A stretch of 64,000 nucleotides of DNA, taken from contig JAGQNR010000001.1 in NCBI GenBank assembly GCA_020427985.1, positions 89,784 to 153,783 of the forward strand, given 5' to 3'. The stretch comes from Candidatus Saccharimonadota bacterium. GTDB lineage: Bacteria > Patescibacteriota > Saccharimonadia > Saccharimonadales > UBA4665. Of the stretch, positions 1 to 64,000 are shown one piece after another (positions within the stretch are counted from its first letter, which is position 1; the number at the start of each line of letters is the position of its first letter). The notes under the pieces are model-generated. The model did no database searches. It was not told the origin of the DNA and worked only from the letters and a program-made list of their open reading frames with translations. A program made the translations under genes and the position numbers.

Positions 1-213
1 GCTGCCATTACCGCAGTAGCTATCGGTAGCTCTGCACTATTGGCATCTCAACACCCCCAAACTCGCGAATATATTCCTAGACATGTTGTTGAAGGCTCTG
101 ACGCAGTATTTTCGAATGTAGTAAAACTTATTGTTGGCGATTTGCCACCTATGATTCGTGATGGAGACCGTTCACAGCCTATAAAATTTGATATAGCACC
201 AAAAAACGTATAA
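1..213 (+). CDS. 3' end of a hypothetical protein gene (5' part lies outside the window)
   Basis: Frame 1 is open from base 1 to TAA at 211-213 (...IVGDLPPMIRDGDRSQPIKFDIAPKNV*). The next gene starts 7 nt downstream. No recognisable family. Confidence 0.35.
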   Translation, partial: AAITAVAIGSSALLASQHPQTREYIPRHVVEGSDAVFSNVVKLIVGDLPPMIRDGDRSQPIKFDIAPKNV

Positions 214-219
214 GAAAGA

Positions 220-597
220 GTGGGGACAATGATTCCAAAAAATAGTATGAGTGAATTTACTGACCTAGCACCAACCATATTGAGACAGAGATTGGTTATA
301 GAAGGATATCCTGAGAAGCCAATTACTGATGAGGATATTAAAGACTATTTAACAAAGCTCTCAGATGTCTGTGGGATGATAACGCTAATCCAGCCAGTTA
401 CACATTGTAGCGATACCTACGGATGGGCTGGGTGGATACACTGGGAAACGTCGGGTGCACATTTTTACGCATGGGATCAACCACTACTATTCTTTAGTGT
501 AGATGTATATACATGTAAAGCCTTCGACCCAAAGGTTGCGACAGAGTTTACTAAAAAGTATTTTAAAGCGAGTAAGGTAGCTACAAAGGAGTTCTAG
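220..597 (+). CDS. S-adenosylmethionine decarboxylase-like (pyruvoyl SpeH/SpeD-type fold) protein
   Basis: 125-aa ORF. By-eye match to the class-1 AdoMetDC core: GWAGWIHWETSGAHFYAWDQPLLFFSVDVYTC versus the family pattern G.SGVV.ISESH.TIHTWPE.GYA.ID.FTC. SD-like GAGTGGGG lies upstream. Confidence 0.45.
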   Translation: MGTMIPKNSMSEFTDLAPTILRQRLVIEGYPEKPITDEDIKDYLTKLSDVCGMITLIQPVTHCSDTYGWAGWIHWETSGAHFYAWDQPLLFFSVDVYTCKAFDPKVATEFTKKYFKASKVATKEF

Positions 598-1379
598 TGA
601 TGAGTCCAGAATATAAAGCCTCTCAAATTGAGATGGATGATATTGAGAGGACTATTGTTAACTTTGCGCGGTCTAAAACGAGCAAAGACGTAGCGGCAGT
701 GGTCGTGCCTCCAACAATAGTAGAAGCAAACTTCTGTAGAACAGGCGAACAGCAAACGTTCGACAAGCTTGGGGAGGGGTATGATTTTGCCGAGGGTATG
801 GCACCATATGAGAGCAGCTCAGTGTTTTTGTACACAGTCAATACCGAACATGGTCGCATTGCGCATGCCAAACGATTGGTTCACGCGAATGTTGATAACC
901 GCACGGATGGCCTAACGGGCATTGAACCCATCGACGACCGATTAACAGCAGGGGAAGAGTCTGAGCGAGCTGATTTGGATACCATATTGCGCGATTCTGA
1001 TTTAACAATGGATAGCCTCAGGACGGTTGTAAATGTCGCTACAAACTTTACAACGAGACGTCTTTCTCCAAAAACGACAAAAGTACCCTATGCAACTCTA
1101 AGCTACCTCTCTGTATTTAAATATGTTACAGACGCCTCCCAGGGCAGAAATGCCGCAGCCATCCTGGCTTATCTTAACTCTGCGGCCAAAGATTCCCTCG
1201 GCCGCATAAAGGTCGAATCTCGTCTTCTAGGCGGGAAGCCATTTCACCTGCCCAAGAGTGATGGCAGCGGCTACGATGAGCGGTATGAGGCCGTAGTTAT
1301 ACCAGACTCAAGGCGTAACAAGGCAATATTTACGACCATGGGTCGTTTTGTAGGCATACCAGTCATAGACTATAAATAA
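597..1379 (+). CDS. hypothetical protein, translationally coupled to the AdoMetDC-like gene
   Basis: 260-aa ORF. GTG 597 / ATG 600 overlaps or abuts the upstream stop (TAGTGATG). No recognisable catalytic motif. Confidence 0.55.
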   Translation: MMSPEYKASQIEMDDIERTIVNFARSKTSKDVAAVVVPPTIVEANFCRTGEQQTFDKLGEGYDFAEGMAPYESSSVFLYTVNTEHGRIAHAKRLVHANVDNRTDGLTGIEPIDDRLTAGEESERADLDTILRDSDLTMDSLRTVVNVATNFTTRRLSPKTTKVPYATLSYLSVFKYVTDASQGRNAAAILAYLNSAAKDSLGRIKVESRLLGGKPFHLPKSDGSGYDERYEAVVIPDSRRNKAIFTTMGRFVGIPVIDYK

Positions 1380-1421
1380 ACTAAACCCTCATGTTCGGTG
1401 AGTCTACCATAAGCAGTAAAG

Positions 1422-1430
1422 TGCTACAAT
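1422..1430 (+). promoter_or_regulatory. extended -10 element (TGcTACAAT) directly upstream of the kinase start codon
   Basis: TG at 1422-1423 and TACAAT at 1425-1430. The GTG start at 1437 lies 6 nt downstream with no SD, so the architecture looks leaderless. Confidence 0.4.
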
Positions 1431-1436
1431 TGTGAT

Positions 1437-3674
1437 GTGAAGTATTTACTGTTGATGGCGATGGCACTCATGCAGGCCGTGCTAGGTGTGATTTTATGGT
1501 ATAAAAGACACGACAGAATTAGTCGAACCTTTACGTACTTTACTTCTGCACTGCTAGTATGGACGTTCGTCAATATTACTCTGGACTACCTCACGCATAT
1601 GACATATGACCAGAGTATTGCAGATGGTCGATTAGGAATAGTTAATATATTAAACACGGTAGGATTCTTCTTCGCGAATATAATCCTATTGTTGCTTTAT
1701 GAATCCGTCACGGCCGCTCTCGGTGTTCGTAATGCTAAAGACATAAAGACAGTGCGTATAGTTGGCCTTAGCTTTGCGCTGGTCTCATTGTTGCCAGTCT
1801 TTTCGGGTAGTTTTTCCATCACAAGCGCAAAGTTTACATATCACTATGGCCCTGCAGCACTATTGCTGGTTCCGTATTTTGCAATACTATGTTGGAAAAC
1901 GATTCGCCTCGGTATTAAGAAGCTCAAATCAAAGTTAACTCCGCGCGAGCGCCAACAGGTCATGATGGTTCTGACTGGGTTGCTGGCATCGGCTGCATGG
2001 GGGATTGTATTCATAATACTCATACCCTCGTTCACTAAGAACGACGATCTGCTTTTTATTGGCTATATGGCGCCTTATATATTTACGCTACTCATGTATT
2101 ACGGCATTATCAGATTGGGTTTTCTAAACTTCCGACAGATTATAGCTCGCTCCATCGGCTATATGTTCTCATTGCTTGGCCTAGGCTTGATATTTGTTAT
2201 TATCGTTAACGTTGTTATCAGATTTGTATTGCACGATAAACTTTCTATTGCGGAGGTAATAATATTCACGATATTTAGCTTTATGATGGCAATAGGTTTT
2301 CAGCCAGCAAAGAGATATTTCGACAAGCTAACTAATGAAATATTTTATAGAGATGCGTATGACCCACAGTTACTTTATGACCGACTTAATAGATTACTCG
2401 TGTCAAGTCTTGATATAAAATATGTTTTGGATTACAGCGCAGAGATAATTGCAGGGAGCTTGCGTTCTGAATACTGTCAGATAAACCTCTTTGATGAAGA
2501 CAACACTATAAGAAGTTTTGGCTCGGAGAAAGTGCATATACCATTTGAGGTATTTGACTTCTTTCGTTCATTTGCGCCGAAGTCTAGGAAGCAGGCTTTT
2601 ATGGTTGATAATCTTGATAAGCACCAAACTGAAAAGCTAAAAAACCTTATGCTAGAACGAAATATTGCTGCACTAATACCTCTGTGGCAAAGGGGGGGTA
2701 AGACTAGCGACACGATTGGGTACATAGTACTAGGTTCAAAAAGGTCGGGAAGCCCATATAGCGAGTACGACATGAATACACTGGAAACTATCGCCAATGA
2801 GCTCATACTTGCTATCCAGAATACTATGCACTTTGAAGAGATTCAGCAGTTCAACCTAACACTGCAAGAACGAGTCGAGGACGCAACACGCAAACTGCGT
2901 GTCACTAACGAAAAACTCAAAAAGCTTGACGAGACCAAGGACGAGTTTATTAGCATGGCCTCACACCAAATGCGTACGCCCCTTACCAGTGTAAAAGGCT
3001 ATTTAAGCATGGTTCTCGATGGTGACGTTGGCAAGCTTAACAAGCAGCAAGAAGAGCTGCTTAAGCAGTCGTTTTTAAGCAGTCAACGTATGGTCAACCT
3101 TATTTCTGACCTACTCAACCTGTCGCGGCTTAACACGGGCAAATTTGTAATAGATGCGACCAGTGTTGATTTGCGTGATGTGGTAGAACAAGAGCTTATG
3201 CAGCTGCGAGAAGTGGCAAAGTCGCGCGATATTGCGCTTGATTATACCCGGCCAGAGAGCTTCCCTGTGTTGCAGATAGACGAAAATAAAATGCATCAGG
3301 TGGTAATGAACTTTATCGACAATGCCGTGTACTATACGCCAAATGGTGGAACTGTATCGGTGAGCCTTGTCGAAACACCTACTACTATTGAATATCGCGT
3401 CAAAGACACTGGAATAGGGGTGCCCCGTGAGGTGCAGCGGCACTTATTTACCAAGTTTTATCGTGCCGAAAACGCTAAACGCGCTCGTCCAGATGGAACA
3501 GGGCTGGGGTTATTTATGGCCAAAAAGGTCATTGTGGCGCAGGGAGGCGCAGTTATATTTGAGAGTGAAGAGGGTAAGGGCAGCACCTTCGGCTTTCGCT
3601 TTTCCAAAGCAGTACTTGCAAGCGAGCAAGGGGTGGAAGCGGCTGCGGCAGCCAAGCTTGGTACTAAAAAATAG
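1437..3674 (+). CDS. membrane sensor histidine kinase (no cognate response regulator adjacent)
   Basis: 745 aa. The N-terminus has multiple TM helices. H-box SHQMRTPLTSVKGY, N-box MNFIDNAVYYTP, G-boxes DTGIGV and GTGLGLFMAK. Confidence 0.9.
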   Translation: MKYLLLMAMALMQAVLGVILWYKRHDRISRTFTYFTSALLVWTFVNITLDYLTHMTYDQSIADGRLGIVNILNTVGFFFANIILLLLYESVTAALGVRNAKDIKTVRIVGLSFALVSLLPVFSGSFSITSAKFTYHYGPAALLLVPYFAILCWKTIRLGIKKLKSKLTPRERQQVMMVLTGLLASAAWGIVFIILIPSFTKNDDLLFIGYMAPYIFTLLMYYGIIRLGFLNFRQIIARSIGYMFSLLGLGLIFVIIVNVVIRFVLHDKLSIAEVIIFTIFSFMMAIGFQPAKRYFDKLTNEIFYRDAYDPQLLYDRLNRLLVSSLDIKYVLDYSAEIIAGSLRSEYCQINLFDEDNTIRSFGSEKVHIPFEVFDFFRSFAPKSRKQAFMVDNLDKHQTEKLKNLMLERNIAALIPLWQRGGKTSDTIGYIVLGSKRSGSPYSEYDMNTLETIANELILAIQNTMHFEEIQQFNLTLQERVEDATRKLRVTNEKLKKLDETKDEFISMASHQMRTPLTSVKGYLSMVLDGDVGKLNKQQEELLKQSFLSSQRMVNLISDLLNLSRLNTGKFVIDATSVDLRDVVEQELMQLREVAKSRDIALDYTRPESFPVLQIDENKMHQVVMNFIDNAVYYTPNGGTVSVSLVETPTTIEYRVKDTGIGVPREVQRHLFTKFYRAENAKRARPDGTGLGLFMAKKVIVAQGGAVIFESEEGKGSTFGFRFSKAVLASEQGVEAAAAAKLGTKK

Positions 3675-4157
3675 CTTTTTCACTGTCATTCTAACTGCCA
3701 CAAGCGTCACCTTGTTAGCTCTGTTTCGAAGGTCGCGGAGGGGCCCTCGCCTTAGTTTTGTGCCGGACAAAAGTAGGCAAAAGTCTCGGCATGCCTTCAC
3801 CCCCTCGGTGATTGTCGTCTAGAGCGACAATGCGAAAAGTACTAGACAGGCATACGTACATATTCGCTGGTATTGTACTTTCAACTAACAATCAGTCCAG
3901 GGAGGTTGCGGGAATGCCATCTAAACCGCGGAGAGCTCTGAATCTTGGTGACTCAGGGTTCTATTAGCTCTACACTCTGAAGTCTTTGTCTTGGCTCACG
4001 GCTGTGCTCTTTGCTCTGATAACTTTTTCTAGGCTCTGCCCACTGTAGCTTAAGTGGAGAAGTGTGCTCTGATGGTTATTATTGAGCTCTAGGCAGGGAA
4101 AACATAAGCATTAATACAATTTTGTTGAAATTATTACAAAAAATACCATAAAAGCAC

Positions 4158-4186
4158 TTGACTTTAAGTGTTTATTGTGCTAAAGT
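4158..4186 (+). promoter_or_regulatory. sigma70-type promoter (TTGACT - 17 nt - TGcTAAAGT)
   Basis: -35 TTGACT at 4158-4163, 17-nt spacer, TG at 4178-4179, -10 TAAAGT at 4181-4186. It lies about 70 nt upstream of the SD-led ATG 4260. Confidence 0.5.
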
Positions 4187-4259
4187 TAAATTCATGTTTA
4201 GGAGTTTGTGAGGCCACACCTCACATAATCTGGCCCGTGTGGCCAAAGGAGTATGTTTT

Positions 4260-5444
4260 ATGAGTAATCCAGAAGTAGATCCAACGCTAGCCGTTTCGCC
4301 TGCGCCGTTGGGCGAGGGCACAGTTGTGCATGGTGCTGTTGCGGAGCATGGTAGCCACAATGGCCGAGCTAGGTTGCTGGCAGGAATCACGGCTGCTAGC
4401 TTGCTGGTAGGTGGAGTCGGATATAAACTATTTGGCGGCGAAGCTGAGGCAAAGGCTCAGACCAGTCCTGGCATCGGTGTCAACGTAGACGCAATGAATC
4501 CAAACGATTGTATCAATTTGCCAAAGTCAAACGACGCCTTGCTGCCAAATACACCACGAGGTCAGTTTGGCCCCAACTTAGACGACTATCCCTACACAGC
4601 CGAGGGCGTAACAGCTGCCTTTAAGTACTTCAACCAGCATCTGTGCCGTGACAATGAGTTTGCAGCCGCTACTATCGAGTACAGCCAGCACGGCGAGAAT
4701 GTGAAGGCCGCAGATGTTGATACGCGAGCCGATGCCTACCAGAACAATCCTGTTGCTATGTCTGGGGACATCAATACATTGCTTGGCAAGGTAAAGAATG
4801 TTGAGCTGCGAGAGATAAAGCAGCGATATGAGACACTATCAATGCAGGTTGGCGACAATGGCAACATACGCTCAGCAAAATTTGACTCGCCAAAACTTGT
4901 CGGTCAAGCACTTGTGCTCACAGTCAATAACGAAGATGGTACGACCAAAGAGTTGATGTTCCGCATTGTTTGTAATGAGCAGCCTGTTTCAGTTAAGGGC
5001 TTTAAACTTGTCCCGGTTACTCCGGCCCCCAGTGAAACGACTCCGGTATCAATTCCATCAGTAGGCCCATCACCAGAGCCTACACCAGGAAGCACCGGAT
5101 GTATTGTAGAGGCGAAGCCCAATGATGGAGAGTATGAATATGACTCAGTTAATTGTACGTGGAGAAAGGTCACGGACCCAACTGCTCGTGTGATGACAGG
5201 TGGCCAGCCAAACTACCAAGATCCCCAGACTCCTCGTGGTAACCAAGGCGTAGCTACACAACAGCCAGTAACAGTCCCAACACAGGCTCCAGCTCCTCGG
5301 CCAACCGTGCCACTGACGCCAAATACTCCACCACCACCCCCAGTAGACGGTGGCTACAACGGTGGCGCCTCGACTCCGACACCTAACGCCGTTGCGACAC
5401 CATTGCCAACGCCAACAGAAGTTTTGCCGTCTCCTGGCTGGTAG
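4260..5444 (+). CDS. membrane-anchored extracytoplasmic protein with Pro/Thr-rich C-terminus
   Basis: SD AAGGAG lies 8 nt upstream of ATG 4260 (in-frame GTG 4239 is also possible). There is a single TM helix LLAGITAASLLVGGVGY and a proline-rich tail (...PRPTVPLTPNTPPPPPVDGG...). Confidence 0.65.
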   Translation: MSNPEVDPTLAVSPAPLGEGTVVHGAVAEHGSHNGRARLLAGITAASLLVGGVGYKLFGGEAEAKAQTSPGIGVNVDAMNPNDCINLPKSNDALLPNTPRGQFGPNLDDYPYTAEGVTAAFKYFNQHLCRDNEFAAATIEYSQHGENVKAADVDTRADAYQNNPVAMSGDINTLLGKVKNVELREIKQRYETLSMQVGDNGNIRSAKFDSPKLVGQALVLTVNNEDGTTKELMFRIVCNEQPVSVKGFKLVPVTPAPSETTPVSIPSVGPSPEPTPGSTGCIVEAKPNDGEYEYDSVNCTWRKVTDPTARVMTGGQPNYQDPQTPRGNQGVATQQPVTVPTQAPAPRPTVPLTPNTPPPPPVDGGYNGGASTPTPNAVATPLPTPTEVLPSPGW

Positions 5445-5489
5445 CTTGATGAGCTTAGCTAGAATGCTTAAGCTTACTATAAAATATAG

Positions 5490-5518
5490 TTGACATTTTA
5501 AAGCGTTTGTGGTAAAAT
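5490..5518 (+). promoter_or_regulatory. near-consensus promoter (TTGACA - 17 nt - TGgTAAAAT)
   Basis: -35 TTGACA at 5490-5495, 17-nt spacer, TG at 5510-5511, -10 TAAAAT at 5513-5518. It predicts a 5' UTR of about 135 nt before ATG 5663. Confidence 0.6.
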
Positions 5519-5662
5519 GCTTACAGTATTATTTTCTCTCTACTCGTGAGGTGGGGATGAACGCAACTTAACAATCTTAAGTGAAGCACGAACTACCAGA
5601 GTAAGTAATTACTGGTAAACAGATTGTAACCAATAATCTTAAATAGATAATAGGAGAACACT

Positions 5663-7792
5663 ATGAAAGTTTCGAAGCTTTTTAATAGTCTCCCCAAGCG
5701 TTTGTTTGCCGCCGCTCTCGTCGCCCTCGCGACGCTGCTACCAGTGAGTACACTGGCTGCAGCGGTCAATATCGAGGGTGCAATGGGCGTCGCAAACGTC
5801 ACCGCTGGAGACACCAAATATAGCTCCACTGTCAGTGCAAGCTATAACCAAGTTGTTAAGTTCCAGGTGTATTACCATAACACCGAATTGCCAGACTCTG
5901 GCAAAATTGCACAGAACCTGCGTGTTAAGATAGACATTCCAACCGCAGCAGGCACTAGCCAAACTCAAACCGCTACCATTAGCGGCGACAACACCAACAC
6001 AGTCACATCACAGACCAAGGTTAACCTCGACCGTGCAGATGCGTACCTACAGTATCTGCCTGGTAGCGCCGTATGGCGCCACAACACGGGCACTAACGAA
6101 GCACCAGTGTGGACCGACACGGTCATTTCTGATGCGGTTGTAAATAGTGGGACCGGACTTGTACTCGAAAACGAAAAGCCTTGCTATAACTACTCGGCAA
6201 CAGTAACGGTCATGGCGCGAGTCATGGTACCTGGGGTCTCAGTTGACAAGCAAGTGCGCCTAAAGGGCACAACTGCCTGGGCTACGAGCATTACCGCGCA
6301 GCCAGGGCAAGATGTTGAGTATATGATTAGCTACAAAAATACCGGCAACGCCACCCAAGAGAACGTGGTCGTAGGCGACAAGCTCCCCGAGGGCGTTACC
6401 TATGTGCCTGGTACAACAAAGCTAGCCAACAGTTCTTTCCCTAGTGGCACTGCTATGCCCGATGGTATTACAACTGTGGGTCTTGTGATTGGTACATACC
6501 CCGCTGGTATTAATGCATTTGTAAAGTTTGAAGCAAAGCTGCCAGCCGAAGACAAGCTCGCATGTGGCGCTAATCAGCTCCGTAACGTAGCTACCGTGCA
6601 GCCAAAGGGCATGAACTACTACTACAACACGGCCGATGTCGTAATTAACAAAACCTGTGCACCCACACCTGTCTACAGCTGTGACGACCTAACTGTTGTT
6701 ACCGGCGACAATCGTACTGTAACGGCTACCGTTAAGTACACTGCCAAAGATGGTGCAACGTTTAAAAACGCAACCTTTACTTGGGGTGACAATGCCAGCA
6801 ACACTGTTGCTACGGCTACTACCACCCATCAGTACGCTAACTACGGCACCTACACCATTACAGTCAAGCCAACCTTTAGCGTGAATGGTGTCGACAAGAC
6901 TGCAGCTGACAACTCAGCTTGTAGCAAGAACGTGACCTTTACGCCACCAACCACCCCTAAAACACCTGGGGTCAAGATTGAAAAATCTGTTGCCAAGAGT
7001 CAGGTAGCTGTGGGCGAGAACTACAACTACACGCTCAAGGTAACGAACACCGGTGAAGTTGACTTAGCAAATGTTAAGGTGACCGATACACCAAAAGACG
7101 GCAGCAACATTCAGCTCGTAGATGCTAATGGTGTCGGTACTATTACCGACAATACCTGGGACTACACCATTGCGACCCTAAAAGTTGGTGAGAGCAAAAG
7201 CTTTACACTGACTGCTAAGGTCACAAAGTACACCGAAGGTAGCCTGGTAAACACTGCTTGCGTTAACGCGCCAGAAGTAAACCCAAGCGAACCAAACAAG
7301 CAGGATGATTGTGACGATGCAACGGTCACTGTACCAAAGCCAGAAGTACCAAAGCCTGTCTACCAGTGTGACGACCTAACGCTTACAATCGGCGACAACC
7401 GTACAGTAACTGCCACGGTCAAATACACTGCCAAAGACGGTGCAGCGCTTAAAACGGTCACCTATAACTGGGGCGATAACACCACTCCATTTATGACCGA
7501 CAAGACAAGTGCTTCACACACCTACACTACTGACGGGAGCTTTACCGTAAGCGTTCGATTGCTCTTTGGCCTAGGCGATGCCACTAGTGCCTACGCTGCT
7601 GACAACGTAAACTGCGTCAAAAAGGTCACCTTTACGCCCAATCAGCCCCCAGTAGTTACTCCAAACACTCCAGCGACTCCAGCCGTGTTGCCAAACACTG
7701 GTGCTGGTAGTGTCGCAAGTATCTTTACGATAGTTGCAATAGTCGGTACAGTTGCTCATCGATTGTTTCTTAGCCGCAAGCTTGCAAAATAG
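5663..7792 (+). CDS. LPXTG-type (LPNTG) cell-wall-anchored surface protein with DUF11-like and PKD-like repeats
   Basis: 709 aa. Signal peptide ending LAAAVN. DUF11-type repeat (VGENYNYTLKVTNTGEVDLANVKVTD). Duplicated ~92-aa module (PVYSCDDLTVVTGDNRTVTATVKYTAKDGA... at nt 6668-6943 and PVYQCDDLTLTIGDNRTVTATVKYTAKDGA... at nt 7355-7636). C-terminal LPNTGAG, hydrophobic helix and a short basic tail. Confidence 0.9.
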   Translation: MKVSKLFNSLPKRLFAAALVALATLLPVSTLAAAVNIEGAMGVANVTAGDTKYSSTVSASYNQVVKFQVYYHNTELPDSGKIAQNLRVKIDIPTAAGTSQTQTATISGDNTNTVTSQTKVNLDRADAYLQYLPGSAVWRHNTGTNEAPVWTDTVISDAVVNSGTGLVLENEKPCYNYSATVTVMARVMVPGVSVDKQVRLKGTTAWATSITAQPGQDVEYMISYKNTGNATQENVVVGDKLPEGVTYVPGTTKLANSSFPSGTAMPDGITTVGLVIGTYPAGINAFVKFEAKLPAEDKLACGANQLRNVATVQPKGMNYYYNTADVVINKTCAPTPVYSCDDLTVVTGDNRTVTATVKYTAKDGATFKNATFTWGDNASNTVATATTTHQYANYGTYTITVKPTFSVNGVDKTAADNSACSKNVTFTPPTTPKTPGVKIEKSVAKSQVAVGENYNYTLKVTNTGEVDLANVKVTDTPKDGSNIQLVDANGVGTITDNTWDYTIATLKVGESKSFTLTAKVTKYTEGSLVNTACVNAPEVNPSEPNKQDDCDDATVTVPKPEVPKPVYQCDDLTLTIGDNRTVTATVKYTAKDGAALKTVTYNWGDNTTPFMTDKTSASHTYTTDGSFTVSVRLLFGLGDATSAYAADNVNCVKKVTFTPNQPPVVTPNTPATPAVLPNTGAGSVASIFTIVAIVGTVAHRLFLSRKLAK

Positions 7793-7841
7793 CTCGGCCA
7801 AGAACGCTCCCCCCGAGCATGACTGACCGCTCGCACCTTAA

Positions 7842-7876
7842 CCCCCCACCTCCATATGTGAGCGTGGGGGGTTTGT
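7842..7876 (+). terminator. rho-independent terminator
   Basis: Stem CCCCCCAC (7842-7849) pairs with GTGGGGGG (7864-7871), with a 14-nt loop, followed by TTTGTGT. Confidence 0.6.
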
Positions 7877-7999
7877 GTATAAACAGGGTATACATGGTCG
7901 CAATTTTACTCAACAGAGTACCAGAGTACACTTGAACTTTGTAGTTTGATATGCCACAATTAACAACGTAAGTACTAATAATTAAAAGGATAAAAATAT

Positions 8000-9493
8000 A
8001 TGCGTAATCTCGTAATGCGTTTAGCGCCCAAAAAAGTGCTATCGCTCGCTGGTCTATTGCTTTTTGCACTCACGGCAATAGGAACAGCTACGTTCGTACC
8101 CAAGGTGTACGCGGGTGAGTGTGACAACAATGCGGTGTTCTACTGTGGGTTTACTTCCAGAAGTGAATTTATTTCGAGCGTACGCAACAACCAAGATGGC
8201 CTAGGACATCGTGACCTACAGTCTCTTTATGGCTATTTTGGCCTGGGGTCTGATAGTTATGACCGCTTTGCTTCTACGGCTCGCGACGGTACCGTGTACC
8301 GCGACGGTCGTGTGGTTGTTGACGGGCAAACTGTCATGACAAACGCTCAAACACTTGGACGTCAAAACTTTAATAGCACGCCGATAAATATCGGCGGTGG
8401 AACCTACTACTTAGGTGTACCGGCTAATCGCTGGAGTCCGGGTGTTTCGAGCTTTGGGGTCAAGGTACTGTTTGACGGTAATGGCACTCCTCAGTTTGTG
8501 GTGATGCCAGTTTGCGGTAACCCAGTGACTGGCGACAAGGTATCTTCGGGTGCAACCTGTAAAGGGCTTGTTATGTCGGATGTAGCCGGCAAGCCACTAC
8601 AAAAGACATTCACAACAAACGCTTCTGCCATGGGGCTCGCTTCGGTCACTAAAGTTGTGTATGACTTTGGCGATGGAACAACCCAGGAGGCTGCTAACCC
8701 TCTTACACCTATTACACATACCTACGCTAAGCCAGGTGAATATACTGCCAAAGTAACAGTGTATGCTAGTGCTCCGGGTGGCACGACTATTACCGCAACG
8801 AGTGCTGCATGTACCAAAAAAGTAAGCATTCCTGTGCCAGTAGCAAGCTGCGTAGCTTTGACAGGTGCTATCCTTAATAAAGATGAAATGTCGTATTCAT
8901 TTACGGCAACTGCCAAATTTGGCGACGGCGTCGTATTCGAAAGTGCCGACTTTGACTTTGGCGATGGAAAAACCGCTACCGGAGTGAAGCCATCGGGTAC
9001 TACCGTAACCACGACCCATAAGTACGATAAAGAAAGCAATTATACGGCTATAGCCGTGTTGAAGTTTAGCATCTATGGCGCTCCCAAGACCGCCGAAGCC
9101 TGTCGGGCAATTGTGCAGCCCAAACTGCCTCCGGTATCAGAGTGTAAGCCAGGCATCCCGGTAGGCGATTCGCGTTGTACACCATGTCCTTATGACGCCA
9201 CGCTCCCTGCAAATGACCCACGCTGTAGCGCGCCGCCTACTCCAACCACCGTATTGCCAAACACTGGTGCAGGCAATATTGTTGCAGTTGGCGCAGTAGC
9301 ACTTGTTGGAGGTTTTTTACTGTACCGACATTTGCTCTTCCGCAAACACAAAGCCGCATTTTTGGCAGCAGATAATGATACCTCGCCACTTCCATTGGCA
9401 CAGCCGCTAGAGTCAAGCAAGCCCCTCGCTGGGACCCCTCTAGCTGCAAAAGCAAAGTCGCGTCGACTTGGTCTACGCCGTCGCCAGTTCTAG
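8000..9493 (+). CDS. LPNTG-anchored surface protein with PKD domains
   Basis: 497 aa. Signal/TM segment LSLAGLLLFALTAIGTATF. PKD signatures (VVYDFGDGTTQEAANPLTPITHTYAKPGEYTAKVTV; FDFGDGKTATG...THKYDKESNYTA). LPNTGAG, a hydrophobic helix and an unusually long ~55-aa basic tail. Confidence 0.85.
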   Translation: MRNLVMRLAPKKVLSLAGLLLFALTAIGTATFVPKVYAGECDNNAVFYCGFTSRSEFISSVRNNQDGLGHRDLQSLYGYFGLGSDSYDRFASTARDGTVYRDGRVVVDGQTVMTNAQTLGRQNFNSTPINIGGGTYYLGVPANRWSPGVSSFGVKVLFDGNGTPQFVVMPVCGNPVTGDKVSSGATCKGLVMSDVAGKPLQKTFTTNASAMGLASVTKVVYDFGDGTTQEAANPLTPITHTYAKPGEYTAKVTVYASAPGGTTITATSAACTKKVSIPVPVASCVALTGAILNKDEMSYSFTATAKFGDGVVFESADFDFGDGKTATGVKPSGTTVTTTHKYDKESNYTAIAVLKFSIYGAPKTAEACRAIVQPKLPPVSECKPGIPVGDSRCTPCPYDATLPANDPRCSAPPTPTTVLPNTGAGNIVAVGAVALVGGFLLYRHLLFRKHKAAFLAADNDTSPLPLAQPLESSKPLAGTPLAAKAKSRRLGLRRRQF

Positions 9494-9574
9494 TACTAGC
9501 TTTTTCGGCCGCAATGTGCTATACTGGTAGGAATTGTTTGAGAGATCGTGACTGACCGCTCCAATTGCTTCGTA

Positions 9575-9603
9575 AACCCCTACAAAATTGTAGGGGTTTA
9601 CTT
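9575..9603 (+). terminator. rho-independent terminator
   Basis: 11-bp stem AAACCCCTACA / TGTAGGGGTTT (9575-9585 / 9590-9600) with a 4-nt loop. The T residues are partly within the stem. Confidence 0.55.
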
Positions 9604-9621
9604 GTGTAACGACCTCTGTTT

Positions 9622-9630
9622 TGCTATAAT
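9622..9630 (+). promoter_or_regulatory. extended -10 (TGcTATAAT) for tRNA-Glu
   Basis: TG at 9622-9623 and TATAAT at 9625-9630, 16 nt upstream of the tRNA 5' end. Confidence 0.45.
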
Positions 9631-9646
9631 AGCGTTTGATTCGCGC

Positions 9647-9721
9647 GGCCTCATCGTCTAACGGTTAGGACACCAGGTTTTCATCCTGGCAACCGGGGTT
9701 CGATTCCCCGTGAGGTCACCA
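9647..9721 (+). tRNA. tRNA-Glu (anticodon UUC), CCA encoded
   Basis: Cloverleaf read by eye. Acceptor GGCCTCA/TGAGGTC, D-arm TCGTCTAACGGTTAGGACA, anticodon stem CCAGG/CCTGG with loop TTTTCAT (TTC), T-arm GGGGTTCGATTCCCC, 3' ACCA. Confidence 0.9.
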
Positions 9722-11394
9722 TACGTGGATAGAAATGCAGATTTCAGCTTGAACAGCTCGCTTACCTCTGGTGGCGAGCTTTTCAATTGAGTTCGATAAT
9801 CTATTTCTGCGTATGTTGGCTTTTTGTTAAATATAGCACCAAAATAGGTAGCTCTTTTAAGCGGATTACTGAGGCCGAGAAGCATTTCTGAGAGGTGTTC
9901 CATAATATATTTTGCATACATCAAAACTACTTCAAATTCGGCATCTAAATCGGGTTGTTTTGCTATCTCTATATCGAGCTGAGCAAGCTCCTTTTCTACG
10001 CTCACGATGTCCTCCTCTAAGAACTTTAGGGCTGATTCACTAGACAGAACTCGCATTCGGTCTACAGTGGATCGGATTTGACCTTCTAGGCTCTCACGAT
10101 GCTCTAGGCGGCGTTGGTTTGCTTCAAATTGGTCTGCTTGTCGATCTCTCCATAATTGGGCAATAGCATCGATTACGCTGTCGATATATTCAGGCTTGAT
10201 CGTAATGGTTCGAATAAATGATTCAATGGTTTCATCGAATTGGGGTTTGTTTACGCGGAAGTAGTGGCCGTGATTACTGCAATGATATGCCGGGTAATAT
10301 GTACCCATTTTGCCTTTGGAGGCACTACCAAGGAGCTGCTGACCACACGTGGAGCATCCCACGACCTGTTTATATGGGTATTCAGGGTTATATTCCTTTT
10401 TGAACTTCAGGTGATCAGGAACTTCCTTTGTTTTAATAGTAATCTCATTGGTACTACTAACCTCAACATGGATGCGTCCTCGGTTTGCTTCATTAAACAA
10501 ATCTACCGACACGATCCCATCAAATTGTGCTTTCACTGGTTTATCGTATGTCCACTTTTCGCAAATAATACCGCAATAGGTGAGTTTACTTGCGTAGCGG
10601 TCAATCATTTTGGCGGTCATTTTCTTACCTCCAAGGGTGCGACGAACCTTGGTACGGTCATATTTGTCTCTAACAAGGGTTGTTCGCGTTTTAAATCCCA
10701 TTGAATTGAGTTCATCTGCTATCTGTTTGTTCGTATACATGTGGCTGGCACGCATCTCAAATAGTTTTTCTATATAGATCGCCTCATCTTTTCTAGGTTT
10801 AAGAATCAATCGCTTTCCATTCCTGGTGTCGACAGATTTACTTCGGAATCCGTAGAGTGGCTGACGCATCCAGTACCCGAGTTGGGTATAGCGAATCTCC
10901 GCACCGATCATACGGCTCATAATGTCACGCATTTCATCCTTGGCGCGCTCTGCCTCTAGGTATTCAGATTTCTGGGTAGGGTTGAACTCGCTCCAGTAGT
11001 ATTTGAAGCCGACGTGTTCAAGTGTGTTGATCTGACTCTTGCCGATAACCCCGTACATGTCTTCAAGGGCGATACCCATAGTCGTAAGTTGCTTCTTGAG
11101 TGGGGAGTAGTAATCGCCACCACCACGTGTAAAGCGGTCAATCGATTTAATGAGGACGACTTGGATACCTTTGCCTTTGTCTTTACAGGCGTCAATGACT
11201 TTCTGCATTGGCTGGAACTCATGCGAAGCCGACTCCATCAGAATAATGGTGTCTATGATGACGATGTTGTGTGCCTTGGCGTAAGATTCACCTTGCTCTC
11301 GTTGAGCTTCCGGTGAATCACCATCCAGACCTTGTTTGTCCGACGATACGCGGATGGCTAATAGGCCGATTCGTGGTTCGTAACTAGGCAACAT
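9658..11394 (-). CDS. large serine recombinase (integrase)
   Basis: 578 aa. Resolvase-type N-terminus with catalytic Ser (LLAIRVSSDKQG), a recombinase domain, zinc ribbon CSTCG...HCSNHGH and a C-terminal coiled coil. The last 64 nt are antisense to tRNA-Glu. Confidence 0.9.
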   Translation of the reverse strand: MLPSYEPRIGLLAIRVSSDKQGLDGDSPEAQREQGESYAKAHNIVIIDTIILMESASHEFQPMQKVIDACKDKGKGIQVVLIKSIDRFTRGGGDYYSPLKKQLTTMGIALEDMYGVIGKSQINTLEHVGFKYYWSEFNPTQKSEYLEAERAKDEMRDIMSRMIGAEIRYTQLGYWMRQPLYGFRSKSVDTRNGKRLILKPRKDEAIYIEKLFEMRASHMYTNKQIADELNSMGFKTRTTLVRDKYDRTKVRRTLGGKKMTAKMIDRYASKLTYCGIICEKWTYDKPVKAQFDGIVSVDLFNEANRGRIHVEVSSTNEITIKTKEVPDHLKFKKEYNPEYPYKQVVGCSTCGQQLLGSASKGKMGTYYPAYHCSNHGHYFRVNKPQFDETIESFIRTITIKPEYIDSVIDAIAQLWRDRQADQFEANQRRLEHRESLEGQIRSTVDRMRVLSSESALKFLEEDIVSVEKELAQLDIEIAKQPDLDAEFEVVLMYAKYIMEHLSEMLLGLSNPLKRATYFGAIFNKKPTYAEIDYRTQLKSSPPEVSELFKLKSAFLSTYGDLTGNRTPVARMKTWCPNR

Positions 11395-11578
11395 CTCGAT
11401 TCTCCGTTAGTAGGGCTTCGAGTTGCTGTTTAAACTTCAGGTCTTCAATGATTTTCTCGACGACAAGATTCGCAACTAATTTGATGCGCTGTTCAGTCGA
11501 AAACTGAAACTCTTCCACGACGGGTGGTTTCGGTTTATTCTTTGATCCTTTTGGTCGCGGCATTGTTCTACCCTCCAT
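11384..11578 (-). CDS. small basic protein with AT-hook-like N-terminus (possible recombination accessory factor)
   Basis: 64 aa, PRPKGSKNKPKPP. Its 3' end overlaps the recombinase start by 11 nt. Confidence 0.5.
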   Translation of the reverse strand: MEGRTMPRPKGSKNKPKPPVVEEFQFSTEQRIKLVANLVVEKIIEDLKFKQQLEALLTENRDVA

Positions 11579-11615
11579 GCCTGAGGTGCGATAACAATCC
11601 GACTAGAGACTACAA

Positions 11616-11819
11616 TTAATTGGTAGGACGACCCTTAGCTGGTCGTTCTTTGATTTCTTTGTCGATAAGGGAGTTTAGCTCTTTATCGCCAATGCTTTTA
11701 AGTGCTTCGAGATACAGTTCAACGAGTGATTGCCCACGACCGTAAGCAACCGCTTTTACACGGTTACGTATGTCTGTTGGAATGTCTAACTGGAGACGGA
11801 CTCGTTTCTGTTCTGCCAT
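11616..11819 (-). CDS. ribbon-helix-helix-like DNA-binding protein
   Basis: 67 aa. KRVRLQLDIPTDIRNRVKAVAYGRGQSLVELYLEAL fits a beta-strand/helix/helix CopG/Arc-type pattern. Confidence 0.5.
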   Translation of the reverse strand: MAEQKRVRLQLDIPTDIRNRVKAVAYGRGQSLVELYLEALKSIGDKELNSLIDKEIKERPAKGRPTN

Positions 11820-11863
11820 CGGGGACTATTATACAACTTTAGCCCCCGATTCTCAATCTGTTG

Positions 11864-12097
11864 TTACTCTCCGCAGATTTCGCACGGAACTGTATGGTCA
11901 ATGATGAGACGTAAGTCTTCATCGGGTGTTTCTTGTAATGTGTCTTGTAGGTCGTAATACCTACATGCACAAACCTCTTCAATAGCTTGTGCCTCAAGCT
12001 CTTCGCGACTAAGTTTGTCATTGATAACAATGTCTAAACCGTGCTCTTTTGCGTACTGCTCAAGCTGCTTTTTTTGCTCTTCCTCAGACTTGTTCAT
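11864..12097 (-). CDS. small acidic hypothetical protein
   Basis: 77-aa ORF with SD (GGAGGG) upstream. It contains four Cys (CACR...CEIC). No family recognised. Confidence 0.5.
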   Translation of the reverse strand: MNKSEEEQKKQLEQYAKEHGLDIVINDKLSREELEAQAIEEVCACRYYDLQDTLQETPDEDLRLIIDHTVPCEICGE

Positions 12098-12290
12098 ATA
12101 CCCTCCATTCTAGTACACTTTGTAGTTTCTAGCCGAATTGTTAAGGCACCGGTTACTTATTCATAACCCTACTTATATACTACTCCATGTATTGGTATTA
12201 TTCAATACTTTTAGGCTATTTTGTACTATAAAAAAGGTATATCCCGATATATACCATCTAACACCTATATTACCTCTGTTTATTCTTGTA

Positions 12291-12338
12291 CTTTTTCTCT
12301 CTTTACTATATATAAATATATAGAAGAGAAGGAAGAAG
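12291..12338. repeat. imperfect inverted repeat in an AT-rich gap (candidate oriT/operator)
   Basis: Central palindrome CTATATAT-AA-ATATATAG (12306-12323) is flanked by a pyrimidine arm (12291-12305) that pairs with a purine arm (12324-12338). It lies 35 nt upstream of the replication-relaxation-like gene. Confidence 0.25.
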
Positions 12339-12373
12339 AGTGAGTGTGTAGGTAAAATTGGAAGTATTGTGAT

Positions 12374-13195
12374 ATGTCAGACAAACTCATTACATTAAAA
12401 CAAGGACAAATAGACGTATTAGAATTGCTGTATAAATACAGGTTTAGCAGTCGTCAGTTGATACTTGAAAGTATGGGTGAAGGTAGTGGTACAGACTTTA
12501 ATCTATATAAGAAACTAGAAGTCCTCATTAAACACGGATTAGTCTTTAAACGCCACGAGCCGCGTCAAAAACTGCTGGGTGTGCCATTTGCTTACTCGCT
12601 CACTCCAAAGGGCGTCAAAGCCCTTCAAACGCTGCCACAACATGACCATATATCGGACTCCATCATCAAAGGCTGGTATCGAAATAAAACGGTAGACCAG
12701 AAGTTCGTCAACCGCACCATAGCTATCCATAAATACACCAACCTGCTCAACAGGTTTTATCCATCCATAAAAGTCTTTACGCAACGTGACCTCGTGAATT
12801 TCTTCTATTTTCCTCCGCACCTTCCCGATGCGGTACTGTCCCTCCCATTAGAAGATGGCAGTTCATTGCGTTACTTCTTCGATATCATACCGTCAGGAAT
12901 GCCCAGAAAAGCCCTCGATGGTAAACTCATGAACTACTGCACCTTTTTCGATCTAGGTGGCTGGAAAGTCACCAAAAGTGACAATCCTGCAATCCTCCTT
13001 GTTGCAAGTAATGCCCGTGCTGAACGGCAACTGCAATATATCGCCCGTGCACGCTTGCAACGCTATGATGAACTCGACCTCCGTATCTTCACCACAACCG
13101 TGCAAGCACTTGCCAATATGAACGATGAGGGACTCATTTGGACTCGCGTTGACGATACAGACGAACCCCTCGAACTCACTCAGTTGCTCGGCTAA
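12374..13195 (+). CDS. replication-relaxation family-like winged-helix protein
   Basis: 273 aa. The N-terminal pattern LKQGQIDVLELLYKYRFSSRQL...LYKKLEVLIKHGLVFKR...YSLTPKGVKAL resembles Replic_Relax proteins. The assignment is by eye only. Confidence 0.5.
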   Translation: MSDKLITLKQGQIDVLELLYKYRFSSRQLILESMGEGSGTDFNLYKKLEVLIKHGLVFKRHEPRQKLLGVPFAYSLTPKGVKALQTLPQHDHISDSIIKGWYRNKTVDQKFVNRTIAIHKYTNLLNRFYPSIKVFTQRDLVNFFYFPPHLPDAVLSLPLEDGSSLRYFFDIIPSGMPRKALDGKLMNYCTFFDLGGWKVTKSDNPAILLVASNARAERQLQYIARARLQRYDELDLRIFTTTVQALANMNDEGLIWTRVDDTDEPLELTQLLG

Positions 13196-13211
13196 CTCTC
13201 TCGTTACATGC

Positions 13212-13242
13212 AAAAACCCGAGAGCCTAGTAAGGCTCCCGGG
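13212..13242 (-). terminator. rho-independent terminator for the 13276..13752 operon
   Basis: The minus strand reads CCCGGGAGCC-TTACTA-GGCTCTCGGG followed by TTTTT. Confidence 0.5.
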
Positions 13243-13275
13243 CTGCTGGTGCTTTCCTGGCAGAAAACACCACCC

Positions 13276-13752
13276 TTAGTTATGGGCATCTACCTGCACA
13301 AGCCACAGGTTCTTTGGATTCTTGAGGTAATACTCAAGTCCTTTCTCACTGATAACACTTTCACCACCGGGGCCAAATAGCTGACAGGTATTGCCATGGT
13401 AGCCACTTGCCTTAGAGAACTGGTAGCGTGACAGGTAATGTCCGTCTACTCGCTCAAACTCTTCGTTGTATATCTGCTCATCGGAGTAGTTAGCTAACAT
13501 CAGGCGAACTGTTTCCATCGTCTGCTTAAACTCATCGAATTGACCTTCCATAGCAGCCACAGCAGATGCTTGTGACTTCTTGGTGCTCAATTTCATGGGC
13601 TGCCAACAATCTTCCCACCGGCTTTCTTCTGCGGTGTAACTATACCAATCAAATTCGTGCCATTCCACCAAGTCATCCATGGTAGATTCTGCCACGTCTC
13701 GTGCTTCGGCGGCATCCGGTGCTTCAACTATTAATCGTACTAAGTAATGCAT
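13276..13752 (-). CDS. acidic hypothetical protein (leading-region cargo)
   Basis: 158-aa ORF downstream of DUF3768 in the same operon. Trp/Glu/Asp-rich. No family recognised. Confidence 0.6.
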   Translation of the reverse strand: MHYLVRLIVEAPDAAEARDVAESTMDDLVEWHEFDWYSYTAEESRWEDCWQPMKLSTKKSQASAVAAMEGQFDEFKQTMETVRLMLANYSDEQIYNEEFERVDGHYLSRYQFSKASGYHGNTCQLFGPGGESVISEKGLEYYLKNPKNLWLVQVDAHN

Positions 13753-13821
13753 ATCATTCTCCTGAATCGTTAATTTGGTTCGGGTGGTTTTCAGTCACAC
13801 CCAGGACTAAAAAAGAGGAGC

Positions 13822-14145
13822 TTAGTGCTCCTCTGCGAGATAAACGGTGAGTACCCGTTCCACTTCATCACTGAGAGGATCGGCCCAGACTTCGAATCCT
13901 GGATCGTAGTAATCTATCTTCCAGAAAATCTTTTTACCTTCCCATTCCAGAGAACCAAAGTCATGCTCTCCGTAGGGATCGTTGTCTTCTGAGAAATCCG
14001 TGTAGTCTCGGACTGCTCGTATCAACCCCAAGACATCTTGGAGATTGAAGACTCCTTGTGAAACACTCATTGTTTCACCTTGGCGGAACTTGTCGTTCCT
14101 CTGAGCTATCAACTCAGCTTTGGTTGGTGCTTCTGTAGGTTTCAT
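13822..14145 (-). CDS. DUF3768-family protein
   Basis: 107 aa. NDPYGEHDFGSLEWEGKKIFWKIDYYD matches the DUF3768 signature seen on plasmids and ICEs. A strong SD AAGGAGGG lies 6 nt upstream. Confidence 0.7.
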   Translation of the reverse strand: MKPTEAPTKAELIAQRNDKFRQGETMSVSQGVFNLQDVLGLIRAVRDYTDFSEDNDPYGEHDFGSLEWEGKKIFWKIDYYDPGFEVWADPLSDEVERVLTVYLAEEH

Positions 14146-14171
14146 AGAACCCTCCTTGCTTTACGAGAGGG

Positions 14172-14336
14172 CTTCCTGCCTCTCTGTCATCAGGGCTCGG
14201 GATGAATCCAAACGTGTCAGGGTGGAGATTCCCCTTAAAATATTCAATTAAAAGAAAAATGATTCATATTTTAGGGGCTGAATACTACCTTGATGCGTTT
14301 GGTTCACCCGTATACTGAAAAGACAGAGGGAGGAAG
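14172..14336 (+). promoter_or_regulatory. structured hairpin element copy A (candidate Frpo-like ssDNA promoter)
   Basis: Long imperfect hairpin. Base stem is 14172-14188 / 14322-14336. Internal helices include CCAAACG/CGTTTGG. Apical stem is CCCCTTAAAATA/TATTTTAGGGG. The right arm carries TTGATG (14290-14295) - 15 nt - TATACT (14311-14316). G-T pairs favour the plus strand. Confidence 0.5.
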
Positions 14337-14409
14337 AACTTTATATCAAGACCCAATTCTTGTGATCATGAAATTAAGAGCAGTTTAGCGTCATACTCAG
14401 GACAAGAAT

Positions 14410-14709
14410 CTAGTAGGCGCTTACCGGCCTATCTTGTGGCATCTCGGCAAGCTCATCGACGCAGTCGAATGCTTGCATTTGCTGCCAGTAGTGCTCCCGA
14501 AGCTGTTTGGCTAGACGGACAAGTTTCTTGTCGTCACGCCAGTTCGCTACGGTGCAGTCATTAGCCACTGCACCTAGCAAACCGCCTCCCAGGTAGTTCT
14601 GGAAGGCGCTCAGGAATTCATCTTCGTAGCCGTAGTTAGTGAGGTCTAGCTCGCAACCACCGCCACGATACTCATACCGCTCGCGTGTGATGTGTTCTGT
14701 AATGTTCAT
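14410..14709 (-). CDS. small hypothetical protein
   Basis: 99-aa ORF with a 4-nt ATGA-type overlap with the upstream ORF. No family recognised. Confidence 0.55.
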   Translation of the reverse strand: MNITEHITRERYEYRGGGCELDLTNYGYEDEFLSAFQNYLGGGLLGAVANDCTVANWRDDKKLVRLAKQLREHYWQQMQAFDCVDELAEMPQDRPVSAY

Positions 14710-14897
14710 AGGACTTCATCCTCCTCGTTAAGTACATGGTCTTGGGTAAGTCCCTGGTGAGAGACGCTATCGGTAACGTTACCGTCTGCGTCTAGCCACA
14801 CCTGGACAAAGAACGGCTCTTTGTACCAGCCGTTATCTTTAGCAATTTTCGCCCAGAATTGGCGGCATTGCTCGATAGTCAAAGAGGAGGCGCTCAT
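14706..14897 (-). CDS. small acidic hypothetical protein
   Basis: 63-aa ORF with 4-nt overlaps on both sides, which suggests translational coupling. Confidence 0.5.
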   Translation of the reverse strand: MSASSLTIEQCRQFWAKIAKDNGWYKEPFFVQVWLDADGNVTDSVSHQGLTQDHVLNEEDEVL

Positions 14898-15196
14898 CGC
14901 ACCTCCTCCGTGTTGGCTTCGACAACCTCGATCCAGTCGATGCTATCGAATGCCTGTTGTAACAGGTCTTGCCACAGGCACGGTGTATCGATTTCACCGT
15001 TCAGTTGCTCCTGTAGGCACATCTTTAGCCACTCGGCACTCTGCCAAGCAGCTTTTTGGCTTGCTATCGCTTCCATCAGGAATCGGTAGCTACCCTCGTC
15101 ATTGGTCAACCAGAGATTGGCTAACCATGTTTCGCGGTTACTCCACCCGTTGAACTCGGTGGATACAGTTTGTTTTTCTTGTGTCGCGTAAGTCAT
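14894..15196 (-). CDS. small Trp-rich acidic hypothetical protein
   Basis: 100 aa with motif NGWSNRETWLANLWLTNDEGSY. SD AAGGAG lies 7 nt upstream. It is the first gene after hairpin copy B. Confidence 0.6.
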   Translation of the reverse strand: MTYATQEKQTVSTEFNGWSNRETWLANLWLTNDEGSYRFLMEAIASQKAAWQSAEWLKMCLQEQLNGEIDTPCLWQDLLQQAFDSIDWIEVVEANTEEVR

Positions 15197-15202
15197 TTCT
15201 TA

Positions 15203-15374
15203 CTCCTTTACTTTACGTAACGGAGTCGCTACACGGGGTCGCATGGCAAATGCGTCAAGGCTGGAGATTCCCCTTGAAGATACCTGAAATATAATTATTC
15301 ATCTTCATGGGATGAATACTACCTTTACGTGTTTGCTCGACCCGTATACTGAGACATTACGTGAAGTGAGGAGA
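15203..15374 (+). promoter_or_regulatory. structured hairpin element copy B (candidate Frpo-like ssDNA promoter)
   Basis: Same architecture as copy A. Base stem is 15203-15220 / 15357-15373. Apical stem is CCCCTTGAAGAT/ATCTTCATGGG, with compensatory changes relative to copy A. TTTACG (15324-15329) - 15 nt - TATACT (15345-15350). Confidence 0.5.
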
Positions 15375-15636
15375 TTATTAAATAATCATTTTCCTGTACA
15401 ATAGTCAGCGGAAGATTCGTGTTTCGGCAGCTTTTGCGAGGGAGCAGGAGTCTTCTTTTTATTAAATCAGAGCTACCGAGATGGCTACGAGTGCGACTAC
15501 TGCTAGCTTCCTGCGCACCTGGTTCCTACCAACCCCACTACAAGATACATCTTCCGAGTTTTAATAATGAACAATACATTGTCAGGTTACGGGTGGGTGC
15601 TAAATTATAGGCTAATTATTAACCAGTGCACGCATC

Positions 15637-15882
15637 CTAGACATCAATAGTGTCGATTGCATTGGCAAGTTCGATATCCTTACTGGTGATGGTATCAGCT
15701 GATTCATGCGTGATAAGCCAGATATACACCACATTCCATTCATTTTCCCATCGTGGATGGTGATTATGTCTATTTGCCACGGCAGCCACTTTTGTAAAGA
15801 ATGCCCAAGCCTCATCGAAATCTTTGAACTCAAAGCGCTTATATAGACCGGCCGGTGAATGTTCCCAAGTATCTGTACTCAT
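15637..15882 (-). CDS. pterin-4-alpha-carbinolamine dehydratase (PCD/DCoH family)
   Basis: 81 aa. FKDFDEAWAFFTKVAAVANRHNHHPRWENEWNVVYIWLITHE...ITSKDIELA matches the PCD signature. Confidence 0.85.
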   Translation of the reverse strand: MSTDTWEHSPAGLYKRFEFKDFDEAWAFFTKVAAVANRHNHHPRWENEWNVVYIWLITHESADTITSKDIELANAIDTIDV

Positions 15883-17246
15883 ACGGTCTCGTTCTTCTCA
15901 GCTATATTAATTAGTCGCGTAATGGCAATTGCGAAAGCTGCCTCATTGAGCGTAAGTTCGTACTGCTTGGCATACTCATAGGCGTCTTGTATGGCTTTCG
16001 TTAAGTAAGTGGCCATTCTTGCATTGACGTCTAATTCTGTCCAGCTGGTATTGTCCTTGTTTTGTAGCCACTCTAGGTAGCTGACGATCACGCCACCGGC
16101 GTTAGCAATAATGTCAGGGATAACGACCGTTTTATCCTTCGCCAATATTTCTTGCGCCTCATTCGTTACGGGTCCATTTGCCATTTCTACTATATAGTCT
16201 GCCCGTAGTGTATTGACGTTGTCCACTGTGACTGTTTCTTCAAAACCCGCCAGTACTAACACATCTACGTCAAGTGTCAGCAACTCATCGTTGGAGATAA
16301 TATTCACATCAGTATCTTCATAGTCTTTGAAGCGACCTCGAGCTGATTTATATGCTTGTAGCTTGGTTGGATCAAGACCTTTATCGCAGTGCACAGTAGC
16401 CTCAGAGTCACTGGCGGCTACCAGTACCCAATCAGGGTGCTCGGCTTGAACTACTGTTCCAAAAAACAAACCAACGTTACCAAAGCCCTGAATGGCATAC
16501 CGTATCTTGCGGTTATCTTGATGTAAGCGCAGTAGCTCGCTTAGTACAACAACCCCTCCACGACCAGTAGCAGCTTCACGGCCTAGACTGCCGCCATTGG
16601 CAATACTTTTACCTGTAAAGCTGGCTTTAGTAGTGTCACCAGTTAGTTTTTCGTATTCATCAACCATCCAGTCAATAATCTGGGCGTTTGTGTTGACGTC
16701 TGGAGCGGGTACATCTTGATCCGGGCCAATATGGGGGTGGAGATGGCGAACATATTGACGACTAATCTCTTCTAGTTCTTGGTCGGTGACAGTACGCGGG
16801 TCAAATGCGACACCACCCTTACCACCACCCATAGGGATGTCAACGGCAGCAGCTTTTAGGCTCATAAAAGTTGAGTGATAGTGAATCTCGGTCGTGCTGT
16901 CGTCTACTTTTACAAAGTCCATGCGTTCAATTGATACATGACCACGCTCCGGCATGCCAAGGAATTCAAATGTCCAGATAATGCGTTCATTTGTGGCAAC
17001 TTCGTGGTAGCTGCCGCAAAAATCATATTCATTTCCCTCAGGGTCTTTTTCGGCGATGTGCCACGAACCGCCGGTTTTGCCGTCGTAGTACTTAACTAGT
17101 ACTTCATTGCCACGCATAAACCACTTGGTGAATAAATCTTGGTTAACATGTGCTTCAAACACTTTTTCTAGGGGTGCGTTTATACTCACCAAACCCTCTA
17201 TATTTTGCGTTGAATCCTCGGGTACAGTTACAGTTAATGTTGCCAT
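15879..17246 (-). CDS. chimeric protein: SRPBCC/AHSA1-like domain fused to an N-terminally truncated Glu/Leu/Phe/Val dehydrogenase
   Basis: The first ~130 aa are AHSA1-like (INAPLEKVFEAHVN...GGSWHI...CGSYHEVATNERIIWTFEF). The sequence then runs directly into the GDH core IPMGGGKGGVAFDP, GFGNVG, ANGP and NAGGVIVSYLEWLQN. The GDH N-terminal substrate-binding segment is absent. Confidence 0.8.
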   Translation of the reverse strand: MATLTVTVPEDSTQNIEGLVSINAPLEKVFEAHVNQDLFTKWFMRGNEVLVKYYDGKTGGSWHIAEKDPEGNEYDFCGSYHEVATNERIIWTFEFLGMPERGHVSIERMDFVKVDDSTTEIHYHSTFMSLKAAAVDIPMGGGKGGVAFDPRTVTDQELEEISRQYVRHLHPHIGPDQDVPAPDVNTNAQIIDWMVDEYEKLTGDTTKASFTGKSIANGGSLGREAATGRGGVVVLSELLRLHQDNRKIRYAIQGFGNVGLFFGTVVQAEHPDWVLVAASDSEATVHCDKGLDPTKLQAYKSARGRFKDYEDTDVNIISNDELLTLDVDVLVLAGFEETVTVDNVNTLRADYIVEMANGPVTNEAQEILAKDKTVVIPDIIANAGGVIVSYLEWLQNKDNTSWTELDVNARMATYLTKAIQDAYEYAKQYELTLNEAAFAIAITRLINIAEKNETV

Positions 17247-17249
17247 ATT

Positions 17250-17576
17250 TTACTCCTTTTCATGTACTAATTGTTCGAGCTTATCGTAGCGACCTTGCCA
17301 TATTTGCCGATACTGTTCCAAGTATTCATCGGCAGTTTGTAGCATGTCGGGGCGGGCCTGCACATAGTAGTGCTTGCCGTGACGCCGTCGCCTTATGAGG
17401 TTTGCGCGCTCTAGCCTCTGTAAATGTTTACTGACTGCCGCAAAAGACATGGTGTACTTTTCGGCGATCTCACTAATAGATAATTCTGTTTTGAGCACTC
17501 GCTGTAATATATCCCGCCGAGTCGGGTCGGCCAGGGAATTAAATACTAGGTCAAGTTGTAGAGTATGTTCAACCAT
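17250..17576 (-). CDS. ArsR/SmtB-family transcriptional regulator
   Basis: 108 aa. The wHTH reads LADPTRRDILQRVLKTELSISEIAEKYTMSFAAVSKHLQRLERANLIRRRRHGKHYYV. ArsR next to SRPBCC is the classic pairing. Confidence 0.85.
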   Translation of the reverse strand: MVEHTLQLDLVFNSLADPTRRDILQRVLKTELSISEIAEKYTMSFAAVSKHLQRLERANLIRRRRHGKHYYVQARPDMLQTADEYLEQYRQIWQGRYDKLEQLVHEKE

Positions 17577-17685
17577 ATGGTTTAACGATAGACCTCCCCC
17601 TGTTCTATGTCAAGACGCTTTCAATGGCCTAGTACTCCATGCTGCAATGAGCAATGTATATTTCTAGATGGTATACTAGGGCAAT

Positions 17686-18165
17686 ATGAGTAGTCTAGGT
17701 GACACACTAAAAACAATAAGTAAGCATACGGAAACCATCGCAATTATTATTGCTGGGCTTGCTGCAATAGGGGTTGGATACACGAGCTATGTTGCGGGTT
17801 TGTGGGACGGAGAATCACTTGAAAAATATTCAAAGGCAACGTCGGCGCTGACTGACGCTAATACAACATATCTGAGCATCGGTCAGCGAAATGATGAGGC
17901 TTCAGATGCGGAAATTGCGACCGCACAGGCACAATATGATACCGAGCACAAAGAGGCTGCCGCATTAACCGAAGAAGCTGATACAGCGAATAAAAAGGGT
18001 GACTATATGCAGCTACTCTCGGTCTATTTTAGTGTCGTGCTCTTTCTAACTTCACTGATGACAGTAGTGAGGCGCACCACCAACAAGATTGCCGTGATAC
18101 TCATTGGTACTGGAGTGCTGCTGATATGCACCATATTGGCGATTACTGCGGGGATGCCGAGCTAG
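17686..18165 (+). CDS. membrane protein (TM helices at both ends, helical acidic middle)
   Basis: 159-aa ORF. An extended -10 TGgTATACT (17669-17677) lies 8 nt before the ATG. Confidence 0.6.
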   Translation: MSSLGDTLKTISKHTETIAIIIAGLAAIGVGYTSYVAGLWDGESLEKYSKATSALTDANTTYLSIGQRNDEASDAEIATAQAQYDTEHKEAAALTEEADTANKKGDYMQLLSVYFSVVLFLTSLMTVVRRTTNKIAVILIGTGVLLICTILAITAGMPS

Positions 18166-19163
18166 TGAGGCGCTACATTCCGCGGACACGACTTGCAATC
18201 TTTTCACTACTACTCTGTCTTTTTGTAATTTTGAGTGGCGGGTGGCTGTATTCTCGGTATGAGCCGATACAAAGTGCGGCCGACTGTACCAGCGTAGAAA
18301 CCTTCGACCCAACTAACAGCACCTGTTACTACGAATGTGAAACAGAGGAGGCGTGTGCTCGCCTGGCAAAACAGGTTGACACTGAGCTTGACGCATTCTT
18401 TAAAAATTCCCAGACGAAGTCAAATGAACAAGCTGGAGATGGGCGACCAGCTGACTCTAAGAATGAGGTAATATTTACGAATGGAAACGGCATATTACAG
18501 CCAAAACCGAATAATCGACAAGCCGCACTGTGGGCATTGTTTCAGAAAATTGCGAGTAATGACATTAGCAAACAGACGGTAGATACCTTTAGCGTGTTTG
18601 ATGACGATCAGAACGCAACTGCAGCTGCGGTGTGGCGAAGTGAACAGCCTAAAAAGTGGCATGTGACGGTGAACCAGGCCTATGATAATGAACCAAAAGA
18701 TTTGATCCATACGCTCGTTCATGAATATGGTCACATCCTGACGTTGTCTGAAGATCAAGTGCCAAGCGCCGTGACTGGTAGCTGCCCAACACTCTCACTA
18801 CAGGAAGGGTGCGCAGCACAATCAGCCTATATTACAGAGTTTTCAAAACGATATTGGCAACGATATGACAAAAAAGCCCCGAAGAATGATGGCGAGGATC
18901 AGGATGAGGTGCAGCGATTCTATAACCAAAATGGCAAAGACCAGACATTTGTCAGTGAGTATGCAGCAACCAATCTTACGGAAGATATGGCTGAGAGTTT
19001 TGCTAGTTTTGTACTGCAGAGCAAGCCCTCAGGCACTAAGACCGTAGACAAGAAGATAGCGTTCTACTATGAGTATCCCGCACTCGTTCGTGAGCGTGAG
19101 CGAATTCGTACGGCACTCGCTAAGGAACTGGGCAGTCGGCAGATGCTCCGAACGACTCGGTAA
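18165..19163 (+). CDS. membrane-anchored putative zinc metalloprotease
   Basis: HEXXH motif (LVHEYGHIL) with a downstream acidic segment TEDMAESF. N-terminal TM LAIFSLLLCLFVILSGGWL. The start is ambiguous (in-frame ATG 18126 or GTG 18165). Confidence 0.6.
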   Translation: MRRYIPRTRLAIFSLLLCLFVILSGGWLYSRYEPIQSAADCTSVETFDPTNSTCYYECETEEACARLAKQVDTELDAFFKNSQTKSNEQAGDGRPADSKNEVIFTNGNGILQPKPNNRQAALWALFQKIASNDISKQTVDTFSVFDDDQNATAAAVWRSEQPKKWHVTVNQAYDNEPKDLIHTLVHEYGHILTLSEDQVPSAVTGSCPTLSLQEGCAAQSAYITEFSKRYWQRYDKKAPKNDGEDQDEVQRFYNQNGKDQTFVSEYAATNLTEDMAESFASFVLQSKPSGTKTVDKKIAFYYEYPALVRERERIRTALAKELGSRQMLRTTR

Positions 19164-19234
19164 TATATGCGTGATTTTATAGCGTAATTTCTTGTGCTAG
19201 ACGGTTCTCTTGGGGTATACTAACCACTAGAACT

Positions 19235-22200
19235 ATGAAGATAATGCGAGAGACTTTATACCTGTTTTGGAGGGTGTTCATGCGGATTTTTTCTGAGCTG
19301 AAATTTATTGCTGCAGCTGGTGCATTGGTGGTTGAGTGTTTTGTGTGGCCCGTGCTCAAATATATACTGACGCCGATAGCGCGGCTTACGAGGTTACTGC
19401 GGCGAGTACTATTTGCCCCTGCTCGGGCTCGGTTGGTACAGAAGTTCCGCATACTGCAAAAATGGGATACTTGGAAATATCGTGCGCAATTCCGAACTGC
19501 CTCGACCTCGCTCGTGGCAATGGTGTTTGTCGTATCTATTGTGCAATCCTCCCTCATGGCAGCTCCCGACCTCAATGATACCTGGAACTTCAATACGCCA
19601 GCAGACTACACCATGAGCAGTGGTGTTGAGGTTGTGGGTGGGCAGGCTCGACTCAAGGCCCAAAACTACACGAATGATGCCAATACCAGTGCCTTGTACC
19701 ATTTTGATGAAGTAGGTGGCACAAATGTCACTGATTCCTCGGCACATAATAATACCGCAACCCTATCGGGCGGTTCGTTTACTACTGGCAATTTGAACAA
19801 TGCCGTATCGCTAAACGGCATACAAGATTTTGCTTCCGCAAGCAGTTCACCATCGCTGCAGCTTGGACAACAACAAACTATTGAAGGCTGGACAAAGTTC
19901 AATACTTCATTCAATGCCGGTTCATCATCACACCGACAAGGTATCATCGATAAGGGTGACTACCAGTTGTACTATGATAATGAAACTGGCAAGGTCACCT
20001 ATGAGCTTGCCGACGCAAACGCCAACACTTGGACGCCTGCAGGTGGGCGTGACGTCAAGAATAGTTGGGATACTAATGGTAAGCGCTCGGTCAATGCTTC
20101 TGTTAAGATGGGTAGTGATATATATGCGGGTATTGGTGTTGATGTTGGTGATGCGGAAGTTTGGAAATGGGATGGTACGTCCTGGTCCCGGATTGGTGGC
20201 GGCGAAACAAGCCTGAACGGAAGTTGGAACTCAAATACATATGAGGGTGTCTACTCACTAGCGAGTGATGGCACAAACTTGTATGCTGGGCTTGGCAGTG
20301 GCAGTGGCGAGGGTGAAGTCTGGCGCTGGAACGGAGCAAGCTGGACCAAGATCGGCGGTGATAGCTTGAACAGTAGCTGGACTAATTATGCCGAAACAGT
20401 TTACACCCTTGATTACTACAACGGGAAACTATATGCGGGCATTGGTTTCTCTAGGAATGATGCTGAAGTGTGGGAATGGAATGGTAGCTCCTGGGCTAAG
20501 GTTGGCGGCGATGGTGTCAATGCTAGCTGGAACACGGTATACGAATCAGTTGCGAGCATGACTCATGACGGCGGTAACTTGTATGTTGGACTTGGCGCAA
20601 GTGCTGGCGATGCCGAGGTCTGGCAATGGAATGGTACAACTTGGACTAAGATCGGCGGTGATAGCTTGAACAGTGGCTGGGACGCAAGTTTTGAAACCGT
20701 CTACACCCTAAAGCATTATGGTGGCAATCTCTATGCTGGCCTTGGGCTGACGGCTAACGATGCCGAGGTCTGGCGTTGGAACGGAACAAGCTGGGCTAAG
20801 ATCGGCGGTGATAGTGTAAATAGTAGCTGGGGCTCGGGCTACGAATATGTCACTGGAATAGCCTGGGATGGTGCCAACCTCTACGCCGGGCTTGGTGGCA
20901 GTAACGGTGATGGTGAGGTCTGGCGTTGGAACGGAACAAGCTGGGCTAAGATCGGCGGTGATAGTCTAAACGGTGGCTGGACAGCTGCGCAAGGTGACAT
21001 CGTGAAAACCCTCTTGTACGACAATGGCACCCTGTTCTCTGGTAATTATGATGCTGCTGGTGATGGATTTATGTGGACATATGATGGCACGAGCTGGACC
21101 CTCATGGGTGGTGGCTATGTTAAAAAGAGTTGGGGAAACTACGGCATTGGATCGGTTAATGTTATGCAAAAAGTTGGAGATTATCTCTATGCTGGGCTTG
21201 GTAACTCGGCCGGATCTGCTCTGGTATGGCAGTTTGACGGTACAACCTGGCAGCTGATAGGTGGTCAAGGAATCAATAATAGCTGGTCGGCTGTTACCTA
21301 TGAACAAGTTATGAGTATGGCGAGTTTTCAGGGCAAGCTCATCGTAGGTTTGGGAACATCAGCTAATGACGCAGAGGTATGGGAATGGAACGGAACAAGC
21401 TGGACTAAGATTGGTGGTGATAGTCTAAACGGTGGCTGGACGGCAAACTTCGAAGAGGTTGATGCTATGGCGGCAACCGACTCAGAGCTCTATGTCGGGC
21501 TTGGTGCGAGTACTGCGGACGGTGAAGTTTGGCGCTGGAACGGAACAAGCTGGACTAAGATTGGTGGTGATAGTCTAAACGGTGGCTGGACTAATTATGT
21601 CGAACGAGTGGCCTCGATAGCAATTCATAACGGCAATATTTATGCGGGCCTGGGTAGCAGTACTGGCGACGGGGAGATCTGGGAATGGAACGGAACAAGC
21701 TGGACTAAGATTGGTGGTGATGGTGTAGGCGGTAGCTGGAGTACTACTACCTACCAGCAGATTGAATCAATGATTTCATATGACGGCAAGCTGTATGCTG
21801 GGCTTGGTAATGTCACTGGCGCTGGCACGCTGTGGCAATGGGACGGTAGTGCTTGGACGCAGATTGGTGGTGATGACATAAATGGTAGCTGGACAACAGG
21901 TACCTACGAACGAGTGAAGACGCTTGCCGTCTATAACGGCGACCTCTATGCTGGTCTTGGCTACAGTACTGGCGACGGTGAAGTTTGGCGTTTGAGCGGC
22001 AATAGCTGGACCAAGATCGGTGGTACAGGACTTAATAACGGGTGGGGTGGCGACATAGAAGAGATTGGTTCGTTCAGTGCCTACAAAGGCAAATTCTACG
22101 TTGGAACTGGCTTGAGTGCAAACGCTGATGCTCGGGTATGGAGTTGGGGTAATAATGCTTTCCTACAATCCGCTACTAGCACGTTTGATACGGATTGGCA

Positions 22201-25200
22201 CCATGTTGCCGCAACCTATGATGGCGCTGCCATGAAGCTATACATTGACGGTGCACAGAACGCATCTACTGCGAGTAATATCGTTGTTGCGAATAGTACG
22301 CGCAACTTGCTGATTGGTAAGACCTACGGCGGCCGAGAATTCGGAAAACCTGTCGGCATGTTTGATGGGAAGTTAGACGAAATTCGGTTAAGCTCAGTTG
22401 CACGCACTGCATTTACGACCAATCCGTACGCCGATTCGCCGCAAACTATTCAGCTCGCTACCGCTGTACGAAAATCTGGTGTTTGGCACTGGGATACACT
22501 CTCTCACACCGACAGCGGTAATGGCGGAACTATTATGTACCGCCTGTCTGCAGACGATGGAGTTACATGGAAATATTGGGATGGTATTGGTTGGGCGACA
22601 TCCAATTCGCTTACTGAAGTGAACACTCCAGCGGTTATCACTGCGAACTTCGCGAGCTTCCCGGTTACCTTCGATGGGTTACTCTGGCAGGTCGTTATGG
22701 ATGGTGACGGCACGCAGCAGGTTGGCATCAATGGGGTATCAGCAGAGGCTACTTCAGATACGACAGACCCAAATGGCAACCCGAGTAGTATTGTCGGCTA
22801 TCGTGCCAACGGCGGCAGTACAATCGCACCAAATGGATGGACAAATGGATCATCACCATACTTCACATGGACAGCTGGCGCTGATGCAGAAGGTGGAGTG
22901 CTAGGCTACTGTGCATACCTTGGTACTGATCAAAACGCAGATCCGACAACCACAAAGGGGCAGCTGGGAACGAGCCCGGTTGCTACAGGTAGCACATGCC
23001 AGTTTATTGTTAGTGGTACATCGCTAGACCTTGCAACGCCAGGACTGCTCGGTTCCCCGCTCGTTACCAGCAACGACATGCTGTATCTAACGCTACGAAC
23101 CATCGATAAGGCTGGCAATATCACCAATACTTCTACGCAGTTTGCTTTTAAGTTTGATAATACGCCGCCAACAAACCCGGGCTTCATTACCGCGCCATCT
23201 GGCTTTATTAATACCAAGGATGTCGAGATGTCGTGGGCGACGAGTGGCGGGAGCGCACCAAGTGACGCAAATTCCGGTATTGCCGGACTGCAGTACCGCA
23301 TAGGCTCGGGTGGTACCTGGTACGGTGACAGTCACAGTGGTACTGGTGATAGTTCGGACCTTCTTGCCAACGATGGCGTGTATGCAACCATACCAACACC
23401 AGATCATACCAATCTCGCAGAAGGTATCAACACGGTGTACTTCCGAACATGGGATCAGGCTGGTAATTACACAAATACCTACGCAACCGCCACACTGAAA
23501 ATTAATACCAATGGTGCTCCGAGTGAGCCGGTCAATCTGATTGCAACGCCAACATCGAACACAGTCAACTCGTTTGGCTTCAACTGGGATACGCCTGTTA
23601 CTTATGTGGGTAACCAGAATAACATCACGTATTGCTACGTAGTGAATACACTTCCATCAGCAAGTACCTGCGCCTACACAGGAGCCGGCTCAACCGAATT
23701 AACGGTTGGACCATATGCCACACAACCAGGTAGTAACACACTGTATGTAGTAGCTAAGGATGAGTCAGGTAACATCAACTACGCAAACTATGCATCGGTC
23801 AACTTTACGGCAAATACTGCCGCCCCTGGCGTGCCGCTGAATACCGATATCGTGGATGTATCAATCAAGAATACGAGCAACTGGCGCTTGGCGCTCACGT
23901 GGGACCAGCCAACGAGTGGCGGCAACGTAAGCTCGTACCGAGTCTACAGATCAACCAATAACACTACATTTACGCAGGTTGGCACAAGCTCAAGCACCAC
24001 CTATATCGATGCCGGACTAACGCAGCAGACCTACTACTACAAGGTTGCGGCCTGTGATAACACGAATAATTGTGGTGCTGCCGGTACTGTAGTGAGCGCC
24101 CTACCTACAGGTAAGTTTACGAGCCCCGCAGCACTTATTAGCGGGCCTGATGTTAGTAATGTGACAACCAAAAAGGCCACCGTTACATGGACGACCGACC
24201 GTGGAAGCGATTCTAAGATAGCTATTGGAACTCAAAGTGGTCAATACGGTTCTTCAGAAGTAGGTAATTCGACACAGACCTCAAGCCATGACATCCAACT
24301 CGACAATCTTGCTCCGGGCACGACATACTACTTTAAGGTCAAGTGGACGGATGAAGATGGCAATACTGGCAGTAGCCAAGAGCAGACATTCACGACTGCT
24401 CCAGCACCATCCATCAAGGAGGTAACTGTCGACGGCGTTAACCTGTCAAGTGCGAATGTATCATTTACCACGAAAGGTGCCGTCAAAGCGCGAGTCTACT
24501 ATGGTACAAGTGAATCATTCGGCGGCCTTAAATCAGTCAATACATCGCCTGACGAATCACGCTACCAGGTAGCCCTCAGTGATTTGGCCGATGGTACCAA
24601 GTACTACTTCATGGTGAGCACCTTTGATCAAGAAGGTGCCGAGTACAGAGGTAATATCATCACCTTCACAACACCCGCTCGCCCACGCATTACCAACCTG
24701 CGCTTCCAGCCAGTAGCTGGTGAGCCAACGAGTACGCAGCGCGTTACATGGGATACGAATGTTGCCTCAACCAGTTCAATCAGTTATGCTACCGCAAATG
24801 GACAGCCAAAAGAACTGCAGGATTCTAAACTAACGACGAGTCATGAAGTGACAATTCGTAGGCTGCAAGACGACAGCATCTATACATTGGTGGCCTCAAG
24901 CCGAGATGAAGCGGGTAATCTCGCGACCTCAGACCGTCAGCAGTTTAGGACAGCGCTCGACACGCGCCCAGCAAAGATTAGTGACATAGTTGTAGAAACA
25001 TCTATTCGAGGATCTGGCTCAGAAGCTCGAGGGCAGATTGTGGTATCGTGGAGAACTGATGAGCCTTCAACCAGTCAAGTTGCCTACTCAGAGGGCTCTG
25101 GTGCAACAATATTCAATAGCAAATCCGCAGAAGATGCGCGTTTGACGACGGAGCACATCGTGATCATATCTGACTTGCCGACCTCGCGGGTATACAGCGT

Positions 25201-25330
25201 CCAGCCGCTTTCTAAAGATAGTGCTAAAAATGAGGGTAGCGGCGAAACTCAGACTGCTATCATCAGCCGCGCCTCAGACAGCGCTATCACGGTAATATTT
25301 AATAGCTTAAAATCAATATTTGGATTGTAG
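19235..25330 (+). CDS. giant (2031 aa) membrane-anchored surface protein: LamG-like domain interrupted by ~14 propeller-type repeats, followed by FN3-type domains
   Basis: N-terminal hydrophobic segments. The LamG N-half is ALYHFDEVGG...TIEGWTKF...DKGDYQLYYDNETGKVTYEL. About 14 repeats of ~50 aa follow (EVWRWNGTSWTKIGGDSLNGGW...LYAGLG). The LamG C-half is DWHHVAATYDGAAMKLYIDG...FDGKLDEIRLSS. The C-terminal half holds many FN3-like modules (KATVTWTTDRGSDSKI...GTTYYFKV). Confidence 0.9.
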   Translation: MKIMRETLYLFWRVFMRIFSELKFIAAAGALVVECFVWPVLKYILTPIARLTRLLRRVLFAPARARLVQKFRILQKWDTWKYRAQFRTASTSLVAMVFVVSIVQSSLMAAPDLNDTWNFNTPADYTMSSGVEVVGGQARLKAQNYTNDANTSALYHFDEVGGTNVTDSSAHNNTATLSGGSFTTGNLNNAVSLNGIQDFASASSSPSLQLGQQQTIEGWTKFNTSFNAGSSSHRQGIIDKGDYQLYYDNETGKVTYELADANANTWTPAGGRDVKNSWDTNGKRSVNASVKMGSDIYAGIGVDVGDAEVWKWDGTSWSRIGGGETSLNGSWNSNTYEGVYSLASDGTNLYAGLGSGSGEGEVWRWNGASWTKIGGDSLNSSWTNYAETVYTLDYYNGKLYAGIGFSRNDAEVWEWNGSSWAKVGGDGVNASWNTVYESVASMTHDGGNLYVGLGASAGDAEVWQWNGTTWTKIGGDSLNSGWDASFETVYTLKHYGGNLYAGLGLTANDAEVWRWNGTSWAKIGGDSVNSSWGSGYEYVTGIAWDGANLYAGLGGSNGDGEVWRWNGTSWAKIGGDSLNGGWTAAQGDIVKTLLYDNGTLFSGNYDAAGDGFMWTYDGTSWTLMGGGYVKKSWGNYGIGSVNVMQKVGDYLYAGLGNSAGSALVWQFDGTTWQLIGGQGINNSWSAVTYEQVMSMASFQGKLIVGLGTSANDAEVWEWNGTSWTKIGGDSLNGGWTANFEEVDAMAATDSELYVGLGASTADGEVWRWNGTSWTKIGGDSLNGGWTNYVERVASIAIHNGNIYAGLGSSTGDGEIWEWNGTSWTKIGGDGVGGSWSTTTYQQIESMISYDGKLYAGLGNVTGAGTLWQWDGSAWTQIGGDDINGSWTTGTYERVKTLAVYNGDLYAGLGYSTGDGEVWRLSGNSWTKIGGTGLNNGWGGDIEEIGSFSAYKGKFYVGTGLSANADARVWSWGNNAFLQSATSTFDTDWHHVAATYDGAAMKLYIDGAQNASTASNIVVANSTRNLLIGKTYGGREFGKPVGMFDGKLDEIRLSSVARTAFTTNPYADSPQTIQLATAVRKSGVWHWDTLSHTDSGNGGTIMYRLSADDGVTWKYWDGIGWATSNSLTEVNTPAVITANFASFPVTFDGLLWQVVMDGDGTQQVGINGVSAEATSDTTDPNGNPSSIVGYRANGGSTIAPNGWTNGSSPYFTWTAGADAEGGVLGYCAYLGTDQNADPTTTKGQLGTSPVATGSTCQFIVSGTSLDLATPGLLGSPLVTSNDMLYLTLRTIDKAGNITNTSTQFAFKFDNTPPTNPGFITAPSGFINTKDVEMSWATSGGSAPSDANSGIAGLQYRIGSGGTWYGDSHSGTGDSSDLLANDGVYATIPTPDHTNLAEGINTVYFRTWDQAGNYTNTYATATLKINTNGAPSEPVNLIATPTSNTVNSFGFNWDTPVTYVGNQNNITYCYVVNTLPSASTCAYTGAGSTELTVGPYATQPGSNTLYVVAKDESGNINYANYASVNFTANTAAPGVPLNTDIVDVSIKNTSNWRLALTWDQPTSGGNVSSYRVYRSTNNTTFTQVGTSSSTTYIDAGLTQQTYYYKVAACDNTNNCGAAGTVVSALPTGKFTSPAALISGPDVSNVTTKKATVTWTTDRGSDSKIAIGTQSGQYGSSEVGNSTQTSSHDIQLDNLAPGTTYYFKVKWTDEDGNTGSSQEQTFTTAPAPSIKEVTVDGVNLSSANVSFTTKGAVKARVYYGTSESFGGLKSVNTSPDESRYQVALSDLADGTKYYFMVSTFDQEGAEYRGNIITFTTPARPRITNLRFQPVAGEPTSTQRVTWDTNVASTSSISYATANGQPKELQDSKLTTSHEVTIRRLQDDSIYTLVASSRDEAGNLATSDRQQFRTALDTRPAKISDIVVETSIRGSGSEARGQIVVSWRTDEPSTSQVAYSEGSGATIFNSKSAEDARLTTEHIVIISDLPTSRVYSVQPLSKDSAKNEGSGETQTAIISRASDSAITVIFNSLKSIFGL
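20027..22163 (+). repeat. in-frame tandem array of ~150-nt coding repeats (propeller blades)
   Basis: The 150-nt periodicity includes perfect copies: a 51-mer at 20765-20815 = 20915-20965, and a 56-mer at 21386-21441 = 21536-21591 (35 nt of it again at 21686-21720). Confidence 0.85.
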
Positions 25331-25331
25331 T

Positions 25332-26105
25332 ATGCCCACAAAACCTATGTTATTTACTGCCAAGAACCTCGCACTGTCATTTACGACGGGCGACCAAGAA
25401 GTTCAAGCTGTTCGTTCGTGTAATGTGACGGTTCCCGAGCATGCTATCACGGTAATATTTGGTGCATCTGGTAGTGGAAAATCAAGTCTACTTAATGTTG
25501 TGTCGGGGCTCCAAAAACCAACGAGCGGCAGCCTACTCTATCGTGGCGTTGATGTCTATGAGCAGTCGCTGAACGAACTTGCTTACTTTAGGGCTCATGA
25601 GCTCGGGATCGTGTATCAGACCAATTACTGGGTAAAAAGCCTGACCGTCCTAGATAATGTAGCAATGCCACTCTATTTTCAGGGCCAATCCCAGGCGGAA
25701 GCCCATCGCCGTGCTCATGAGGCGCTTAGCGCAGTTAATATGGGGCAGTTTGCAACAAAATACCCGGCGTTGCTATCTGGCGGTGAGCAGCAGCGTGTAG
25801 CGGTTGCACGGGCAATTGTGGCGGATCCACCGGTTATCATTGCCGACGAGCCTACGGGCAGCCTGGACTCAACAAACGGTGACGCTATTATTGCATTGCT
25901 GCAAAAGTTGCGTGATGATCATGGTAAAACCATAGTGCTCGTAACACACAATATGGAGTACTTGCATATCGCAAATCACCTACTTGAAGTACAGGACGGC
26001 ACTGTTACTCAAATTGAAGAAGCCCAGATACCAAGAACCGTCAAGAAAATGCTCGGCGATGCTCAGACGCGAATAACAAAGCTCATGGAGGAACACACTA
26101 CATGA
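25332..26105 (+). CDS. ABC transporter ATP-binding protein (MacB/LolD/FtsE-like)
   Basis: Walker [10 protein letters not shown], signature [14 protein letters not shown], Walker [14 protein letters not shown]-loop VTHN. ATG 25332 comes directly after the stop of the giant ORF. Confidence 0.9.
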
Positions 26106-27331
26106 TGAAGCGCCGCACTATAAAAGACCGACCGACCGTGCAGCCGCGTGTGCTCGCAATGATTGCATACCGAAATTTGCTGCAGAAGCGACTCCGCACA
26201 CTGTTGACGGTATCGGGGATTGCGATTGGTATCGGATCAGTATATTTCCTCCTTTCTTTTGGTATTGGCTTGCAGCGGCTTGTCGCAAATCAGGTCATCG
26301 GCAATCAATCAATTAGAACGATTGATGTTAAGCCAACTAACTCTAGTATCATAAAGCTCGATGATATAGCTGTGCAGCGCATCAGTGAAGTTCCGGATGT
26401 AAAAGAAATAGGCAAGATCTACTATTTCCCCGGCAGCTTCAAGCTTAATAACAGCGAAACCGATAGTATTGTGTATGGCATCGACAAAGGCTACGAGCAA
26501 CTAACATACTTAAACCTTATCAAGGGCGAGCTACTTAAGGACACTGCTGTAAAGAATCCAATTGTAATGAATAAGGCGGCACTGGAAGCAATTGGACTTG
26601 GCAAGGATCCTTCAATCGTTATCGGTAAGTCTATCGACATCACTGTACCGCTACCTAAAATCCAGTCACAGTCAAAGGTATACCAACGAAGTATGCAAAT
26701 TGTTGGTGTGATTGACTCTGGCAGCGGTGCTGAGATTTTTATACCATCGACTGAGTTCAGGCAACTTGGCGTACCTGCGCTCACGCAACTGAAAGTTGGT
26801 GTTGACAGCGTTGAAACTGTCAGCAAGGCTCGTGCTCAGATTGAATCAATAGGCCTCGAAACGAGCTCCCCTGTAGACACCTTGAATGAAATTAACAAGG
26901 TATTTAACTATCTCAATCTTATCCTGATTGGTTTTGGTGGCATTGGGATGCTCATTGCGATTCTTGGTATGTTTAACACATTGACGATTTCGCTCTTGGA
27001 GCGTACCAAGGAGATTGGACTGATGGTCGCTCTTGGAGCGCGATCGGTCGACATGAAGCGACTCTTTATATTCGAAGCATTATTCCTGTCACTGGTGGGC
27101 GCGACACTCGGCATTGTTGGCGCTGTTGGTTTAGGGTGGTTGATAAATATAGTCATGAATATGCTCGCTGCTGGTCGTGGCGTAAAGGATGGATTCCAAC
27201 TATTTGCTCATCCCTATCAATTGGTGTTTGGTGTTATAGGGTTCATGGTAATCGTCGGTCTACTTGTCGTAGTTCTGCCAGCTCGTCGAGCGCAGAAGAT
27301 TAGTCCTATTGACGCCCTGCGCAGAGAATAG
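26102..27331 (+). CDS. ABC transporter permease (FtsX/MacB-type)
   Basis: 409 aa. Topology is an N-terminal TM, a large extracytoplasmic loop and a C-terminal 3-TM FtsX-like bundle. It has an ATGA overlap with the ATPase gene. Confidence 0.85.
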   Translation: MMKRRTIKDRPTVQPRVLAMIAYRNLLQKRLRTLLTVSGIAIGIGSVYFLLSFGIGLQRLVANQVIGNQSIRTIDVKPTNSSIIKLDDIAVQRISEVPDVKEIGKIYYFPGSFKLNNSETDSIVYGIDKGYEQLTYLNLIKGELLKDTAVKNPIVMNKAALEAIGLGKDPSIVIGKSIDITVPLPKIQSQSKVYQRSMQIVGVIDSGSGAEIFIPSTEFRQLGVPALTQLKVGVDSVETVSKARAQIESIGLETSSPVDTLNEINKVFNYLNLILIGFGGIGMLIAILGMFNTLTISLLERTKEIGLMVALGARSVDMKRLFIFEALFLSLVGATLGIVGAVGLGWLINIVMNMLAAGRGVKDGFQLFAHPYQLVFGVIGFMVIVGLLVVVLPARRAQKISPIDALRRE

Positions 27332-27502
27332 AAGATACGACATGAGCGGATCAATAAATAATAAGTTGTAGAATAGTCTACGAATCTTACAGATACAGAA
27401 AATTCTTATGTTTTCGTTCAAATTGCTTATGCCGCTTGCATTCCTGCAGGGGTGTGCTTTATGTTCAGGTCACAAGCCAACTATTTTTACACGGAGGGTC
27501 AC

Positions 27503-27847
27503 ATGATCAGAAGTTCCACAAAATTCAAAATAGTCGGGCTCATAGTGGCTCTCGGGATACCGTTTGTGGTAAGTCCTCCCGTGTTTGCCGCGGGAGGTGA
27601 CATTTCACAGGTTGAATCGTTCATCCGAAGTGTCATCACCACCATTGCAGGTTTAGCCGGTCTCATTGCGACCGGCTTTCTTGTTTATGGAGGCCTGATT
27701 TACATTACGAGCTCGGGTAATCCCGAACGGCTCGATGGCGCAAAGAGGACATTGTTTTTCTCTGCGATGGGCCTCGCGATCGTTATTGGAGCATTCGTGC
27801 TCAGTAACATCGTCACGACACTCGCTACCAATGCATTCGGTAAGTAG
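27503..27847 (+). CDS. VirB2/TrbC-like pilin-type small membrane protein
   Basis: SD GGAGGG before ATG 27503. Signal-like N-terminus ending PPVFAAGG, then two hydrophobic helices separated by YITSSGNPERLDGAKR. Confidence 0.55.
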   Translation: MIRSSTKFKIVGLIVALGIPFVVSPPVFAAGGDISQVESFIRSVITTIAGLAGLIATGFLVYGGLIYITSSGNPERLDGAKRTLFFSAMGLAIVIGAFVLSNIVTTLATNAFGK

Positions 27848-27894
27848 CAAAACCAAAACCAGTATCTAGAGGGTAAACACTAATCAGGGGGTAT

Positions 27895-29430
27895 ATGGAA
27901 AGCGTTCTTTTCTCAGCACTCACGTACTTCGGCGATACTTCCGCTGCTGTATCCGCCATGAGGGACTACGTGACTCCAACAATTCGGACATTGGCGGCTC
28001 TGGCTGGCATCGCGTCAGTCTTCTTCCTTGTCAACGGTGGCTACTTGTACATGACGAGTGCCGGTAAGCCGGATACTCTGGAACACGCCAAACGAGTGAT
28101 ACGTAATGCACTGCTCGGATTACTCATTGTCCTTGCAGCGGTGACAATAACTTCAATCCTTTCAAACGCATACGGTACACCACATAACCCGAATGGCGCT
28201 ACACTGCCAAGTCTGGAGGCCATTCCGCCTAAAGATGTCGGTTCTGGACTCATCGACGTGCTCATCAATGCCGTCGTCGGGTTCTTGAATGCAATCATCC
28301 AAGCGATTGCGACTCCATTCCTTGGGGCGTTAGATTACTTCACAAAAGCCACGCCACTCATGGCTGAAAACTCCTCCGTGTTCAACCTGTGGCTAGCGAT
28401 TGTCGGCATTACTGACGTGCTATTTGTGGTCATTCTGGGGCTCATAGGCCTCCACGTCATGAGTGCCGCAAGCTTCGGCTTCGATGAGATTGAGTTCAAA
28501 CACTTATTGCCACGTATTGGGTTAGTGTTCCTACTGCTCAACACCTCCATATTTGCCATTGACGGTATCATTGAGCTATCCAATGCCCTGATTACCGCCA
28601 TCGGCAAAGTATCCGGGGCGAGTTCGGTCTGGACGACACTAACATCCGTCTTCAAAGAAGCAGGAGGTCAAGGACTGGCCTCGCTTCTGGTAATGCTCGC
28701 ATTCCTGATCTTTTCGGTAATACTCCTGGTCTACTACGTTGGACGTCTCGTGACCCTGTTTATTGGGGCGGTGTTATCACCGCTCGTAATACTCGTATGG
28801 TTAGTCCCGGGATTCCGGGACTTTTCAGAGGCGGCCATAAAGACCTACATCACCACGATATTCACGCTGTTCGTCCATGTGGTCATTCTGATGCTTGCCG
28901 CCTCGCTATTCACAGGCATGAGCTCGACCAGTGGCAATGATGTACCAGATACTCTCATGTCCATGATTGTTGGACTGGCTACAGTTATGGCACTCCTGAA
29001 GACTCAGGGAGTCATGATGCAGTTCTCCTACGTCAGTGGGGGTGCACGGAATGCTCGTAAACTTGGTGGCCAATTCATGAACGGCGTGAGTTACATGACC
29101 GGTAAAGGTAAGGTCGCGGCTGGCGCAGTCGCAAGCAAAACTGAGGGCGTGAAACGAACTCGGGCTATGGCTAGCACCGAAGCAACAGCAGTTCGCACCG
29201 GTCGTCGTCAGACCATGAACTACACCACCAAAAAAGGAAATGACGCGACCTATTCTGTTAAGCCAAACCGCAGCAGTAGCCAAAACAAGGGAGTTTCAGT
29301 ATCGAAGAAAACGGGAACGACCTATCCAGCGCCAAAAGTGACACCTCGCAGCAATGCCCAGCCAATGAAAACGCCCTCCACTTTCCCGAGCAACCACCCG
29401 AAGAATAATTCCAAGGATATAACACTATGA
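27895..29430 (+). CDS. polytopic T4SS membrane protein: pilin-like N-terminal module fused to a VirB6/TrbL-like multi-TM domain
   Basis: The first ~95 aa are paralogous to 27503..27847 (LAGIASVFFLVNGGYLYMTSAGKPDTLEHAKR versus LAGLIATGFLVYGGLIYITSSGNPERLDGAKR). At least 6 TM helices follow, then a basic Ser/Thr/Lys-rich tail. Confidence 0.6.
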   Translation: MESVLFSALTYFGDTSAAVSAMRDYVTPTIRTLAALAGIASVFFLVNGGYLYMTSAGKPDTLEHAKRVIRNALLGLLIVLAAVTITSILSNAYGTPHNPNGATLPSLEAIPPKDVGSGLIDVLINAVVGFLNAIIQAIATPFLGALDYFTKATPLMAENSSVFNLWLAIVGITDVLFVVILGLIGLHVMSAASFGFDEIEFKHLLPRIGLVFLLLNTSIFAIDGIIELSNALITAIGKVSGASSVWTTLTSVFKEAGGQGLASLLVMLAFLIFSVILLVYYVGRLVTLFIGAVLSPLVILVWLVPGFRDFSEAAIKTYITTIFTLFVHVVILMLAASLFTGMSSTSGNDVPDTLMSMIVGLATVMALLKTQGVMMQFSYVSGGARNARKLGGQFMNGVSYMTGKGKVAAGAVASKTEGVKRTRAMASTEATAVRTGRRQTMNYTTKKGNDATYSVKPNRSSSQNKGVSVSKKTGTTYPAPKVTPRSNAQPMKTPSTFPSNHPKNNSKDITL

Positions 29431-29933
29431 AAATAACCGTAGTACCTGCCCAAGTCACCACCGTCGAAGACAGGATTATGGGATCCTTGAGCTTATCCCA
29501 GCTCATGATAATCCTGCTACCAGTCTTCGTAAGCGCTGCACTGTTCACCATACTGCCACCGGCTATGGGATCTAGTATCTACAAGTACGTGATCATGGGC
29601 ATCCTGTTTGTCATCTGTCTCATTCTGAGTATCCGAATCAAGGGCAAGATTGTTGCCCTCTGGATTGTGACCATTCTCCGCTACAACTTACGTCCGAAAT
29701 ACTACTTGTTCAATAAAAACGTCACAACGCTTCGAGCTGACTATGCCGAGATTAAACAGGCAGAAGCAAAGAAAGAATCTGCCAAAGAATCGACTAAAGC
29801 AGCTATGCCACGACTGGGCACACTGGAAACTGCCAGAGTCCTTGCCACCATTGAAAATCCTGCATCCAATCTGAGATTCGAAACCACAAAGAAAGGAGGC
29901 TTACATGTTCGCCTTACAGAAGTCGAAGAGTAA
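29427..29933 (+). CDS. VirB3/PrgI-like small T4SS membrane protein
   Basis: 168 aa with two adjacent TM helices and a charged tail. It sits directly upstream of VirB4 and has an ATGA overlap with the previous gene. Confidence 0.5.
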   Translation: MKITVVPAQVTTVEDRIMGSLSLSQLMIILLPVFVSAALFTILPPAMGSSIYKYVIMGILFVICLILSIRIKGKIVALWIVTILRYNLRPKYYLFNKNVTTLRADYAEIKQAEAKKESAKESTKAAMPRLGTLETARVLATIENPASNLRFETTKKGGLHVRLTEVEE

Positions 29934-30540
29934 AACATCCAGCCGTAATCAAATCGCTATCAAGGGAGTCCGAGACGGAATCCTGATGCTACCAAATAAT
30001 GAGTATCGGGCAATACTACAAGTATCCAGTCTGAACTTCGAGCTTAGATCCGAAGAAGAACAAGATGCCATCATGGATACCTACGAGAGCTTCCTCAACT
30101 CCGTCGGCTCATCACTCCAGATCCTTATTCGGACCCGAGAGATTGATATGGATAAATACCTCGAAGACCTCAAGGTACGGCTCGACGATGAACCTGAGCA
30201 AATCTACCGTGACCAGCTCAAGAACTACGATGAGTTTATCCGTACTCTCATCCAAAGCAATAAAATCCTGACGCGCCATTTCTACATCGTCATCCCGTAC
30301 CACGCCAGTAACAAAGCCGATTTCGAATTGGTATATGAGCAACTAAATCTCAAGCTCGACATTGTAGCTAAGGGCATGATGCGAATCGGAATGCACACCA
30401 AAGAGCTCAGTAGCCTTGAAATCCTCGACCTGTTCTACAGCTTCTATAGTCCAACCCAGGCCAAGATTCAACCACTGACCGAACACGCCTTGCAGCTCAT
30501 CCACACTGCACTCGTAGAGAAAGGAGAAAACGATGAATAG
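29905..30540 (+). CDS. VirB4/TrsE-type N-terminal domain encoded as a separate ORF
   Basis: 211 aa with its own SD AAGGAGG. IAIKGVRDGILMLPNNEYRAILQVSSLNFELRSEEEQDAIMDTYESFLNS resembles the N-terminus of Gram-positive VirB4 ATPases. Confidence 0.6.
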   Translation: MFALQKSKSKTSSRNQIAIKGVRDGILMLPNNEYRAILQVSSLNFELRSEEEQDAIMDTYESFLNSVGSSLQILIRTREIDMDKYLEDLKVRLDDEPEQIYRDQLKNYDEFIRTLIQSNKILTRHFYIVIPYHASNKADFELVYEQLNLKLDIVAKGMMRIGMHTKELSSLEILDLFYSFYSPTQAKIQPLTEHALQLIHTALVEKGENDE

Positions 30541-32266
30541 TCCAGTCGCAGCAATCAAAAAACACCAACAAGCAAAACTCGAAAAACAAAAGGAACTCAA
30601 GATTACGTTTGGCGAACAGGATGCCATTGATGTCTTGTCCTACGCCGGACTTGAAGAGAACATTGACCACCTCTGTATCGATGGGGTGTACCTACGGACA
30701 CTCTACATTAGTGGCTATCCGTTTGTCGCTAACTCAGGCTGGATGGATACGCTGATCAACTTCAACCATGATACAGATATTGCGTACCACGTCACGGAAG
30801 TAAATGCCCTCCACGCACTGCCAAAACTACACCGAAAGATCACCGAGCTTGAATCTACCAAGCGTGCCATGATGCGTGCCGGTAAGATTGTGGGGTCTGA
30901 GATTACAGACCCGTTAGATAGCGCCATTGAGCTTCGAGATAAGATCCAGCGCGGTCAAGAAAAACTATTCCAAATGGCTATCTACATTAGCCTCAGGGCT
31001 GAAAGCCTTGAGGAGTTGAACAAGACAACTAAACTGCTCGAAGCTACCATGTCGGCACGACTCTTTTACACCAAAGTAGCCCGTTACCAACAACTCGAAG
31101 CGCTGCAAAGCATCTTGCCCCGCGGTGAAGACCAGCTCGACCAGAAGCGAAACCTGGACAGCTCCAGTGCAGCACTGACATTCCCATTCATGTCATCCGA
31201 GCTGGTACAAGAATCTGGCATTCTGTATGGGGTGAATAAGAGCAATAACTCTCTGGTGATCCTCGATCGATTTAGCTTGCACAATGCCAATAGCATTACG
31301 TTCGCGCAGTCCGGTTCCGGCAAGAGTTACACGACAAAGGTGGAGATTCTCCGCCAGCTCATGCAAGGCACGAAAGTAATCGTGATCGATCCAGAGCGTG
31401 AGTACAAACGACTGACTGAATCGGTTGGTGGGACATATGTGAAGCTCAGTGCTACCAGCAAGGAAAAGATTAACCCGTTCGACCTGGCCACGACCTTCCA
31501 CAAAATATCTGACTTGTCTGAACACGCCCAAGACTTAACTGAAGTCATTAGCCTGATGGCAGAAGGACTTTCAGCCCGAGAAAAAGCGGCCGTAGATAAA
31601 GCTATCCTGAAGGTATACAAGAAGGCCAAAGAAACGCAGCCACTCCTTGAGGATCTGTATGCAGAGCTCAATCACCTAGGGCAAATGAAACTCTGTGAAC
31701 GACTAGAGAAATATATCTCAGGATCACTGGCCAATGTCTTTAACGCCCAGACGAACATCAAACTGGACAACCGCCTCGTGATATTTGACATCAAGGATCT
31801 GCCAGAGAGTTTGAGGCAGATTATGATGCTCATCATCTCAAACTTTGTACAGAATCAGGTTAAGGCTTCACCTGAGAAACGACTGCTCATTATCGACGAA
31901 GGATGGCTACTGCTCGAACACGAAGAGTCCGCCCGATTCGTAGCAGGACTGGTACGACGAGCCCGTAAATATTACTTGGGTGTGAGTATCATATCTCAGC
32001 AAGCTAACGACTTTCTGAAGAGTGATTATGGCCGCGCCATTGCCTCGCAGTCAGCTCTTCGGATCCTGATGCGACAAGACACTACAACCATTAAGAATGT
32101 GGTGAGTGAGTTCAACCTCAGCGAGTACGAACAAAGCTATCTCCTGACGTGTGAACGTGGTGACGCACTACTTGTAGCAGATCAGAACCATGTTGCAGTT
32201 AAAGTTGTTGCCAGCGACAAAGAACACCCACTCATTACGACTAACCCTCAGGAACTCTACGGATGA
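30533..32266 (+). CDS. virB4: VirB4-family T4SS ATPase (C-terminal ATPase part)
   Basis: 577 aa. Walker A AQSGSGKSYTTK, Walker B RLLIIDEGWLLL, GVSIISQQANDF. Own SD AAGGAG, with an ATGAATAG overlap with the upstream ORF. Confidence 0.9.
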   Translation: MNSPVAAIKKHQQAKLEKQKELKITFGEQDAIDVLSYAGLEENIDHLCIDGVYLRTLYISGYPFVANSGWMDTLINFNHDTDIAYHVTEVNALHALPKLHRKITELESTKRAMMRAGKIVGSEITDPLDSAIELRDKIQRGQEKLFQMAIYISLRAESLEELNKTTKLLEATMSARLFYTKVARYQQLEALQSILPRGEDQLDQKRNLDSSSAALTFPFMSSELVQESGILYGVNKSNNSLVILDRFSLHNANSITFAQSGSGKSYTTKVEILRQLMQGTKVIVIDPEREYKRLTESVGGTYVKLSATSKEKINPFDLATTFHKISDLSEHAQDLTEVISLMAEGLSAREKAAVDKAILKVYKKAKETQPLLEDLYAELNHLGQMKLCERLEKYISGSLANVFNAQTNIKLDNRLVIFDIKDLPESLRQIMMLIISNFVQNQVKASPEKRLLIIDEGWLLLEHEESARFVAGLVRRARKYYLGVSIISQQANDFLKSDYGRAIASQSALRILMRQDTTTIKNVVSEFNLSEYEQSYLLTCERGDALLVADQNHVAVKVVASDKEHPLITTNPQELYG

Positions 32267-32883
32267 ATCCAGCCCTGTTGACACTCAATATTGTCACGGG
32301 CGGCAATATAAAGAAGCAAATTAGCCTCGTTCTAGCGACGATGGCAGTCGTGCTTGCGTTGCCGTTCATGGCAGTCGTGTCGATGGGGTCTGGGGTGCTC
32401 AACTTCTTAAACGGAGTACCGGATGCCAAAGCCGCAGAAACCCAAGGCTTCTACATGGGTGGGCCGGTTCCTGGTGATACCTATGCGTGGGGTAACTGTA
32501 CGTATTGGGCTTTTGCCATGAGACTCTGGGCAGGTGCTCCGATCCCTACAACGTGGGGCAATGCAAATACCTGGGATGATGGTGCACTTGCAGATGGATA
32601 CATCGTTAACCACACCCCGATGGCGGGTGCTGTTTACCAAACAGATGCCGGTAAATGGGGGCACGTTGCTTATGTCATAAAAGTCGATTCCAAAACTGGA
32701 GAATGGACAATTTCCGAAATGAATAACCTAGGCCTCAATATGGTCAACACACGAACATTTTCGAAAGATTCTGCTGTTTACTACACATTCATACACAATA
32801 AGAAAGGAGCAACGCCATGGACACCAACGGATATTTCGCTTGGTTCACAGTACACTGGACAAACATCGTCTATACCGCGCTAG
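32263..32883 (+). CDS. CHAP-domain peptidoglycan hydrolase (VirB1 functional analogue)
   Basis: N-terminal TM followed by a CHAP signature: WGNCTYWAFAMR (Cys), GHVAYV (His), ISEMN. Confidence 0.8.
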   Translation: MNPALLTLNIVTGGNIKKQISLVLATMAVVLALPFMAVVSMGSGVLNFLNGVPDAKAAETQGFYMGGPVPGDTYAWGNCTYWAFAMRLWAGAPIPTTWGNANTWDDGALADGYIVNHTPMAGAVYQTDAGKWGHVAYVIKVDSKTGEWTISEMNNLGLNMVNTRTFSKDSAVYYTFIHNKKGATPWTPTDISLGSQYTGQTSSIPR

Positions 32884-35441
32884 GTATCCTCCTCTTTGTA
32901 GTAGTGATCGTGGTAATGCGTAAGATTCTACGATATAAATTTCTGAAATCAAGAAATATGACTTGGCTAGAACTCACACCTCCATCTCATATTGCCAGAA
33001 CACCTCAAGCGACAAACGAACTGTTCAATGTGATTCACGGTTTTTATGGCAGTAGAAGCATTCGAGATAAACTACTCAATCATCCAGTAATTTTAAGCTT
33101 CGAGATTGCTTCTAATAGGGAGCAAGGAGTACGGTTCCTCGTTCAAGTAGAATCACGTCACGCAGATAGTCTAAAACAAACTGTTGTGGCGTACTTGCCA
33201 CAAATAAAAGTAGAAACTATTGATAACCCAACTTCTCATGAATACAAAGTGATTGAATTTAAGCAGTCTGGTCACTATGCCTTTCCGTTATCGGCAGTAG
33301 AACGCTTAGACCAAAATGATCCAGTTGCGTACCTCACAAGTGCAATGACTAATCTAGAGCCTGATGAGTCAATGCACATACAGCTAGTTCTTGAGCCTGT
33401 TCGCATAAATGAAGCACTGCTTCTTGCACGTCGAATACTTGGCAATGAAGACTTGTTGCGACGCCTCAACTCACGAAAACTACCATTCTGGGATAAGTTT
33501 ATCGACATGATAAATTCAGTGTTTATGGGTACAGCGGATCTGTTCGGTGAAATGTTATCAACAACCCCTAGTACCAAAAGAAGTTACTATGGCCATGACA
33601 GAAACACCTACGATAAAGTACAAGTACAAAAACATCAAAAACCAGCTCGAACACTCAGTACATTCGAACAGGAATTGATGCAGACAATGCACAATAAATT
33701 GAATCAACCACTCTTCAGAGTCAATCTCAGGGTAGCATTGAAGATGAATGATAGTGTTAATGTAAAGCAACGATTCACCGCCATTAAAACATCACTGAAT
33801 GCATATAGCGTTCCCTCGTATCAAACAATTAAAGCCAAACTTGCTATACCTGGGCTTGAAGGGTTTACATTAAAAGCATTCAACACCCGAATGCCATCAA
33901 TACGAAAGAAACAAACAATCACACTTGCATCATCCGAACTCGCAAGTCTATATCACTTCCCAGTAGGCAATACGGCACAGACGGATAATCTCGTCACATC
34001 CCTCAGTCGAACTCTGGCCGCTCCATTATCCCTCAAGCAAGATAAGAATCTCGATGTCGTGATTGGCGAAAATCTACACCACGGAGTAGCAACACTAATT
34101 GGCCTCACTTCTGATGAACGTGAACGCCACATCTATATTATCGGAGGCACTGGAAACGGTAAGACGACATTACTGCAATATCAGATCGTGCAGGACATGA
34201 CAAATGGCAAAGGAATTGCAGTTGTTGATCCGCACGGTGATATGGCTGAAACGCTCCTCAAACACGTACCGCCAGAACGACTAAAGGATGTCATTTATTT
34301 CAATCCTGATGACCTTGAGTATCCAATAGGTCTTAACCTTCTAGAACTAACACCCGGATTATCTGGCAATGAATTACTACGAGAAAAGGACATCATCACT
34401 GAATCGGTGGTATCTGTATTCCGAAAGATATTCTCTGAAGATGACAGTGGCGGCCACCGTATCGAATACGTCCTTCGTAATACCGTGCAAACAGCTTTAA
34501 CGACTGAGAATCCGACACTATTTACCGTGTTTGATTTACTCAATGATGCAGATTATCGAAAGAAGATAATCGCAGCCCTCGAAGATAAAAATCTCAAGAA
34601 CTTCTGGAAGAATGAATTAGGAAAAGCTGGTGATATGCAGAAGGTTAAAATGGCGGCCGGTATTACCGCCAAGATTGGACGATTCCTATTTTCTGCTAGT
34701 GCAAAACAGATACTTGAACAACCAAGATCTACCATCGATTTTGATGACATTATCAATAGCGGCAAGATCCTGATTTGTAACTTCTCAAAAGGATTGCTCG
34801 GTGAAGACACTTCTGAGCTATTCGGCATTACTGTGCTTGCCAAACTACAGCTAGCAAGTCTCCGTCGTGCACGAATTGAACAATCTGAACGAAGGCCGTA
34901 TTACCTCTATGTAGACGAATTCCAAAACTTTGCTACTGCATCATTCGTTCAGATGTTATCAGAGGCGAGAAAGTACCGCTTATTCCTGACTATGGCAGAG
35001 CAATCTACTTCACAGCAGGATGACCAGCAAATGGTAAGTATTATATTAGCCAACGTCGGAACTGTTATCTGTTTCAGGACAGGAAACCCACAAGACGAAA
35101 AGGCATTATTGCCACTATTCAAACCATTCATTGATGAGGGAGAGATAAGTAATCTTCCGGCATACAACTTCTATGCAAAACTGTCAGCAATTAAGGCTCA
35201 GGAGCCCCTCTCAGGACACACCTTGTTACTCGAAACCGAAGGCAGTAAAGAGATATCCCAGGCAGTAAAAACACTATCACAAGCAGCATTTGCTAAGAAA
35301 CAAGAGTCCAAGGTAGAACAGCCGAAGGTTATGCAGAAAAAACCTATAAAACAGCCTTCAGTCACTAAAGTAGTGCCTAAAAATGAAAAGGATCAACCTC
35401 CATTGGTCGATCCTCTCGTTGTCGATATGTTTGACGCTTAA
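32817..35441 (+). CDS. virD4: type IV coupling protein (VirD4/TraG/TraD-type ATPase) with a large N-terminal domain
   Basis: 874 aa. N-terminal TM IVYTALGILLFVVVIVV. Walker A IIGGTGNGKTTLL, Walker B YYLYVDEFQNF, FLTMAEQSTSQ. SD AAAGGAG lies before ATG 32817, and the ORF overlaps the CHAP gene by 67 nt. Confidence 0.85.
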   Translation: MDTNGYFAWFTVHWTNIVYTALGILLFVVVIVVMRKILRYKFLKSRNMTWLELTPPSHIARTPQATNELFNVIHGFYGSRSIRDKLLNHPVILSFEIASNREQGVRFLVQVESRHADSLKQTVVAYLPQIKVETIDNPTSHEYKVIEFKQSGHYAFPLSAVERLDQNDPVAYLTSAMTNLEPDESMHIQLVLEPVRINEALLLARRILGNEDLLRRLNSRKLPFWDKFIDMINSVFMGTADLFGEMLSTTPSTKRSYYGHDRNTYDKVQVQKHQKPARTLSTFEQELMQTMHNKLNQPLFRVNLRVALKMNDSVNVKQRFTAIKTSLNAYSVPSYQTIKAKLAIPGLEGFTLKAFNTRMPSIRKKQTITLASSELASLYHFPVGNTAQTDNLVTSLSRTLAAPLSLKQDKNLDVVIGENLHHGVATLIGLTSDERERHIYIIGGTGNGKTTLLQYQIVQDMTNGKGIAVVDPHGDMAETLLKHVPPERLKDVIYFNPDDLEYPIGLNLLELTPGLSGNELLREKDIITESVVSVFRKIFSEDDSGGHRIEYVLRNTVQTALTTENPTLFTVFDLLNDADYRKKIIAALEDKNLKNFWKNELGKAGDMQKVKMAAGITAKIGRFLFSASAKQILEQPRSTIDFDDIINSGKILICNFSKGLLGEDTSELFGITVLAKLQLASLRRARIEQSERRPYYLYVDEFQNFATASFVQMLSEARKYRLFLTMAEQSTSQQDDQQMVSIILANVGTVICFRTGNPQDEKALLPLFKPFIDEGEISNLPAYNFYAKLSAIKAQEPLSGHTLLLETEGSKEISQAVKTLSQAAFAKKQESKVEQPKVMQKKPIKQPSVTKVVPKNEKDQPPLVDPLVVDMFDA

Positions 35442-35665
35442 TCTTCGTCTTTTGATTTCTTAAACAACTCGTAAAGCTTGTCGTAGTCTAATCCTTTAGT
35501 TTTTTCTGCCTGGAATGCAAATCGCTGCATGAATTTTAAGAAGGCGATCGCATAGTCACGATTTGCGTTCTCAGGTTCTTTGTATTTGAAGTAGTTAATA
35601 GCTGAAGCGATTGCTTGTTCGTCTTCATACATGTGTCGATCATGGAATGGGTCTGGATTAGTCAT
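35438..35665 (-). CDS. small hypothetical protein downstream of the PLD nuclease
   Basis: 75-aa ORF starting 1 nt after the nuclease stop. No family recognised. Confidence 0.5.
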   Translation of the reverse strand: MTNPDPFHDRHMYEDEQAIASAINYFKYKEPENANRDYAIAFLKFMQRFAFQAEKTKGLDYDKLYELFKKSKDED

Positions 35666-35666
35666 T

Positions 35667-36134
35667 TCAGCTCACTTTCATCAGGTATTTATTGAGTCCG
35701 ATAAACTTTATCAATGACTCTGCTTCAACAGCAGATACCGTCCTCCTCATTATCTCACAACTGTCGTAATACGATAGAATGTTTAAACTGCCTTCCCAGA
35801 AGATCTCTCTATCGATGATTGCGATCTTTCGGTGATGTTTGATGGTAAAAAGCACTTCAACATCGACACTCTGAAGCAACTCAATAGCTTCAAGTGCCTG
35901 TTGCTCATATTCATCATCATGTTCTTCTGGTGGGCGAGTGTTCACAATCACTTTTACACCTTTTTTCTGCAATCTTTGGAAGATAGGGAGTAAATCGAAA
36001 ACTCGATTGAGCCTAATAAACGGGCTTTCAATGAGTAACGTATCTCTACATCCATGAATGTCCTTCAAAAATGCTCGATCGAACGTCTTGTTGTCAAAGA
36101 GCCGCGAATATGCGGCGTTACCAATACTAAACAT
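35667..36134 (-). CDS. PLD-superfamily (single HKD, Nuc-like) nuclease
   Basis: HKD motif KHHRKIAIIDREIFWEGSLNILS. Size matches the small Nuc-type endonucleases. SD GGAGGG lies before ATG 36134 (the longer ORF reaches 36170). Confidence 0.75.
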   Translation of the reverse strand: MFSIGNAAYSRLFDNKTFDRAFLKDIHGCRDTLLIESPFIRLNRVFDLLPIFQRLQKKGVKVIVNTRPPEEHDDEYEQQALEAIELLQSVDVEVLFTIKHHRKIAIIDREIFWEGSLNILSYYDSCEIMRRTVSAVEAESLIKFIGLNKYLMKVS

Positions 36135-36385
36135 TGAATCCCTCCAAGTCTGGCAAATATACCTTGCCATCTTTTATAATCATACCTAAGACCTCGAACC
36201 TGTCTTTCAAGGCAAAGAGATCATCGAATAAGAGTTCCATAGAAATATGTGTGGGCTCACCAAAGATGACTTTTCTGATTCAGAAAGGTCATTTTTGTTT
36301 GGTGCGTAGGTGTAAAGTGGGCTAATTGTCGAGGTTCCAAAAGTTGCAGTAGTAGTATCGAACGTAAGCCCCTCTGGGAAAATCA

Positions 36386-36577
36386 TTGTATAAGACCATG
36401 CTGATGTTAGCTGACTCGATCCAGCACAACAGCACCATTAAAGAAGCCTGTAGATATGCAGGTATTAGTCGTAACACATACTATCGCTACTTGAGTAACG
36501 AAGTGTTTGCAGAGAAGATGAAAGCAGCAAGAGATAACCAGAACAAAGTGGTGTTTAATTTCTTTACAATAACCTAG
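36386..36577 (+). CDS. small HTH protein, 5'-truncated paralogue of 38989..39222
   Basis: MLMLADSIQHNSTIKEACRYAGISRNTYYRYL...NKVVFNFFTIT. An in-frame stop lies just upstream, only a TTG or internal ATG start is available, and no SD is present. It may be a remnant. Confidence 0.4.
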   Translation: MYKTMLMLADSIQHNSTIKEACRYAGISRNTYYRYLSNEVFAEKMKAARDNQNKVVFNFFTIT

Positions 36578-36822
36578 TAAACGCCCATGTTTTTGCTACG
36601 ATTTTGCAGACTTTAGAGTAAAGAAAGTATACAGATTATGAGTAAATGGCGTTAGCAGGTAAAAGTTCAGGAAAAAATTCGGGAACGATAGCTAGTACAA
36701 AAGCTAGTACATATAATGAACCGTTGGACGCCCTCTGTGGACTCTCTGGAGCGTCTAGGACAGGTTTTCGGGGCTTATATGAGTAAATACCCATCCCTGT
36801 GGATTCTGCTGTTTATCCCTGT
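36395..36822 (+). repeat. direct repeat copy 1 (HTH gene 3' part plus ~245-nt non-coding tail)
   Basis: Aligns end to end with 39037-39472. The non-coding tail is more similar than the coding part, for example an identical 40-mer GAGTAAATGGCGTTAGCAGGTAAAAGTTCAGGAAAAAATT. Confidence 0.85.
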
Positions 36823-36888
36823 AGCTATAATTTTTGATAAATGCTACACAATGGTTTACTATAAACAATAGCTAAAGAGGAGACGAAT

Positions 36889-38490
36889 ATGGGTCCCGCA
36901 GAAGGTACTGCATTTGAACGTTTTGGTGAGACAACAGAAGTCGATGCAGTTGAATCATTACTTGCAGGATATGCAACAGGTAATGACACTGTAAAAGAAG
37001 CCTCGTTCCACGCTTTTATAAATGGCGACCAGCAGGTTGCTGCTATCGGTCGTGACGCTATAGCAAGACTTGCACAAGCCGATCCATGGGTTGCTGCTGA
37101 GTTTACGTTCAATCTAATGGCAGAGTCTCAGAACTTTCATTATGGTGACTCTGACAGTCTGCGGGGATTAGACCCTGACGATTGTTGGGATATGGCAGCT
37201 ACCAGTGTGCCGTATGCTTCTGTGGAAGCTACGCATGAACTTGCTAAAGGCTTCTGTGTGTTAATGGACCAAGAGCGTAAATTCATAGGCACGTTGGCAC
37301 AATGTAATAACGTGGCTGCAAGTGCACTGCGAAATGGTTGTGCACCAGAAACAGTACAACTGGTAGTTCATAGAGGTGTTGAAGCTATTCAAAAAGAAGA
37401 CGAACGACTTGTTAATGAAGACCGTCGGCGAGTGGAGAACTTTTCTAAGGGCATGGGCAGTTTATGGCGTAAAGACCCCGAAGCAGCCACTAGAATTCAA
37501 GCTCGAATAGACGCTCATATACCAGGTGAACATATTGTTGACTCAATCAAAGGCTCTTATGACCACTCAAGCCTAGAAGAATACAAGTTTTTGAACCTAC
37601 TTGATATTACAAAAATGGCAAGTGTAGTTGGCAGTGAAGAAGATAGAAGCTATTTAACATCTATCTTAAAAAGAGTGCTCGGTAGACTTGACAGTAAGGA
37701 AGTCAAACCTTTTGTCCCTGAAATCATAGACACTTACCTTGCATTAGACGAGGCAAGCCAACAAACCATCAGCACAATACTTGCACAAAAGCTAAAGGCT
37801 AAAAAAGTCGCTGGAATAAGTGACATGAATGAGGCTACTTTGCGTGAAGTCGCTAAAAGACATCGTGATGAACGCTATGAGTATGATAATCCTGACCCAG
37901 AGTATTACAAACCTTCTCTGCCAACAGATACTCAATTATTCTGGCCAGGCGATGTGGTTGAAATGTTAGATACATCGGGCTACCAAGATATTTCGGGTCG
38001 ACCAGTGCATATAGAGAGTCGCCAAGTCATAAAAGACGTAAGCCATAACGTTTACCCACAAGCAGAAGATGAGGCTAAAAAACACTATGAAACCGAAAAC
38101 GATACCAGCGCAAGGGCGAACAATTTGCAGCTAGTTGAACGTGGTGAGTTATGGAAGTATTGCCACGGCGAAATTACAGAATTCACTGACCCGAAAGCCG
38201 CTTACGATTACGCTGTGAGAACGGTTGATTACCAATTTGTAAATGAGCTCGATTTATCTGAAAAAAATAAAGACAGTTACTTCCAAAGGAAATATCAAGA
38301 GTGGCGTAAAGAAGGTGTCCTTGAAGCGATTGAATTAGGATATGCAGATGGCTTTAAGATGGAGTCCCGTATATTAGTGGGAGGACGTGACATAGTAGCA
38401 GTAAGATTTAACGATCCTAAAATTTCCCAACTTATTGCGAATTCTACGTTGGCTGGATTTGGACGCCAAGCTCGTCAAGTAGCAGCCTAG
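36889..38490 (+). CDS. 533-aa hypothetical protein flanked by the direct repeats
   Basis: Long ORF with SD AAAGAGGAG and TATAAT upstream. No motif recognised. Confidence 0.7.
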   Translation: MGPAEGTAFERFGETTEVDAVESLLAGYATGNDTVKEASFHAFINGDQQVAAIGRDAIARLAQADPWVAAEFTFNLMAESQNFHYGDSDSLRGLDPDDCWDMAATSVPYASVEATHELAKGFCVLMDQERKFIGTLAQCNNVAASALRNGCAPETVQLVVHRGVEAIQKEDERLVNEDRRRVENFSKGMGSLWRKDPEAATRIQARIDAHIPGEHIVDSIKGSYDHSSLEEYKFLNLLDITKMASVVGSEEDRSYLTSILKRVLGRLDSKEVKPFVPEIIDTYLALDEASQQTISTILAQKLKAKKVAGISDMNEATLREVAKRHRDERYEYDNPDPEYYKPSLPTDTQLFWPGDVVEMLDTSGYQDISGRPVHIESRQVIKDVSHNVYPQAEDEAKKHYETENDTSARANNLQLVERGELWKYCHGEITEFTDPKAAYDYAVRTVDYQFVNELDLSEKNKDSYFQRKYQEWRKEGVLEAIELGYADGFKMESRILVGGRDIVAVRFNDPKISQLIANSTLAGFGRQARQVAA

Positions 38491-38988
38491 TCCTTAAGGA
38501 ATTACAGGTTACTAAGCCCGATATTGTATAATATATGTATGAGGTTGTTATCTTTCATCAGCCACTCGTACACAAGAATATAAATAATATACGTCGAAAA
38601 ACTAACTAGAGTACACCATAGTTCTACTAGCAGCAGGGTATTCTAATGACCACTGTTGTTTACCCAAGAGCTTGCGAGCTTCTTTGACTGATATGACCAG
38701 TTGGTTACTGATATTGTGTGGTGCATAGAGATGTGCCACGTTGGTTCTTTCTTGAACCACGAGAGCGACATATGGTCGGACCCCCACCTAGAATGCCGTA
38801 AACATTGTATCTGTCCTGGAATCAAAAGAACGCACCAGGTCAGACGGCTTCAAGTCTACTACTTAAAACAATCTGGTGTGGTACGTTCCATCTTTAATTA
38901 TACGCAACCATAATCGTTTTGTCAAGTAGAAATTAGTGCATTTGAGATAATAAGAACAGCGGTATTGTCGAAAACAAAAGGAGTTAAA

Positions 38989-39222
38989 ATGGAAATAAGA
39001 AAAGCTATAGGCAGAAAGCCCAAAGTCACTTATACTACCATGCTTAGACTTGCAGATGCAATTCAGCATAATAGTACAATCACGGAGGCGTGTCGTTGGA
39101 CAGGGATTAGTCGCACTACTTTCTTTTATTACATGCGGAATAACGAAGTATTTAGGGAGAAGATGGATGCCGCAAAAGAGAACCAAAATAAAGTGGTGTT
39201 TAGTTTCTTTACAATTACCTAG
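38989..39222 (+). CDS. small HTH DNA-binding protein (resolvase/terminase-small-subunit-type HTH)
   Basis: SD AAGGAG lies 6 nt before ATG 38989. TTMLRLADAIQHNSTITEACRWTGISRTTFFYYMRNNEVF. Confidence 0.6.
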   Translation: MEIRKAIGRKPKVTYTTMLRLADAIQHNSTITEACRWTGISRTTFFYYMRNNEVFREKMDAAKENQNKVVFSFFTIT

Positions 39223-39472
39223 AAAACACGCATGTTTTTGCTACGATTTCACATATTTTAGAGTACAGAAAGTATCACAGATAATGTGAGTAAATGGCGT
39301 TAGCAGGTAAAAGTTCAGGAAAAAATTTGGGAACGGTAACTAGGGCGAAAGCTAGTACAAATAGTGAACCGTTTTGAACGCCCTCTGTGGGCTTTCTAGA
39401 GCATCTAGGACGGGTTTTTAGTACGTTTATGAGGAAATACCCATCCCTGTGGATTTTGCTATTTATCCCTGT
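39037..39472 (+). repeat. direct repeat copy 2
   Basis: See copy 1. It ends 13 nt before the start of the IMPase-family gene. Confidence 0.85.
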
Positions 39473-39484
39473 TATTATGTTGTT

Positions 39485-40264
39485 ATGAATGACTACTTAG
39501 AATTTGCAAAACGAGTTGCATTGCAAGCTGGCGATATTATGCTTGAGCATTTCCATGCAGAAGTTGAACATAGAGAAAAGGCAGATAAAACCATTGTTAC
39601 CGTTGCTGATGAAGCGATAAATCAAATGGTTATTGACGAGGTCGAGAAGATATACCCTGAACATTCGGTATTCGGTGAAGAAGCAAGTAGGGATAAGCAG
39701 AGTGAGTTTGCCTGGGTCTGTGATCCCATTGACGGAACCGTACCTTATGCAAATGGGGTGCCCGTTTCGGTCTTTTCACTTGCATTAGTTAAAGACGGTG
39801 AGCCCATCATTGGTGTTGTATATGAACCGTTTATGAAGAGAATGTATACCGCAAAAAAAGGCGAAGGTGCATTTCTAAATGACGAGGCTATAAGCGTTAG
39901 TAACCTCGGTCTTGAGCGACACGCTACTTTGAACATTGAGTGGTGGCCCGAGGCAGAACATGACATAGATACAGCACTCCACAACATCTCGCTAGACACA
40001 AAGGTGTATGTCTTACATCTGGGGTGTGTAGTTAATGCAGCATGTTGGGTGGCATGGGGGCGCTATGAAGCCTGTGTCTTTGCTGGCACAAAAGGCAAAA
40101 ACGTAGATATTGCAGCCGTCAAAGTAATAGTTGAAGAAGCTGGTGGGAAAGTTACCGACATAAACGGTAATGAGCAGCGTTACGATGGGGATATTAACGG
40201 TGCAATCATCACTAATGGGAAAATACACGAAGAGTTGGTTGCAAAGATTAAGGAACAGCTATGA
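39485..40264 (+). CDS. inositol monophosphatase-family phosphatase
   Basis: Motifs WVCDPIDGT and VDIAAVKVIVEEAGG. TATTAT lies 6 nt before the ATG, so the gene looks leaderless. Confidence 0.85.
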   Translation: MNDYLEFAKRVALQAGDIMLEHFHAEVEHREKADKTIVTVADEAINQMVIDEVEKIYPEHSVFGEEASRDKQSEFAWVCDPIDGTVPYANGVPVSVFSLALVKDGEPIIGVVYEPFMKRMYTAKKGEGAFLNDEAISVSNLGLERHATLNIEWWPEAEHDIDTALHNISLDTKVYVLHLGCVVNAACWVAWGRYEACVFAGTKGKNVDIAAVKVIVEEAGGKVTDINGNEQRYDGDINGAIITNGKIHEELVAKIKEQL

Positions 40265-40752
40265 GCGAATACCACGACAAACGGGCTGTAGAGATTATCA
40301 GACAAATAAGGTATGCAACATTGGCTACCGTTACACCTGAAGGCTTACCCTGGAATAGCCCAGTTGCTCACGAGTATGATAATGACCTAAATATCTACTG
40401 GGTTTCAGATAAAGAAGGACAGCACTCTAAAAATGTTACGGCGAATAATAGAGTGTTTATTGTTATCTATGATTCAACAGTTCCAGAGGGTGATGGCGAA
40501 GGAGTCTATATTCAGGCAAACGTAGAACAAGTGACTGACCCTGAAGAAATTCTCAAAGTTAGGCGAATTAAAAAAGGTTCACATTTCGAACAGTCACCTG
40601 ATACTTTTCTGGGCGAGTCAATCCGCTATATGTACAAGGCTGTGCCTGAAAAAGTCTGGATGAATGACGCAGAAGTTACGGATGGCGTTTTTATACGTGA
40701 CTATCGTGTAGAAATATCACTTGAAACAATTAGAGGTCTGTTGAGTGAGTGA
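40261..40752 (+). CDS. pyridoxamine 5'-phosphate oxidase-family (FMN-binding split-barrel) protein
   Basis: 163 aa. ATLATVTPEGLPWNSPVAHEYDNDLNIYWVSDKEGQHSKNV is the typical N-terminal pattern. ATGA overlap with the previous gene. Confidence 0.7.
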   Translation: MSEYHDKRAVEIIRQIRYATLATVTPEGLPWNSPVAHEYDNDLNIYWVSDKEGQHSKNVTANNRVFIVIYDSTVPEGDGEGVYIQANVEQVTDPEEILKVRRIKKGSHFEQSPDTFLGESIRYMYKAVPEKVWMNDAEVTDGVFIRDYRVEISLETIRGLLSE

Positions 40753-41650
40753 AACCGTTTTAGGGCCCGAGCAACTTACTGATATATTTCACGACTATTC
40801 CGATGCCGACATTGTTGAAGCAACTCGTAGCACTGAAGCATTTGCAAATGAGGTCTACGACGTTACGGATTCTGCAGGTCAACGGTTCTTTCTCAAAATA
40901 CTAAAAACACAGTTACCTGAAGTTGTTGCTACTGAGGTGCAAATGCAACAGCGTCTTTTAGCCAGTGGTCTACGTACACCTGAGTATTTAGAAATTAAGT
41001 CAGGTGAGTATGTTGGAGATCATGGCGACATTCGTTTTATCTTGAGTAAGTATATCCCAGGCGAATCGCCAAGGGATGTAACACCTGAGTTAATTGAAAG
41101 CTTCGGAGCAACCCTAGCTAAGATACATGATGCACTTAAGGGCGTTGATATTCCACCTAGTAATATGCAGTGGTTAAATCCTGAGCGAGTACAGGAAGAC
41201 CTAGATGGCTATGAGGGCGATGTGAAACCAGAGCTTATTAAGCTCCTGGATGCAGGTAGAGTAATCTTTGACCGTAATCTACCTATGGCTGTAACACATG
41301 GTGATTTATGGATGAGTAATGTGTTTGCAGAAAACAACAATATCACTTCGGTATTTGACCTCGAAACGGCTGAGTACACGGTGCGATTGGTTGACTTAGC
41401 CCGTACATACACATCTATGAGATTTAATTCTGACTTGAGTTCCGATGAGATTATTAAGCTACTTACTAAGGGGTATGACTCTATTGCTGAAACACCCCTT
41501 ACATCTGAAGAACGAGCGAATTTCAATTTAGCCATAGTTTTTGTTGCTGGTGCTTGTGCAACATGGCACGCAGTACATGGCACAAGGTACAGAGACCCTT
41601 ACATCAAGTTTGGTGATGAGGCACTGACGGAAGGTATAAAGAATGAGTAG
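40745..41650 (+). CDS. aminoglycoside/choline/homoserine-kinase-type phosphotransferase (APH family)
   Basis: Brenner motif HGDLWMSNVF and DxE/DFG-like FDLETAEYTVRLVDLAR. GTG start overlaps the upstream gene by 8 nt. Confidence 0.8.
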   Translation: MSETVLGPEQLTDIFHDYSDADIVEATRSTEAFANEVYDVTDSAGQRFFLKILKTQLPEVVATEVQMQQRLLASGLRTPEYLEIKSGEYVGDHGDIRFILSKYIPGESPRDVTPELIESFGATLAKIHDALKGVDIPPSNMQWLNPERVQEDLDGYEGDVKPELIKLLDAGRVIFDRNLPMAVTHGDLWMSNVFAENNNITSVFDLETAEYTVRLVDLARTYTSMRFNSDLSSDEIIKLLTKGYDSIAETPLTSEERANFNLAIVFVAGACATWHAVHGTRYRDPYIKFGDEALTEGIKNE

Positions 41651-42323
41651 TTGGTGGCAATTTGGCGAAGGGAGTGGTCAGTTTGGTACGGATCTCGCTC
41701 TATATCAGATAAAGTGTGCGTTTTGTAACGAAGCTGGTAACTTTGAACTCACCCACCGTGAAACCAAGCAAAAGCCAAATTCTCGTAAAGTTCTGAATTT
41801 TGATACCTATAAGTGCGGTAACTGTGCAAACTTTGTAATGATATTCTGGTCACCCAGCGAAGACAGGGTAAGTGGGCATGGGTTACATGATTACATTGCA
41901 ACACCGTGGCCAAAAGGTATACGTGACGGTGAAGATTACTGGCCTACTGCTGCCCGTCGACATTGGAAACAAGCACACAGCAACTTAAATAACAGTAACT
42001 ATGATGCAGCAGCACTAATGGCACGTTCTGCCCTACAGGTTATTACTAGGGATAAGGGAGCTACAGGAAATACTCTCTATGAGGAGATTGAAATCTTAGC
42101 AACGAGCGGCGTACTTTCACCGACAATTAAGGATTGGTCGCACGAAGTCAGGGAGCTAGGTAATCCTGTGGCTCATGCTAATCCTGACGATGATGAAACG
42201 AGTGCCGAAGACGCAGAGGATATAGTTAAGTTTCTCGACTTCTTACTAAAATACCTATACGACCTGCCGAAGCAAATAAATGACTATCGTAGTAGGCGTA
42301 ACCCGCAAGAAGACGAAGAGTAG
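41643..42323 (+). CDS. zinc-ribbon + DUF4145 protein
   Basis: N-terminal CAFC...CGNC zinc ribbon. The C-terminal part is DUF4145-like (ARSALQVITRDKGA...LYEEIEILATSGVLSPTIKDWSHEVRELGNPVAH). It overlaps the kinase gene by 8 nt. Confidence 0.65.
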   Translation: MSSWWQFGEGSGQFGTDLALYQIKCAFCNEAGNFELTHRETKQKPNSRKVLNFDTYKCGNCANFVMIFWSPSEDRVSGHGLHDYIATPWPKGIRDGEDYWPTAARRHWKQAHSNLNNSNYDAAALMARSALQVITRDKGATGNTLYEEIEILATSGVLSPTIKDWSHEVRELGNPVAHANPDDDETSAEDAEDIVKFLDFLLKYLYDLPKQINDYRSRRNPQEDEE

Positions 42324-42478
42324 TAACTACGAAGAAAGTAGTACGTATACTTATAATGTATACGGTTCTACTCTAAGACGGAATGTATTCTGCTACTGTT
42401 ATTGCTCTCATGTAGCTATATACCTCTAGTAGTTCAGTACAGATTGCGTTCAATTTCGACTTCACATAGTTCACCAAG

Positions 42479-42512
42479 TAAATGCGCTCAGCCCTTTAGG
42501 GTTGGGCGCATT
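42479..42512 (+). terminator. probable rho-independent terminator of the four-gene operon
   Basis: AAATGCGC-TCAGCCC-TTTA-GGGTTGG-GCGCATTT forms a long hairpin, followed by ACTTTGC. Confidence 0.45.
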
Positions 42513-42722
42513 TACTTTGCTGAATTTTATCCAGCGGAAGCGAATCTGTAGGGTTCGTGAAATGAAGTGAAAGTCTGGAAAATCTTGCTTTTGCCAGAAT
42601 AAGCGAATGGAAATAGGGAGCAACGCGACCGCCTTCCCCGTAAGGTGACTTTAATGTGCAGAAGTACGTTGGCGCTACAATTTTGACTTTGGGGAATAGG
42701 CATAAGCAGGTACACTATACGC

Positions 42723-44150
42723 ATGGAAACATCTAAAATACCGCTAGATAATTATAAAAGAACCAAAATAATTGCTACTCTCGGTCCGGCTACCGATACG
42801 TATGATGCGGTCAAAAAACTTATTGCCGAAGGCGCAAACGGAATACGCTTAAATTTTAGTCATGGTAACCATGTTGAGCGAATAGAGCAAATAAAGAACA
42901 TTCGCAAAGCCAGCAAAGAACTCAACAAGCCAGTAGCCATCATTCAGGATTTGCAAGGACCCAAGATTCGGTTAGGCGACTTTGACGATGTCATTACTGT
43001 ACGGTCAGGAGAGTCGTTTCGTTTTAAGTATGGCTCCGACTGGGTGCAGGACGGCATTATTCCTACCCAATATGACCTGGCGAAAAAAATAAAAAGAGGC
43101 GAACGTCTATACCTGTACGATGGTAAAGTTCGCATGCAGGTAACAAGTGTTAAAGACAGCGTGGTGACAGCTCGTGCCGAAAATGACGGTATCTTGGTGC
43201 AGCGCAAAGGTATTAACCTACCCGACACTGACTTTGGTGGTGATGTTATAACTGCCAAAGACAAGGCCGACTTAGCTTTTGGAAGTGAACAAGATATCGA
43301 CTATGTTGCAATGAGCTTTATTCAATCGGCCAAGGATGTTGAAGTAATGCGTCGGATTATTAAAAATCTTGGGCCCGAGCGCAAAATTATTGCAAAAATA
43401 GAGACCAAATTGGCGGTAGAAAATTTGGATGAGATTGCCCAGACTGCCGATGCCATGATGGTAGCCCGCGGGGATTTAGCTATAGAAACAGTTGCCGAAA
43501 GCGTGCCGATTGTACAGAGGCAGATAATTGGTCTGGGGCTAAGATATGGTAAGCCGACCATTGTAGCTACGCAAATGCTTGCCAGTATGTCGGATATGCC
43601 AGAGCCGACACGCGCTGAAGTTTCGGATATTGCGACAGCTGTTTTACTGCAGGTTGACTGCGTTATGCTGAGCGACGAAACTGCTGTTGGCAAATATCCA
43701 ATCGAGGCGGTCAAAGTTATGAAACGGGTTATTGTTTACACCCAAACGCATTCGCCGCTTCGTACAGTGTTTAAGACCACAGCAGAGCCGGCCGAGACTA
43801 AGCAGCGAGCGATAAGCCACAGTATTATTGATTTGGCGGCAAATATTCATGCGGCTGCGATTGTAGCCGAAACCAAGTCTGGTGCTACGGCGATTCAAAT
43901 AGCTTCGGAGCGGCCAAATATACCTATCATAGCGGTGACAGACACAGCGCGAACTGCCCAACAACTCGCAATCGTCTATGATGTAAAGAGTTTTGTGCGT
44001 CCAGTTAGCAAAGACGCCGCTCAAAAATTGTCCACCTTTCTTCGTAGTCATAATGTGCTTAAAAAAGGTGATATCGTCGTACTAGTGAGCGGACAGTATC
44101 CAGGGGTAGTAGGTACAACTGACACTATTAAGGTCAGGCAGCTCGATTAG
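42723..44150 (+). CDS. pyk: pyruvate kinase
   Basis: 475 aa. TKIIATLGP, RLNFSHGNH, MVARGDLAIE. Confidence 0.95.
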   Translation: METSKIPLDNYKRTKIIATLGPATDTYDAVKKLIAEGANGIRLNFSHGNHVERIEQIKNIRKASKELNKPVAIIQDLQGPKIRLGDFDDVITVRSGESFRFKYGSDWVQDGIIPTQYDLAKKIKRGERLYLYDGKVRMQVTSVKDSVVTARAENDGILVQRKGINLPDTDFGGDVITAKDKADLAFGSEQDIDYVAMSFIQSAKDVEVMRRIIKNLGPERKIIAKIETKLAVENLDEIAQTADAMMVARGDLAIETVAESVPIVQRQIIGLGLRYGKPTIVATQMLASMSDMPEPTRAEVSDIATAVLLQVDCVMLSDETAVGKYPIEAVKVMKRVIVYTQTHSPLRTVFKTTAEPAETKQRAISHSIIDLAANIHAAAIVAETKSGATAIQIASERPNIPIIAVTDTARTAQQLAIVYDVKSFVRPVSKDAAQKLSTFLRSHNVLKKGDIVVLVSGQYPGVVGTTDTIKVRQLD

Positions 44151-44206
44151 CCCTTTGTGCGGCTGCAATTATAGAGTATAGTTATTACCATAAGCAGGGT
44201 GGTGCT

Positions 44207-45529
44207 ATGAGTTTTACGAAAAAAACTATTCGAGATGTAGAATTGTCTGGCAAACGCGTATTGGTACGCGCTGACTACAATGTGCCGCTTGACAGCAAGG
44301 GAAACATAACCGACGAATACCGCATCACTCAAAGTTTACCCACTATTCGCTATATTATTGAACATGGTGGCTCGGTGCTGCTCTGTTCGCACCTTGGCCG
44401 ACCAGACGGCAAACCAAATACAAAAGAGAGCTTGTTCCCGGTAGCTAAAACACTCCAAAAGCTACTGCACATCGAAGTCGAATTTGTGCCTGACTGCGTG
44501 GGTGATCGGGCCAAAAAGGCTGCAGATGGTCTTAAGAAAGGGCAAATTCTACTGCTTGAAAACTTACGATTTCATCCCGAAGAAGAGGCTAATGATACGG
44601 CATTTGCAGCACAACTTGCCAGCCTAGCTGACCTGTTTGTACAAGATGGGTTTGGGGTAGTACATCGTGCCCATGCCAGTACCGACGCAATTACCAAACA
44701 TATGCCGAGTGTAGCGGGGTTGCTACTTGAGCGCGAAGTAGACACAATTACTGACGTAATCGAAAACCCGAAGCGACCACTTGTAGCAATCGTTGGTGGA
44801 GCTAAAATTGCCGACAAAATTGAGGTGCTGCAGCAGTTTATTGCGGTTGCCGATGTCGTGGCGGTGGGTGGTGCCATGGCAAATACTTTTTTGCAGGCCC
44901 AAGGTATACAAATTGGACGGAGCAAGACCGAGGCGGCCGATGTTCCGCTCGCCCAAACTATTTTAGCAACTGCTCGGCAAGAAAAATCTAAGCGGCCGTT
45001 TGTGTTTTATCTTCCCCAAGACGGTGTTGTTGCTAAAAAAGTTGATACGTTTGCTCCGACGCGCATCGTAGATTGGAGTGCAAATGTTATATCTGAAATC
45101 GAAGCCTACCCAAAACGACCTGCTCATGACTCTACACAGATTGCCGATGACGAAATGATTTTGGACATTGGGCCGTTTAGTGGTGCTTTTATTGCTGGCA
45201 CACTTCAACTAGCTGGTACCGTGATTTGGAACGGGGCAATGGGCGTGACCGAGACAAAAGGCACTCAGGGACCTATTGGCCCAACAGCACAAGGAACCGA
45301 ACTTATCATGGAAGCAATAACCGGTCAGTTTGGAAACAGGCCCTTTAGTCTGGTAGGAGGAGGTGATACGGTGGGCTTTATAGAAGCACGCGGTCTAGTA
45401 GGAAGTTTTAACCATGTATCGACAGGCGGCGGCGCAAGCCTAGAGTTATTGTCTGGACGTATTTTACCAGGGGTTGCTGCACTACAAGATAAAGGAAAAA
45501 CCAAAGATGGAGGCAGCCAACATGCTTAG
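44207..45529 (+). CDS. pgk: phosphoglycerate kinase
   Basis: 440 aa. VLVRADYNVPLD, LENLRFHPEE, GGGDT, STGGGASLE. Confidence 0.95.
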   Translation: MSFTKKTIRDVELSGKRVLVRADYNVPLDSKGNITDEYRITQSLPTIRYIIEHGGSVLLCSHLGRPDGKPNTKESLFPVAKTLQKLLHIEVEFVPDCVGDRAKKAADGLKKGQILLLENLRFHPEEEANDTAFAAQLASLADLFVQDGFGVVHRAHASTDAITKHMPSVAGLLLEREVDTITDVIENPKRPLVAIVGGAKIADKIEVLQQFIAVADVVAVGGAMANTFLQAQGIQIGRSKTEAADVPLAQTILATARQEKSKRPFVFYLPQDGVVAKKVDTFAPTRIVDWSANVISEIEAYPKRPAHDSTQIADDEMILDIGPFSGAFIAGTLQLAGTVIWNGAMGVTETKGTQGPIGPTAQGTELIMEAITGQFGNRPFSLVGGGDTVGFIEARGLVGSFNHVSTGGGASLELLSGRILPGVAALQDKGKTKDGGSQHA

Positions 45530-46304
45530 GCGCACACTCGTTGTCGGCAACTGGAAAATGAATCTTACGACCCAACAATCGAGCCTGCTTTTACGGCGTC
45601 TACAGCAGAATATACAAGGACATAGGGCGGTGGAAGTAGTGCTAGCGCCGAGTATGCTTGCCTTGCAGCCGCTTAGCGTAGAAATAGACCGTCGCAAGTT
45701 TAAGCTCGCTGCCCAAAATGCCTACTTTAAAGACGAGGGCGGTTTTACCGGAGAGGTGAGCTTTGCCATGTTGCGCGGCATAGTTAGTTATGCCATCATT
45801 GGACATTCGGCACGTCGCTTGTATTTTGGCGAGACGCTTGACGATGTCACCCAAAAAGTAGAAGCAGCCGTTCGTAACGATATAACGCCAATCTTGTGCG
45901 TAGGTGAGACAAAGCGAGAGCGTGACGCTCGAGAAACTAAGCGAGTCATTTGTGACCAAGTAGTTAGTGCGCTAGCCAACCTCACTAGTGCTGAGATTGA
46001 TTCGGTAGTCATTGCTTATGAACCAATCTGGGCTATATCGGCCTATGGTGGTGCAGTAGCAAAGCCCAGCGATGTTACCACTGTCGTCGAATATATCCGG
46101 CTTCAAATAAGAGAGCTGTACGGTAAACTTGCCGCAGAACGAGTGCGAGTGCTGTACGGAGGCAGTGTAGATGCCCATGACGTCAAGGGATTCTTGTCGA
46201 TAAAGGGCATCGACGGTGTTCTTGTTGGAGCGGCCAGTATTAGCGCAAATAAATTTGTAAATATTGTCTCGGCTGCATATCAAACACACACGGAGGTGCA
46301 GTAA
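45522..46304 (+). CDS. tpiA: triosephosphate isomerase (non-canonical loop 6)
   Basis: VVGNWKMN, IGHSARR, AYEPIWAISAYGG, LYGGSV. ATG 45522 overlaps the pgk stop (ATGCTTAG). Confidence 0.85.
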   Translation: MLRRTLVVGNWKMNLTTQQSSLLLRRLQQNIQGHRAVEVVLAPSMLALQPLSVEIDRRKFKLAAQNAYFKDEGGFTGEVSFAMLRGIVSYAIIGHSARRLYFGETLDDVTQKVEAAVRNDITPILCVGETKRERDARETKRVICDQVVSALANLTSAEIDSVVIAYEPIWAISAYGGAVAKPSDVTTVVEYIRLQIRELYGKLAAERVRVLYGGSVDAHDVKGFLSIKGIDGVLVGAASISANKFVNIVSAAYQTHTEVQ

Positions 46305-46305
46305 A

Positions 46306-47043
46306 ATGCAAGACGAAAACCAGGCTCCAAAGACCATGGATATTCACCCGGCTGGTACAAATCCCGCTTCTCTGACAAGCCGACCAGTCATTGTCACCAA
46401 TCGTCCTATGGCTGCCGACCCAATGCTTCATGTAAGTAACGATGACGCTACGGCAAATCCTTCTAGCGAAGCGACCGAAGGCACTAAAATAGCGTCAAGT
46501 CGACATTCGAGGACTATTGACCCACTTTCAACAGCTACTCATTCACAGCGGGTATCTGCCGCCGAGCCCGATGCTACTGCTGCGCAACCAACGGATACTG
46601 AACCAACAGAGGGAGATACAACACTTCCAAAGTCTGACACACCATCAACAGCTTCAGAGCAACCACTTCTTGCCGATTCTGAATCAGTCCCTGCAGGTCC
46701 TCGGTCTTCTCGAGCGCCTGTCGATTCGACTACTGCCGATCCCACAGTAGACACCGATGATGACCAGCTAGCAGACGATGAAGACGACACCCATATTGAC
46801 CAGATTGCTGGTGACACCATGCTGCAAGAAAAAACTGCAGAGCAACTTCGTAGGGAGCAGCTAGAGCAGTTGGCTCAAAAGGGCACTTATGCGCTGCCAA
46901 TATATACAGCTCGTCGGCGTCGCAAATCTATTATTGTAGGATCGATTGTGGGCGCACTTTTGATTGTAATGCTGCTGAATCTGCTTATGGATATGCAGCT
47001 GTTTGAGTTGCCTCTGCCCCATACAAACCTACTCGCCCCCTAG
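46306..47043 (+). CDS. acidic low-complexity protein with C-terminal TM anchor
   Basis: SD GGAGG lies before ATG 46306. A Thr/Asp/Pro/Ser-rich disordered body is followed by the TM helix IIVGSIVGALLIVMLLNLLM. Confidence 0.55.
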   Translation: MQDENQAPKTMDIHPAGTNPASLTSRPVIVTNRPMAADPMLHVSNDDATANPSSEATEGTKIASSRHSRTIDPLSTATHSQRVSAAEPDATAAQPTDTEPTEGDTTLPKSDTPSTASEQPLLADSESVPAGPRSSRAPVDSTTADPTVDTDDDQLADDEDDTHIDQIAGDTMLQEKTAEQLRREQLEQLAQKGTYALPIYTARRRRKSIIVGSIVGALLIVMLLNLLMDMQLFELPLPHTNLLAP

Positions 47044-47097
47044 CAAAGAGTACAAACTACAGCAGAAATCCAACTAATGGTTTGCTAAAATAGTCAG

Positions 47098-49296
47098 GTG
47101 AGCAAACATCTCTTAGCGGGACTGAACCCTGAACAGAAGCGAGCGGTTGAAACTACCGAAGGGCCACTGCTTATTCAGGCCGGAGCAGGAAGTGGTAAGA
47201 CCAAGACCTTGACACACCGCATCGCTTATCTTATTGCAACGCAACGGGCTACCCCCTATAGTATCCTTGCAGTTACCTTTACTAACAAAGCGGCGCGAGA
47301 AATGCGTAGCCGGGTGTGGCAACTTATGTCCGGGCAGGAAGGAGCCGACGATACTCCTAGGACATTTATGCCTTATATGGGGACCTTTCATTCTTTTTGC
47401 GTGCGGCTACTCCGCGAAGATGGCGCCTATGTTGGCATACCCCGAACATTTGTAATTTTTGACGAAGCTGACAAGCTCGCCACTATTAAGAGTATTTGTA
47501 AGGGACTTCAGATAGACGAAAAAACTTTTCCTCCGCGGGTTATTGCTAGCCTGATTAGCAGTGCCAAAAACGAAATGATAAGCCCCGAAGAATACACTGA
47601 TACTGCTCGAGGGCCTGCAGCGCAGGCTGTAGCCGAAGTTTTTCCGCGCTACCAAAGTGCGCTGCATGACGCTAAAGCAGTAGACTTTGACGATTTGATT
47701 AGCAAGAGTGTTGAACTATTGCAAACACACCTAAAGGTTAAAGACAAGTGGCGAACCCAATTTAGCCACATCATGATAGACGAATACCAAGACACTAATG
47801 CCGCCCAATATAAACTTATTCGTTTGCTGGTTGGTAGTCACCATAATATTGCGGTGGTGGGTGATGATTGGCAATCAATTTACAGTTGGCGAGGGGCAGA
47901 TTTTCGCAACATTCTTAAATTTGAAAATGACTACCCAGACTGCACAGTCATAAAGCTTGAGCAAAACTATCGTAGCACCCGGCATATCCTCGAAGCGGCT
48001 CATGGAGTGATTGTTCGCAATACTCAGCGCAGTGATAAGCAGTTGTGGACGCAAGCAGGCGAAGGTTTACCGGTGCAGATTCGCCAGGTGGTCAACGAAC
48101 GGGTCGAGGCCGAAACGGTTGTTCGCATTGTTAGGCAGTGCATTGAGCAGCAAAATCGTACTTACGGTGATATTGCCGTGTTGTATCGCACCAATGCGCA
48201 GAGCCGTGTCATGGAAGAAGTACTGATGCAGCGAGCCATTCCGTACCGCATTGTCGGAGGCGTGCGATTCTATGACCGCAAAGAAATTAAAGACCTGTTA
48301 GCGTATGTGCGACTTATTTATCAACCTGATGACCGAGCAAGTTTTGAACGCATCGTCAACGTTCCGACGCGCGGTATCGGCGCCAAAAGTCTTCAGACTT
48401 TCTTGGCCTACATTGATAGTAATGGGCTAACCGTTGAACAAGGCTTAGTAGACATACGCCAGGTCTCTGGTATAGCACCACGTGCGCGAAGCGCCATTGC
48501 TGATTTGCATGGGTTATTTGTGGCGCTTCGTGAGGTGAGTGATACAGTCATGCCTGAAGTGCTGCTAGATACACTGATTAGACGTATCGGCTATATGAAC
48601 TTTCTCGACGACAAAACACCCCAAGCCGAAAGCCGCCAAGAGAACGTGCGTGAACTTTTGAGTGTTGCTCGAGGCTACCAAGAGGCTGGTCTTGGTAATT
48701 TTCTCGAGGAAATTGCGCTCATGAGCGATCTTGATACTGCTAACTTTGGCGACAATGCCGTTACCCTTATGACGCTGCATGCGGCCAAGGGGTTAGAATT
48801 TCCGGTTGTCTGTATGATAGGACTCGAGGAGTCAATTTTCCCTCACAGTCGGGCGCTATATGACCAACACGAGATGGAAGAGGAGCGTCGATTATGTTAC
48901 GTGGGCATGACAAGGGCTCGAGAAGAACTGTACATGATTCACGCCGTAACCCGTGCTTTATATGGGGGTATTCAGCACAATATACCCAGCCGTTTCCTAG
49001 GTGAAATCAGCGCCGCTAATAGCCAGCAAGAAGCTGTAATGCCTAACTTTTCTGGTACTAATTTTAATTTATTTGACGACAGTGGCGTCTCTCAACAGAT
49101 GAGCTTAGATAGGGATTTTACTTCGTTAGAAGAGCCACGCTATGTAGTTGAGCTTGAGGAGGGTGATAGTGTGCGACATGCAGCCTTTGGTACAGGGACA
49201 GTAGTCGAGGTCGATGGCGATGTTGCATCTGTCTACTTTAAAGGCAAAGGCCTCAAAAAACTCAACACCGCCTTTGCCCCCCTCGAAAAATTATGA
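47098..49296 (+). CDS. pcrA: ATP-dependent DNA helicase PcrA/UvrD family
   Basis: 732 aa. GAGSGKT, TFTNKAAREM, IDEYQDTN, QNYRS, LHAAKGLEF, VGMTRA. An extended -10 TGcTAAAAT lies 6 nt before GTG. Confidence 0.9.
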   Translation: MSKHLLAGLNPEQKRAVETTEGPLLIQAGAGSGKTKTLTHRIAYLIATQRATPYSILAVTFTNKAAREMRSRVWQLMSGQEGADDTPRTFMPYMGTFHSFCVRLLREDGAYVGIPRTFVIFDEADKLATIKSICKGLQIDEKTFPPRVIASLISSAKNEMISPEEYTDTARGPAAQAVAEVFPRYQSALHDAKAVDFDDLISKSVELLQTHLKVKDKWRTQFSHIMIDEYQDTNAAQYKLIRLLVGSHHNIAVVGDDWQSIYSWRGADFRNILKFENDYPDCTVIKLEQNYRSTRHILEAAHGVIVRNTQRSDKQLWTQAGEGLPVQIRQVVNERVEAETVVRIVRQCIEQQNRTYGDIAVLYRTNAQSRVMEEVLMQRAIPYRIVGGVRFYDRKEIKDLLAYVRLIYQPDDRASFERIVNVPTRGIGAKSLQTFLAYIDSNGLTVEQGLVDIRQVSGIAPRARSAIADLHGLFVALREVSDTVMPEVLLDTLIRRIGYMNFLDDKTPQAESRQENVRELLSVARGYQEAGLGNFLEEIALMSDLDTANFGDNAVTLMTLHAAKGLEFPVVCMIGLEESIFPHSRALYDQHEMEEERRLCYVGMTRAREELYMIHAVTRALYGGIQHNIPSRFLGEISAANSQQEAVMPNFSGTNFNLFDDSGVSQQMSLDRDFTSLEEPRYVVELEEGDSVRHAAFGTGTVVEVDGDVASVYFKGKGLKKLNTAFAPLEKL

Positions 49297-49477
49297 AAGC
49301 AAAAATATAGTAAACGCACTTATTTCAATAGCGACTACTAGACGAGAGTAAGATATCTTTAGACGTACTTTATGGCAAGCTTGACATAACAAACAGCCCA
49401 CGCCTTACAATGAACTTAACTCTTGCTTGCTCCTAATTTGCTATACTAATAGCTATGGTTTATCGGCGAGTTGTGTC

Positions 49478-50695
49478 ATGAAAAAAGTCGTCAAGGCTGC
49501 TCGCTCGCGGGCTGGCGCAGTCAAGCGTCATCCTTTTGGCTTGCCAGCAGTGCTGTTTGTGTCGCTGCTTTTTCTGAGCGCGGCGGCAACGCTCATTGCG
49601 CTCAAGCGTGATACTCCTCAGCTGAGCTTTAGCCCGAGCGACAACTATATTGTTCGGGTTACGGTCGATGGTGATCGCAAAACAATTCCTAGCCCGGCAA
49701 AAACAGTTGGTGAGTTCATAAAAGCAGAGAGTATTCCTGTCACGAGCGACGACCGGATTGAGCCGGCCCTCGACGCCCCAATAACAGGTGATAACTTTTT
49801 GATTAATGTGTACCGTGCTGTGCCTATTGTGGTGGTCGATAAGGGAGTAGAGCGGCATACAACCGTTGCAGCCGGCTCACCTCGGGGTGCGGTAGCGGCG
49901 GCTGGAGTAAAACTCCACAACGAAGATATTGTTATGCCAGAACCAACAATAAATTTTACCACTCAAGGTAGTTTGGCAGAGCGGTATATTGTAAGCCGCG
50001 CAGCAGAGATTAATCTCGATTTATATGGTAAGTCATACACTCTTTTTACTCGAGTAACTACCGTGGGCGAATTGTTGAAAAAGCGTGGGGTGACGCTTAG
50101 TAAAGATGACACCGTTAACCTAGCGCTCGATACGCCACTTACTGCTGGTATGAAAGTAGCGGTAGTTCGCAACGGTATACAGGTAGTGACAGTTGACGAA
50201 GATGTAGCGCCACCGGTGCGCACAGTTATTGATGTGTCACTTTCGTTCGGCAGTCAGGCAGTGCGTCAAGAAGGAAGTGCGGGTAAGGTAACGCGAACCT
50301 ATGAAATCAACATTCAAAATGGCAAAGAGGTTGGAAGGCGATTGCTTCAATCAGTCACCATCAAAGAACCAGTTGAGCGAATTATCGCCAAAGGCAATAC
50401 AGTCAATATTCCCGACAACAAAATTGCCGTTATGGCTGCAGCCGGAATTAGTCCAAATGATTACGCCTATGTTGATTACATATTTTCGCGTGAATCGCGC
50501 TGGAATGCGGCAGCTGTAAATGCAGGTGGGTGTAGCGGACTCGGTCAGGCCTGTCCTGGCAGCAAGCTTGCAGCGGCGTGCCCTGGATGGCAATCAGACC
50601 CGGTCTGCCAAACCAGATTCTTTAGCGGCTATGCTTCGCGCTATGGCGGTTGGCAAGGCGCGTATAATGCATGGACGACCAAACACTGGTGGTAA
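49478..50695 (+). CDS. RpfB-like cell-wall protein (DUF348 repeats, G5 domain, C-terminal lysozyme-like domain)
   Basis: TM anchor. G5 signature VRQEGSAGKVTRTYEI...GKEVGRRLL...PVERIIAKG. C-terminal SRESRWNAAAVN...GLGQ. Confidence 0.8.
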   Translation: MKKVVKAARSRAGAVKRHPFGLPAVLFVSLLFLSAAATLIALKRDTPQLSFSPSDNYIVRVTVDGDRKTIPSPAKTVGEFIKAESIPVTSDDRIEPALDAPITGDNFLINVYRAVPIVVVDKGVERHTTVAAGSPRGAVAAAGVKLHNEDIVMPEPTINFTTQGSLAERYIVSRAAEINLDLYGKSYTLFTRVTTVGELLKKRGVTLSKDDTVNLALDTPLTAGMKVAVVRNGIQVVTVDEDVAPPVRTVIDVSLSFGSQAVRQEGSAGKVTRTYEINIQNGKEVGRRLLQSVTIKEPVERIIAKGNTVNIPDNKIAVMAAAGISPNDYAYVDYIFSRESRWNAAAVNAGGCSGLGQACPGSKLAAACPGWQSDPVCQTRFFSGYASRYGGWQGAYNAWTTKHWW

Positions 50696-50705
50696 ACTAG
50701 AGACA

Positions 50706-51506
50706 ATGTCTAATATAACCCCCAAAAAGAGTCTTGGGCAACACTGGCTGCACGACGTGGCAGTGCTTGCCGAGATTGCCGATGCAGCTACTGTTAATGT
50801 GCATGACACGGTGCTGGAGATTGGTCCAGGTCTTGGTACACTTACCTCTGTGCTACTACGCCGCGGTGCACGCGTCATTGCGGTGGAGTTCGATCGCGAC
50901 CTCGCTGCTAACTTACGCCGCCGAGTCAAGGGCGGCGTATCGCTTGAGGCAATTGATAACTTAAAAATTGTCGAGTCAGACATACTGCAGTTTGACCTGC
51001 GCCAACTCCCTGCGGGCTACAAGGTGGTGGCAAACATCCCCTACTACTTAACAAGTAATCTTATCCGTATATTGTGTGAGAGCACTAATCCGTTTTCACA
51101 AGCTGCGCTGCTCATCCAAAAAGAAGTCGCCGAGCGTGTTTGTGCAAAGCCTGGCGCAATGTCGCTGCTCAGCGTTAGTGCGCAGTACTACTGCGAGGTT
51201 GAACTTGATGTATTTGTGCCGGCTCGGTTGTTTACGCCACCACCCAAGGTGAATAGTCAGGTGCTGGTACTAACAAAGCGTCCGGAGCCACTATTCCCAG
51301 GAATCGATGAAAAACGATTTTTCCGGCTAGTACGCGCAGGGTTTAGTCGACGTCGTAAGACGCTGGTCAATGCGCTGTCAGGTGGGCTTGCAATAGATAA
51401 GCAGGATGCAGCTCGTATGGTAGCAGCTGCTGGGTTGCAGTCAAGCATCCGTGCTCAAAACCTCTCCCTCTCTGACTGGAAAACCCTGTATAACCAGCTC
51501 GATTAA
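50706..51506 (+). CDS. rsmA: 16S rRNA (adenine1518/1519-N6) dimethyltransferase
   Basis: KKSLGQHWLHD, EIGPGLGTLT, NIPYY. An extended -10 TGgTAAACT lies 7 nt before the ATG. Confidence 0.9.
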   Translation: MSNITPKKSLGQHWLHDVAVLAEIADAATVNVHDTVLEIGPGLGTLTSVLLRRGARVIAVEFDRDLAANLRRRVKGGVSLEAIDNLKIVESDILQFDLRQLPAGYKVVANIPYYLTSNLIRILCESTNPFSQAALLIQKEVAERVCAKPGAMSLLSVSAQYYCEVELDVFVPARLFTPPPKVNSQVLVLTKRPEPLFPGIDEKRFFRLVRAGFSRRRKTLVNALSGGLAIDKQDAARMVAAAGLQSSIRAQNLSLSDWKTLYNQLD

Positions 51507-51521
51507 AAGCGAAGCGTAGAC

Positions 51522-51794
51522 TTAACTGTTGGCAACGATATATTTTGCTGTATCGAGCAGAGTTGGAGCGTTATAGGCGGCATCATGCGATACTACATTT
51601 TCTTCTGTTGCGGTCTGAACGAGCACACCTCCCTTGCAGTGTGCATTTATTGCCGCTTGTATGTCTGCTTGAGTGTCGCCTACCATATAAATTTGTAATA
51701 AATCTAGTCCAAAATCTTCGGCAGCTTGAAGAAGCATTTTTGGTCCGGGTTTTCGCCAATCAGTATTGTCTGGACGCTTCATTTCGCCGTTCAT
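51522..51794 (-). pseudogene. 5'-truncated HAD-IIIA (GmhB/histidinol-phosphatase-type) phosphatase remnant
   Basis: Only the C-terminal half is open (RKPGPKMLLQAAEDFGL...YMVGDTQADIQAA). The DxDGT motif-I region is missing, and the upstream frame (..GLVVSIF*) is broken by stops. Confidence 0.5.
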
Positions 51795-51967
51795 GTATGT
51801 TTTTAGAATATTGACACCACCAACCCTTCGCTGACAGTTTCGTCACCAACAGCTTCCTCGCGTTTTAAGAAAACGGCCTACATTAAGGCATCGGCTCACG
51901 ATGACGGCAAGATGGCAAGCAATGAAGCACTATGATTTGCCGTTCGTAGCTCCGTAGGAGCGAAAAA

Positions 51968-52358
51968 TGGTGGAGCTGGCGGGTACTGCCCCCGCGTCCG
52001 CGGAAATTGTCGATATGTCTCTACAGGTTTAGTCTATTTTATGGTCTTAGCACCCATGTATCGAAACAGACAAACAGCATGGGTGAGCAATCCTAGGCTT
52101 AGCACGGGGAATGGATAGTACCACGTGAGCGGCTAGAAATATAAAACGCTACTCTAACTATCTAGCGTCGTCAAAGGCGTTGCCTAGATATAAAACTAGG
52201 CTGTTTGAAGCGCGAACTGAGGAGCAACAAAGTTGCGAAGATCAGCAACGCGGTTCATGAATGATGTTTTTGCATCTATTCTGGTTTGCCTATAACGCTG
52301 ACAAGCGACCTGCAAACAATATCGTTAATGTTCTACGTCGAGCTTAAAATTCAGCCCC
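51968..52358 (-). ncRNA. ssrA: tmRNA (SsrA)
   Basis: 5' end GGGGCTGAATTTTAAGCTCGACG. 3' end GCGGGGGCAGTACCCGCCAGCTCCACCA. Acceptor stem with G3:U70. The internal tag frame ends ...APQFALQTA-TAG. Confidence 0.85.
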
Positions 52359-52498
52359 ATAGCTACTATTATAGCACGAAACACAAGCATTTACAAGAGC
52401 GTCAAATGAAGGTTTAAAAATTGTTGAAAAAATTGTAACAAAAATCATAGTTAATTCTCAGGTTGATAGTGCATGATGGTGACAGAAAGGAGAACCAT

Positions 52499-52864
52499 AT
52501 GAAATATAGAACTATTGTACAAAAAATAAAGGCTATCGCTGGAGCGCGTGAAGACGAATCGCAAGACGCACTTGAGGTGGTGGTCGAAAACGTCGCTGCC
52601 AATTTGACCGACTTTACTCGTCGTAGCTTTGCTGCCAAGTTACCCGAAGAACTACAGAGCGCTGCTCAAATGGTGCCAACCATTACTCACATCGACGAAG
52701 ACATCATTGACCAACTAATGGAGCTAGAGGATATCGACGAGCACAAGGCCCGGCGCTATATTAAGGCGGTCTGGCAAACGCTTTGTGAGTTGTTTGACAG
52801 CGAATCGGTCGAAGATATTACCGCAGAGCTGCCACACAAAATGATAGTAACCCTTGAATCCTAA
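52499..52864 (+). CDS. DUF2267-like protein
   Basis: SD AAGGAG before ATG 52499. An acidic two-repeat helical protein with the LPEEL/ELPHK pattern. The family call is tentative. Confidence 0.5.
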   Translation: MKYRTIVQKIKAIAGAREDESQDALEVVVENVAANLTDFTRRSFAAKLPEELQSAAQMVPTITHIDEDIIDQLMELEDIDEHKARRYIKAVWQTLCELFDSESVEDITAELPHKMIVTLES

Positions 52865-52932
52865 ATACAGTGAAATACATCACAAAGTGCTTACCGTAAA
52901 AGGTGTATAGTAGAGGCAGGAGGTACGATACC

Positions 52933-53097
52933 ATGTCACTAGTTGAAAAATTTCGTCACCAACGTAAATCCGAGAGCAAGGCTCGGTCCCAGCACCACAA
53001 GCATGATGGCCACAAAATGGCCGCGGTGGTAAATGAGCAACATCATCAGCGCTTACAGACACTCATTCAGATGCGCAAAGATGTCGGCCAGGCATAA
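52933..53097 (+). CDS. small basic His-rich hypothetical protein
   Basis: 54 aa. SD GGAGG lies 9 nt before ATG 52933, and a terminator follows. Confidence 0.4.
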   Translation: MSLVEKFRHQRKSESKARSQHHKHDGHKMAAVVNEQHHQRLQTLIQMRKDVGQA

Positions 53098-53117
53098 CGC
53101 AGTCTAACCAACCATAA

Positions 53118-53145
53118 ACGGCCGCCCAAGGAGCGGTCGTTTTTG
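53118..53145. terminator. hairpin terminator between convergent genes
   Basis: ACGGCCGC (53118-53125) pairs with GCGGTCGT (53133-53140), with a 7-nt loop, followed by TTTT. Confidence 0.5.
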
Positions 53146-53163
53146 AGTAAGAGGTACACGCTG

Positions 53164-54141
53164 TTATTTGTGCCTTGATTGCAGATACTCCTCTAGCCCA
53201 TGGTGAAGATGTTGTTTTCCGTTCCAGATGACGATGTTGTAGCCTTTGGGAAACTCGGCAGGATTTTCTTGGCGAAAGTCGATTGAACGCACACTTGGAG
53301 GTAGCGCAAGGCTCATATGCCTATCTGTGCCTCCATTAACTCCAAACTTATCACCCCAAACTTCCAGCTCATCTGGGTTGTTAACATCATCAAGATTGAG
53401 GCCAACAGTCTCTAATATTTTGACATCTGCTAACACGGTCTGGATAGATGTAGTCTTAGACACACCTTCAATCGCAAAATCTAAGGCAAAATTGCCTCCA
53501 AATCGAGGAGTCAAGGGCAATTTGGCCTGGGCAAATAATTCGATAGAGCGATGCTGTATGGCTGCGCGTAAATCGTATTTGCCATGAACCACTGGGACTG
53601 AATAGTCAACTGCTGCTCGCTGCTCTTGTGTCATGTTGGTGCCATTGACTATTTCCATAGTGATTTGAGGCCCACGGTCATCGAGCATGATGTCTTGTGG
53701 GTCGTGTCCTATAGTGCTCCAAAAGTCGGTTTTTGCCTGAGCGGGGTGAGGTCTAAGCGCAAACTCATCAACGAGCTGCCGAACAATACTTCTCCAGGAG
53801 TCTTTCATATCATCAGTAAAAATCGACTCATAAATGCTATAAAACGGCGCATCCCTCAAGTCTCCACCTGTATCAAACCCCCATACTTCAGCCCCACTAC
53901 AATGACTCACTAGTATGTCTTTACGCAATGAGGAGTCAATATAATCAATAATATCTCGCTGCACGCGAGCTAAGCTACCTCCAGTAACCATAAATAATTT
54001 ATTCCCATCCTGCAAGAATGATGAGAGTTCCTCAATCATGCCTGGTTCGGCGGGCGAGTAAACTTCTGCGATAGTCTCATCTACATCAGAAAAGGCTAGT
54101 CGGATAGAGTCGTTATAAATTATTTGTGGCTCATTGTTCAT
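53164..54141 (-). CDS. HAD-superfamily hydrolase (IIB/phosphomannomutase-like)
   Basis: Motif I is AFSDVDETIAE, and a later GD motif is WGDKFGVNGGTD. The start was chosen at MNNEPQ (54141). The longer ORF to 54291 would run through the tRNA-Ala terminator. Confidence 0.7.
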   Translation of the reverse strand: MNNEPQIIYNDSIRLAFSDVDETIAEVYSPAEPGMIEELSSFLQDGNKLFMVTGGSLARVQRDIIDYIDSSLRKDILVSHCSGAEVWGFDTGGDLRDAPFYSIYESIFTDDMKDSWRSIVRQLVDEFALRPHPAQAKTDFWSTIGHDPQDIMLDDRGPQITMEIVNGTNMTQEQRAAVDYSVPVVHGKYDLRAAIQHRSIELFAQAKLPLTPRFGGNFALDFAIEGVSKTTSIQTVLADVKILETVGLNLDDVNNPDELEVWGDKFGVNGGTDRHMSLALPPSVRSIDFRQENPAEFPKGYNIVIWNGKQHLHHGLEEYLQSRHK

Positions 54142-54281
54142 TGCAGCATGATAACAGTATTTATAAGTAATGAGTAGCGCTAGGGTCAAGACCACAGCGC
54201 TCGCAAGGCTCGCTTCTCCGTTCACTGGCGTTCGCTCCGCCAAGCCGGGGTTTTCGCCCCGCGCGAGATTGCCACCAAAGC

Positions 54282-54304
54282 AAAAACCCACCTAGTGGTG
54301 GGCT
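54282..54304 (-). terminator. rho-independent terminator of tRNA-Ala
   Basis: The minus strand reads CCCACC-ACTA-GGTGGG followed by TTTTT. Confidence 0.55.
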
Positions 54305-54311
54305 CTTACTT

Positions 54312-54388
54312 TGGTGGAGATACGGGGACTCAAACCCCGGACCTCAGCGCTGCCAGCGCTGCGCTCTAATCAACTGAGCTATATCCCC
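54312..54388 (-). tRNA. tRNA-Ala (anticodon GGC), CCA encoded
   Basis: GGGGATA acceptor with G3:U70. Anticodon stem CAGCG/CGCTG with loop CTGGCAG. T-arm CGGGG-TTTGAGT-CCCCG. 3' ACCA. Confidence 0.9.
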
Positions 54389-54477
54389 ATACATTGTTAA
54401 AAGTTCACTCTACTGACCCAGAACGAATATCGTAGAAGTTGCCAAGAGCGCAACACACTATTTTCGCTGAAGGCTCC

Positions 54478-54497
54478 TCAACTGAGCTATATCCCAC
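54478..54497 (-). other. tRNA-Ala 5'-half-like fragment
   Basis: An 18-nt identity (TCAACTGAGCTATATCCC, 54478-54495) with tRNA-Ala 54370-54387. No matching 3' acceptor or T-arm follows. Confidence 0.4.
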
Positions 54498-54608
54498 CAT
54501 TGCTTTTAATATAGGTTGCATAGCAGTTTTGAACGAAATTAGTGTATACCAAAAGACATATTTTTACCAGTGTGGTACTCGGTAGGACCGTGAGGTATAA
54601 TTTATCTT

Positions 54609-56240
54609 ATGCTTATACGACTTATTAAACTTGTGGGCAATTTATATTCATGGTCCTTGCCCCAAAAGCTCCTCATTGCATACCGCGACCATGGCAGCTC
54701 AATTAGTAAGTACTTAAAATGGTTCTGGACAACTAAAACACTTGAACCAGCCCATCGGCAGCTTCGGTCAGCCGATTATCCTATTGTTGCCTTACTGCTT
54801 GGGATTTTTGCATCGAGTATTATTGCCGCTGCGTATCTTTTGACAGAGTGGGTGCGACATGCTACCCCTGGCTCTTTGCCGTTTGCACTGGCGCTCCTGT
54901 TGGCCTATCCAGTGCTCATGGCACACCTGCTTGCAGTGGCGGCATGTATGAAGCGAGGGGTGTACTTTGCTACTCACCCTAAAAAAGCTGGTCGCGAGCT
55001 CATTGCTACCATTCTTGAACGCCAAGTGCGCAAGCTACGGCATAGGCACAAGTTTACCGTCGTGGCGGTAAGTGGTTCGGTGGGCAAAACAAGCACCAAG
55101 CTCGCTGTAGCAGAACTGCTTGGTCAGACGCTGCGCGTGCAACACCAGGCCGGCAATTATAACGATCGTCTTACGGTGCCACTAGTGTTCTTTGGTCACC
55201 AGCAACCGGCACTGTTGAATGTTTTTGCTTGGTCCAGGCTCATTGGTGATGTTATTGCTCAAACCCAGCAGCCGTACCCTTACGATGTGGTTGTGGTAGA
55301 ACTTGGTACCGATGGTCCGCGCCAAATGCGCGAATTTGCTTATATTAAACCAGATATCACGGTTATTACTGCCATTACCCCCGAACATATGGAGTATTTT
55401 GGCACGCTGGATGCTGTGGCAGCAGAGGAGCTTGAGGTGTTTAGCTTCAGCAAACGTGTGCTGGTAAATGCCGACGATATTGCTGGCAAATATCTGCTTG
55501 GTAAAACCTTTGATGTCTACAGTATGACTACCAACGTGGCCGAGAATTACTATGCTAAAGTTACCAGGCCTACTCTACAGGGACAGACTATTACTGTCGA
55601 CATTCCCTCGGGCAAGCTGAGTGCGCACATTGCATTTGTTGGCTACCATGGTGCTAAATACGCGCTGGCAGCGACTGCGGTGGCCGATATGCTGGGATTG
55701 TCGCACGAAGATATTGCCGGTGGGCTTGTTAGGCTCACCCCCTTCCCAGGCCGCATGCAGGTGCTAAACGGCGTCAAAGATTCAATACTTATCGACGACG
55801 CATACAACGCCACGCCTATTGCCGCCAAAGCAGCACTTGATGTGCTTTATGCCGAGAAAGCACCTCAGCGTATCGCCATACTTGGCAGCATGAACGAGCT
55901 GGGCGATTATGCTCGCGAAGCGCATGTAGAAGTGGGTGACTACTGTGACGCCCACAAACTTGCCATGGTTGTGACGGTCGGAAACGATGCCAAGCGGTGG
56001 CTGGCACCCGCAGCCAAAGCTAAAGGCTGTACCGTCCATAGCTACATGAGTCCCTACGATGCTGGTAATTTTGTGCGTCAACACCTCAAAACAGGTGCCG
56101 TTGTTCTGGGCAAAGGTTCGCAAAATGGCGTGTTTGTCGAAGAAGCGCTTAAACAGCTACTAGCGCACCCGGCCGATGTTAGCAAGCTTGTCCGCCAGTC
56201 TCACAAATGGCTCCGCACCAAAGCAAAACAGTTTAACTAG
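54609..56240 (+). CDS. Mur ligase family protein (MurF-like) with N-terminal transmembrane extension
   Basis: 543 aa. Two or three TM helices, then P-loop AVSGSVGKTSTK, DDAYNATP and GSMNELGDYAREAH. TATAAT lies 7 nt before the ATG. Confidence 0.8.
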   Translation: MLIRLIKLVGNLYSWSLPQKLLIAYRDHGSSISKYLKWFWTTKTLEPAHRQLRSADYPIVALLLGIFASSIIAAAYLLTEWVRHATPGSLPFALALLLAYPVLMAHLLAVAACMKRGVYFATHPKKAGRELIATILERQVRKLRHRHKFTVVAVSGSVGKTSTKLAVAELLGQTLRVQHQAGNYNDRLTVPLVFFGHQQPALLNVFAWSRLIGDVIAQTQQPYPYDVVVVELGTDGPRQMREFAYIKPDITVITAITPEHMEYFGTLDAVAAEELEVFSFSKRVLVNADDIAGKYLLGKTFDVYSMTTNVAENYYAKVTRPTLQGQTITVDIPSGKLSAHIAFVGYHGAKYALAATAVADMLGLSHEDIAGGLVRLTPFPGRMQVLNGVKDSILIDDAYNATPIAAKAALDVLYAEKAPQRIAILGSMNELGDYAREAHVEVGDYCDAHKLAMVVTVGNDAKRWLAPAAKAKGCTVHSYMSPYDAGNFVRQHLKTGAVVLGKGSQNGVFVEEALKQLLAHPADVSKLVRQSHKWLRTKAKQFN

Positions 56241-56262
56241 AGTCGCGTAGTACAATAATACA

Positions 56263-56994
56263 GTGCAGATTATCGTAGACTCGGCGCCAATAGACTATTC
56301 TGATAAAGGAACTGGTAAAACTTTGGTTTTTTTGCATGGATGGAAAGACTCCAAGGCCACTTGGAAGCCACTCATGCACCATCTCGTGGATCAATATCGC
56401 TGTGTAGCGTTCGACCTCCCAAATTTTGGTGCAAGCGGGGAAAATGACGCTTGTATTACACCGAAACAATATGCTGAGCAGGTTGCTCTGGCACTCGAAA
56501 AACTCAATATTGACCACTACACTCTTGTTGGCCATTCTATGGGTGGTCAGATTGCTATGTATGGTGTTGGCGAAGGCATTTTGCGGCCCGTACATCTCAT
56601 ATTGATTGCTGCAGCAGGTGTGCGCCAAAAATCAGCAGCAAAAAAAGTGTTGCAGGTTGCGGCGAAATCTATAGGTGTTATGTTGCCATCCCAGGTGAAA
56701 AAGTGGTTTTATGCACTTATTGGGTCAGACTATGACCCTGGACTAAGCCCTGTGCTAAAGCGCGTAATTGCCGCTATGCTTAGCACTGATGTGACTGCGC
56801 AAGCGGCTGCCGTGAAAGTGCCAACGACATTACTCTACGGCGCCGAAGACACTGCTACGCCTCCTGCGTACGGCAAGCTACTCCACGAGCACATTGCAGG
56901 CTCACAGTACATTGAGGTCGAGTCTGCCAACCATTGGCTGCACAAGAGCGCGGCTAGCGACATAGCAACGATTGTTAAGAAAGTCGTGCAATGA
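56263..56994 (+). CDS. alpha/beta-fold hydrolase
   Basis: VFLHGW, nucleophile elbow GHSMGG, C-terminal ANHWLH. GTG start lies 6 nt after TACAAT. Confidence 0.8.
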   Translation: MQIIVDSAPIDYSDKGTGKTLVFLHGWKDSKATWKPLMHHLVDQYRCVAFDLPNFGASGENDACITPKQYAEQVALALEKLNIDHYTLVGHSMGGQIAMYGVGEGILRPVHLILIAAAGVRQKSAAKKVLQVAAKSIGVMLPSQVKKWFYALIGSDYDPGLSPVLKRVIAAMLSTDVTAQAAAVKVPTTLLYGAEDTATPPAYGKLLHEHIAGSQYIEVESANHWLHKSAASDIATIVKKVVQ

Positions 56995-58433
56995 AGTTTT
57001 GGTTATCTTTCTTTCACCCCAGAGCACCCATATTTCTCGTGTATATGCTACAGCAAGTGGAATATAGGGTGGCAGGGTTTCAGAAATGGGTAGATGTGCT
57101 CACTAACACAAACCATCCGCTCACATCGGTCATGAAGCGCCAAAAACTCGTTCCAACAACGAAAGCCAAGCTATTGGTCGGGCTAGGATATGGAGTCATA
57201 ACGCTCTGGGTGCTCCTGTTTACGGTGTGGCTGCTGGCAGGTGGCACGCCGATGATACTTTTTGTAAGAGTAGCACTTGGTCTATTGGCGTTGCCGGTCA
57301 GCTTGATACTAACCTATTTTTTAGTGGTAGGCTTGGCCGGTTTGGTATATACGAACACAGTAGAACGCAAACGCCTGGAATATTGTCGAGAATACCTACA
57401 GACATACTCAGGAAAGGTTATTGTGGTGGCTGGTAGTTATGGCAAAACCAGCATGAAAGAACTACTTTTGGCAACGCTCAGTGCACACTGTAACGTTGCA
57501 GCTACGTCAGGCAATGGCAACACGCCTTCTGCTCACGCAGCATTTATCCGCAGCCTCGAAGGGAACGAAGACTACCTCATTTTTGAGTTAGGTGAAGGTA
57601 AACCGGGTGATGTGCGGCGGTTTGCCGAGGCGTTACGTCCTGATTACGCTGTTGTCACCGGGCTCGCACCAAACCACCTCGACCAGTACGACTCAATTGA
57701 TGCACTTGCGCAAGATATGCTCTCTCTACGGCAGTATGTGCCGGCCAATGCGTTGTTTTTTGCGGGTGACTCGACAATATTGCGCGCGTATGTAGCTTCG
57801 TCAGATAGCTGTTATGACGAGCAGGGTGCTTTGAGCTGGCAGGTACAGCAGGTAGCTGTGTCGACAGAGGGAACACATTTTCGTCTGGTCAAAGGACGTG
57901 AGAAACTAGATATGAAAAGCCATCTTTTAGGTCGACACCAGATAGCTCCCATTGCTTTTGCTGTAGCCTTTGCACTTTATTGTGGTGTGCCACACCAAAA
58001 AGCTGCGCGTGCTATAGAGACCGTGTTTCCCTATGCTCATCGCATGCAACCATCAACGTTGTCTGGGGCAATACTCATAGATGACACATACAATGGCAAC
58101 CTCGAGGGCATGTTGGCGGGCTTAAGGCTTTTACAAGACTTGAAGGCTGAGCGCAAGATATACATTACCCCCGGGCTAGTTGACCAAGGGGCAGAAACAC
58201 AGCGTGTGCATCGACAAATTGCTGAGCAAATTGCAGCCACTCGACCAGATTGGGTGGTGCTTATGCAAAACTCGGCGACCGATATTATCACTTCAGAGCT
58301 ACAAGCACTCGGCTATGGCGGAAAAGTTACATATCAAAGCGATGCGTTGAGATTCTACCAAAATCTTAGTCAGTTCGTGCGAGCAGGCGATATAGTAATG
58401 ATGCAGAACGATTGGACAGATAATTACCACTAG
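56991..58433 (+). CDS. second Mur ligase family protein (MurF-like) with N-terminal transmembrane extension
   Basis: 480 aa. TM helices, then VVAGSYGKTSMK, IDDTYNGN and ITPGLVDQGAE. ATGA overlap with the hydrolase gene. Confidence 0.8.
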   Translation: MKFWLSFFHPRAPIFLVYMLQQVEYRVAGFQKWVDVLTNTNHPLTSVMKRQKLVPTTKAKLLVGLGYGVITLWVLLFTVWLLAGGTPMILFVRVALGLLALPVSLILTYFLVVGLAGLVYTNTVERKRLEYCREYLQTYSGKVIVVAGSYGKTSMKELLLATLSAHCNVAATSGNGNTPSAHAAFIRSLEGNEDYLIFELGEGKPGDVRRFAEALRPDYAVVTGLAPNHLDQYDSIDALAQDMLSLRQYVPANALFFAGDSTILRAYVASSDSCYDEQGALSWQVQQVAVSTEGTHFRLVKGREKLDMKSHLLGRHQIAPIAFAVAFALYCGVPHQKAARAIETVFPYAHRMQPSTLSGAILIDDTYNGNLEGMLAGLRLLQDLKAERKIYITPGLVDQGAETQRVHRQIAEQIAATRPDWVVLMQNSATDIITSELQALGYGGKVTYQSDALRFYQNLSQFVRAGDIVMMQNDWTDNYH

Positions 58434-58450
58434 CAGGGTATACTAGAGAG

Positions 58451-59614
58451 ATGAAAACAGTCGCTGTCTTTTTTGGTGGACGTTCTACCGAACACGATAT
58501 ATCAATTATTACTGCGCTAACCAGTATTATAAAACCACTCGAACTCACGGGTTTGTATAGGGTACTACCAGTGTATATCGACCGTAGTGGTAACTGGTAC
58601 TGCGACGAACGTTTAAGTCATATTTCATTTTTTAGGTCGAAACAATTTGAAAAAAACCTATCCCAGGTAAAACCAATAGGGGTAAAACTTTCAAATGGGC
58701 TTACGCTGCTTATGACGAGTCGAATCAAACAACGAGAAATCAGAGTCGATGTTGCATTTCCGGCGATGCATGGAACGTATGGTGAAGACGGGAGTCTAAT
58801 GGGCTTGCTTGAAATGGCGGGCGTACCGTATGTTGGGTGCAATTTGGCAGCGAGTGTAATCGCCATGGACAAAGTGCTTGCTAAGCAAGTTACGCAGACC
58901 GACAACATACCATCAACGCCATGGGTGTGGTGTACGGCTGCTGAAACAGCGCTGAATACCGACACAGTTATAGCGAGAGCCGAAGAGCAACTGGCGTGGC
59001 CTATGTTTGTGAAACCAGCACATCTGGGTTCGAGTATTGGTATAAGTCGTGTCACAAACAGGCTGGAGTTGCGCAATGCTCTCGAGGTCGCGACCCACTA
59101 CGATGACAAAATAATTATTGAGCAAGGGGTTGCGAACCTCGTTGAGGTCACTCTGCCTATTATGGGCAATGAAGCACCCCGACCAGCACTATTGGAGCGG
59201 CCACTCACTACGGCCAAGGACTTCTTTGACTTTGACACAAAGTACCTGCAGGGTGGTAAAAAAGGTGGCAAGGCTGGTGGCAAAACAGCAGGCGCGCAGG
59301 GCTACAGCGAACTACCGGCAGATATCCCCAAAACACTCTACGACAGGGCGATTGAGGTTGGGCTGGAGGTGTACCGTTCGCTTGGTTGCAGTGGCACGGC
59401 TCGAGTGGACATGCTCATAGATAGCAAAAAAGACGAAATATATTTTAACGAAGTGAACCCTTTGCCAGGTAGTTTGTATGCACATAATTGGCGTGCCGCT
59501 GGGGTGGCAGGTGTTGAGTTGGTTGAAAAGCTTGTCACACTTGCCGAGGAACGTCATGGCATACTCGCCAAACGTACCCGTATATTTTCGAGTAGTTTTC
59601 TGCAACAGTTCTAG
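58451..59614 (+). CDS. ddl: D-alanine--D-alanine ligase
   Basis: VAVFFGGRSTEHDISI, HGTYGEDGSLMGLLEMAGVPYVG, EVNPLPGS. Confidence 0.9.
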   Translation: MKTVAVFFGGRSTEHDISIITALTSIIKPLELTGLYRVLPVYIDRSGNWYCDERLSHISFFRSKQFEKNLSQVKPIGVKLSNGLTLLMTSRIKQREIRVDVAFPAMHGTYGEDGSLMGLLEMAGVPYVGCNLAASVIAMDKVLAKQVTQTDNIPSTPWVWCTAAETALNTDTVIARAEEQLAWPMFVKPAHLGSSIGISRVTNRLELRNALEVATHYDDKIIIEQGVANLVEVTLPIMGNEAPRPALLERPLTTAKDFFDFDTKYLQGGKKGGKAGGKTAGAQGYSELPADIPKTLYDRAIEVGLEVYRSLGCSGTARVDMLIDSKKDEIYFNEVNPLPGSLYAHNWRAAGVAGVELVEKLVTLAEERHGILAKRTRIFSSSFLQQF

Positions 59615-59699
59615 TACGATGCCTGGCGCTACAAACGGTATGCGCTACGCCAACTTGCTTATGCTGTACTAATTGCGACTTTTGCGCAAAAATAGTGCC

Positions 59700-61310
59700 A
59701 TGCCAGAGTACGGAAAAGATGGCTTTCCAACAGCCACACCAAATTATGATGAGATAAACTACATCTCTGACCGACTCGGTGCGACAATACTCATCGGCCA
59801 GTATGAACCCAACTACACGATTCTCGATACACTTGAGCTCGGTACTTATCAAATTGGCGAAAAATATATGGGCATACATGACCCAGTCTGGGGCGAGTGT
59901 TTGATAGGTGATGAGCCGTACGATGCTATGCTGCTACAGCTGGCACGGACGCCACTGTTTCGCCGAGCCCAGGCAATTGAACAGCTGACGCTCGGGCCAA
60001 ACTATGCCACCATGCCAAATGGCATGTACTTCTCACGCTGGCAGCATATTTGGGGCAGTCTGGCATTTGTCAGGAAAATGACTGAGGGCGATTCTCGGTT
60101 TGATCCGCGTGAGCGCATGGTACTGCAGCTCAGAACACTGTTGTCAGATGTCGGGCACACGGCCTTCTCGCACCTCGGAGATTGGCTGTTCCAGGGTACC
60201 AATGCCGGCGATGACCTCCATGACCAAGAGCTCAAAAGCCTGCTGGCGACGACCGGCATCAGTGCTATTTTGGACAAATACGGCTTTACGCTTGACGAAA
60301 CAGTATTTCCAGAGGTGAAAGATTGGGTTGAGTGCCCCTCTCCAAATCTTTGCGTCGATAGGGTTGATTATGGGATGCGCGAGCTGTTGCGCTGGAGTAA
60401 CCATTTCTTAAGACTGTACGAGTACAAATCCGAGCTCAGTAATCCGAAATCGCTTTTTGAAATTAATGACGATTTAGAGCTCGTTATCACCGACAAGCGG
60501 TTTGCCCAGAAGTTTGCCGCTGGCTACGGTATATTACCAACCGAGCACTGGAATCATCCTGTCCAAAATACCCAGCTCTATCTGCTTGAAAACGCGGTGA
60601 AAGGGGCACTGCTTGAGGGAGTGGCTCAGTTTGGGGAGCATCCGCGTGATGCTATGTTTGGTATTGATGCAGATTTTGAACAGTATTTTCGCACCTGGGA
60701 CGTCATGCACTTTGATAAGTTACTCAGAGACATTGCGCTGTCACAGAGGTATATCTTTACCACTGCTCGGCAGTATGACCTCGCAAGAGTGTTCTATCAA
60801 GAGACTGATGCATGGAGATTTCCAGAGTTTCCGCACCCGCTTGAGTCATACTCTTGGCAGTCAAGGGAGCACGGAGGACCATACGCGCCACAGATAGAAG
60901 TCGAAGAAGCCGAAGTGGCAGCTCATGCACTGCGCACCGTTGCGGCCGGTATCCAGGTCGATTTGCCCAGAAAAAAGCCGCGCTCAATCGACCCAGTTAT
61001 TAAACAAGAGCAAAAGTACCTGAGGCTGAGCGAGATAGATAGTACCTATCAGCAATATCTTGATGGGCAGCGCAAAGTTATGAGTATCTCGCACATGGCC
61101 ACAATTCTTGTGCGAAGTGGAGTTGCCAAGATTGTAGCGGAGAAATACGACCAGATTCAGGCAGATTGGGAACAAGCAGTGCAGCTGCCGAGAAGCCCCC
61201 GTGCTGTCGCCGAGCGCATTGCGATGACCATGCCGTTCGCCGCCGCAAGAAGCTTTGACTCAATCTACGAATCTGACGACAGAGATATTACTAAGCGAGC
61301 CAAAAGATAG
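59700..61310 (+). CDS. HD-domain-like protein with a degenerate HD dyad
   Basis: RWQHIWGSLAFV ... LRTLLSDVGHTAFSHLGD resembles the SAMHD1/dGTPase-type HD pattern, but it reads SD where HD is expected. ATG 59700 was preferred over TTG 59673. Confidence 0.6.
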   Translation: MPEYGKDGFPTATPNYDEINYISDRLGATILIGQYEPNYTILDTLELGTYQIGEKYMGIHDPVWGECLIGDEPYDAMLLQLARTPLFRRAQAIEQLTLGPNYATMPNGMYFSRWQHIWGSLAFVRKMTEGDSRFDPRERMVLQLRTLLSDVGHTAFSHLGDWLFQGTNAGDDLHDQELKSLLATTGISAILDKYGFTLDETVFPEVKDWVECPSPNLCVDRVDYGMRELLRWSNHFLRLYEYKSELSNPKSLFEINDDLELVITDKRFAQKFAAGYGILPTEHWNHPVQNTQLYLLENAVKGALLEGVAQFGEHPRDAMFGIDADFEQYFRTWDVMHFDKLLRDIALSQRYIFTTARQYDLARVFYQETDAWRFPEFPHPLESYSWQSREHGGPYAPQIEVEEAEVAAHALRTVAAGIQVDLPRKKPRSIDPVIKQEQKYLRLSEIDSTYQQYLDGQRKVMSISHMATILVRSGVAKIVAEKYDQIQADWEQAVQLPRSPRAVAERIAMTMPFAAARSFDSIYESDDRDITKRAKR

Positions 61311-61333
61311 ACAGGCAAAACTCTACGAGTACC

Positions 61334-61342
61334 TGCTATACT
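61334..61342 (+). promoter_or_regulatory. extended -10 (TGcTATACT) directly upstream of leuS
   Basis: TG at 61334-61335 and TATACT at 61337-61342. ATG 61350 lies 7 nt downstream. There is no SD and no room for a T-box leader. Confidence 0.45.
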
Positions 61343-61349
61343 AACAGAT

Positions 61350-64000
61350 ATGAAACGCTACAATCCAAAAGAAATCGAACCCAAGTGGCAGCAGATATGG
61401 GACGAGCAGCAAACCTACCATGCTGACTTAGCGTCAGACAAGCCCAAGTATTTTGCGATGAGCATGTTTAACTACCCCAGTGGTCACGGCATACACATCG
61501 GTCACGCCATGAACTACACTATTAGCGATGTCATGGCGCGGTTTAAGCGCCAACAGGGCTACGAAAGCTATCACCCGGTAGGCTGGGACGCCTTTGGCTT
61601 ACCGGCCGAAAACTACGCCATCAAGACCGGTGTTAGCCCGCAAGAGAGCATGGCCAGCATTATCCCCGGCTACCACGCCCAGTACAAAGCCATGGGCTGG
61701 AGCAACGACTGGAGCAAAGAAATCGCTACCTGCGACCCCGAGTACTACAAGTGGACGCAGTGGATATTCTGGAAAATGTACGAGCAAGGTATGGTCTACC
61801 AAGACGAACGCTTGCAGTGGTGGTGCACCAAGTGCCAAACGGTCTTAAGCAACGAGCAGGTGATAGATGGCAAATGTTGGCGCCACGACGCTGCCGACGA
61901 CCCTGAAGTCGGCAAAAAAGCGGTCAAGCAGTGGTTTTTCCGTATCACCGACTACGCCAACGAAATGCTCGAGGCAACCCATGACCTCGATTGGTCAGAG
62001 GCCGTCAAAACTGCTCAGATAAACTGGATCGGCAAGAGTGAGGGTGCCGAGGTGACATTTGCCCTGGCAAATGACCACGAGTCACGGCCGAACTTTGTGA
62101 TTTTACATGGGTTTACTGGTCATGCAAACGCACACTTTATTCCGAGGCTCAAATCTGACTTAGAGTCCAGAGGCTACCAGGTGCAGGCTCCACAAATGCC
62201 GAACACCGACAATCCTGTCGAGGCAGAGCAGGTAAACTATGTTTTAGAAAACTGCACTTTCGATAAAGACACCGTCTTGATTGGACATAGTTTGGGTGGT
62301 GCAGTGGCAATCAAAGTGCTCGAAAAGCTTGATCACCCAATTGAGTCGTTGGTGCTCGTTGCGCCTGTCGTCGAGCCAGCATTTCGCGGAGAGAACTATA
62401 AAAATGAAAACCCAAATAGACCGCCAAGATTGTTTGTCGATACCTTTGATATCAGCTATGACTATGACCAGATTGTAGCCAAAACAAAATCGAGGATAGT
62501 GTTGTCAGATGCCATGGAGGTCAAAAGAAAACCATATCTTGACTATCTCGCTCCCAAAATCGATGCCGCACTCCATGAAACAACGGCCGCAAAAATACAC
62601 TTTACCTCAGGCAACGAGCCTTTTATTTTAGAGGTCCTTGACTCGTGCCTCTTGACTCGTGCTTCTGATAAAAACATCACTGTCTTTACGACGCGGCCAG
62701 ATACGCTTTACGGCGCAACCTTTTTGGTGCTGGCGCCTGAACACGAGCTGGTGCGTAGTATTACGACAGACGAGCAGCGAAGTGAAATAGAGGCCTACAT
62801 AACAGAGGCCGAGAAAAAATCCGAGGTGGAACGCCAAGAGAGCAAGGACAAAACCGGTGTCTTTACCGGTGCGTACGCGGTCAATCCGGTTAACAATCAA
62901 AACATCCCAATCTGGATAGCCGACTACGTACTGACGGGCTACGGTACCGGTGCCATTATGGCCGTGCCGGCACACGACGAGCGCGACAACGAGTTTGCCC
63001 AGAAGTTTGACCTGCCAATCACGCAGGTGATAGCTCCATATATCGTTTACGATGATGAGGAGTTTGCCCCCCGTGATGGATTAGATAACCTTAAAAGAAG
63101 AACGGTAGACGCCATTATCACTGATGGCAACAACAACTACTTACTGGAAACAGAAGATGAGAAAAATGTTCACTTTGTAGGCGGAGGCGTTGACAAAACC
63201 GATGCCGATGATATCGCTGCACTACGCAGGGAAATAGCAGAAGAAGTCGGCTTTACTAATATCGCCAGTATCAAAATGGCCGCACCATACAACGCAGCAC
63301 ATGCATATCGCAAGACCAAAAACGTCAACCAGGTTACTTGGGGGCAGTTTTATGAAGTTACCCTTGGATCTCTAGCGCAAGAACGAAGTGAAATTGAAGA
63401 CGGGAAACACAGTATTATGTGGGTTACTAAGGAAGAAGTTGCCGCCAAACTCACCTGGAAGGGCCATGCAACAGCTTGGAACCACTATATCAATGGATCA
63501 AGTGAAGTGTTTCACCAGGAAGGTCTCATGGTCAATTCGGGTGAGTACGACGGGATGGAGAGCGCCAAGGCCCGCGAGCAGATCGTGCAGGATCTGGAGG
63601 GCAAGGGTCTGGCCAAGTTTGTCACTAACTTCCGCATCCGCGACTGGAGCGTGGCGCGGCAGCGCTATTGGGGTGCGCCGGTGCCCATCATCAATTGTCC
63701 GGTTGACGGCCAAGTACTCGTGCCAGAGCAAGACCTGCCTGTGGTACTACCAGAGTTGAAAGACTTTGCACCGAGCGGTGATGGCCGCAGTGCTTTGGCT
63801 CGTGCCACCGACTGGCTTAAGGTAGATTGCCCCAAGTGCGGTGGTCCAGCCGAGCGCGAAACCGATACACTCGATACATACATTTGCAGTAGCTGGTATT
63901 TCCTACGCTACCTTGACCCGCATAATAGTCAGGCAGCTTTTGGCTCAAATGTCGCCAATAAATGGATGCCTGTTGACTTCTACAACGGCGGTGACCACGC
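61350..64000 (+). CDS. leuS: leucyl-tRNA synthetase (3' end outside window) with two inserted domains
   Basis: The frame is open for 883 codons to the window end. It is absent from the ORF track because no stop is reached. Landmarks: GIHIGHAMNY (HIGH), NWIGKSEGAEVTF, TTRPDT, GTGAIMAVPAHDERD, FRIRDWSVARQRYWGAPVPI, ETDTLDTYICSSWYFLRY. Confidence 0.9.
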   Translation, partial: MKRYNPKEIEPKWQQIWDEQQTYHADLASDKPKYFAMSMFNYPSGHGIHIGHAMNYTISDVMARFKRQQGYESYHPVGWDAFGLPAENYAIKTGVSPQESMASIIPGYHAQYKAMGWSNDWSKEIATCDPEYYKWTQWIFWKMYEQGMVYQDERLQWWCTKCQTVLSNEQVIDGKCWRHDAADDPEVGKKAVKQWFFRITDYANEMLEATHDLDWSEAVKTAQINWIGKSEGAEVTFALANDHESRPNFVILHGFTGHANAHFIPRLKSDLESRGYQVQAPQMPNTDNPVEAEQVNYVLENCTFDKDTVLIGHSLGGAVAIKVLEKLDHPIESLVLVAPVVEPAFRGENYKNENPNRPPRLFVDTFDISYDYDQIVAKTKSRIVLSDAMEVKRKPYLDYLAPKIDAALHETTAAKIHFTSGNEPFILEVLDSCLLTRASDKNITVFTTRPDTLYGATFLVLAPEHELVRSITTDEQRSEIEAYITEAEKKSEVERQESKDKTGVFTGAYAVNPVNNQNIPIWIADYVLTGYGTGAIMAVPAHDERDNEFAQKFDLPITQVIAPYIVYDDEEFAPRDGLDNLKRRTVDAIITDGNNNYLLETEDEKNVHFVGGGVDKTDADDIAALRREIAEEVGFTNIASIKMAAPYNAAHAYRKTKNVNQVTWGQFYEVTLGSLAQERSEIEDGKHSIMWVTKEEVAAKLTWKGHATAWNHYINGSSEVFHQEGLMVNSGEYDGMESAKAREQIVQDLEGKGLAKFVTNFRIRDWSVARQRYWGAPVPIINCPVDGQVLVPEQDLPVVLPELKDFAPSGDGRSALARATDWLKVDCPKCGGPAERETDTLDTYICSSWYFLRYLDPHNSQAAFGSNVANKWMPVDFYNGGDH

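Follow-up and report, generated by a model that had tools for sequence, protein, structure and literature searches.

Strand-specific hairpins before small acidic genes of Saccharibacteria islands: candidates for an Frpo-like class of single-stranded DNA promoter

Two imperfect hairpins of about 165-170 nt each, A and B, precede two minus-strand operons in the window, the whole stretch of 64,000 nucleotides that was analyzed. They belong to a family of about 90 copies in about 70 Saccharibacteria/Patescibacteria loci, mostly with two copies per element, and this family is not in Rfam. The best reading of these hairpins is a new, non-homologous class of Frpo-like promoter on single-stranded DNA (ssDNA), serving small acidic early genes. 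That each element is a promoter existing only when the plus strand is single-stranded is considered probable, although no transcript, start-site or in vitro data exist. The original prediction of an Frpo-type promoter is supported, as all computational tests proposed along with it came out favorable, with the restriction that the hairpins are analogues and not sequence homologues of Frpo, to which blastn gave no match.

Both hairpins had been placed near their present positions from inspection of the letters alone, and MFE folds prove them to be real:

14172-14336, plus strand: hairpin A, long and imperfect, the plus strand being the template of the gene on its left (MFE fold, covariance model).
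15203-15373, plus strand: hairpin B, with the core as in A and different base and apical stems (MFE fold, covariance model).

The outermost MFE pairs join 14172 with 14336 in A and 15203 with 15373 in B. Folded as ssDNA, the plus strand of copy A reaches -38.8 kcal/mol (z -7.6) vs -32.8 for the minus strand, and that of copy B -33.1 kcal/mol (z -6.7) vs -30.2; none of 200 shuffles folds as stably as hairpins A and B. With RNA parameters, the plus and minus strands give -88.3 vs -65.2 for copy A and -69.6 vs -61.0 for copy B, and the covariance model scores copy A with 172.8 bits on the plus and 33.4 bits on the minus strand and copy B with 150.2 and 46.8 bits, respectively. The core GAATACTACCTTnAnGnGTTTGnTnnACCCGTATACTGA occurs exactly twice in the 64 kb, where chance would give none. 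The shared core is thus present in both copies, but its consensus had been written slightly wrongly: the left-arm motif carries a 1-nt indel and the right-arm 'TC' is true of copy B only. The apical stems TAAAATA/TATTTTA (A) and TGAAGA/TCTTCA (B) pair with four compensatory differences, and the base stems are unrelated in sequence between A and B, yet paired in each, both as proposed. Among the G-T pairs that had been named, 14220-14290 and 15214-15363 are confirmed, whereas 15209-15368 is only an alternative to a bulge in the MFE fold. A search of the whole window with Rfam 15 at gathering thresholds returned only tmRNA and two tRNAs and left the hairpins unmatched; at E <= 10 they match only generic long-hairpin miRNA models, with 27 bits vs thresholds of 144-245.

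The structure is kept throughout the family. In a structure-blind alignment of 53 copies, 92.4% of cells are paired vs 38-51% with partners slid, and in a model-fitted alignment of 68 distinct copies, which is biased towards the structure, the value is 94.4% vs 35-52% in the slid controls. Compensatory double changes were found in 19 of 34 pairs (68 copies), a number reached by 0 of 500 shuffles, and the many homologues retain the proposed pairs, the loss of which would have counted against the original claim. These covariation counts refer to related sequences that were partly collected with a pattern fixing part of the core. From the raw MAFFT alignment, RNAalifold recovered only 18 pairs, as the registers of types A and B differ and the apex length varies; the structure was therefore entered by hand and then checked against slid controls. 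Types A and B differ by the replacement of entire stems, and so do four kinds of apex.

The family is likewise strand-specific. With DNA parameters, 52 of 53 copies fold more stably on the template strand of the adjacent gene (mean -32.3 vs -27.7 kcal/mol); with RNA parameters this is true of 50 of 53. Both window copies favor the plus strand, so the energetic asymmetry on which the prediction had been staked exists. G-T cells number 232 vs 30 A-C cells, and A-C is the majority state at no pair, which bears out the use of G-T pairs as a signal of the strand. One criterion for the functional class, a long imperfect hairpin favored on the template strand of the downstream genes, is hereby met. 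These data bear on the explanation that the hairpin is a cis-regulatory 5' UTR structure of the minus-strand mRNA, transcribed from a promoter upstream of it such as TGATATAAA at 14340-14348. This extended -10, to which the prediction itself had drawn attention, does lie upstream of copy A on the minus strand, which still folds well as RNA (-65 and -61 kcal/mol). However, in all but one of the 53 copies the mRNA-sense strand folds less stably, the plus-strand wobble pairs turn into A-C mismatches in the mRNA, and an upstream minus-strand promoter is not conserved in the family; we give this explanation hardly any credence.

The ssDNA promoter reading rests further on promoter-like boxes, which are located on the 3' arms:

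14290-14295, plus strand: -35-like box TTGATG, 3' arm of A, paired to 14215-14220 with three G-T pairs.
14311-14316, plus strand: -10 box TATACT, 3' arm of A, its TATA in an internal loop facing GGCT (14194-14197).
15324-15329, plus strand: -35-like box TTTACG, 3' arm of B, paired.
15345-15350, plus strand: -10 box TATACT, 3' arm of B, within a large internal loop.

Boxes and spacer, which is 15 nt in both A and B, are as originally described, with the -35-like box paired and the -10 at least partly in a loop (partly unpaired in A, wholly unpaired in B). In 68 copies of the family the -10 reads TATAAT (50), TATACT (15), TACACT (2) or TAAACT (1), giving the consensus TAnAnT with T1, A2 and T6 invariant in 68 of 68 and the middle positions free, a variation like that of a sigma-70 promoter; divergent relatives have TATCAT or TACAAT. 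At least four of the six -10 positions are unpaired in 54 of 68 folds, and the lack of a complement on the other arm places the box in an internal loop. The -35-like box is paired and conserved in the family, with the consensus TTGA[T/G/C][G/A], occurring as TTGATG, TTGATA, TTGAGG or TTGACG. All 68 main-family copies have a spacer of 15 nt, which faces 17-18 nt on the template arm; L101 and L103 have 16 nt, whereas L087 and L090 have 18-21 nt. A spacer of 15 nt is short for sigma-70, which makes the -35 a less secure assignment than the -10: the TTGAnn box may have no -35 function, or another one in addition. The apex GTCAAGGTGGAG...CCTTGA is conserved beyond the need of a -35 box alone, which hints at a further binding partner. 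A second criterion of the functional class, a -10 on the non-template 3' arm with the polymerase leaving via the hairpin base into the genes, is met in orientation, while the use of these boxes by RNA polymerase is inferred.

Could the same boxes and arms form an ordinary double-stranded feature, that is a palindromic operator, a recombination site, a terminator or a rightward plus-strand promoter? A gene that a double-stranded promoter could serve lies divergently on the right, far side of the hairpin, and since the stop codon of the upstream gene precedes hairpin A, the latter could terminate that transcript. However, such a gene is found in only about half of the copies, neither window copy has a clear rightward gene, and the divergent genes, where present, have their own TGnTAnAAT promoter. 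Moreover, a duplex palindrome should show no bias of G-T over A-C, a 15-bp spacer makes a poor duplex promoter, and a 165-nt imperfect hairpin without a T-run is not an intrinsic terminator. We regard this explanation as very unlikely.

Across the family, the hairpins are linked to genes. In 83 of 89 matches, the opposite strand has a Shine-Dalgarno sequence and a start codon shortly past the 5' base, at a fixed distance from it, and most of the remaining six run into the contig end; the gene neighborhoods thus agree with the proposed arrangement throughout the family, and the downstream genes belong to three unrelated families. In the window, the start codon of the minus-strand operon lies 24-43 nt from the end of each hairpin:

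14146-14189, minus strand: predicted 5' UTR of operon A, inferred from geometry, start at about 14187-14189, Shine-Dalgarno AAGGAGGG.
13822-14145, minus strand: DUF3768 protein, first gene of operon A, 107 aa, pI 4.4 (Pfam 6e-23).
13276-13752, minus strand: DUF7995 protein, second gene of operon A, 158 aa, pI 4.6 (precomputed Pfam family).
15197-15220, minus strand: predicted short 5' UTR of operon B, start inferred near 15220, Shine-Dalgarno AAGGAG.
14894-15196, minus strand: DUF7249 protein, first gene of operon B, 100 aa, pI 4.1 (Pfam 6.9e-12).
14706-14897, minus strand: second gene of operon B, 63 aa, pI 4.3, no known family (ORF, family search).
14410-14709, minus strand: third gene of operon B, 99 aa, pI 4.7, no known family (ORF, family search).

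The start sites are inferred; for operon A the start would lie 6-7 nt past the -10 and be read off the left arm. The 5' UTR of operon A holds a local stem-loop GAGAGG/CCTCTC, for which L030 shows a compensatory change. All five products of operons A and B are small and acidic, and any role assigned to them is an inference: comparison of the downstream proteins with PHROGs, NCBIfam and PDB sequences yielded nothing informative on function, and AF2 models of the DUF3768 protein (pLDDT 94) and the DUF7249 protein (pLDDT 85) gave no Foldseek match in PDB or BFVD at E <= 0.001.

This linkage has to be weighed against the possibility that the hairpins are single-strand origins or priming sites only, at which RNA polymerase or a primase makes a short primer for the complementary strand, as at ssoA/ssoU of rolling-circle plasmids, and the proximity of genes is incidental. 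Like RNA-polymerase-dependent sso elements, the hairpins are strand- and orientation-specific and carry promoter-like boxes; an sso is known in an ICE, ICEBs1 (PMC4595007); the island encodes a protein of a 'replication-relaxation' family; and Frpo itself primes DNA synthesis (Masai and Arai 1997, as cited in PMC12672017). What an incidental neighborhood leaves unexplained is the fixed distance to Shine-Dalgarno sequence and start codon across three unrelated gene families and the presence of two copies per element, one per operon. The hairpins do not fit the features that would mark the ssoA type, namely the terminator-loop motif CS-6 (TAGCGT/A) and RSB beside a rolling-circle rep and dso: CS-6 occurs in just 1 of 71 copies, neither window copy among them, and Pfam revealed no Rep_1, Rep_2 or Rep_trans gene in the island. 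A function restricted to priming is therefore held to be improbable, with a small chance left to it. A priming function overlaps with the main explanation and does not exclude a single-strand promoter.

A structured non-coding RNA from the plus strand, lying antisense over the 5' ends of the DUF3768 and DUF7249 mRNAs in the manner of plasmid CopA, FinP or Sok, would also show structure and G-U pairs on that strand, and the asymmetry is large with RNA parameters. It would, however, lack a conserved plus-strand promoter on the left, where the flank is coding sequence of three unrelated genes, and the conserved -35/-10 inside the hairpin would, as duplex, start an RNA past the hairpin. The conservation pattern of the -10 is not explained by an RNA, and no Rfam family matches. 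We thus consider an antisense RNA unlikely.

The preferred reading of the hairpins as ssDNA promoters presupposes an element with a single-stranded stage, which is inferred. The mobile context is observed and agrees with the prediction: the hairpins lie in an island of about 6 kb that adjoins a tRNA-Glu gene and encodes both a serine recombinase and a relaxase of the MOBC-like (Replic_Relax) type:

9647-9721, plus strand: tRNA-Glu gene, island boundary; similarity to sister strains ends inside the gene.
9658-11394, minus strand: large serine recombinase (Pfam Resolvase and Recombinase; PHROG integrase 8.5e-35).
12291-12338, no strand assigned: conserved inverted repeat centered on TATATAAATATATA, upstream of the relaxase gene.
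12374-13195, plus strand: putative MOBC-like relaxase (Replic_Relax, PD-(D/E)XK; weak Pfam match, 5.7e-4).

The positional counterparts of the relaxase in L088, L090 and L086 are unmarked matches to PF13814, which represents the MOBC class (PMC5357655). Hairpin, DUF3768, MOBC-like relaxase and serine recombinase form a recurring module, and in L090 a relative lies inside a cluster of T4SS, coupling-protein and relaxase genes; a DUF3768 homologue in L086 (Ktedonobacteraceae) has no recognizable hairpin copy. The relaxase gene is the only plus-strand gene of the island, and nine of its ten genes have the plus strand as template. The inverted repeat is a candidate for an oriT or an operator and the sole oriT candidate. 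That this is a leading region, that an oriT lies on the left and that the plus strand is the one transferred are all inferred; if the inverted repeat were the oriT and the plus strand were transferred, the relaxase gene would enter first, which would be unusual. No empty site was found, as all contigs with an identical Pterin_4a gene also carry the island, and therefore its right end is undefined. Folding of 12095-12375 was not significant (z -1.25 and -0.36), and there is thus no third hairpin ahead of the recombinase operon or of the relaxase gene. A 19-nt likeness of the tRNA-Glu 3' end to the apex of hairpin B was rejected as an att remnant because many copies at other places have that apex module too. 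A scan of viral contigs with the core pattern gave 0 matches, and a phage element was therefore ruled out.

Among known systems, the closest in organization are Frpo1/Frpo2 of plasmid F and ssi1-3 of ColIb-P9/pESBL. As in these, a long imperfect hairpin lies on the template strand of the downstream genes, the -35/-10 boxes are rebuilt in the stem (class 1), two or more similar copies per element each head an operon of small genes, which are establishment genes in Frpo/ssi, and the promoter is predicted to be off as duplex (PMC9849209, PMC11541004, PMC12672017). In plasmid F, the two similar copies Frpo1 and Frpo2 drive two early operons (PMC9849209). Samuel et al. defined membership in the Frpo/ssi family by BLAST at E <= 1e-6, and the sequences for comparison were taken from their supplement (PMC11541004). 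Neither window copy had a blastn match at E <= 1e-3 to F Frpo2 or to ColIb-P9 Frpo1 and Frpo2, with which only chance words of 7-9 nt were shared. The family further differs from Frpo/ssi in its length (about 165 vs about 300 nt or more), its hosts (Saccharibacteria/Patescibacteria vs Enterobacteriaceae), its carrier (an integrative island of about 6 kb with serine recombinase and MOBC-like relaxase vs a large MOBF/MOBP plasmid) and its downstream genes (DUF3768 and DUF7249 vs ssb, psiB or ardA), and its activity is untested. The non-template spacer of 15 nt facing 17-18 nt on the template arm is also listed as unlike Frpo/ssi; a simple box scan of the Frpo/ssi sequences detected no canonical -35/-10 pairs, and therefore no claim is made on spacer or bubble geometry of Frpo. 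More classes of ssDNA promoter without homology to Frpo were confirmed by 5' RACE in pESBL and F; these were mined independently of homology upstream of early operons, a logic also followed here, but they have 5' RACE and RNA-seq support, which the window family lacks, and differ in sequences and hosts (PMC12672017). The sso elements of rolling-circle plasmids (ssoA/ssoU) and of ICEBs1 are likewise strand-specific, oriented hairpins, on the displaced or transferred strand, with promoter-like boxes recognized by host RNA polymerase (PMC4595007, PMC5703833). An sso gives a short primer uncoupled from a Shine-Dalgarno sequence and start codon, whereas the copies of the window family are fixed before a gene. 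Other folded single-strand elements serve recombination. Integron attC sites and IS200/IS605-type ends function via folding of one strand and conserved unpaired bases, are substrates of tyrosine or HUH enzymes, and have neither -35/-10 boxes nor a fixed link to a downstream start codon; the island's recombinase, in contrast, is a serine recombinase, an enzyme that acts on duplex DNA.

On this basis, the following course of events is proposed. Whenever the island is present as a single plus strand, most likely upon entry into a new cell by relaxase- and T4SS-mediated transfer, each segment of about 165 nt would fold back into its long imperfect hairpin. The 3' arm would then act as non-template strand of a sigma-70-type promoter (TTGAnn, 15-nt spacer, TAnAnT) and the 5' arm as template strand, with the -35-like box in duplex form and the -10 in a ready-made bubble, as the 5' arm does not encode its complement. 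Host RNA polymerase would start 6-7 nt past the -10 and read the 5' arm through the hairpin base into the operon, giving DUF3768-DUF7995 from operon A and DUF7249 with the 63-aa and 99-aa genes from operon B; the same RNA might also prime synthesis of the complementary strand. In the double-stranded state the hairpin would be lost, the gene-sense strand would be without a -10 and the early genes would be off, leaving in the duplex only a promoter with a 15-bp spacer that points away from the genes.

To our knowledge, experimental proof of ssDNA promoters is limited to enterobacterial IncF and IncI plasmids. If the proposed reading is true, the hairpin family extends the principle to the candidate phyla radiation, by a sequence class that is unrelated to known ssDNA promoters and for which the comparative support is unusually clear, because covariation, strand-specific wobble pairs and a -10 without complement on the opposite arm come together. 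According to a survey of 2025, relaxases are few in Patescibacteria and most of the T4SSs, which are widespread there, have none, from which it was concluded that these systems probably do not conjugate (PMC12102498); this counts against the main reading of the hairpins as linked to transfer. A strand-specific structure before the early genes of relaxase-bearing islands argues that at least these elements travel single-stranded. This would imply real relaxase-driven conjugation or mobilization, with relaxases that are divergent MOBC-like proteins below standard thresholds, or another entry of ssDNA such as competence, and in uncultured organisms the orientation of the hairpins would show which polarity the transferred strand has, a polarity that the covariance model could mark in metagenomes. 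A 15-nt spacer facing 17-18 template nt, together with an uncomplemented -10, would be a general recipe for a promoter confined to ssDNA, and the element, with its length of about 165 nt, a compact part with which expression could be limited to single-stranded DNA. DUF3768, DUF7249 and DUF7995, which have no known function, become candidate establishment or anti-defense proteins. Whether the hairpins are the first sequence-level sign of a single-stranded stage and an early-gene program in mobile elements of Saccharibacteria is a question on which we see the chances as evenly balanced.

Both hairpins lie in an island of ~6 kb, in which the + strand is the template for nine of the ten genes.

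Features of the hairpin-bearing island
9647-9721, + strand, tRNA-Glu(ttc)
9658-11394, - strand, large serine recombinase
between the serine recombinase and the Replic_Relax-like gene, - strand, three small ORFs
12374-13195, + strand, Replic_Relax-like protein, 273 aa
13276-13752, - strand, DUF7995
13822-14145, - strand, DUF3768
14172-14336, + strand, hairpin A
14410-14709, - strand, 99-aa ORF
14706-14897, - strand, 63-aa ORF
14894-15196, - strand, DUF7249
15203-15373, + strand, hairpin B

The tRNA-Glu gene (+) and the serine-recombinase ORF (-) overlap at the 3' end of the latter. In near-identical strains similarity ends inside the tRNA gene (9647-9714) and the DNA to its left varies by strain, so that the tRNA end is an island boundary or a hot spot of (tandem) insertion; the right-hand end is undefined because no empty site of the island was found. 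The Replic_Relax-like protein gives a weak score with Pfam PF13814 (5.7e-4), and its positional counterparts in related loci are unmarked PF13814 hits. This family has the PD-(D/E)XK fold (PMC3424549) and is the counterpart of the MOBC relaxase superfamily (PMC5357655, Table 1). Immediately upstream of the MOBC-like gene lies a conserved inverted repeat (12291-12338; centre, TATATAAATATATA), which also precedes the Replic_Relax genes of four related loci from other genomes or metagenomes (L011, L017, L088, and L090); it is only a candidate for an oriT or an operator. The same genome contains a T4SS cluster on the + strand (27452-35441) with T4SS_pilin/TrbL-like, VirB4/TraG-like ATPase and coupling-protein-like genes, beside which no relaxase was recognised. 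Elsewhere in the window, a 455-aa protein (15879-17246) is a fusion of an AHSA1/START-like domain and a Glu/Leu/Phe/Val dehydrogenase, its gene being followed by that of a pterin-4a-carbinolamine dehydratase, and a 2031-aa, probable surface protein (19235-25330) carries Laminin_G, fibronectin-III and purple-acid-phosphatase-N domains and internal repeats that match one another at 77% identity (20.6-21.7 kb).

Folding as ssDNA placed both elements where the original prediction had seen them, with 14172 pairing to 14336 and 15203 to 15373, and the + strand was energetically favoured in both copies, as had been proposed. The + strand of 14160-14345 forms one long imperfect hairpin of -38.8 kcal/mol (z -7.6, 200 shuffles) vs -32.8 kcal/mol for the - strand; for hairpin B (15195-15380) the values are -33.1 (z -6.7) vs -30.2, and RNA parameters widen the gap between strands (A, -88.3 vs -65.2; B, -69.6 vs -61.0). 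The finer description also held: the apical stems pair with four compensatory differences between the copies, the base stems are unrelated in sequence and paired in both, the G-T pairs are present, and the boxes read TTGATG or TTTACG, a 15-nt spacer and TATACT, the -10 being partly or wholly unpaired. Of the consensus written for the two copies the core is real, and its right-arm part is found at exactly two places in the 64-kb window where none is expected by chance, but the left motif was off by a 1-nt indel and the 'TC' of the right arm is true of copy B only. The 3' end of tRNA-Glu (9702-9720) matches the apex of hairpin B (15266-15284) at 15 of 19 positions, a likeness that is probably due to chance since the same apex module recurs in many copies elsewhere.

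The hairpins belong to a family. DUF3768 homologues of 65-69% identity lie in the same module of hairpin, DUF3768, relaxase-like gene and serine recombinase, and their recognisable hairpins have a shorter apex and an exact TATAAT box. A search with the core pattern returned 18 loci from species-representative genomes, nearly all titled Candidatus Saccharibacteria or Saccharimonadales and one from a MAG labelled Nomurabacteria, 50 loci from metagenomes, ~6 of them chance matches, and none from viral contigs. The search with a covariance model that had been suggested for further copies, built from 53 distinct ones, yielded ~90 copies in ~70 loci, including ~15 distinct copies missed by the core pattern; no Rfam family matches the hairpins. 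Most elements contain two copies 0.8-1.1 kb apart, like the window. In distant relatives (among them L087, L090, L101-L103; DUF3768 52-56% identical) the architecture is kept and the stem sequences differ, the L090 hairpin lying inside a T4SS/coupling-protein/Replic_Relax cluster. L101 and L102 also carry (1-366 and adjacent), within a few kb of their DUF3768 hairpin module, an RVT_1 reverse transcriptase and a bAvd-like gene beside a Fic gene, a pair that looks like a diversity-generating retroelement.

Homologues keep the proposed pairs. In the alignment fitted to the model (68 distinct copies) 94.4% of the cells are paired, the covariation score is 0.291 and 19 of 34 pairs are changed on both sides, compared with 92.4%, 0.244 and 12 of 34 in a MAFFT alignment with the structure supplied by hand. 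When the pairing partners were slid by 1-3 columns, these values fell to 35-52% (MAFFT, 38-51%) of cells, scores of 0.04-0.08 in both alignments and, for the model-fitted one, 3-11 pairs; none of 500 shuffles reached 19. As the copies are related and were partly gathered by pattern, the shuffle figures are not probabilities, and the slid controls are a stronger argument for structure, together with the exchange of entire helices: base stems come in two types (A and B), the apex in four modules (10-75 nt), and the middle stem as GGGTCG/CGACCC or GTGCCG/CGGCAC. The predicted strand asymmetry extends to the family, the + sense of the window giving the stabler fold in 52 of 53 copies as DNA (mean -32.3 vs -27.7 kcal/mol) and in 50 of 53 as RNA, and the covariance model scores 150-173 bits on + vs 33-47 bits on -. 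Paired columns contain 232 G-T cells vs 30 A-C cells; G-T is the majority state at several pairs and A-C at none. A palindrome acting as duplex would show no such bias, and a 5'-UTR structure acting in the mRNA would show its reverse. There is no ambiguity of strand: selection has acted on the structure in the strand that serves the next gene as template.

The boxes are conserved likewise. The -10 hexamer is TATAAT in 50 of the 68 distinct copies, TATACT in 15, TACACT in two and TAAACT in one (TATCAT or TACAAT in distant relatives); T1, A2 and T6 never vary and the middle positions are unconstrained, a pattern that at the level of sequence is the signature of a sigma-70 -10. It lies on the 3' arm, its complement is absent from the 5' arm (GGCT opposite TATA in copy A), and 54 of 68 folds leave at least four of its six positions unpaired. 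The -35-like box upstream (TTGATG, TTGATA, TTGAGG or TTGACG) is always paired. Every one of the 68 copies has a 15-nt spacer (among the distant relatives, L101 and L103 have 16 nt, L087 and L090 18-21 nt), and the template (5') arm opposite measures 17 or 18 nt in 67 of them (columns 171-185 vs 57-74 of the copy alignment A3; 14296-14310 vs 14198-14214 in the window); that these bulges tune the geometry for RNA polymerase is speculation. As duplex, the gene-sense strand offers a -35-like CTGACA without a -10, and the + strand a promoter with a 15-bp spacer directed away from the genes. Given the conserved apex sequence and the unusual spacer, binding of a second partner is not ruled out.

At a fixed short distance past the 5' base, the opposite strand presents a Shine-Dalgarno sequence with a start codon in 83 of 89 hits, and most of the remainder reach a contig end. 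The genes concerned represent three families with no relationship to one another, one DUF3768-like, one DUF7249-like and one encoding a 73-aa protein; the five downstream proteins of the window are all small and acidic (pI 4.1-4.7), and their confidently predicted folds have no match among solved structures. Beyond the opposite end of the hairpin, the copies split roughly evenly between those adjoining the end of a co-oriented gene and those facing a divergent gene, which has its own TGnTAnAAT promoter. These neighbours (e.g., right of the hairpins in L018, L021, L027 and L032; window 15393-15401) show TGnTA(T/C)AAT with an ATG 6-7 nt later, leaderless-type extended -10 promoters that are apparently common in these genomes. 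From geometry, in the absence of RNA data, we infer start sites near 14187-14189 and 15220 and 5' UTRs of ~43 and ~24 nt. In type A, the 5' end of the predicted mRNA (14155-14189, minus-strand sense) contains a small local stem-loop, GAGAGG/CCTCTC, which competes with the base stem of the large hairpin; L030 has a compensatory change (GAGCGG/CCGCTC), and a change in L031 pairs (G-U) solely in the mRNA sense.

The original interpretation as Frpo-type promoters is thus supported by template-strand structure, boxes, gene linkage and the relaxase-bearing element, and although no transcript has been mapped we regard it as the best explanation and as fairly probable. An Frpo-like ssDNA promoter is the simplest account because five properties combine: a structure under selection on the strand from which the next gene is read, a non-template arm presenting a putative -10 without complement and a duplex -35-like box, a promoter predicted to be directed out via the hairpin base into the ribosome-binding site, repetition of the hairpin ahead of each small operon, and location in a presumed integrative element bearing a relaxase. 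F carries two copies of Frpo (92% identical) at the head of two early operons, and early expression needs both (PMC9849209); pESBL and F contain more classes of hairpin promoters without Frpo homology, confirmed by 5' RACE (PMC12672017), and leading-region genes are located on the T-strand (PMC11541004). The present family has no sequence similarity to Frpo or the related ssi and lacks the CS-6 motif of the single-strand origin ssoA, and is therefore an Frpo analogue that forms a new class by sequence. A second function may be to prime the complementary strand, as proposed for Frpo, and this cannot be separated from that of a promoter. The model predicts that it is the + strand that would be single-stranded, its 5' end lying on the left side of the early genes; oriT and nick site are not identified, and if the repeat at 12291-12338 were the oriT, entry would begin, atypically, with the relaxase gene. 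Other routes to a single-stranded stage are conceivable, for example rolling-circle replication of the excised circle or competence uptake. If the Frpo-like reading is true, ssDNA promoters extend to the candidate phyla radiation, and the finding would argue for single-strand transfer in this group, against the current view that T4SS of Patescibacteria are mostly not conjugating (PMC12102498).

Follow-up and report, generated by a model that had tools for sequence, protein, structure and literature searches.

A Saccharibacteria leucyl-tRNA synthetase with two small hydrolase domains nested in its CP1 editing domain, at sites of interchangeable domain cassettes

The leuS gene and its two nested domains

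The window analysed here (the whole stretch of 64,000 nucleotides, from a Saccharibacteria (TM7) genome) ends within the leucyl-tRNA synthetase (LeuRS) gene leuS, which occupies 61350..64000 of the forward strand, the strand of all features described below. An uninterrupted reading frame starts at the ATG at 61350 and runs to the end of the window, covering the 5' 883 codons of the gene; leuS continues for about 886 nt beyond this point, and the full protein of 1178 aa could be recovered, as had been advised, from an identical contig, L089. The window-truncated sequence scores 675.1 bits against the bacterial LeuRS model TIGR00396 (leuS_bact; cut-off 548.4) and matches Thermus thermophilus (Tth) LeuRS (2v0c/1h3n) with E = 7e-180 over three collinear blocks, namely residues 1-240 with Tth 1-237, 440-561 with Tth 240-362, and 720-881 with Tth 376-538. 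These matches bear out the claim of an earlier note, made from the DNA letters, that this is a housekeeping LeuRS with its landmarks in order.

The N-terminal catalytic (Rossmann) core (aa 1-226; 61350..62027; PF00133/PF09334) contains the HIGH motif (aa 49-52; 61494-61505), which is conserved in all architecture classes discussed below. The conserved CP1 editing core (aa 440-561; 62667..63032; PF13603 at aa 438-564) corresponds to Tth 240-362 and bears the threonine-rich motif TTRPDT (aa 447-452; 62688-62705) and the GTG...AHDERD stretch (GYGTGAIMAVPAHDERD), which ends at aa 546 (nt 62987), both intact in every architecture class. It is followed by the C-terminal part of CP1 with the GLMVNSGEYDG... 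helix (63507..63672), after which the catalytic core resumes with the zinc-binding CPxC...CPKCGG region (63673..64000; Tth 431-538), cut at the window end. The KMSKS equivalent, TMFSKSKGN in the full-length L089 sequence, is conserved across the clade as (T/Q)MFSKS, the first Lys not being conserved. The native catalytic and editing motifs are thus intact across architecture classes, and the order mur, ddl, leuS, nusB, rnc, in which Mur ligases, Ddl, NusB and RNase III are the neighbours, is kept in relatives. On its motifs, we regard the gene as encoding a normal, editing-competent, housekeeping-type bacterial LeuRS.

Like the LeuRS of T. thermophilus (1H3N/2V0C) and Escherichia coli (4AQ7), the protein shows, in the same order, HIGH, the CP1 threonine-rich motif, the GTG loop, the Asp, the zinc region and a KMSKS-type motif; unlike them, its CP1 is broken by two whole domains. 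Residues 241-439 (nt 62070-62666, 199 aa) stand in place of 2 Tth residues, and residues 562-719 (nt 63033-63506, 158 aa) in place of 13, in agreement to within a few residues with the earlier coordinates for these insertions. The supposed location at the CP1 hinges, where the beta-strand tethers are, does not hold: both fall inside the Pfam editing-domain model PF13603, between profile positions ~17/18 and 143/144. Site 1 is flanked by Tth 237 and 240, in a hairpin 8 residues before TTRPDT. Site 2 takes the place of Tth 363-375, a loop that follows the conserved Asp, and corresponds to I4, the point of insertion that separates CP1 helices alpha2 and alpha3. A check for chimeric assembly revealed no artefact at the junctions, because the independent JGI contig L089 (Ga0209203_1000162, 58 kb) is 100% identical over window positions 60674-64000 and reproduces both of them, and because the same architecture recurs at the same positions in >25 homologues from other samples.

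Profile-HMM searches with the first segment (aa 241-439) recovered hydrolase families above their gathering cut-offs (Abhydrolase_1, 39.8 bits, GA 25.8; for the excised insert, Ser_hydrolase PF06821, 39.2 bits, GA 22), and a profile of this nested domain (cargo 1; 62070..62666) retrieved Bacillus subtilis YdeN (1UXO, E 2e-24) and RBBP9 (2.5e-12) from the PDB. Modelled alone with AF2, cargo 1 attains a pLDDT of 94.8 and a pTM of 0.91, and the top Foldseek matches of the model are again 1UXO (TM 0.74/0.80) and RBBP9 (7OEX; 0.71-0.82). It shares with YdeN and human RBBP9 (2QS9, 7OEX) the small cap-less alpha/beta-hydrolase fold, the GHSxG elbow, the HG oxyanion motif (62106-62111), the His and the position of the acid; it differs from them in being nested within another domain, in the Glu that serves as acid in the window's subgroup and in sequence, with 21-26% identity. 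The triad comprises Ser314 (62289-62291), Glu390 (62517-62519) and His417 (62598-62600): in 23/23 copies Ser and His do not vary and the acid position holds D or E, and the triad is kept even though the mean identity among copies is 46%. Glu390, in the sequence DAME, aligns with RBBP9 Asp138, and the other subgroup has Asp there; the position equivalent to RBBP9 Glu108 falls in a loop of variable length in the cargo 1 alignment. The assignment to YdeN/RBBP9-type serine hydrolases that had been made by eye is therefore confirmed by Pfam, profile and fold, with the acid displaced by three residues from the Asp387 of VLSD originally proposed. The model makes cargo 1 a confident structural member of the YdeN/RBBP9 family with an intact predicted triad.

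The second segment (aa 562-719) likewise matched a family above its gathering cut-off, with 41 bits against NUDIX PF00293 (GA 21.1), and the nested domain (cargo 2; aa 562-719; 63033..63506) was upheld as a Nudix hydrolase domain by PDB profile and Foldseek too. The AF2 model of cargo 2 alone has a pLDDT of 95.1, and its Foldseek matches span TM scores of 0.60-0.78 (best 0.71/0.78). Its PDB relatives, none of them clearly best, are compact single-domain enzymes: the uncharacterised MutT-like 2AZW of Enterococcus faecalis, the decapping effector AvrM14, NudI, Ap4A hydrolases and RppH. Cargo 2 resembles these in the fold and in the metal-binding helix with REUxEE, and departs from them in a non-conserved first Glu, a one-residue insertion in the box and a clade found almost only inside LeuRS, essentially without free-standing relatives. 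With respect to the Nudix box consensus GX5EX7REUXEEXGU, 88/88 copies keep the G, the Glu of RE and the two Glu of EE, and the G-U positions are likewise occupied; at the first Glu position, only 50/88 have E. Mean identity among the copies is 33%. In the window the box (63183-63254) has a canonical REIAEE (63228-63245) and, as had been noticed, Ala at the first Glu position; a one-residue insertion in the box corrects the reading made by eye, and if it is counted the residue would be Asp. No NCBIfam equivalog was reached for the Nudix cargo in the search with the window protein. By these models, each cargo is shown as a complete, predictably independently folding domain, with catalytic residues invariant at ~33-46% identity.

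Cargo history is decoupled from core history

The window sequence from 51913 to 62086 aligns without gaps, at 99.47% identity, with the sister strain L001, which carries an ASCH domain and an unknown domain in place of the hydrolase and the Nudix domain. Hence, strains with ~99.5% identical flanking DNA bear wholly different cargo at both sites. The N-terminal core (61350..62027) is 100% identical in protein and 0.6% divergent in nucleotides between the two, and mismatches jump from nt 62030, at the start of the first CP1 strand (IGKSEGAEVTFALA; 62028..62069), the left outer flank that was swapped along with cargo 1. Over 62028-62087, 28% of nucleotides differ, and of the codon changes 10 are synonymous and 3 non-synonymous; the CP1 editing core between the cargoes diverges by 3.4%, and the stretch 63504-63671, comprising the right outer flank swapped with cargo 2, by 19.6%, falling to 1.5% afterwards. 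High divergence stays within the cargoes themselves, a left margin of 57 nt and a right margin of ~170 nt, breakpoints that are known this cleanly from one strain pair only.

The alignment of LeuRS across lineages, which the earlier note had recommended, showed both sites to be variable among 193 Saccharibacteria sequences and in other CPR lineages. The core segments keep constant lengths of 237, 120 and ~438 aa, against which site 1 falls into classes of ~8 aa, 119-156 aa or 180-204 aa, and site 2 into ~10 aa, 122 aa or 142-170 aa. Empty sites always show the same loops of 7-8 aa and 10 aa, and 42 of 175 non-redundant LeuRS are free of cargo. The Nudix cargo is present in 126/193 (65%). The alternatives in the same loops are, in Saccharibacteria, ASCH and two unknown domains (X122 and Y), and, in other CPR lineages, Ham1, HAD, GNAT and a Y1-transposase-like domain, with tandem arrays too; site 1 of one Parcubacteria LeuRS is filled, in frame, by an IS200-like Y1 transposase domain in which the HUH and Tyr motifs are present. 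The two CP1 loops are accordingly hot spots: depending on lineage, they have no cargo or carry alternative domains, one alone or several in tandem, and LeuRS has at least 2 further insertion sites of this kind.

Core and cargo identities correlate at r = 0.18 and 0.14, among the 77 pairs whose cores are at least 88% identical 32 differ in architecture, and the core tree requires at least 30 and at least 29 state changes. The closest relative of the window's hydrolase (P0078, 66%) sits in a LeuRS whose core is only 53% identical. The history of the cargo is therefore decoupled from that of the core.

The hydrolase family extends beyond CP1. Among its best 150 representatives, 81 are free-standing in size, and ~50 of 69 large matches are in class-Ia aminoacyl-tRNA synthetases, mostly LeuRS; members are nested at LeuRS sites outside CP1 and in SecA, UvrA, TsaD, Der, ValRS, AlaRS and a formyltransferase. 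That most of these hosts handle tRNA or aminoacyl-tRNA hints at a translation-linked role, and the restriction of the Nudix clade to LeuRS, where it is common, fits a LeuRS-dedicated function.

The junctions of cargo 1 carry a short inverted repeat, whose left arm (CACGAGTCACGG) lies at 62076..62087 and whose right arm is a tandem 14-nt duplication (CTTGACTCGTGCCT / CTTGACTCGTGCTT) at 62636..62664, with heptamers that are the reverse complement of a linker repeat in the sister allele. The 9-mer of this repeat occurs in 3 copies in the 64 kb, all at the edges of cargo 1, versus 0.37 expected. At the junctions of other loci, inverted repeats were no longer than in mismatched controls (14 and 42 junctions), and the hairpin propensity of the cargo 1 junction was inside the control range.

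A proposed carrier of autonomous hydrolases and the competing explanations

We propose, at a probability of roughly 0.55, that CP1 serves as the carrier of two autonomous, catalytically intact small hydrolases that are swapped as cassettes by homologous recombination. The cargoes would be gained, lost and replaced as allelic cassettes through crossovers in the conserved leuS sequence on both sides of each loop, and we suggest that such flank crossovers are the reason why empty sites always show the same short loops. As self-contained enzymes, the cargoes would not need to take part in leucylation. Cargo 1 may hydrolyse aminoacyl or peptidyl bonds in the manner of RBBP9, with a free alpha-amine as a requirement, and cargo 2 may be a compact pyrophosphohydrolase of nucleotides or dinucleotides. 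Residence within an essential, conserved gene would give the cargo constitutive expression, shield it from loss via imprecise deletion and provide ready-made recombination handles. The tRNA-handling hosts of the hydrolase and the LeuRS-bound Nudix clade count against such independence, as do the closeness of both sites to the editing motifs and the chemistry of RBBP9.

A tentative alternative is that the cargoes act in cis in LeuRS quality control, the hydrolase deacylating aminoacyl-tRNA(Leu) or aminoacyl-adenylates missed by CP1 and the Nudix domain clearing Ap4A-type by-products. The catalytic residues are invariant in both cargoes, cargo 1 belongs with confidence to the RBBP9 structural family, and the chemistry of RBBP9 matches aminoacyl-ester hydrolysis: acyl-enzymes of RBBP9 arise with Leu/Ile, Met, Phe, Tyr and Trp, the alpha-amine has to be free, and the bond cleaved is an amide, ester or thioester (PMC8866121). 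By analogy, cargo 1 may have a deacylase role. The hosts of the hydrolase are mainly editing synthetases (LeuRS, ValRS, AlaRS), the LeuRS-restricted Nudix clade is widespread in the census, and Ap4A hydrolases are among its structural neighbours. The geometry is also suggestive: both sites are near the editing motifs in sequence, the site 1 tether being 8 residues from the threonine-rich motif, and site 2 is the I4 position at the opening of the editing pocket, which the eukaryal I4 counterpart caps. To our knowledge, however, aminoacyl-adenylate is no classical Nudix substrate. Moreover, as a general explanation for the cargoes, extra proofreading or Ap4A hydrolysis is less likely, because near-identical LeuRS genes lack them or have others in their place, strains within one species can do without them or exchange them, and about a quarter of the non-redundant set has none at all; because chemically unrelated domains (GNAT, HAD, Ham1, ASCH, Y1-transposase-like) fill the same loops; because members of the hydrolase family also nest in SecA, UvrA, Der and TsaD and in LeuRS outside CP1; and because the native editing motifs are intact everywhere, with no evident editing gap.

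It is improbable that the cargoes are on-target defence modules, which would detoxify LeuRS inhibitors such as aminoacyl-adenylate mimics of the microcin C/agrocin type, or repair toxin-modified tRNA 3' ends, with fast turnover between strains as threats change. Conflict loci typically show such strain-level polymorphism of cassettes and such a cargo phylogeny decoupled from the core, NCBIfam holds a curated model of IleRS with GNAT (NF040702), and Saccharibacteria live on antibiotic-producing Actinobacteria. MccF-type serine peptidases and MccE-type GNATs are resistance chemistries against aminoacyl-nucleotide antibiotics, and the set of cargoes, with its serine hydrolase, GNAT and Nudix domains, runs parallel to them; nevertheless, the hydrolase is of the YdeN/RBBP9 type and not MccF-like, Ham1, HAD and ASCH have no obvious fit, and no toxin, immunity or defence genes adjoin leuS. 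Selfish or mobile elements (intein-like or transposon-borne) and an assembly or annotation artefact such as chimeric joins are very improbable and largely refuted, for while the inverted repeat on either side of cargo 1 and the Parcubacteria Y1 domain at site 1 point that way, the repeats across loci are no longer than in controls and the hairpin propensity does not stand out from them, no Hint/intein, homing endonuclease or transposase family was found in the window protein (Pfam, NCBIfam), both reading frame and catalytic residues are preserved in the cargoes, the latter by purifying selection, and an independent contig gives both junctions exactly.

Relation to known systems and implications

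Variable elements on a conserved CP1 core are known from the lineage-specific insertions I2b and I4b of bacteria and I1ae-I4ae of archaea and eukaryotes. In contrast to these loops and helices, which are fixed per domain of life, the insertions described here are whole enzymes of unrelated families, polymorphic within a species. Synthetases with extra domains are also familiar (the IleRS-GNAT of NF040702; the eukaryotic WHEP, GST and EMAPII domains), but the present cargo is internal, two levels deep (in CP1, itself in the Rossmann fold), interchangeable and drawn from several families. Inteins and homing elements show a comparable in-frame residence in essential genes, patchy spread and apparent recombination through the flanks; unlike them, the cargo has no Hint domain, splicing motifs or homing endonuclease and is predicted to stay in the mature protein with a catalytic site of its own. 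A 2026 survey has PF13603 as a host in zero cases and catalogues the LeuRS editing domain as a pure insert (PMC13114784). Our literature search found no prior description of nested LeuRS domain cassettes, and an interchangeable set of them in LeuRS is apparently undescribed.

Few known proteins are as conserved as aminoacyl-tRNA synthetases, and here the LeuRS editing domain hosts whole enzymes; the public label 'leucine--tRNA ligase' alone hides up to half of the enzymatic content. For the engineering of domain insertions in LeuRS, both loops offer natural sites whose permissiveness evolution has already tested, and the cargoes offer a testable link between RBBP9/YdeN-family hydrolases and aminoacyl-tRNA metabolism. 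As a more speculative and rather doubtful extension, in ultra-small genomes (CPR, perhaps DPANN) essential translation and maintenance enzymes may be recombination-anchored carriers of a shared pool of small domains, traded between strains via conserved host-gene flanks. The carriers may include, besides LeuRS as the main one, ValRS, AlaRS, SecA, UvrA, TsaD/Kae1 and Der, and the pool may include the YdeN-type hydrolase, Nudix, ASCH, Ham1, HAD, GNAT, Y1-transposase-like and unknown folds; cargoes by the editing pocket would also act on aminoacyl-tRNA, aminoacyl-adenylate or inhibitors, in on-target proofreading, repair or resistance. If this were true, there would be a domain-level accessory genome embedded within core genes. 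If general, the arrangement would represent a new way for minimal-genome organisms to hold and trade accessory functions inside their core genes.

An intact LeuRS with two nested enzymes

The leuS frame begins with the ATG at 61350 on the forward strand and stays open to the end of the window (883 codons), and by every sequence criterion tested its product is a leucyl-tRNA synthetase (LeuRS), scoring 675 bits against the bacterial model TIGR00396 (cut-off 548). It aligns with the T. thermophilus enzyme (Tth; 2v0c/1h3n) in three collinear blocks, residues 1-240 with Tth 1-237, 440-561 with Tth 240-362 and 720-881 with Tth 376-538, so that residues 241-439 (cargo 1; nt 62070-62666) stand in the place of 2 residues and residues 562-719 (cargo 2; nt 63033-63506) in that of 13. 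The earlier note had delimited these inserts and read them as a hydrolase and a Nudix-like domain; the alignment and Pfam scans of each insert alone, in which they match hydrolase and NUDIX families above GA, prove it right on both counts. A wobble-degenerate pattern from cargo 1 matched a sole metagenome contig (L089; Ga0209203_1000162, 58 kb), which matches window 60674-64000 at 100% identity and completes leuS to 1178 aa. Thus, both cargo junctions recur in an independent assembly, and this, together with the many homologues of the same architecture, rules out the chimeric assembly that might have produced them.

The LeuRS core retains HIGH, TTRPDT and GTG...AHDERD, as does every architecture class described below. 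As the native editing motifs are intact, the cargoes supplement the native editing site; the idea that they stand in for a degenerate one is ruled out by the preservation of the T-rich and GTG/Asp motifs in all classes. Across this Saccharibacteria LeuRS clade, the class I motif KMSKS takes the form (T/Q)MFSKS, its first Lys not being conserved (seen in L089, ~2.0 kb past the window end). Both insertion sites lie within CP1, the editing domain, between PF13603 profile positions ~17/18 and 143/144, and thus interrupt that model internally rather than sitting at the CP1 tethers or hinges, where they had been placed earlier. Site 1 is a hairpin turn 8 residues ahead of the T-rich motif, and site 2 lies beyond the conserved Asp and its following helix. 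The I4 position of LeuRS CP1 lies between alpha2 and alpha3, and its eukaryal version caps the editing pocket (PMC3747510); site 2 probably corresponds to it, judging from sequence order. In two loci (L065, L067), a third site ~28 residues after site 2 holds a second, canonical Nudix domain.

On its own, insert 1 scores 39.8 bits with Abhydrolase_1 (GA 25.8) and 39.2 bits with Ser_hydrolase PF06821 (GA 22), and its profile recovers B. subtilis YdeN (1UXO; E 2e-24) and human RBBP9 (E 2.5e-12). The AlphaFold model of the excised domain (pLDDT 94.8, pTM 0.91) has 1UXO and RBBP9, including the phenylalanine complex 7OEX, as its best structural matches (TM 0.71-0.82). Across 23 aligned copies, the nucleophile Ser of GHSxG (Ser314 in the window) and the His (His417) are invariant and every copy has Asp or Glu as the acid; in the window this is Glu390 of DAME, which aligns with RBBP9 Asp138, and not Asp387 as first supposed. 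HMM, fold and triad accordingly all place cargo 1 in the YdeN/RBBP9 family, in agreement with the initial assignment. Free-standing YdeN-like proteins in Saccharibacteria are 43-45% identical to it, and the genomic context of one such gene offered nothing informative. A free-standing alpha/beta-hydrolase gene of 243 aa lies upstream of leuS (56263-56994, +), with a Mur ligase gene on either side; its similarity to cargo 1 is too remote for a source (blastp E 7e-7).

Insert 2 alone scores 41 bits with NUDIX (GA 21.1), which upholds the Nudix reading, and its excised model reaches pLDDT 95.1. In 88 copies, the Nudix box always keeps its G, the RE glutamate and the two EE glutamates, and the first Glu is E in only 50, the window copy having a one-residue insertion there; HMM and fold thus support family membership, and the box is in part non-canonical. 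The neighbours of the domain are compact single-domain Nudix enzymes (2AZW, AvrM14, NudI, Ap4A hydrolases, RppH), none of which stands out. We found essentially no free-standing relatives of this cargo clade: P0206 is a piece of leuS with a frameshift, identity is just 31% for P0208, and the Nudix halves of free YdeN+Nudix fusions are generic (16-34 bits). The free-standing NUDIX gene near leuS is likewise too remotely similar (blastp E 0.04) for a source of cargo 2. These analyses establish an intact LeuRS carrying two complete, self-folding enzymes under purifying selection.

Cargo diversity in LeuRS and other hosts

The relatives examined are all LeuRS of Candidatus Saccharimonadales/Saccharibacteria. 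In 120 proteins the core segments are constant in length (237, 120 and ~438 aa), and the sites fall into discrete classes of ~8, 119-156 or 180-204 aa at site 1 and ~10, 122 or 142-170 aa at site 2. A census of 193 sequences (120 protein hits and 80 species-representative genome loci, minus fragments) found site 1 empty in 82 with Nudix at site 2 and in 37 with site 2 also empty. A hydrolase occupies site 1 in 15 sequences with Nudix and 12 with an empty site 2, and an ASCH domain, confirmed by Pfam, does so in 8 with Nudix, 8 with an empty site 2 and 3 with a domain that we term X122. A short linker at site 1 accompanies Nudix in 18, an empty site 2 in 5 and X122 in 2; the remaining 3 combine Nudix with a site-1 cargo termed Y. 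X122 (122 aa, site 2) and Y (136-152 aa, site 1) matched nothing in Pfam or, by sequence, in the PDB (L001 10001-13279, which encodes P0004; P0063, P0092, P0077, P0119). The Nudix clade can also occupy site 1.

An exhaustive search of 1.84 billion representatives with the hydrolase-cargo profile gave 76 matches at E <= 1e-30; among the best 150 matches, 81 have the size of a free-standing protein, ~50 belong to the class-Ia synthetases (mainly LeuRS) and 19 are other proteins >260 aa. Beyond LeuRS, the hydrolase is nested, in uncultured genomes, in UvrA (P0294), TsaD/Kae1 (P0284), EngA/Der (P0299), AlaRS (P0254), SecA (P0258/P0147), ValRS (P0276/P0325/P0338) and a formyltransferase (P0297); the Kae1-like host possibly comes from a DPANN archaeon. 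Free two-domain fusions join it to Nudix, peptidase S51 or S9, glyoxalase or riboflavin kinase. Pfam typing recovered further LeuRS cargo, namely Ham1/ITPase (P0358), HAD (P0242), GNAT (P0295) and a Y1 transposase domain (P0277), along with tandem arrays (P0236, P0301) and cargo at sites outside CP1 (P0249, P0289, P0279 and P0350, the last from Peregrinibacteria). The LeuRS examples with a traced source belong to Parcubacteria and Peregrinibacteria. Hydrolase cargo is also placed after an uninterrupted CP1 or ahead of the anticodon-binding domain (P0249, P0289, P0279, P0265, P0350).

Exchange of cargo between strains

The closest core is that of P0004, with 100%, 97% and 94% identity over the three core segments, yet its cargo is ASCH plus X122. 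Its locus, L001, shares the synteny of the window, and window 51913-62086 matches it without gaps at 99.47% (54 mismatches in 10,174 nt), which makes the two organisms strains of one species. Along leuS, nucleotide divergence from L001 is 0.6% in the N-terminal core, rises to 28% in the left flank (62028-62087; 10 synonymous and 3 non-synonymous codon changes), gives way to unrelated sequence in cargo 1, falls to 3.4% in the CP1 core, gives way again to unrelated sequence in cargo 2, and stands at 19.6% in the right flank (63504-63671) and 1.5% in the remainder. Hence, each cargo was exchanged with only a short outer flank, deeply diverged and mostly synonymously so. Such a pattern would be expected from homologous recombination with a distant donor, with crossover in the first sufficiently conserved stretch. 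These breakpoints are resolved in this one strain pair, the other close pairs (L003/L051/L029, L001/L028) being too diverged for mapping at ~80% DNA identity.

More broadly, core and cargo identities show hardly any correlation (r = 0.18 and 0.14): the window hydrolase is closest to the cargo of P0078 (66%), the core of which is only 53% identical, and architecture differs in 32 of the 77 pairs sharing at least 88% core identity. The core tree requires at least 30 and at least 29 state changes, a soft count as the tree is shallow. The loop length of empty sites never varies, a constancy more in keeping with allelic replacement than with imprecise deletion. The CP1 loops are thus insertion hot spots in which the histories of core and cargo are decoupled, down to a strain-level swap with tight boundaries.

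Other irregularities were seen nearby. At L089 6000-6199, ~2.7 kb downstream of the window end, near the end of a free-standing NUDIX gene and ahead of RNase III, the two strains differ by 38 mismatches in 200 nt, which suggests another local recombination tract. The 99.5% identity to the sister contig is lost abruptly at nt 51913, a short way 3' of the minus-strand tmRNA gene (51968-52358); given the ordinary housekeeping genes beyond (KsgA, a G5/DUF348 protein, UvrD/PcrA, TIM, PGK, PK), this boundary at ssrA resembles broken synteny or a rearrangement more than any obvious island. An ORF of 545 aa directly upstream of leuS (59673-61310, +), whose position is kept in the sister strain, and another of 259 aa (46264-47043) have no Pfam match.

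A 9-12 nt inverted repeat brackets cargo 1, and all three of its occurrences in the 64 kb are at cargo-1 junctions. Over 14 site-1 and 42 site-2 junctions, flanking repeats are no different in length from those of mismatched left/right pairs, and hairpin z-scores of the small inserts and joined arms lie within the control range; we therefore reject a mobile-element signature at the junctions. The site-1 linkers are heptanucleotide tandem repeats (window 62076-62087 and 62636-62664; L001 10740-10775; L051, L052, L030): the sister allele has (CGAGTCA)n, of which the reverse complement occurs at the right cargo-1 junction in the window, and elsewhere the repeats are (GCGGAAA)n, (CCAAAAT)n or (AGAGACA)n. 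As seven is not a multiple of three, only three-unit changes preserve the frame of the essential leuS. In P0277 (MCX6741383.1, Candidatus Parcubacteria), an IS200-like Y1 (HUH) transposase domain is nested in frame at site 1 (aa ~250-390; 52.8 bits on PF01797), with PEHVHLL and SYIQNNP as its HUH and Tyr motifs. Enzymes of the Y1 type have DNA hairpins or REP elements as their targets.

Probable passenger enzymes in an essential host

We favor, at slightly better than even odds (about 0.55), the reading that the cargoes are autonomous passenger enzymes that sit in CP1 loops tolerant of insertion and are swapped as allelic cassettes through homologous recombination, their functions being predicted from family membership. 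An essential, conserved host gene would supply nested cargo with expression, protection against loss and handles for recombination. A 2026 survey of domain insertions lists the LeuRS editing domain solely as an insert and gives it 'zero instances of host function' (PMC13114784).

The main rival, with function again read from family membership, couples the cargoes to LeuRS quality control; we regard it as possible but doubtful. RBBP9 becomes acylated by Leu/Ile, Met, Phe, Tyr and Trp provided that the alpha-amine is free, and the bonds that it is reported to cleave are amides, esters or thioesters (PMC8866121); this is the chemistry of aminoacyl-tRNA deacylation. The enrichment of aminoacyl-tRNA-handling enzymes among hydrolase hosts, the restriction of the Nudix clade to LeuRS and the predicted position of site 2 at the mouth of the editing pocket also speak for such coupling. 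An arms race, with the cargoes conferring on-target resistance, fits the turnover and the set of hydrolase, GNAT and Nudix, and seems to us improbable. Mobile-element or artefact readings are largely excluded by the repeat and hairpin controls and the identical independent contig.

A literature search found no description of these LeuRS insertions, an absence that is no proof given its partial journal coverage. Accessory domains in synthetases are known, as are nested domain insertions; the unusual feature here is a set of nested enzymes, drawn from several families, that can replace one another and vary between strains.
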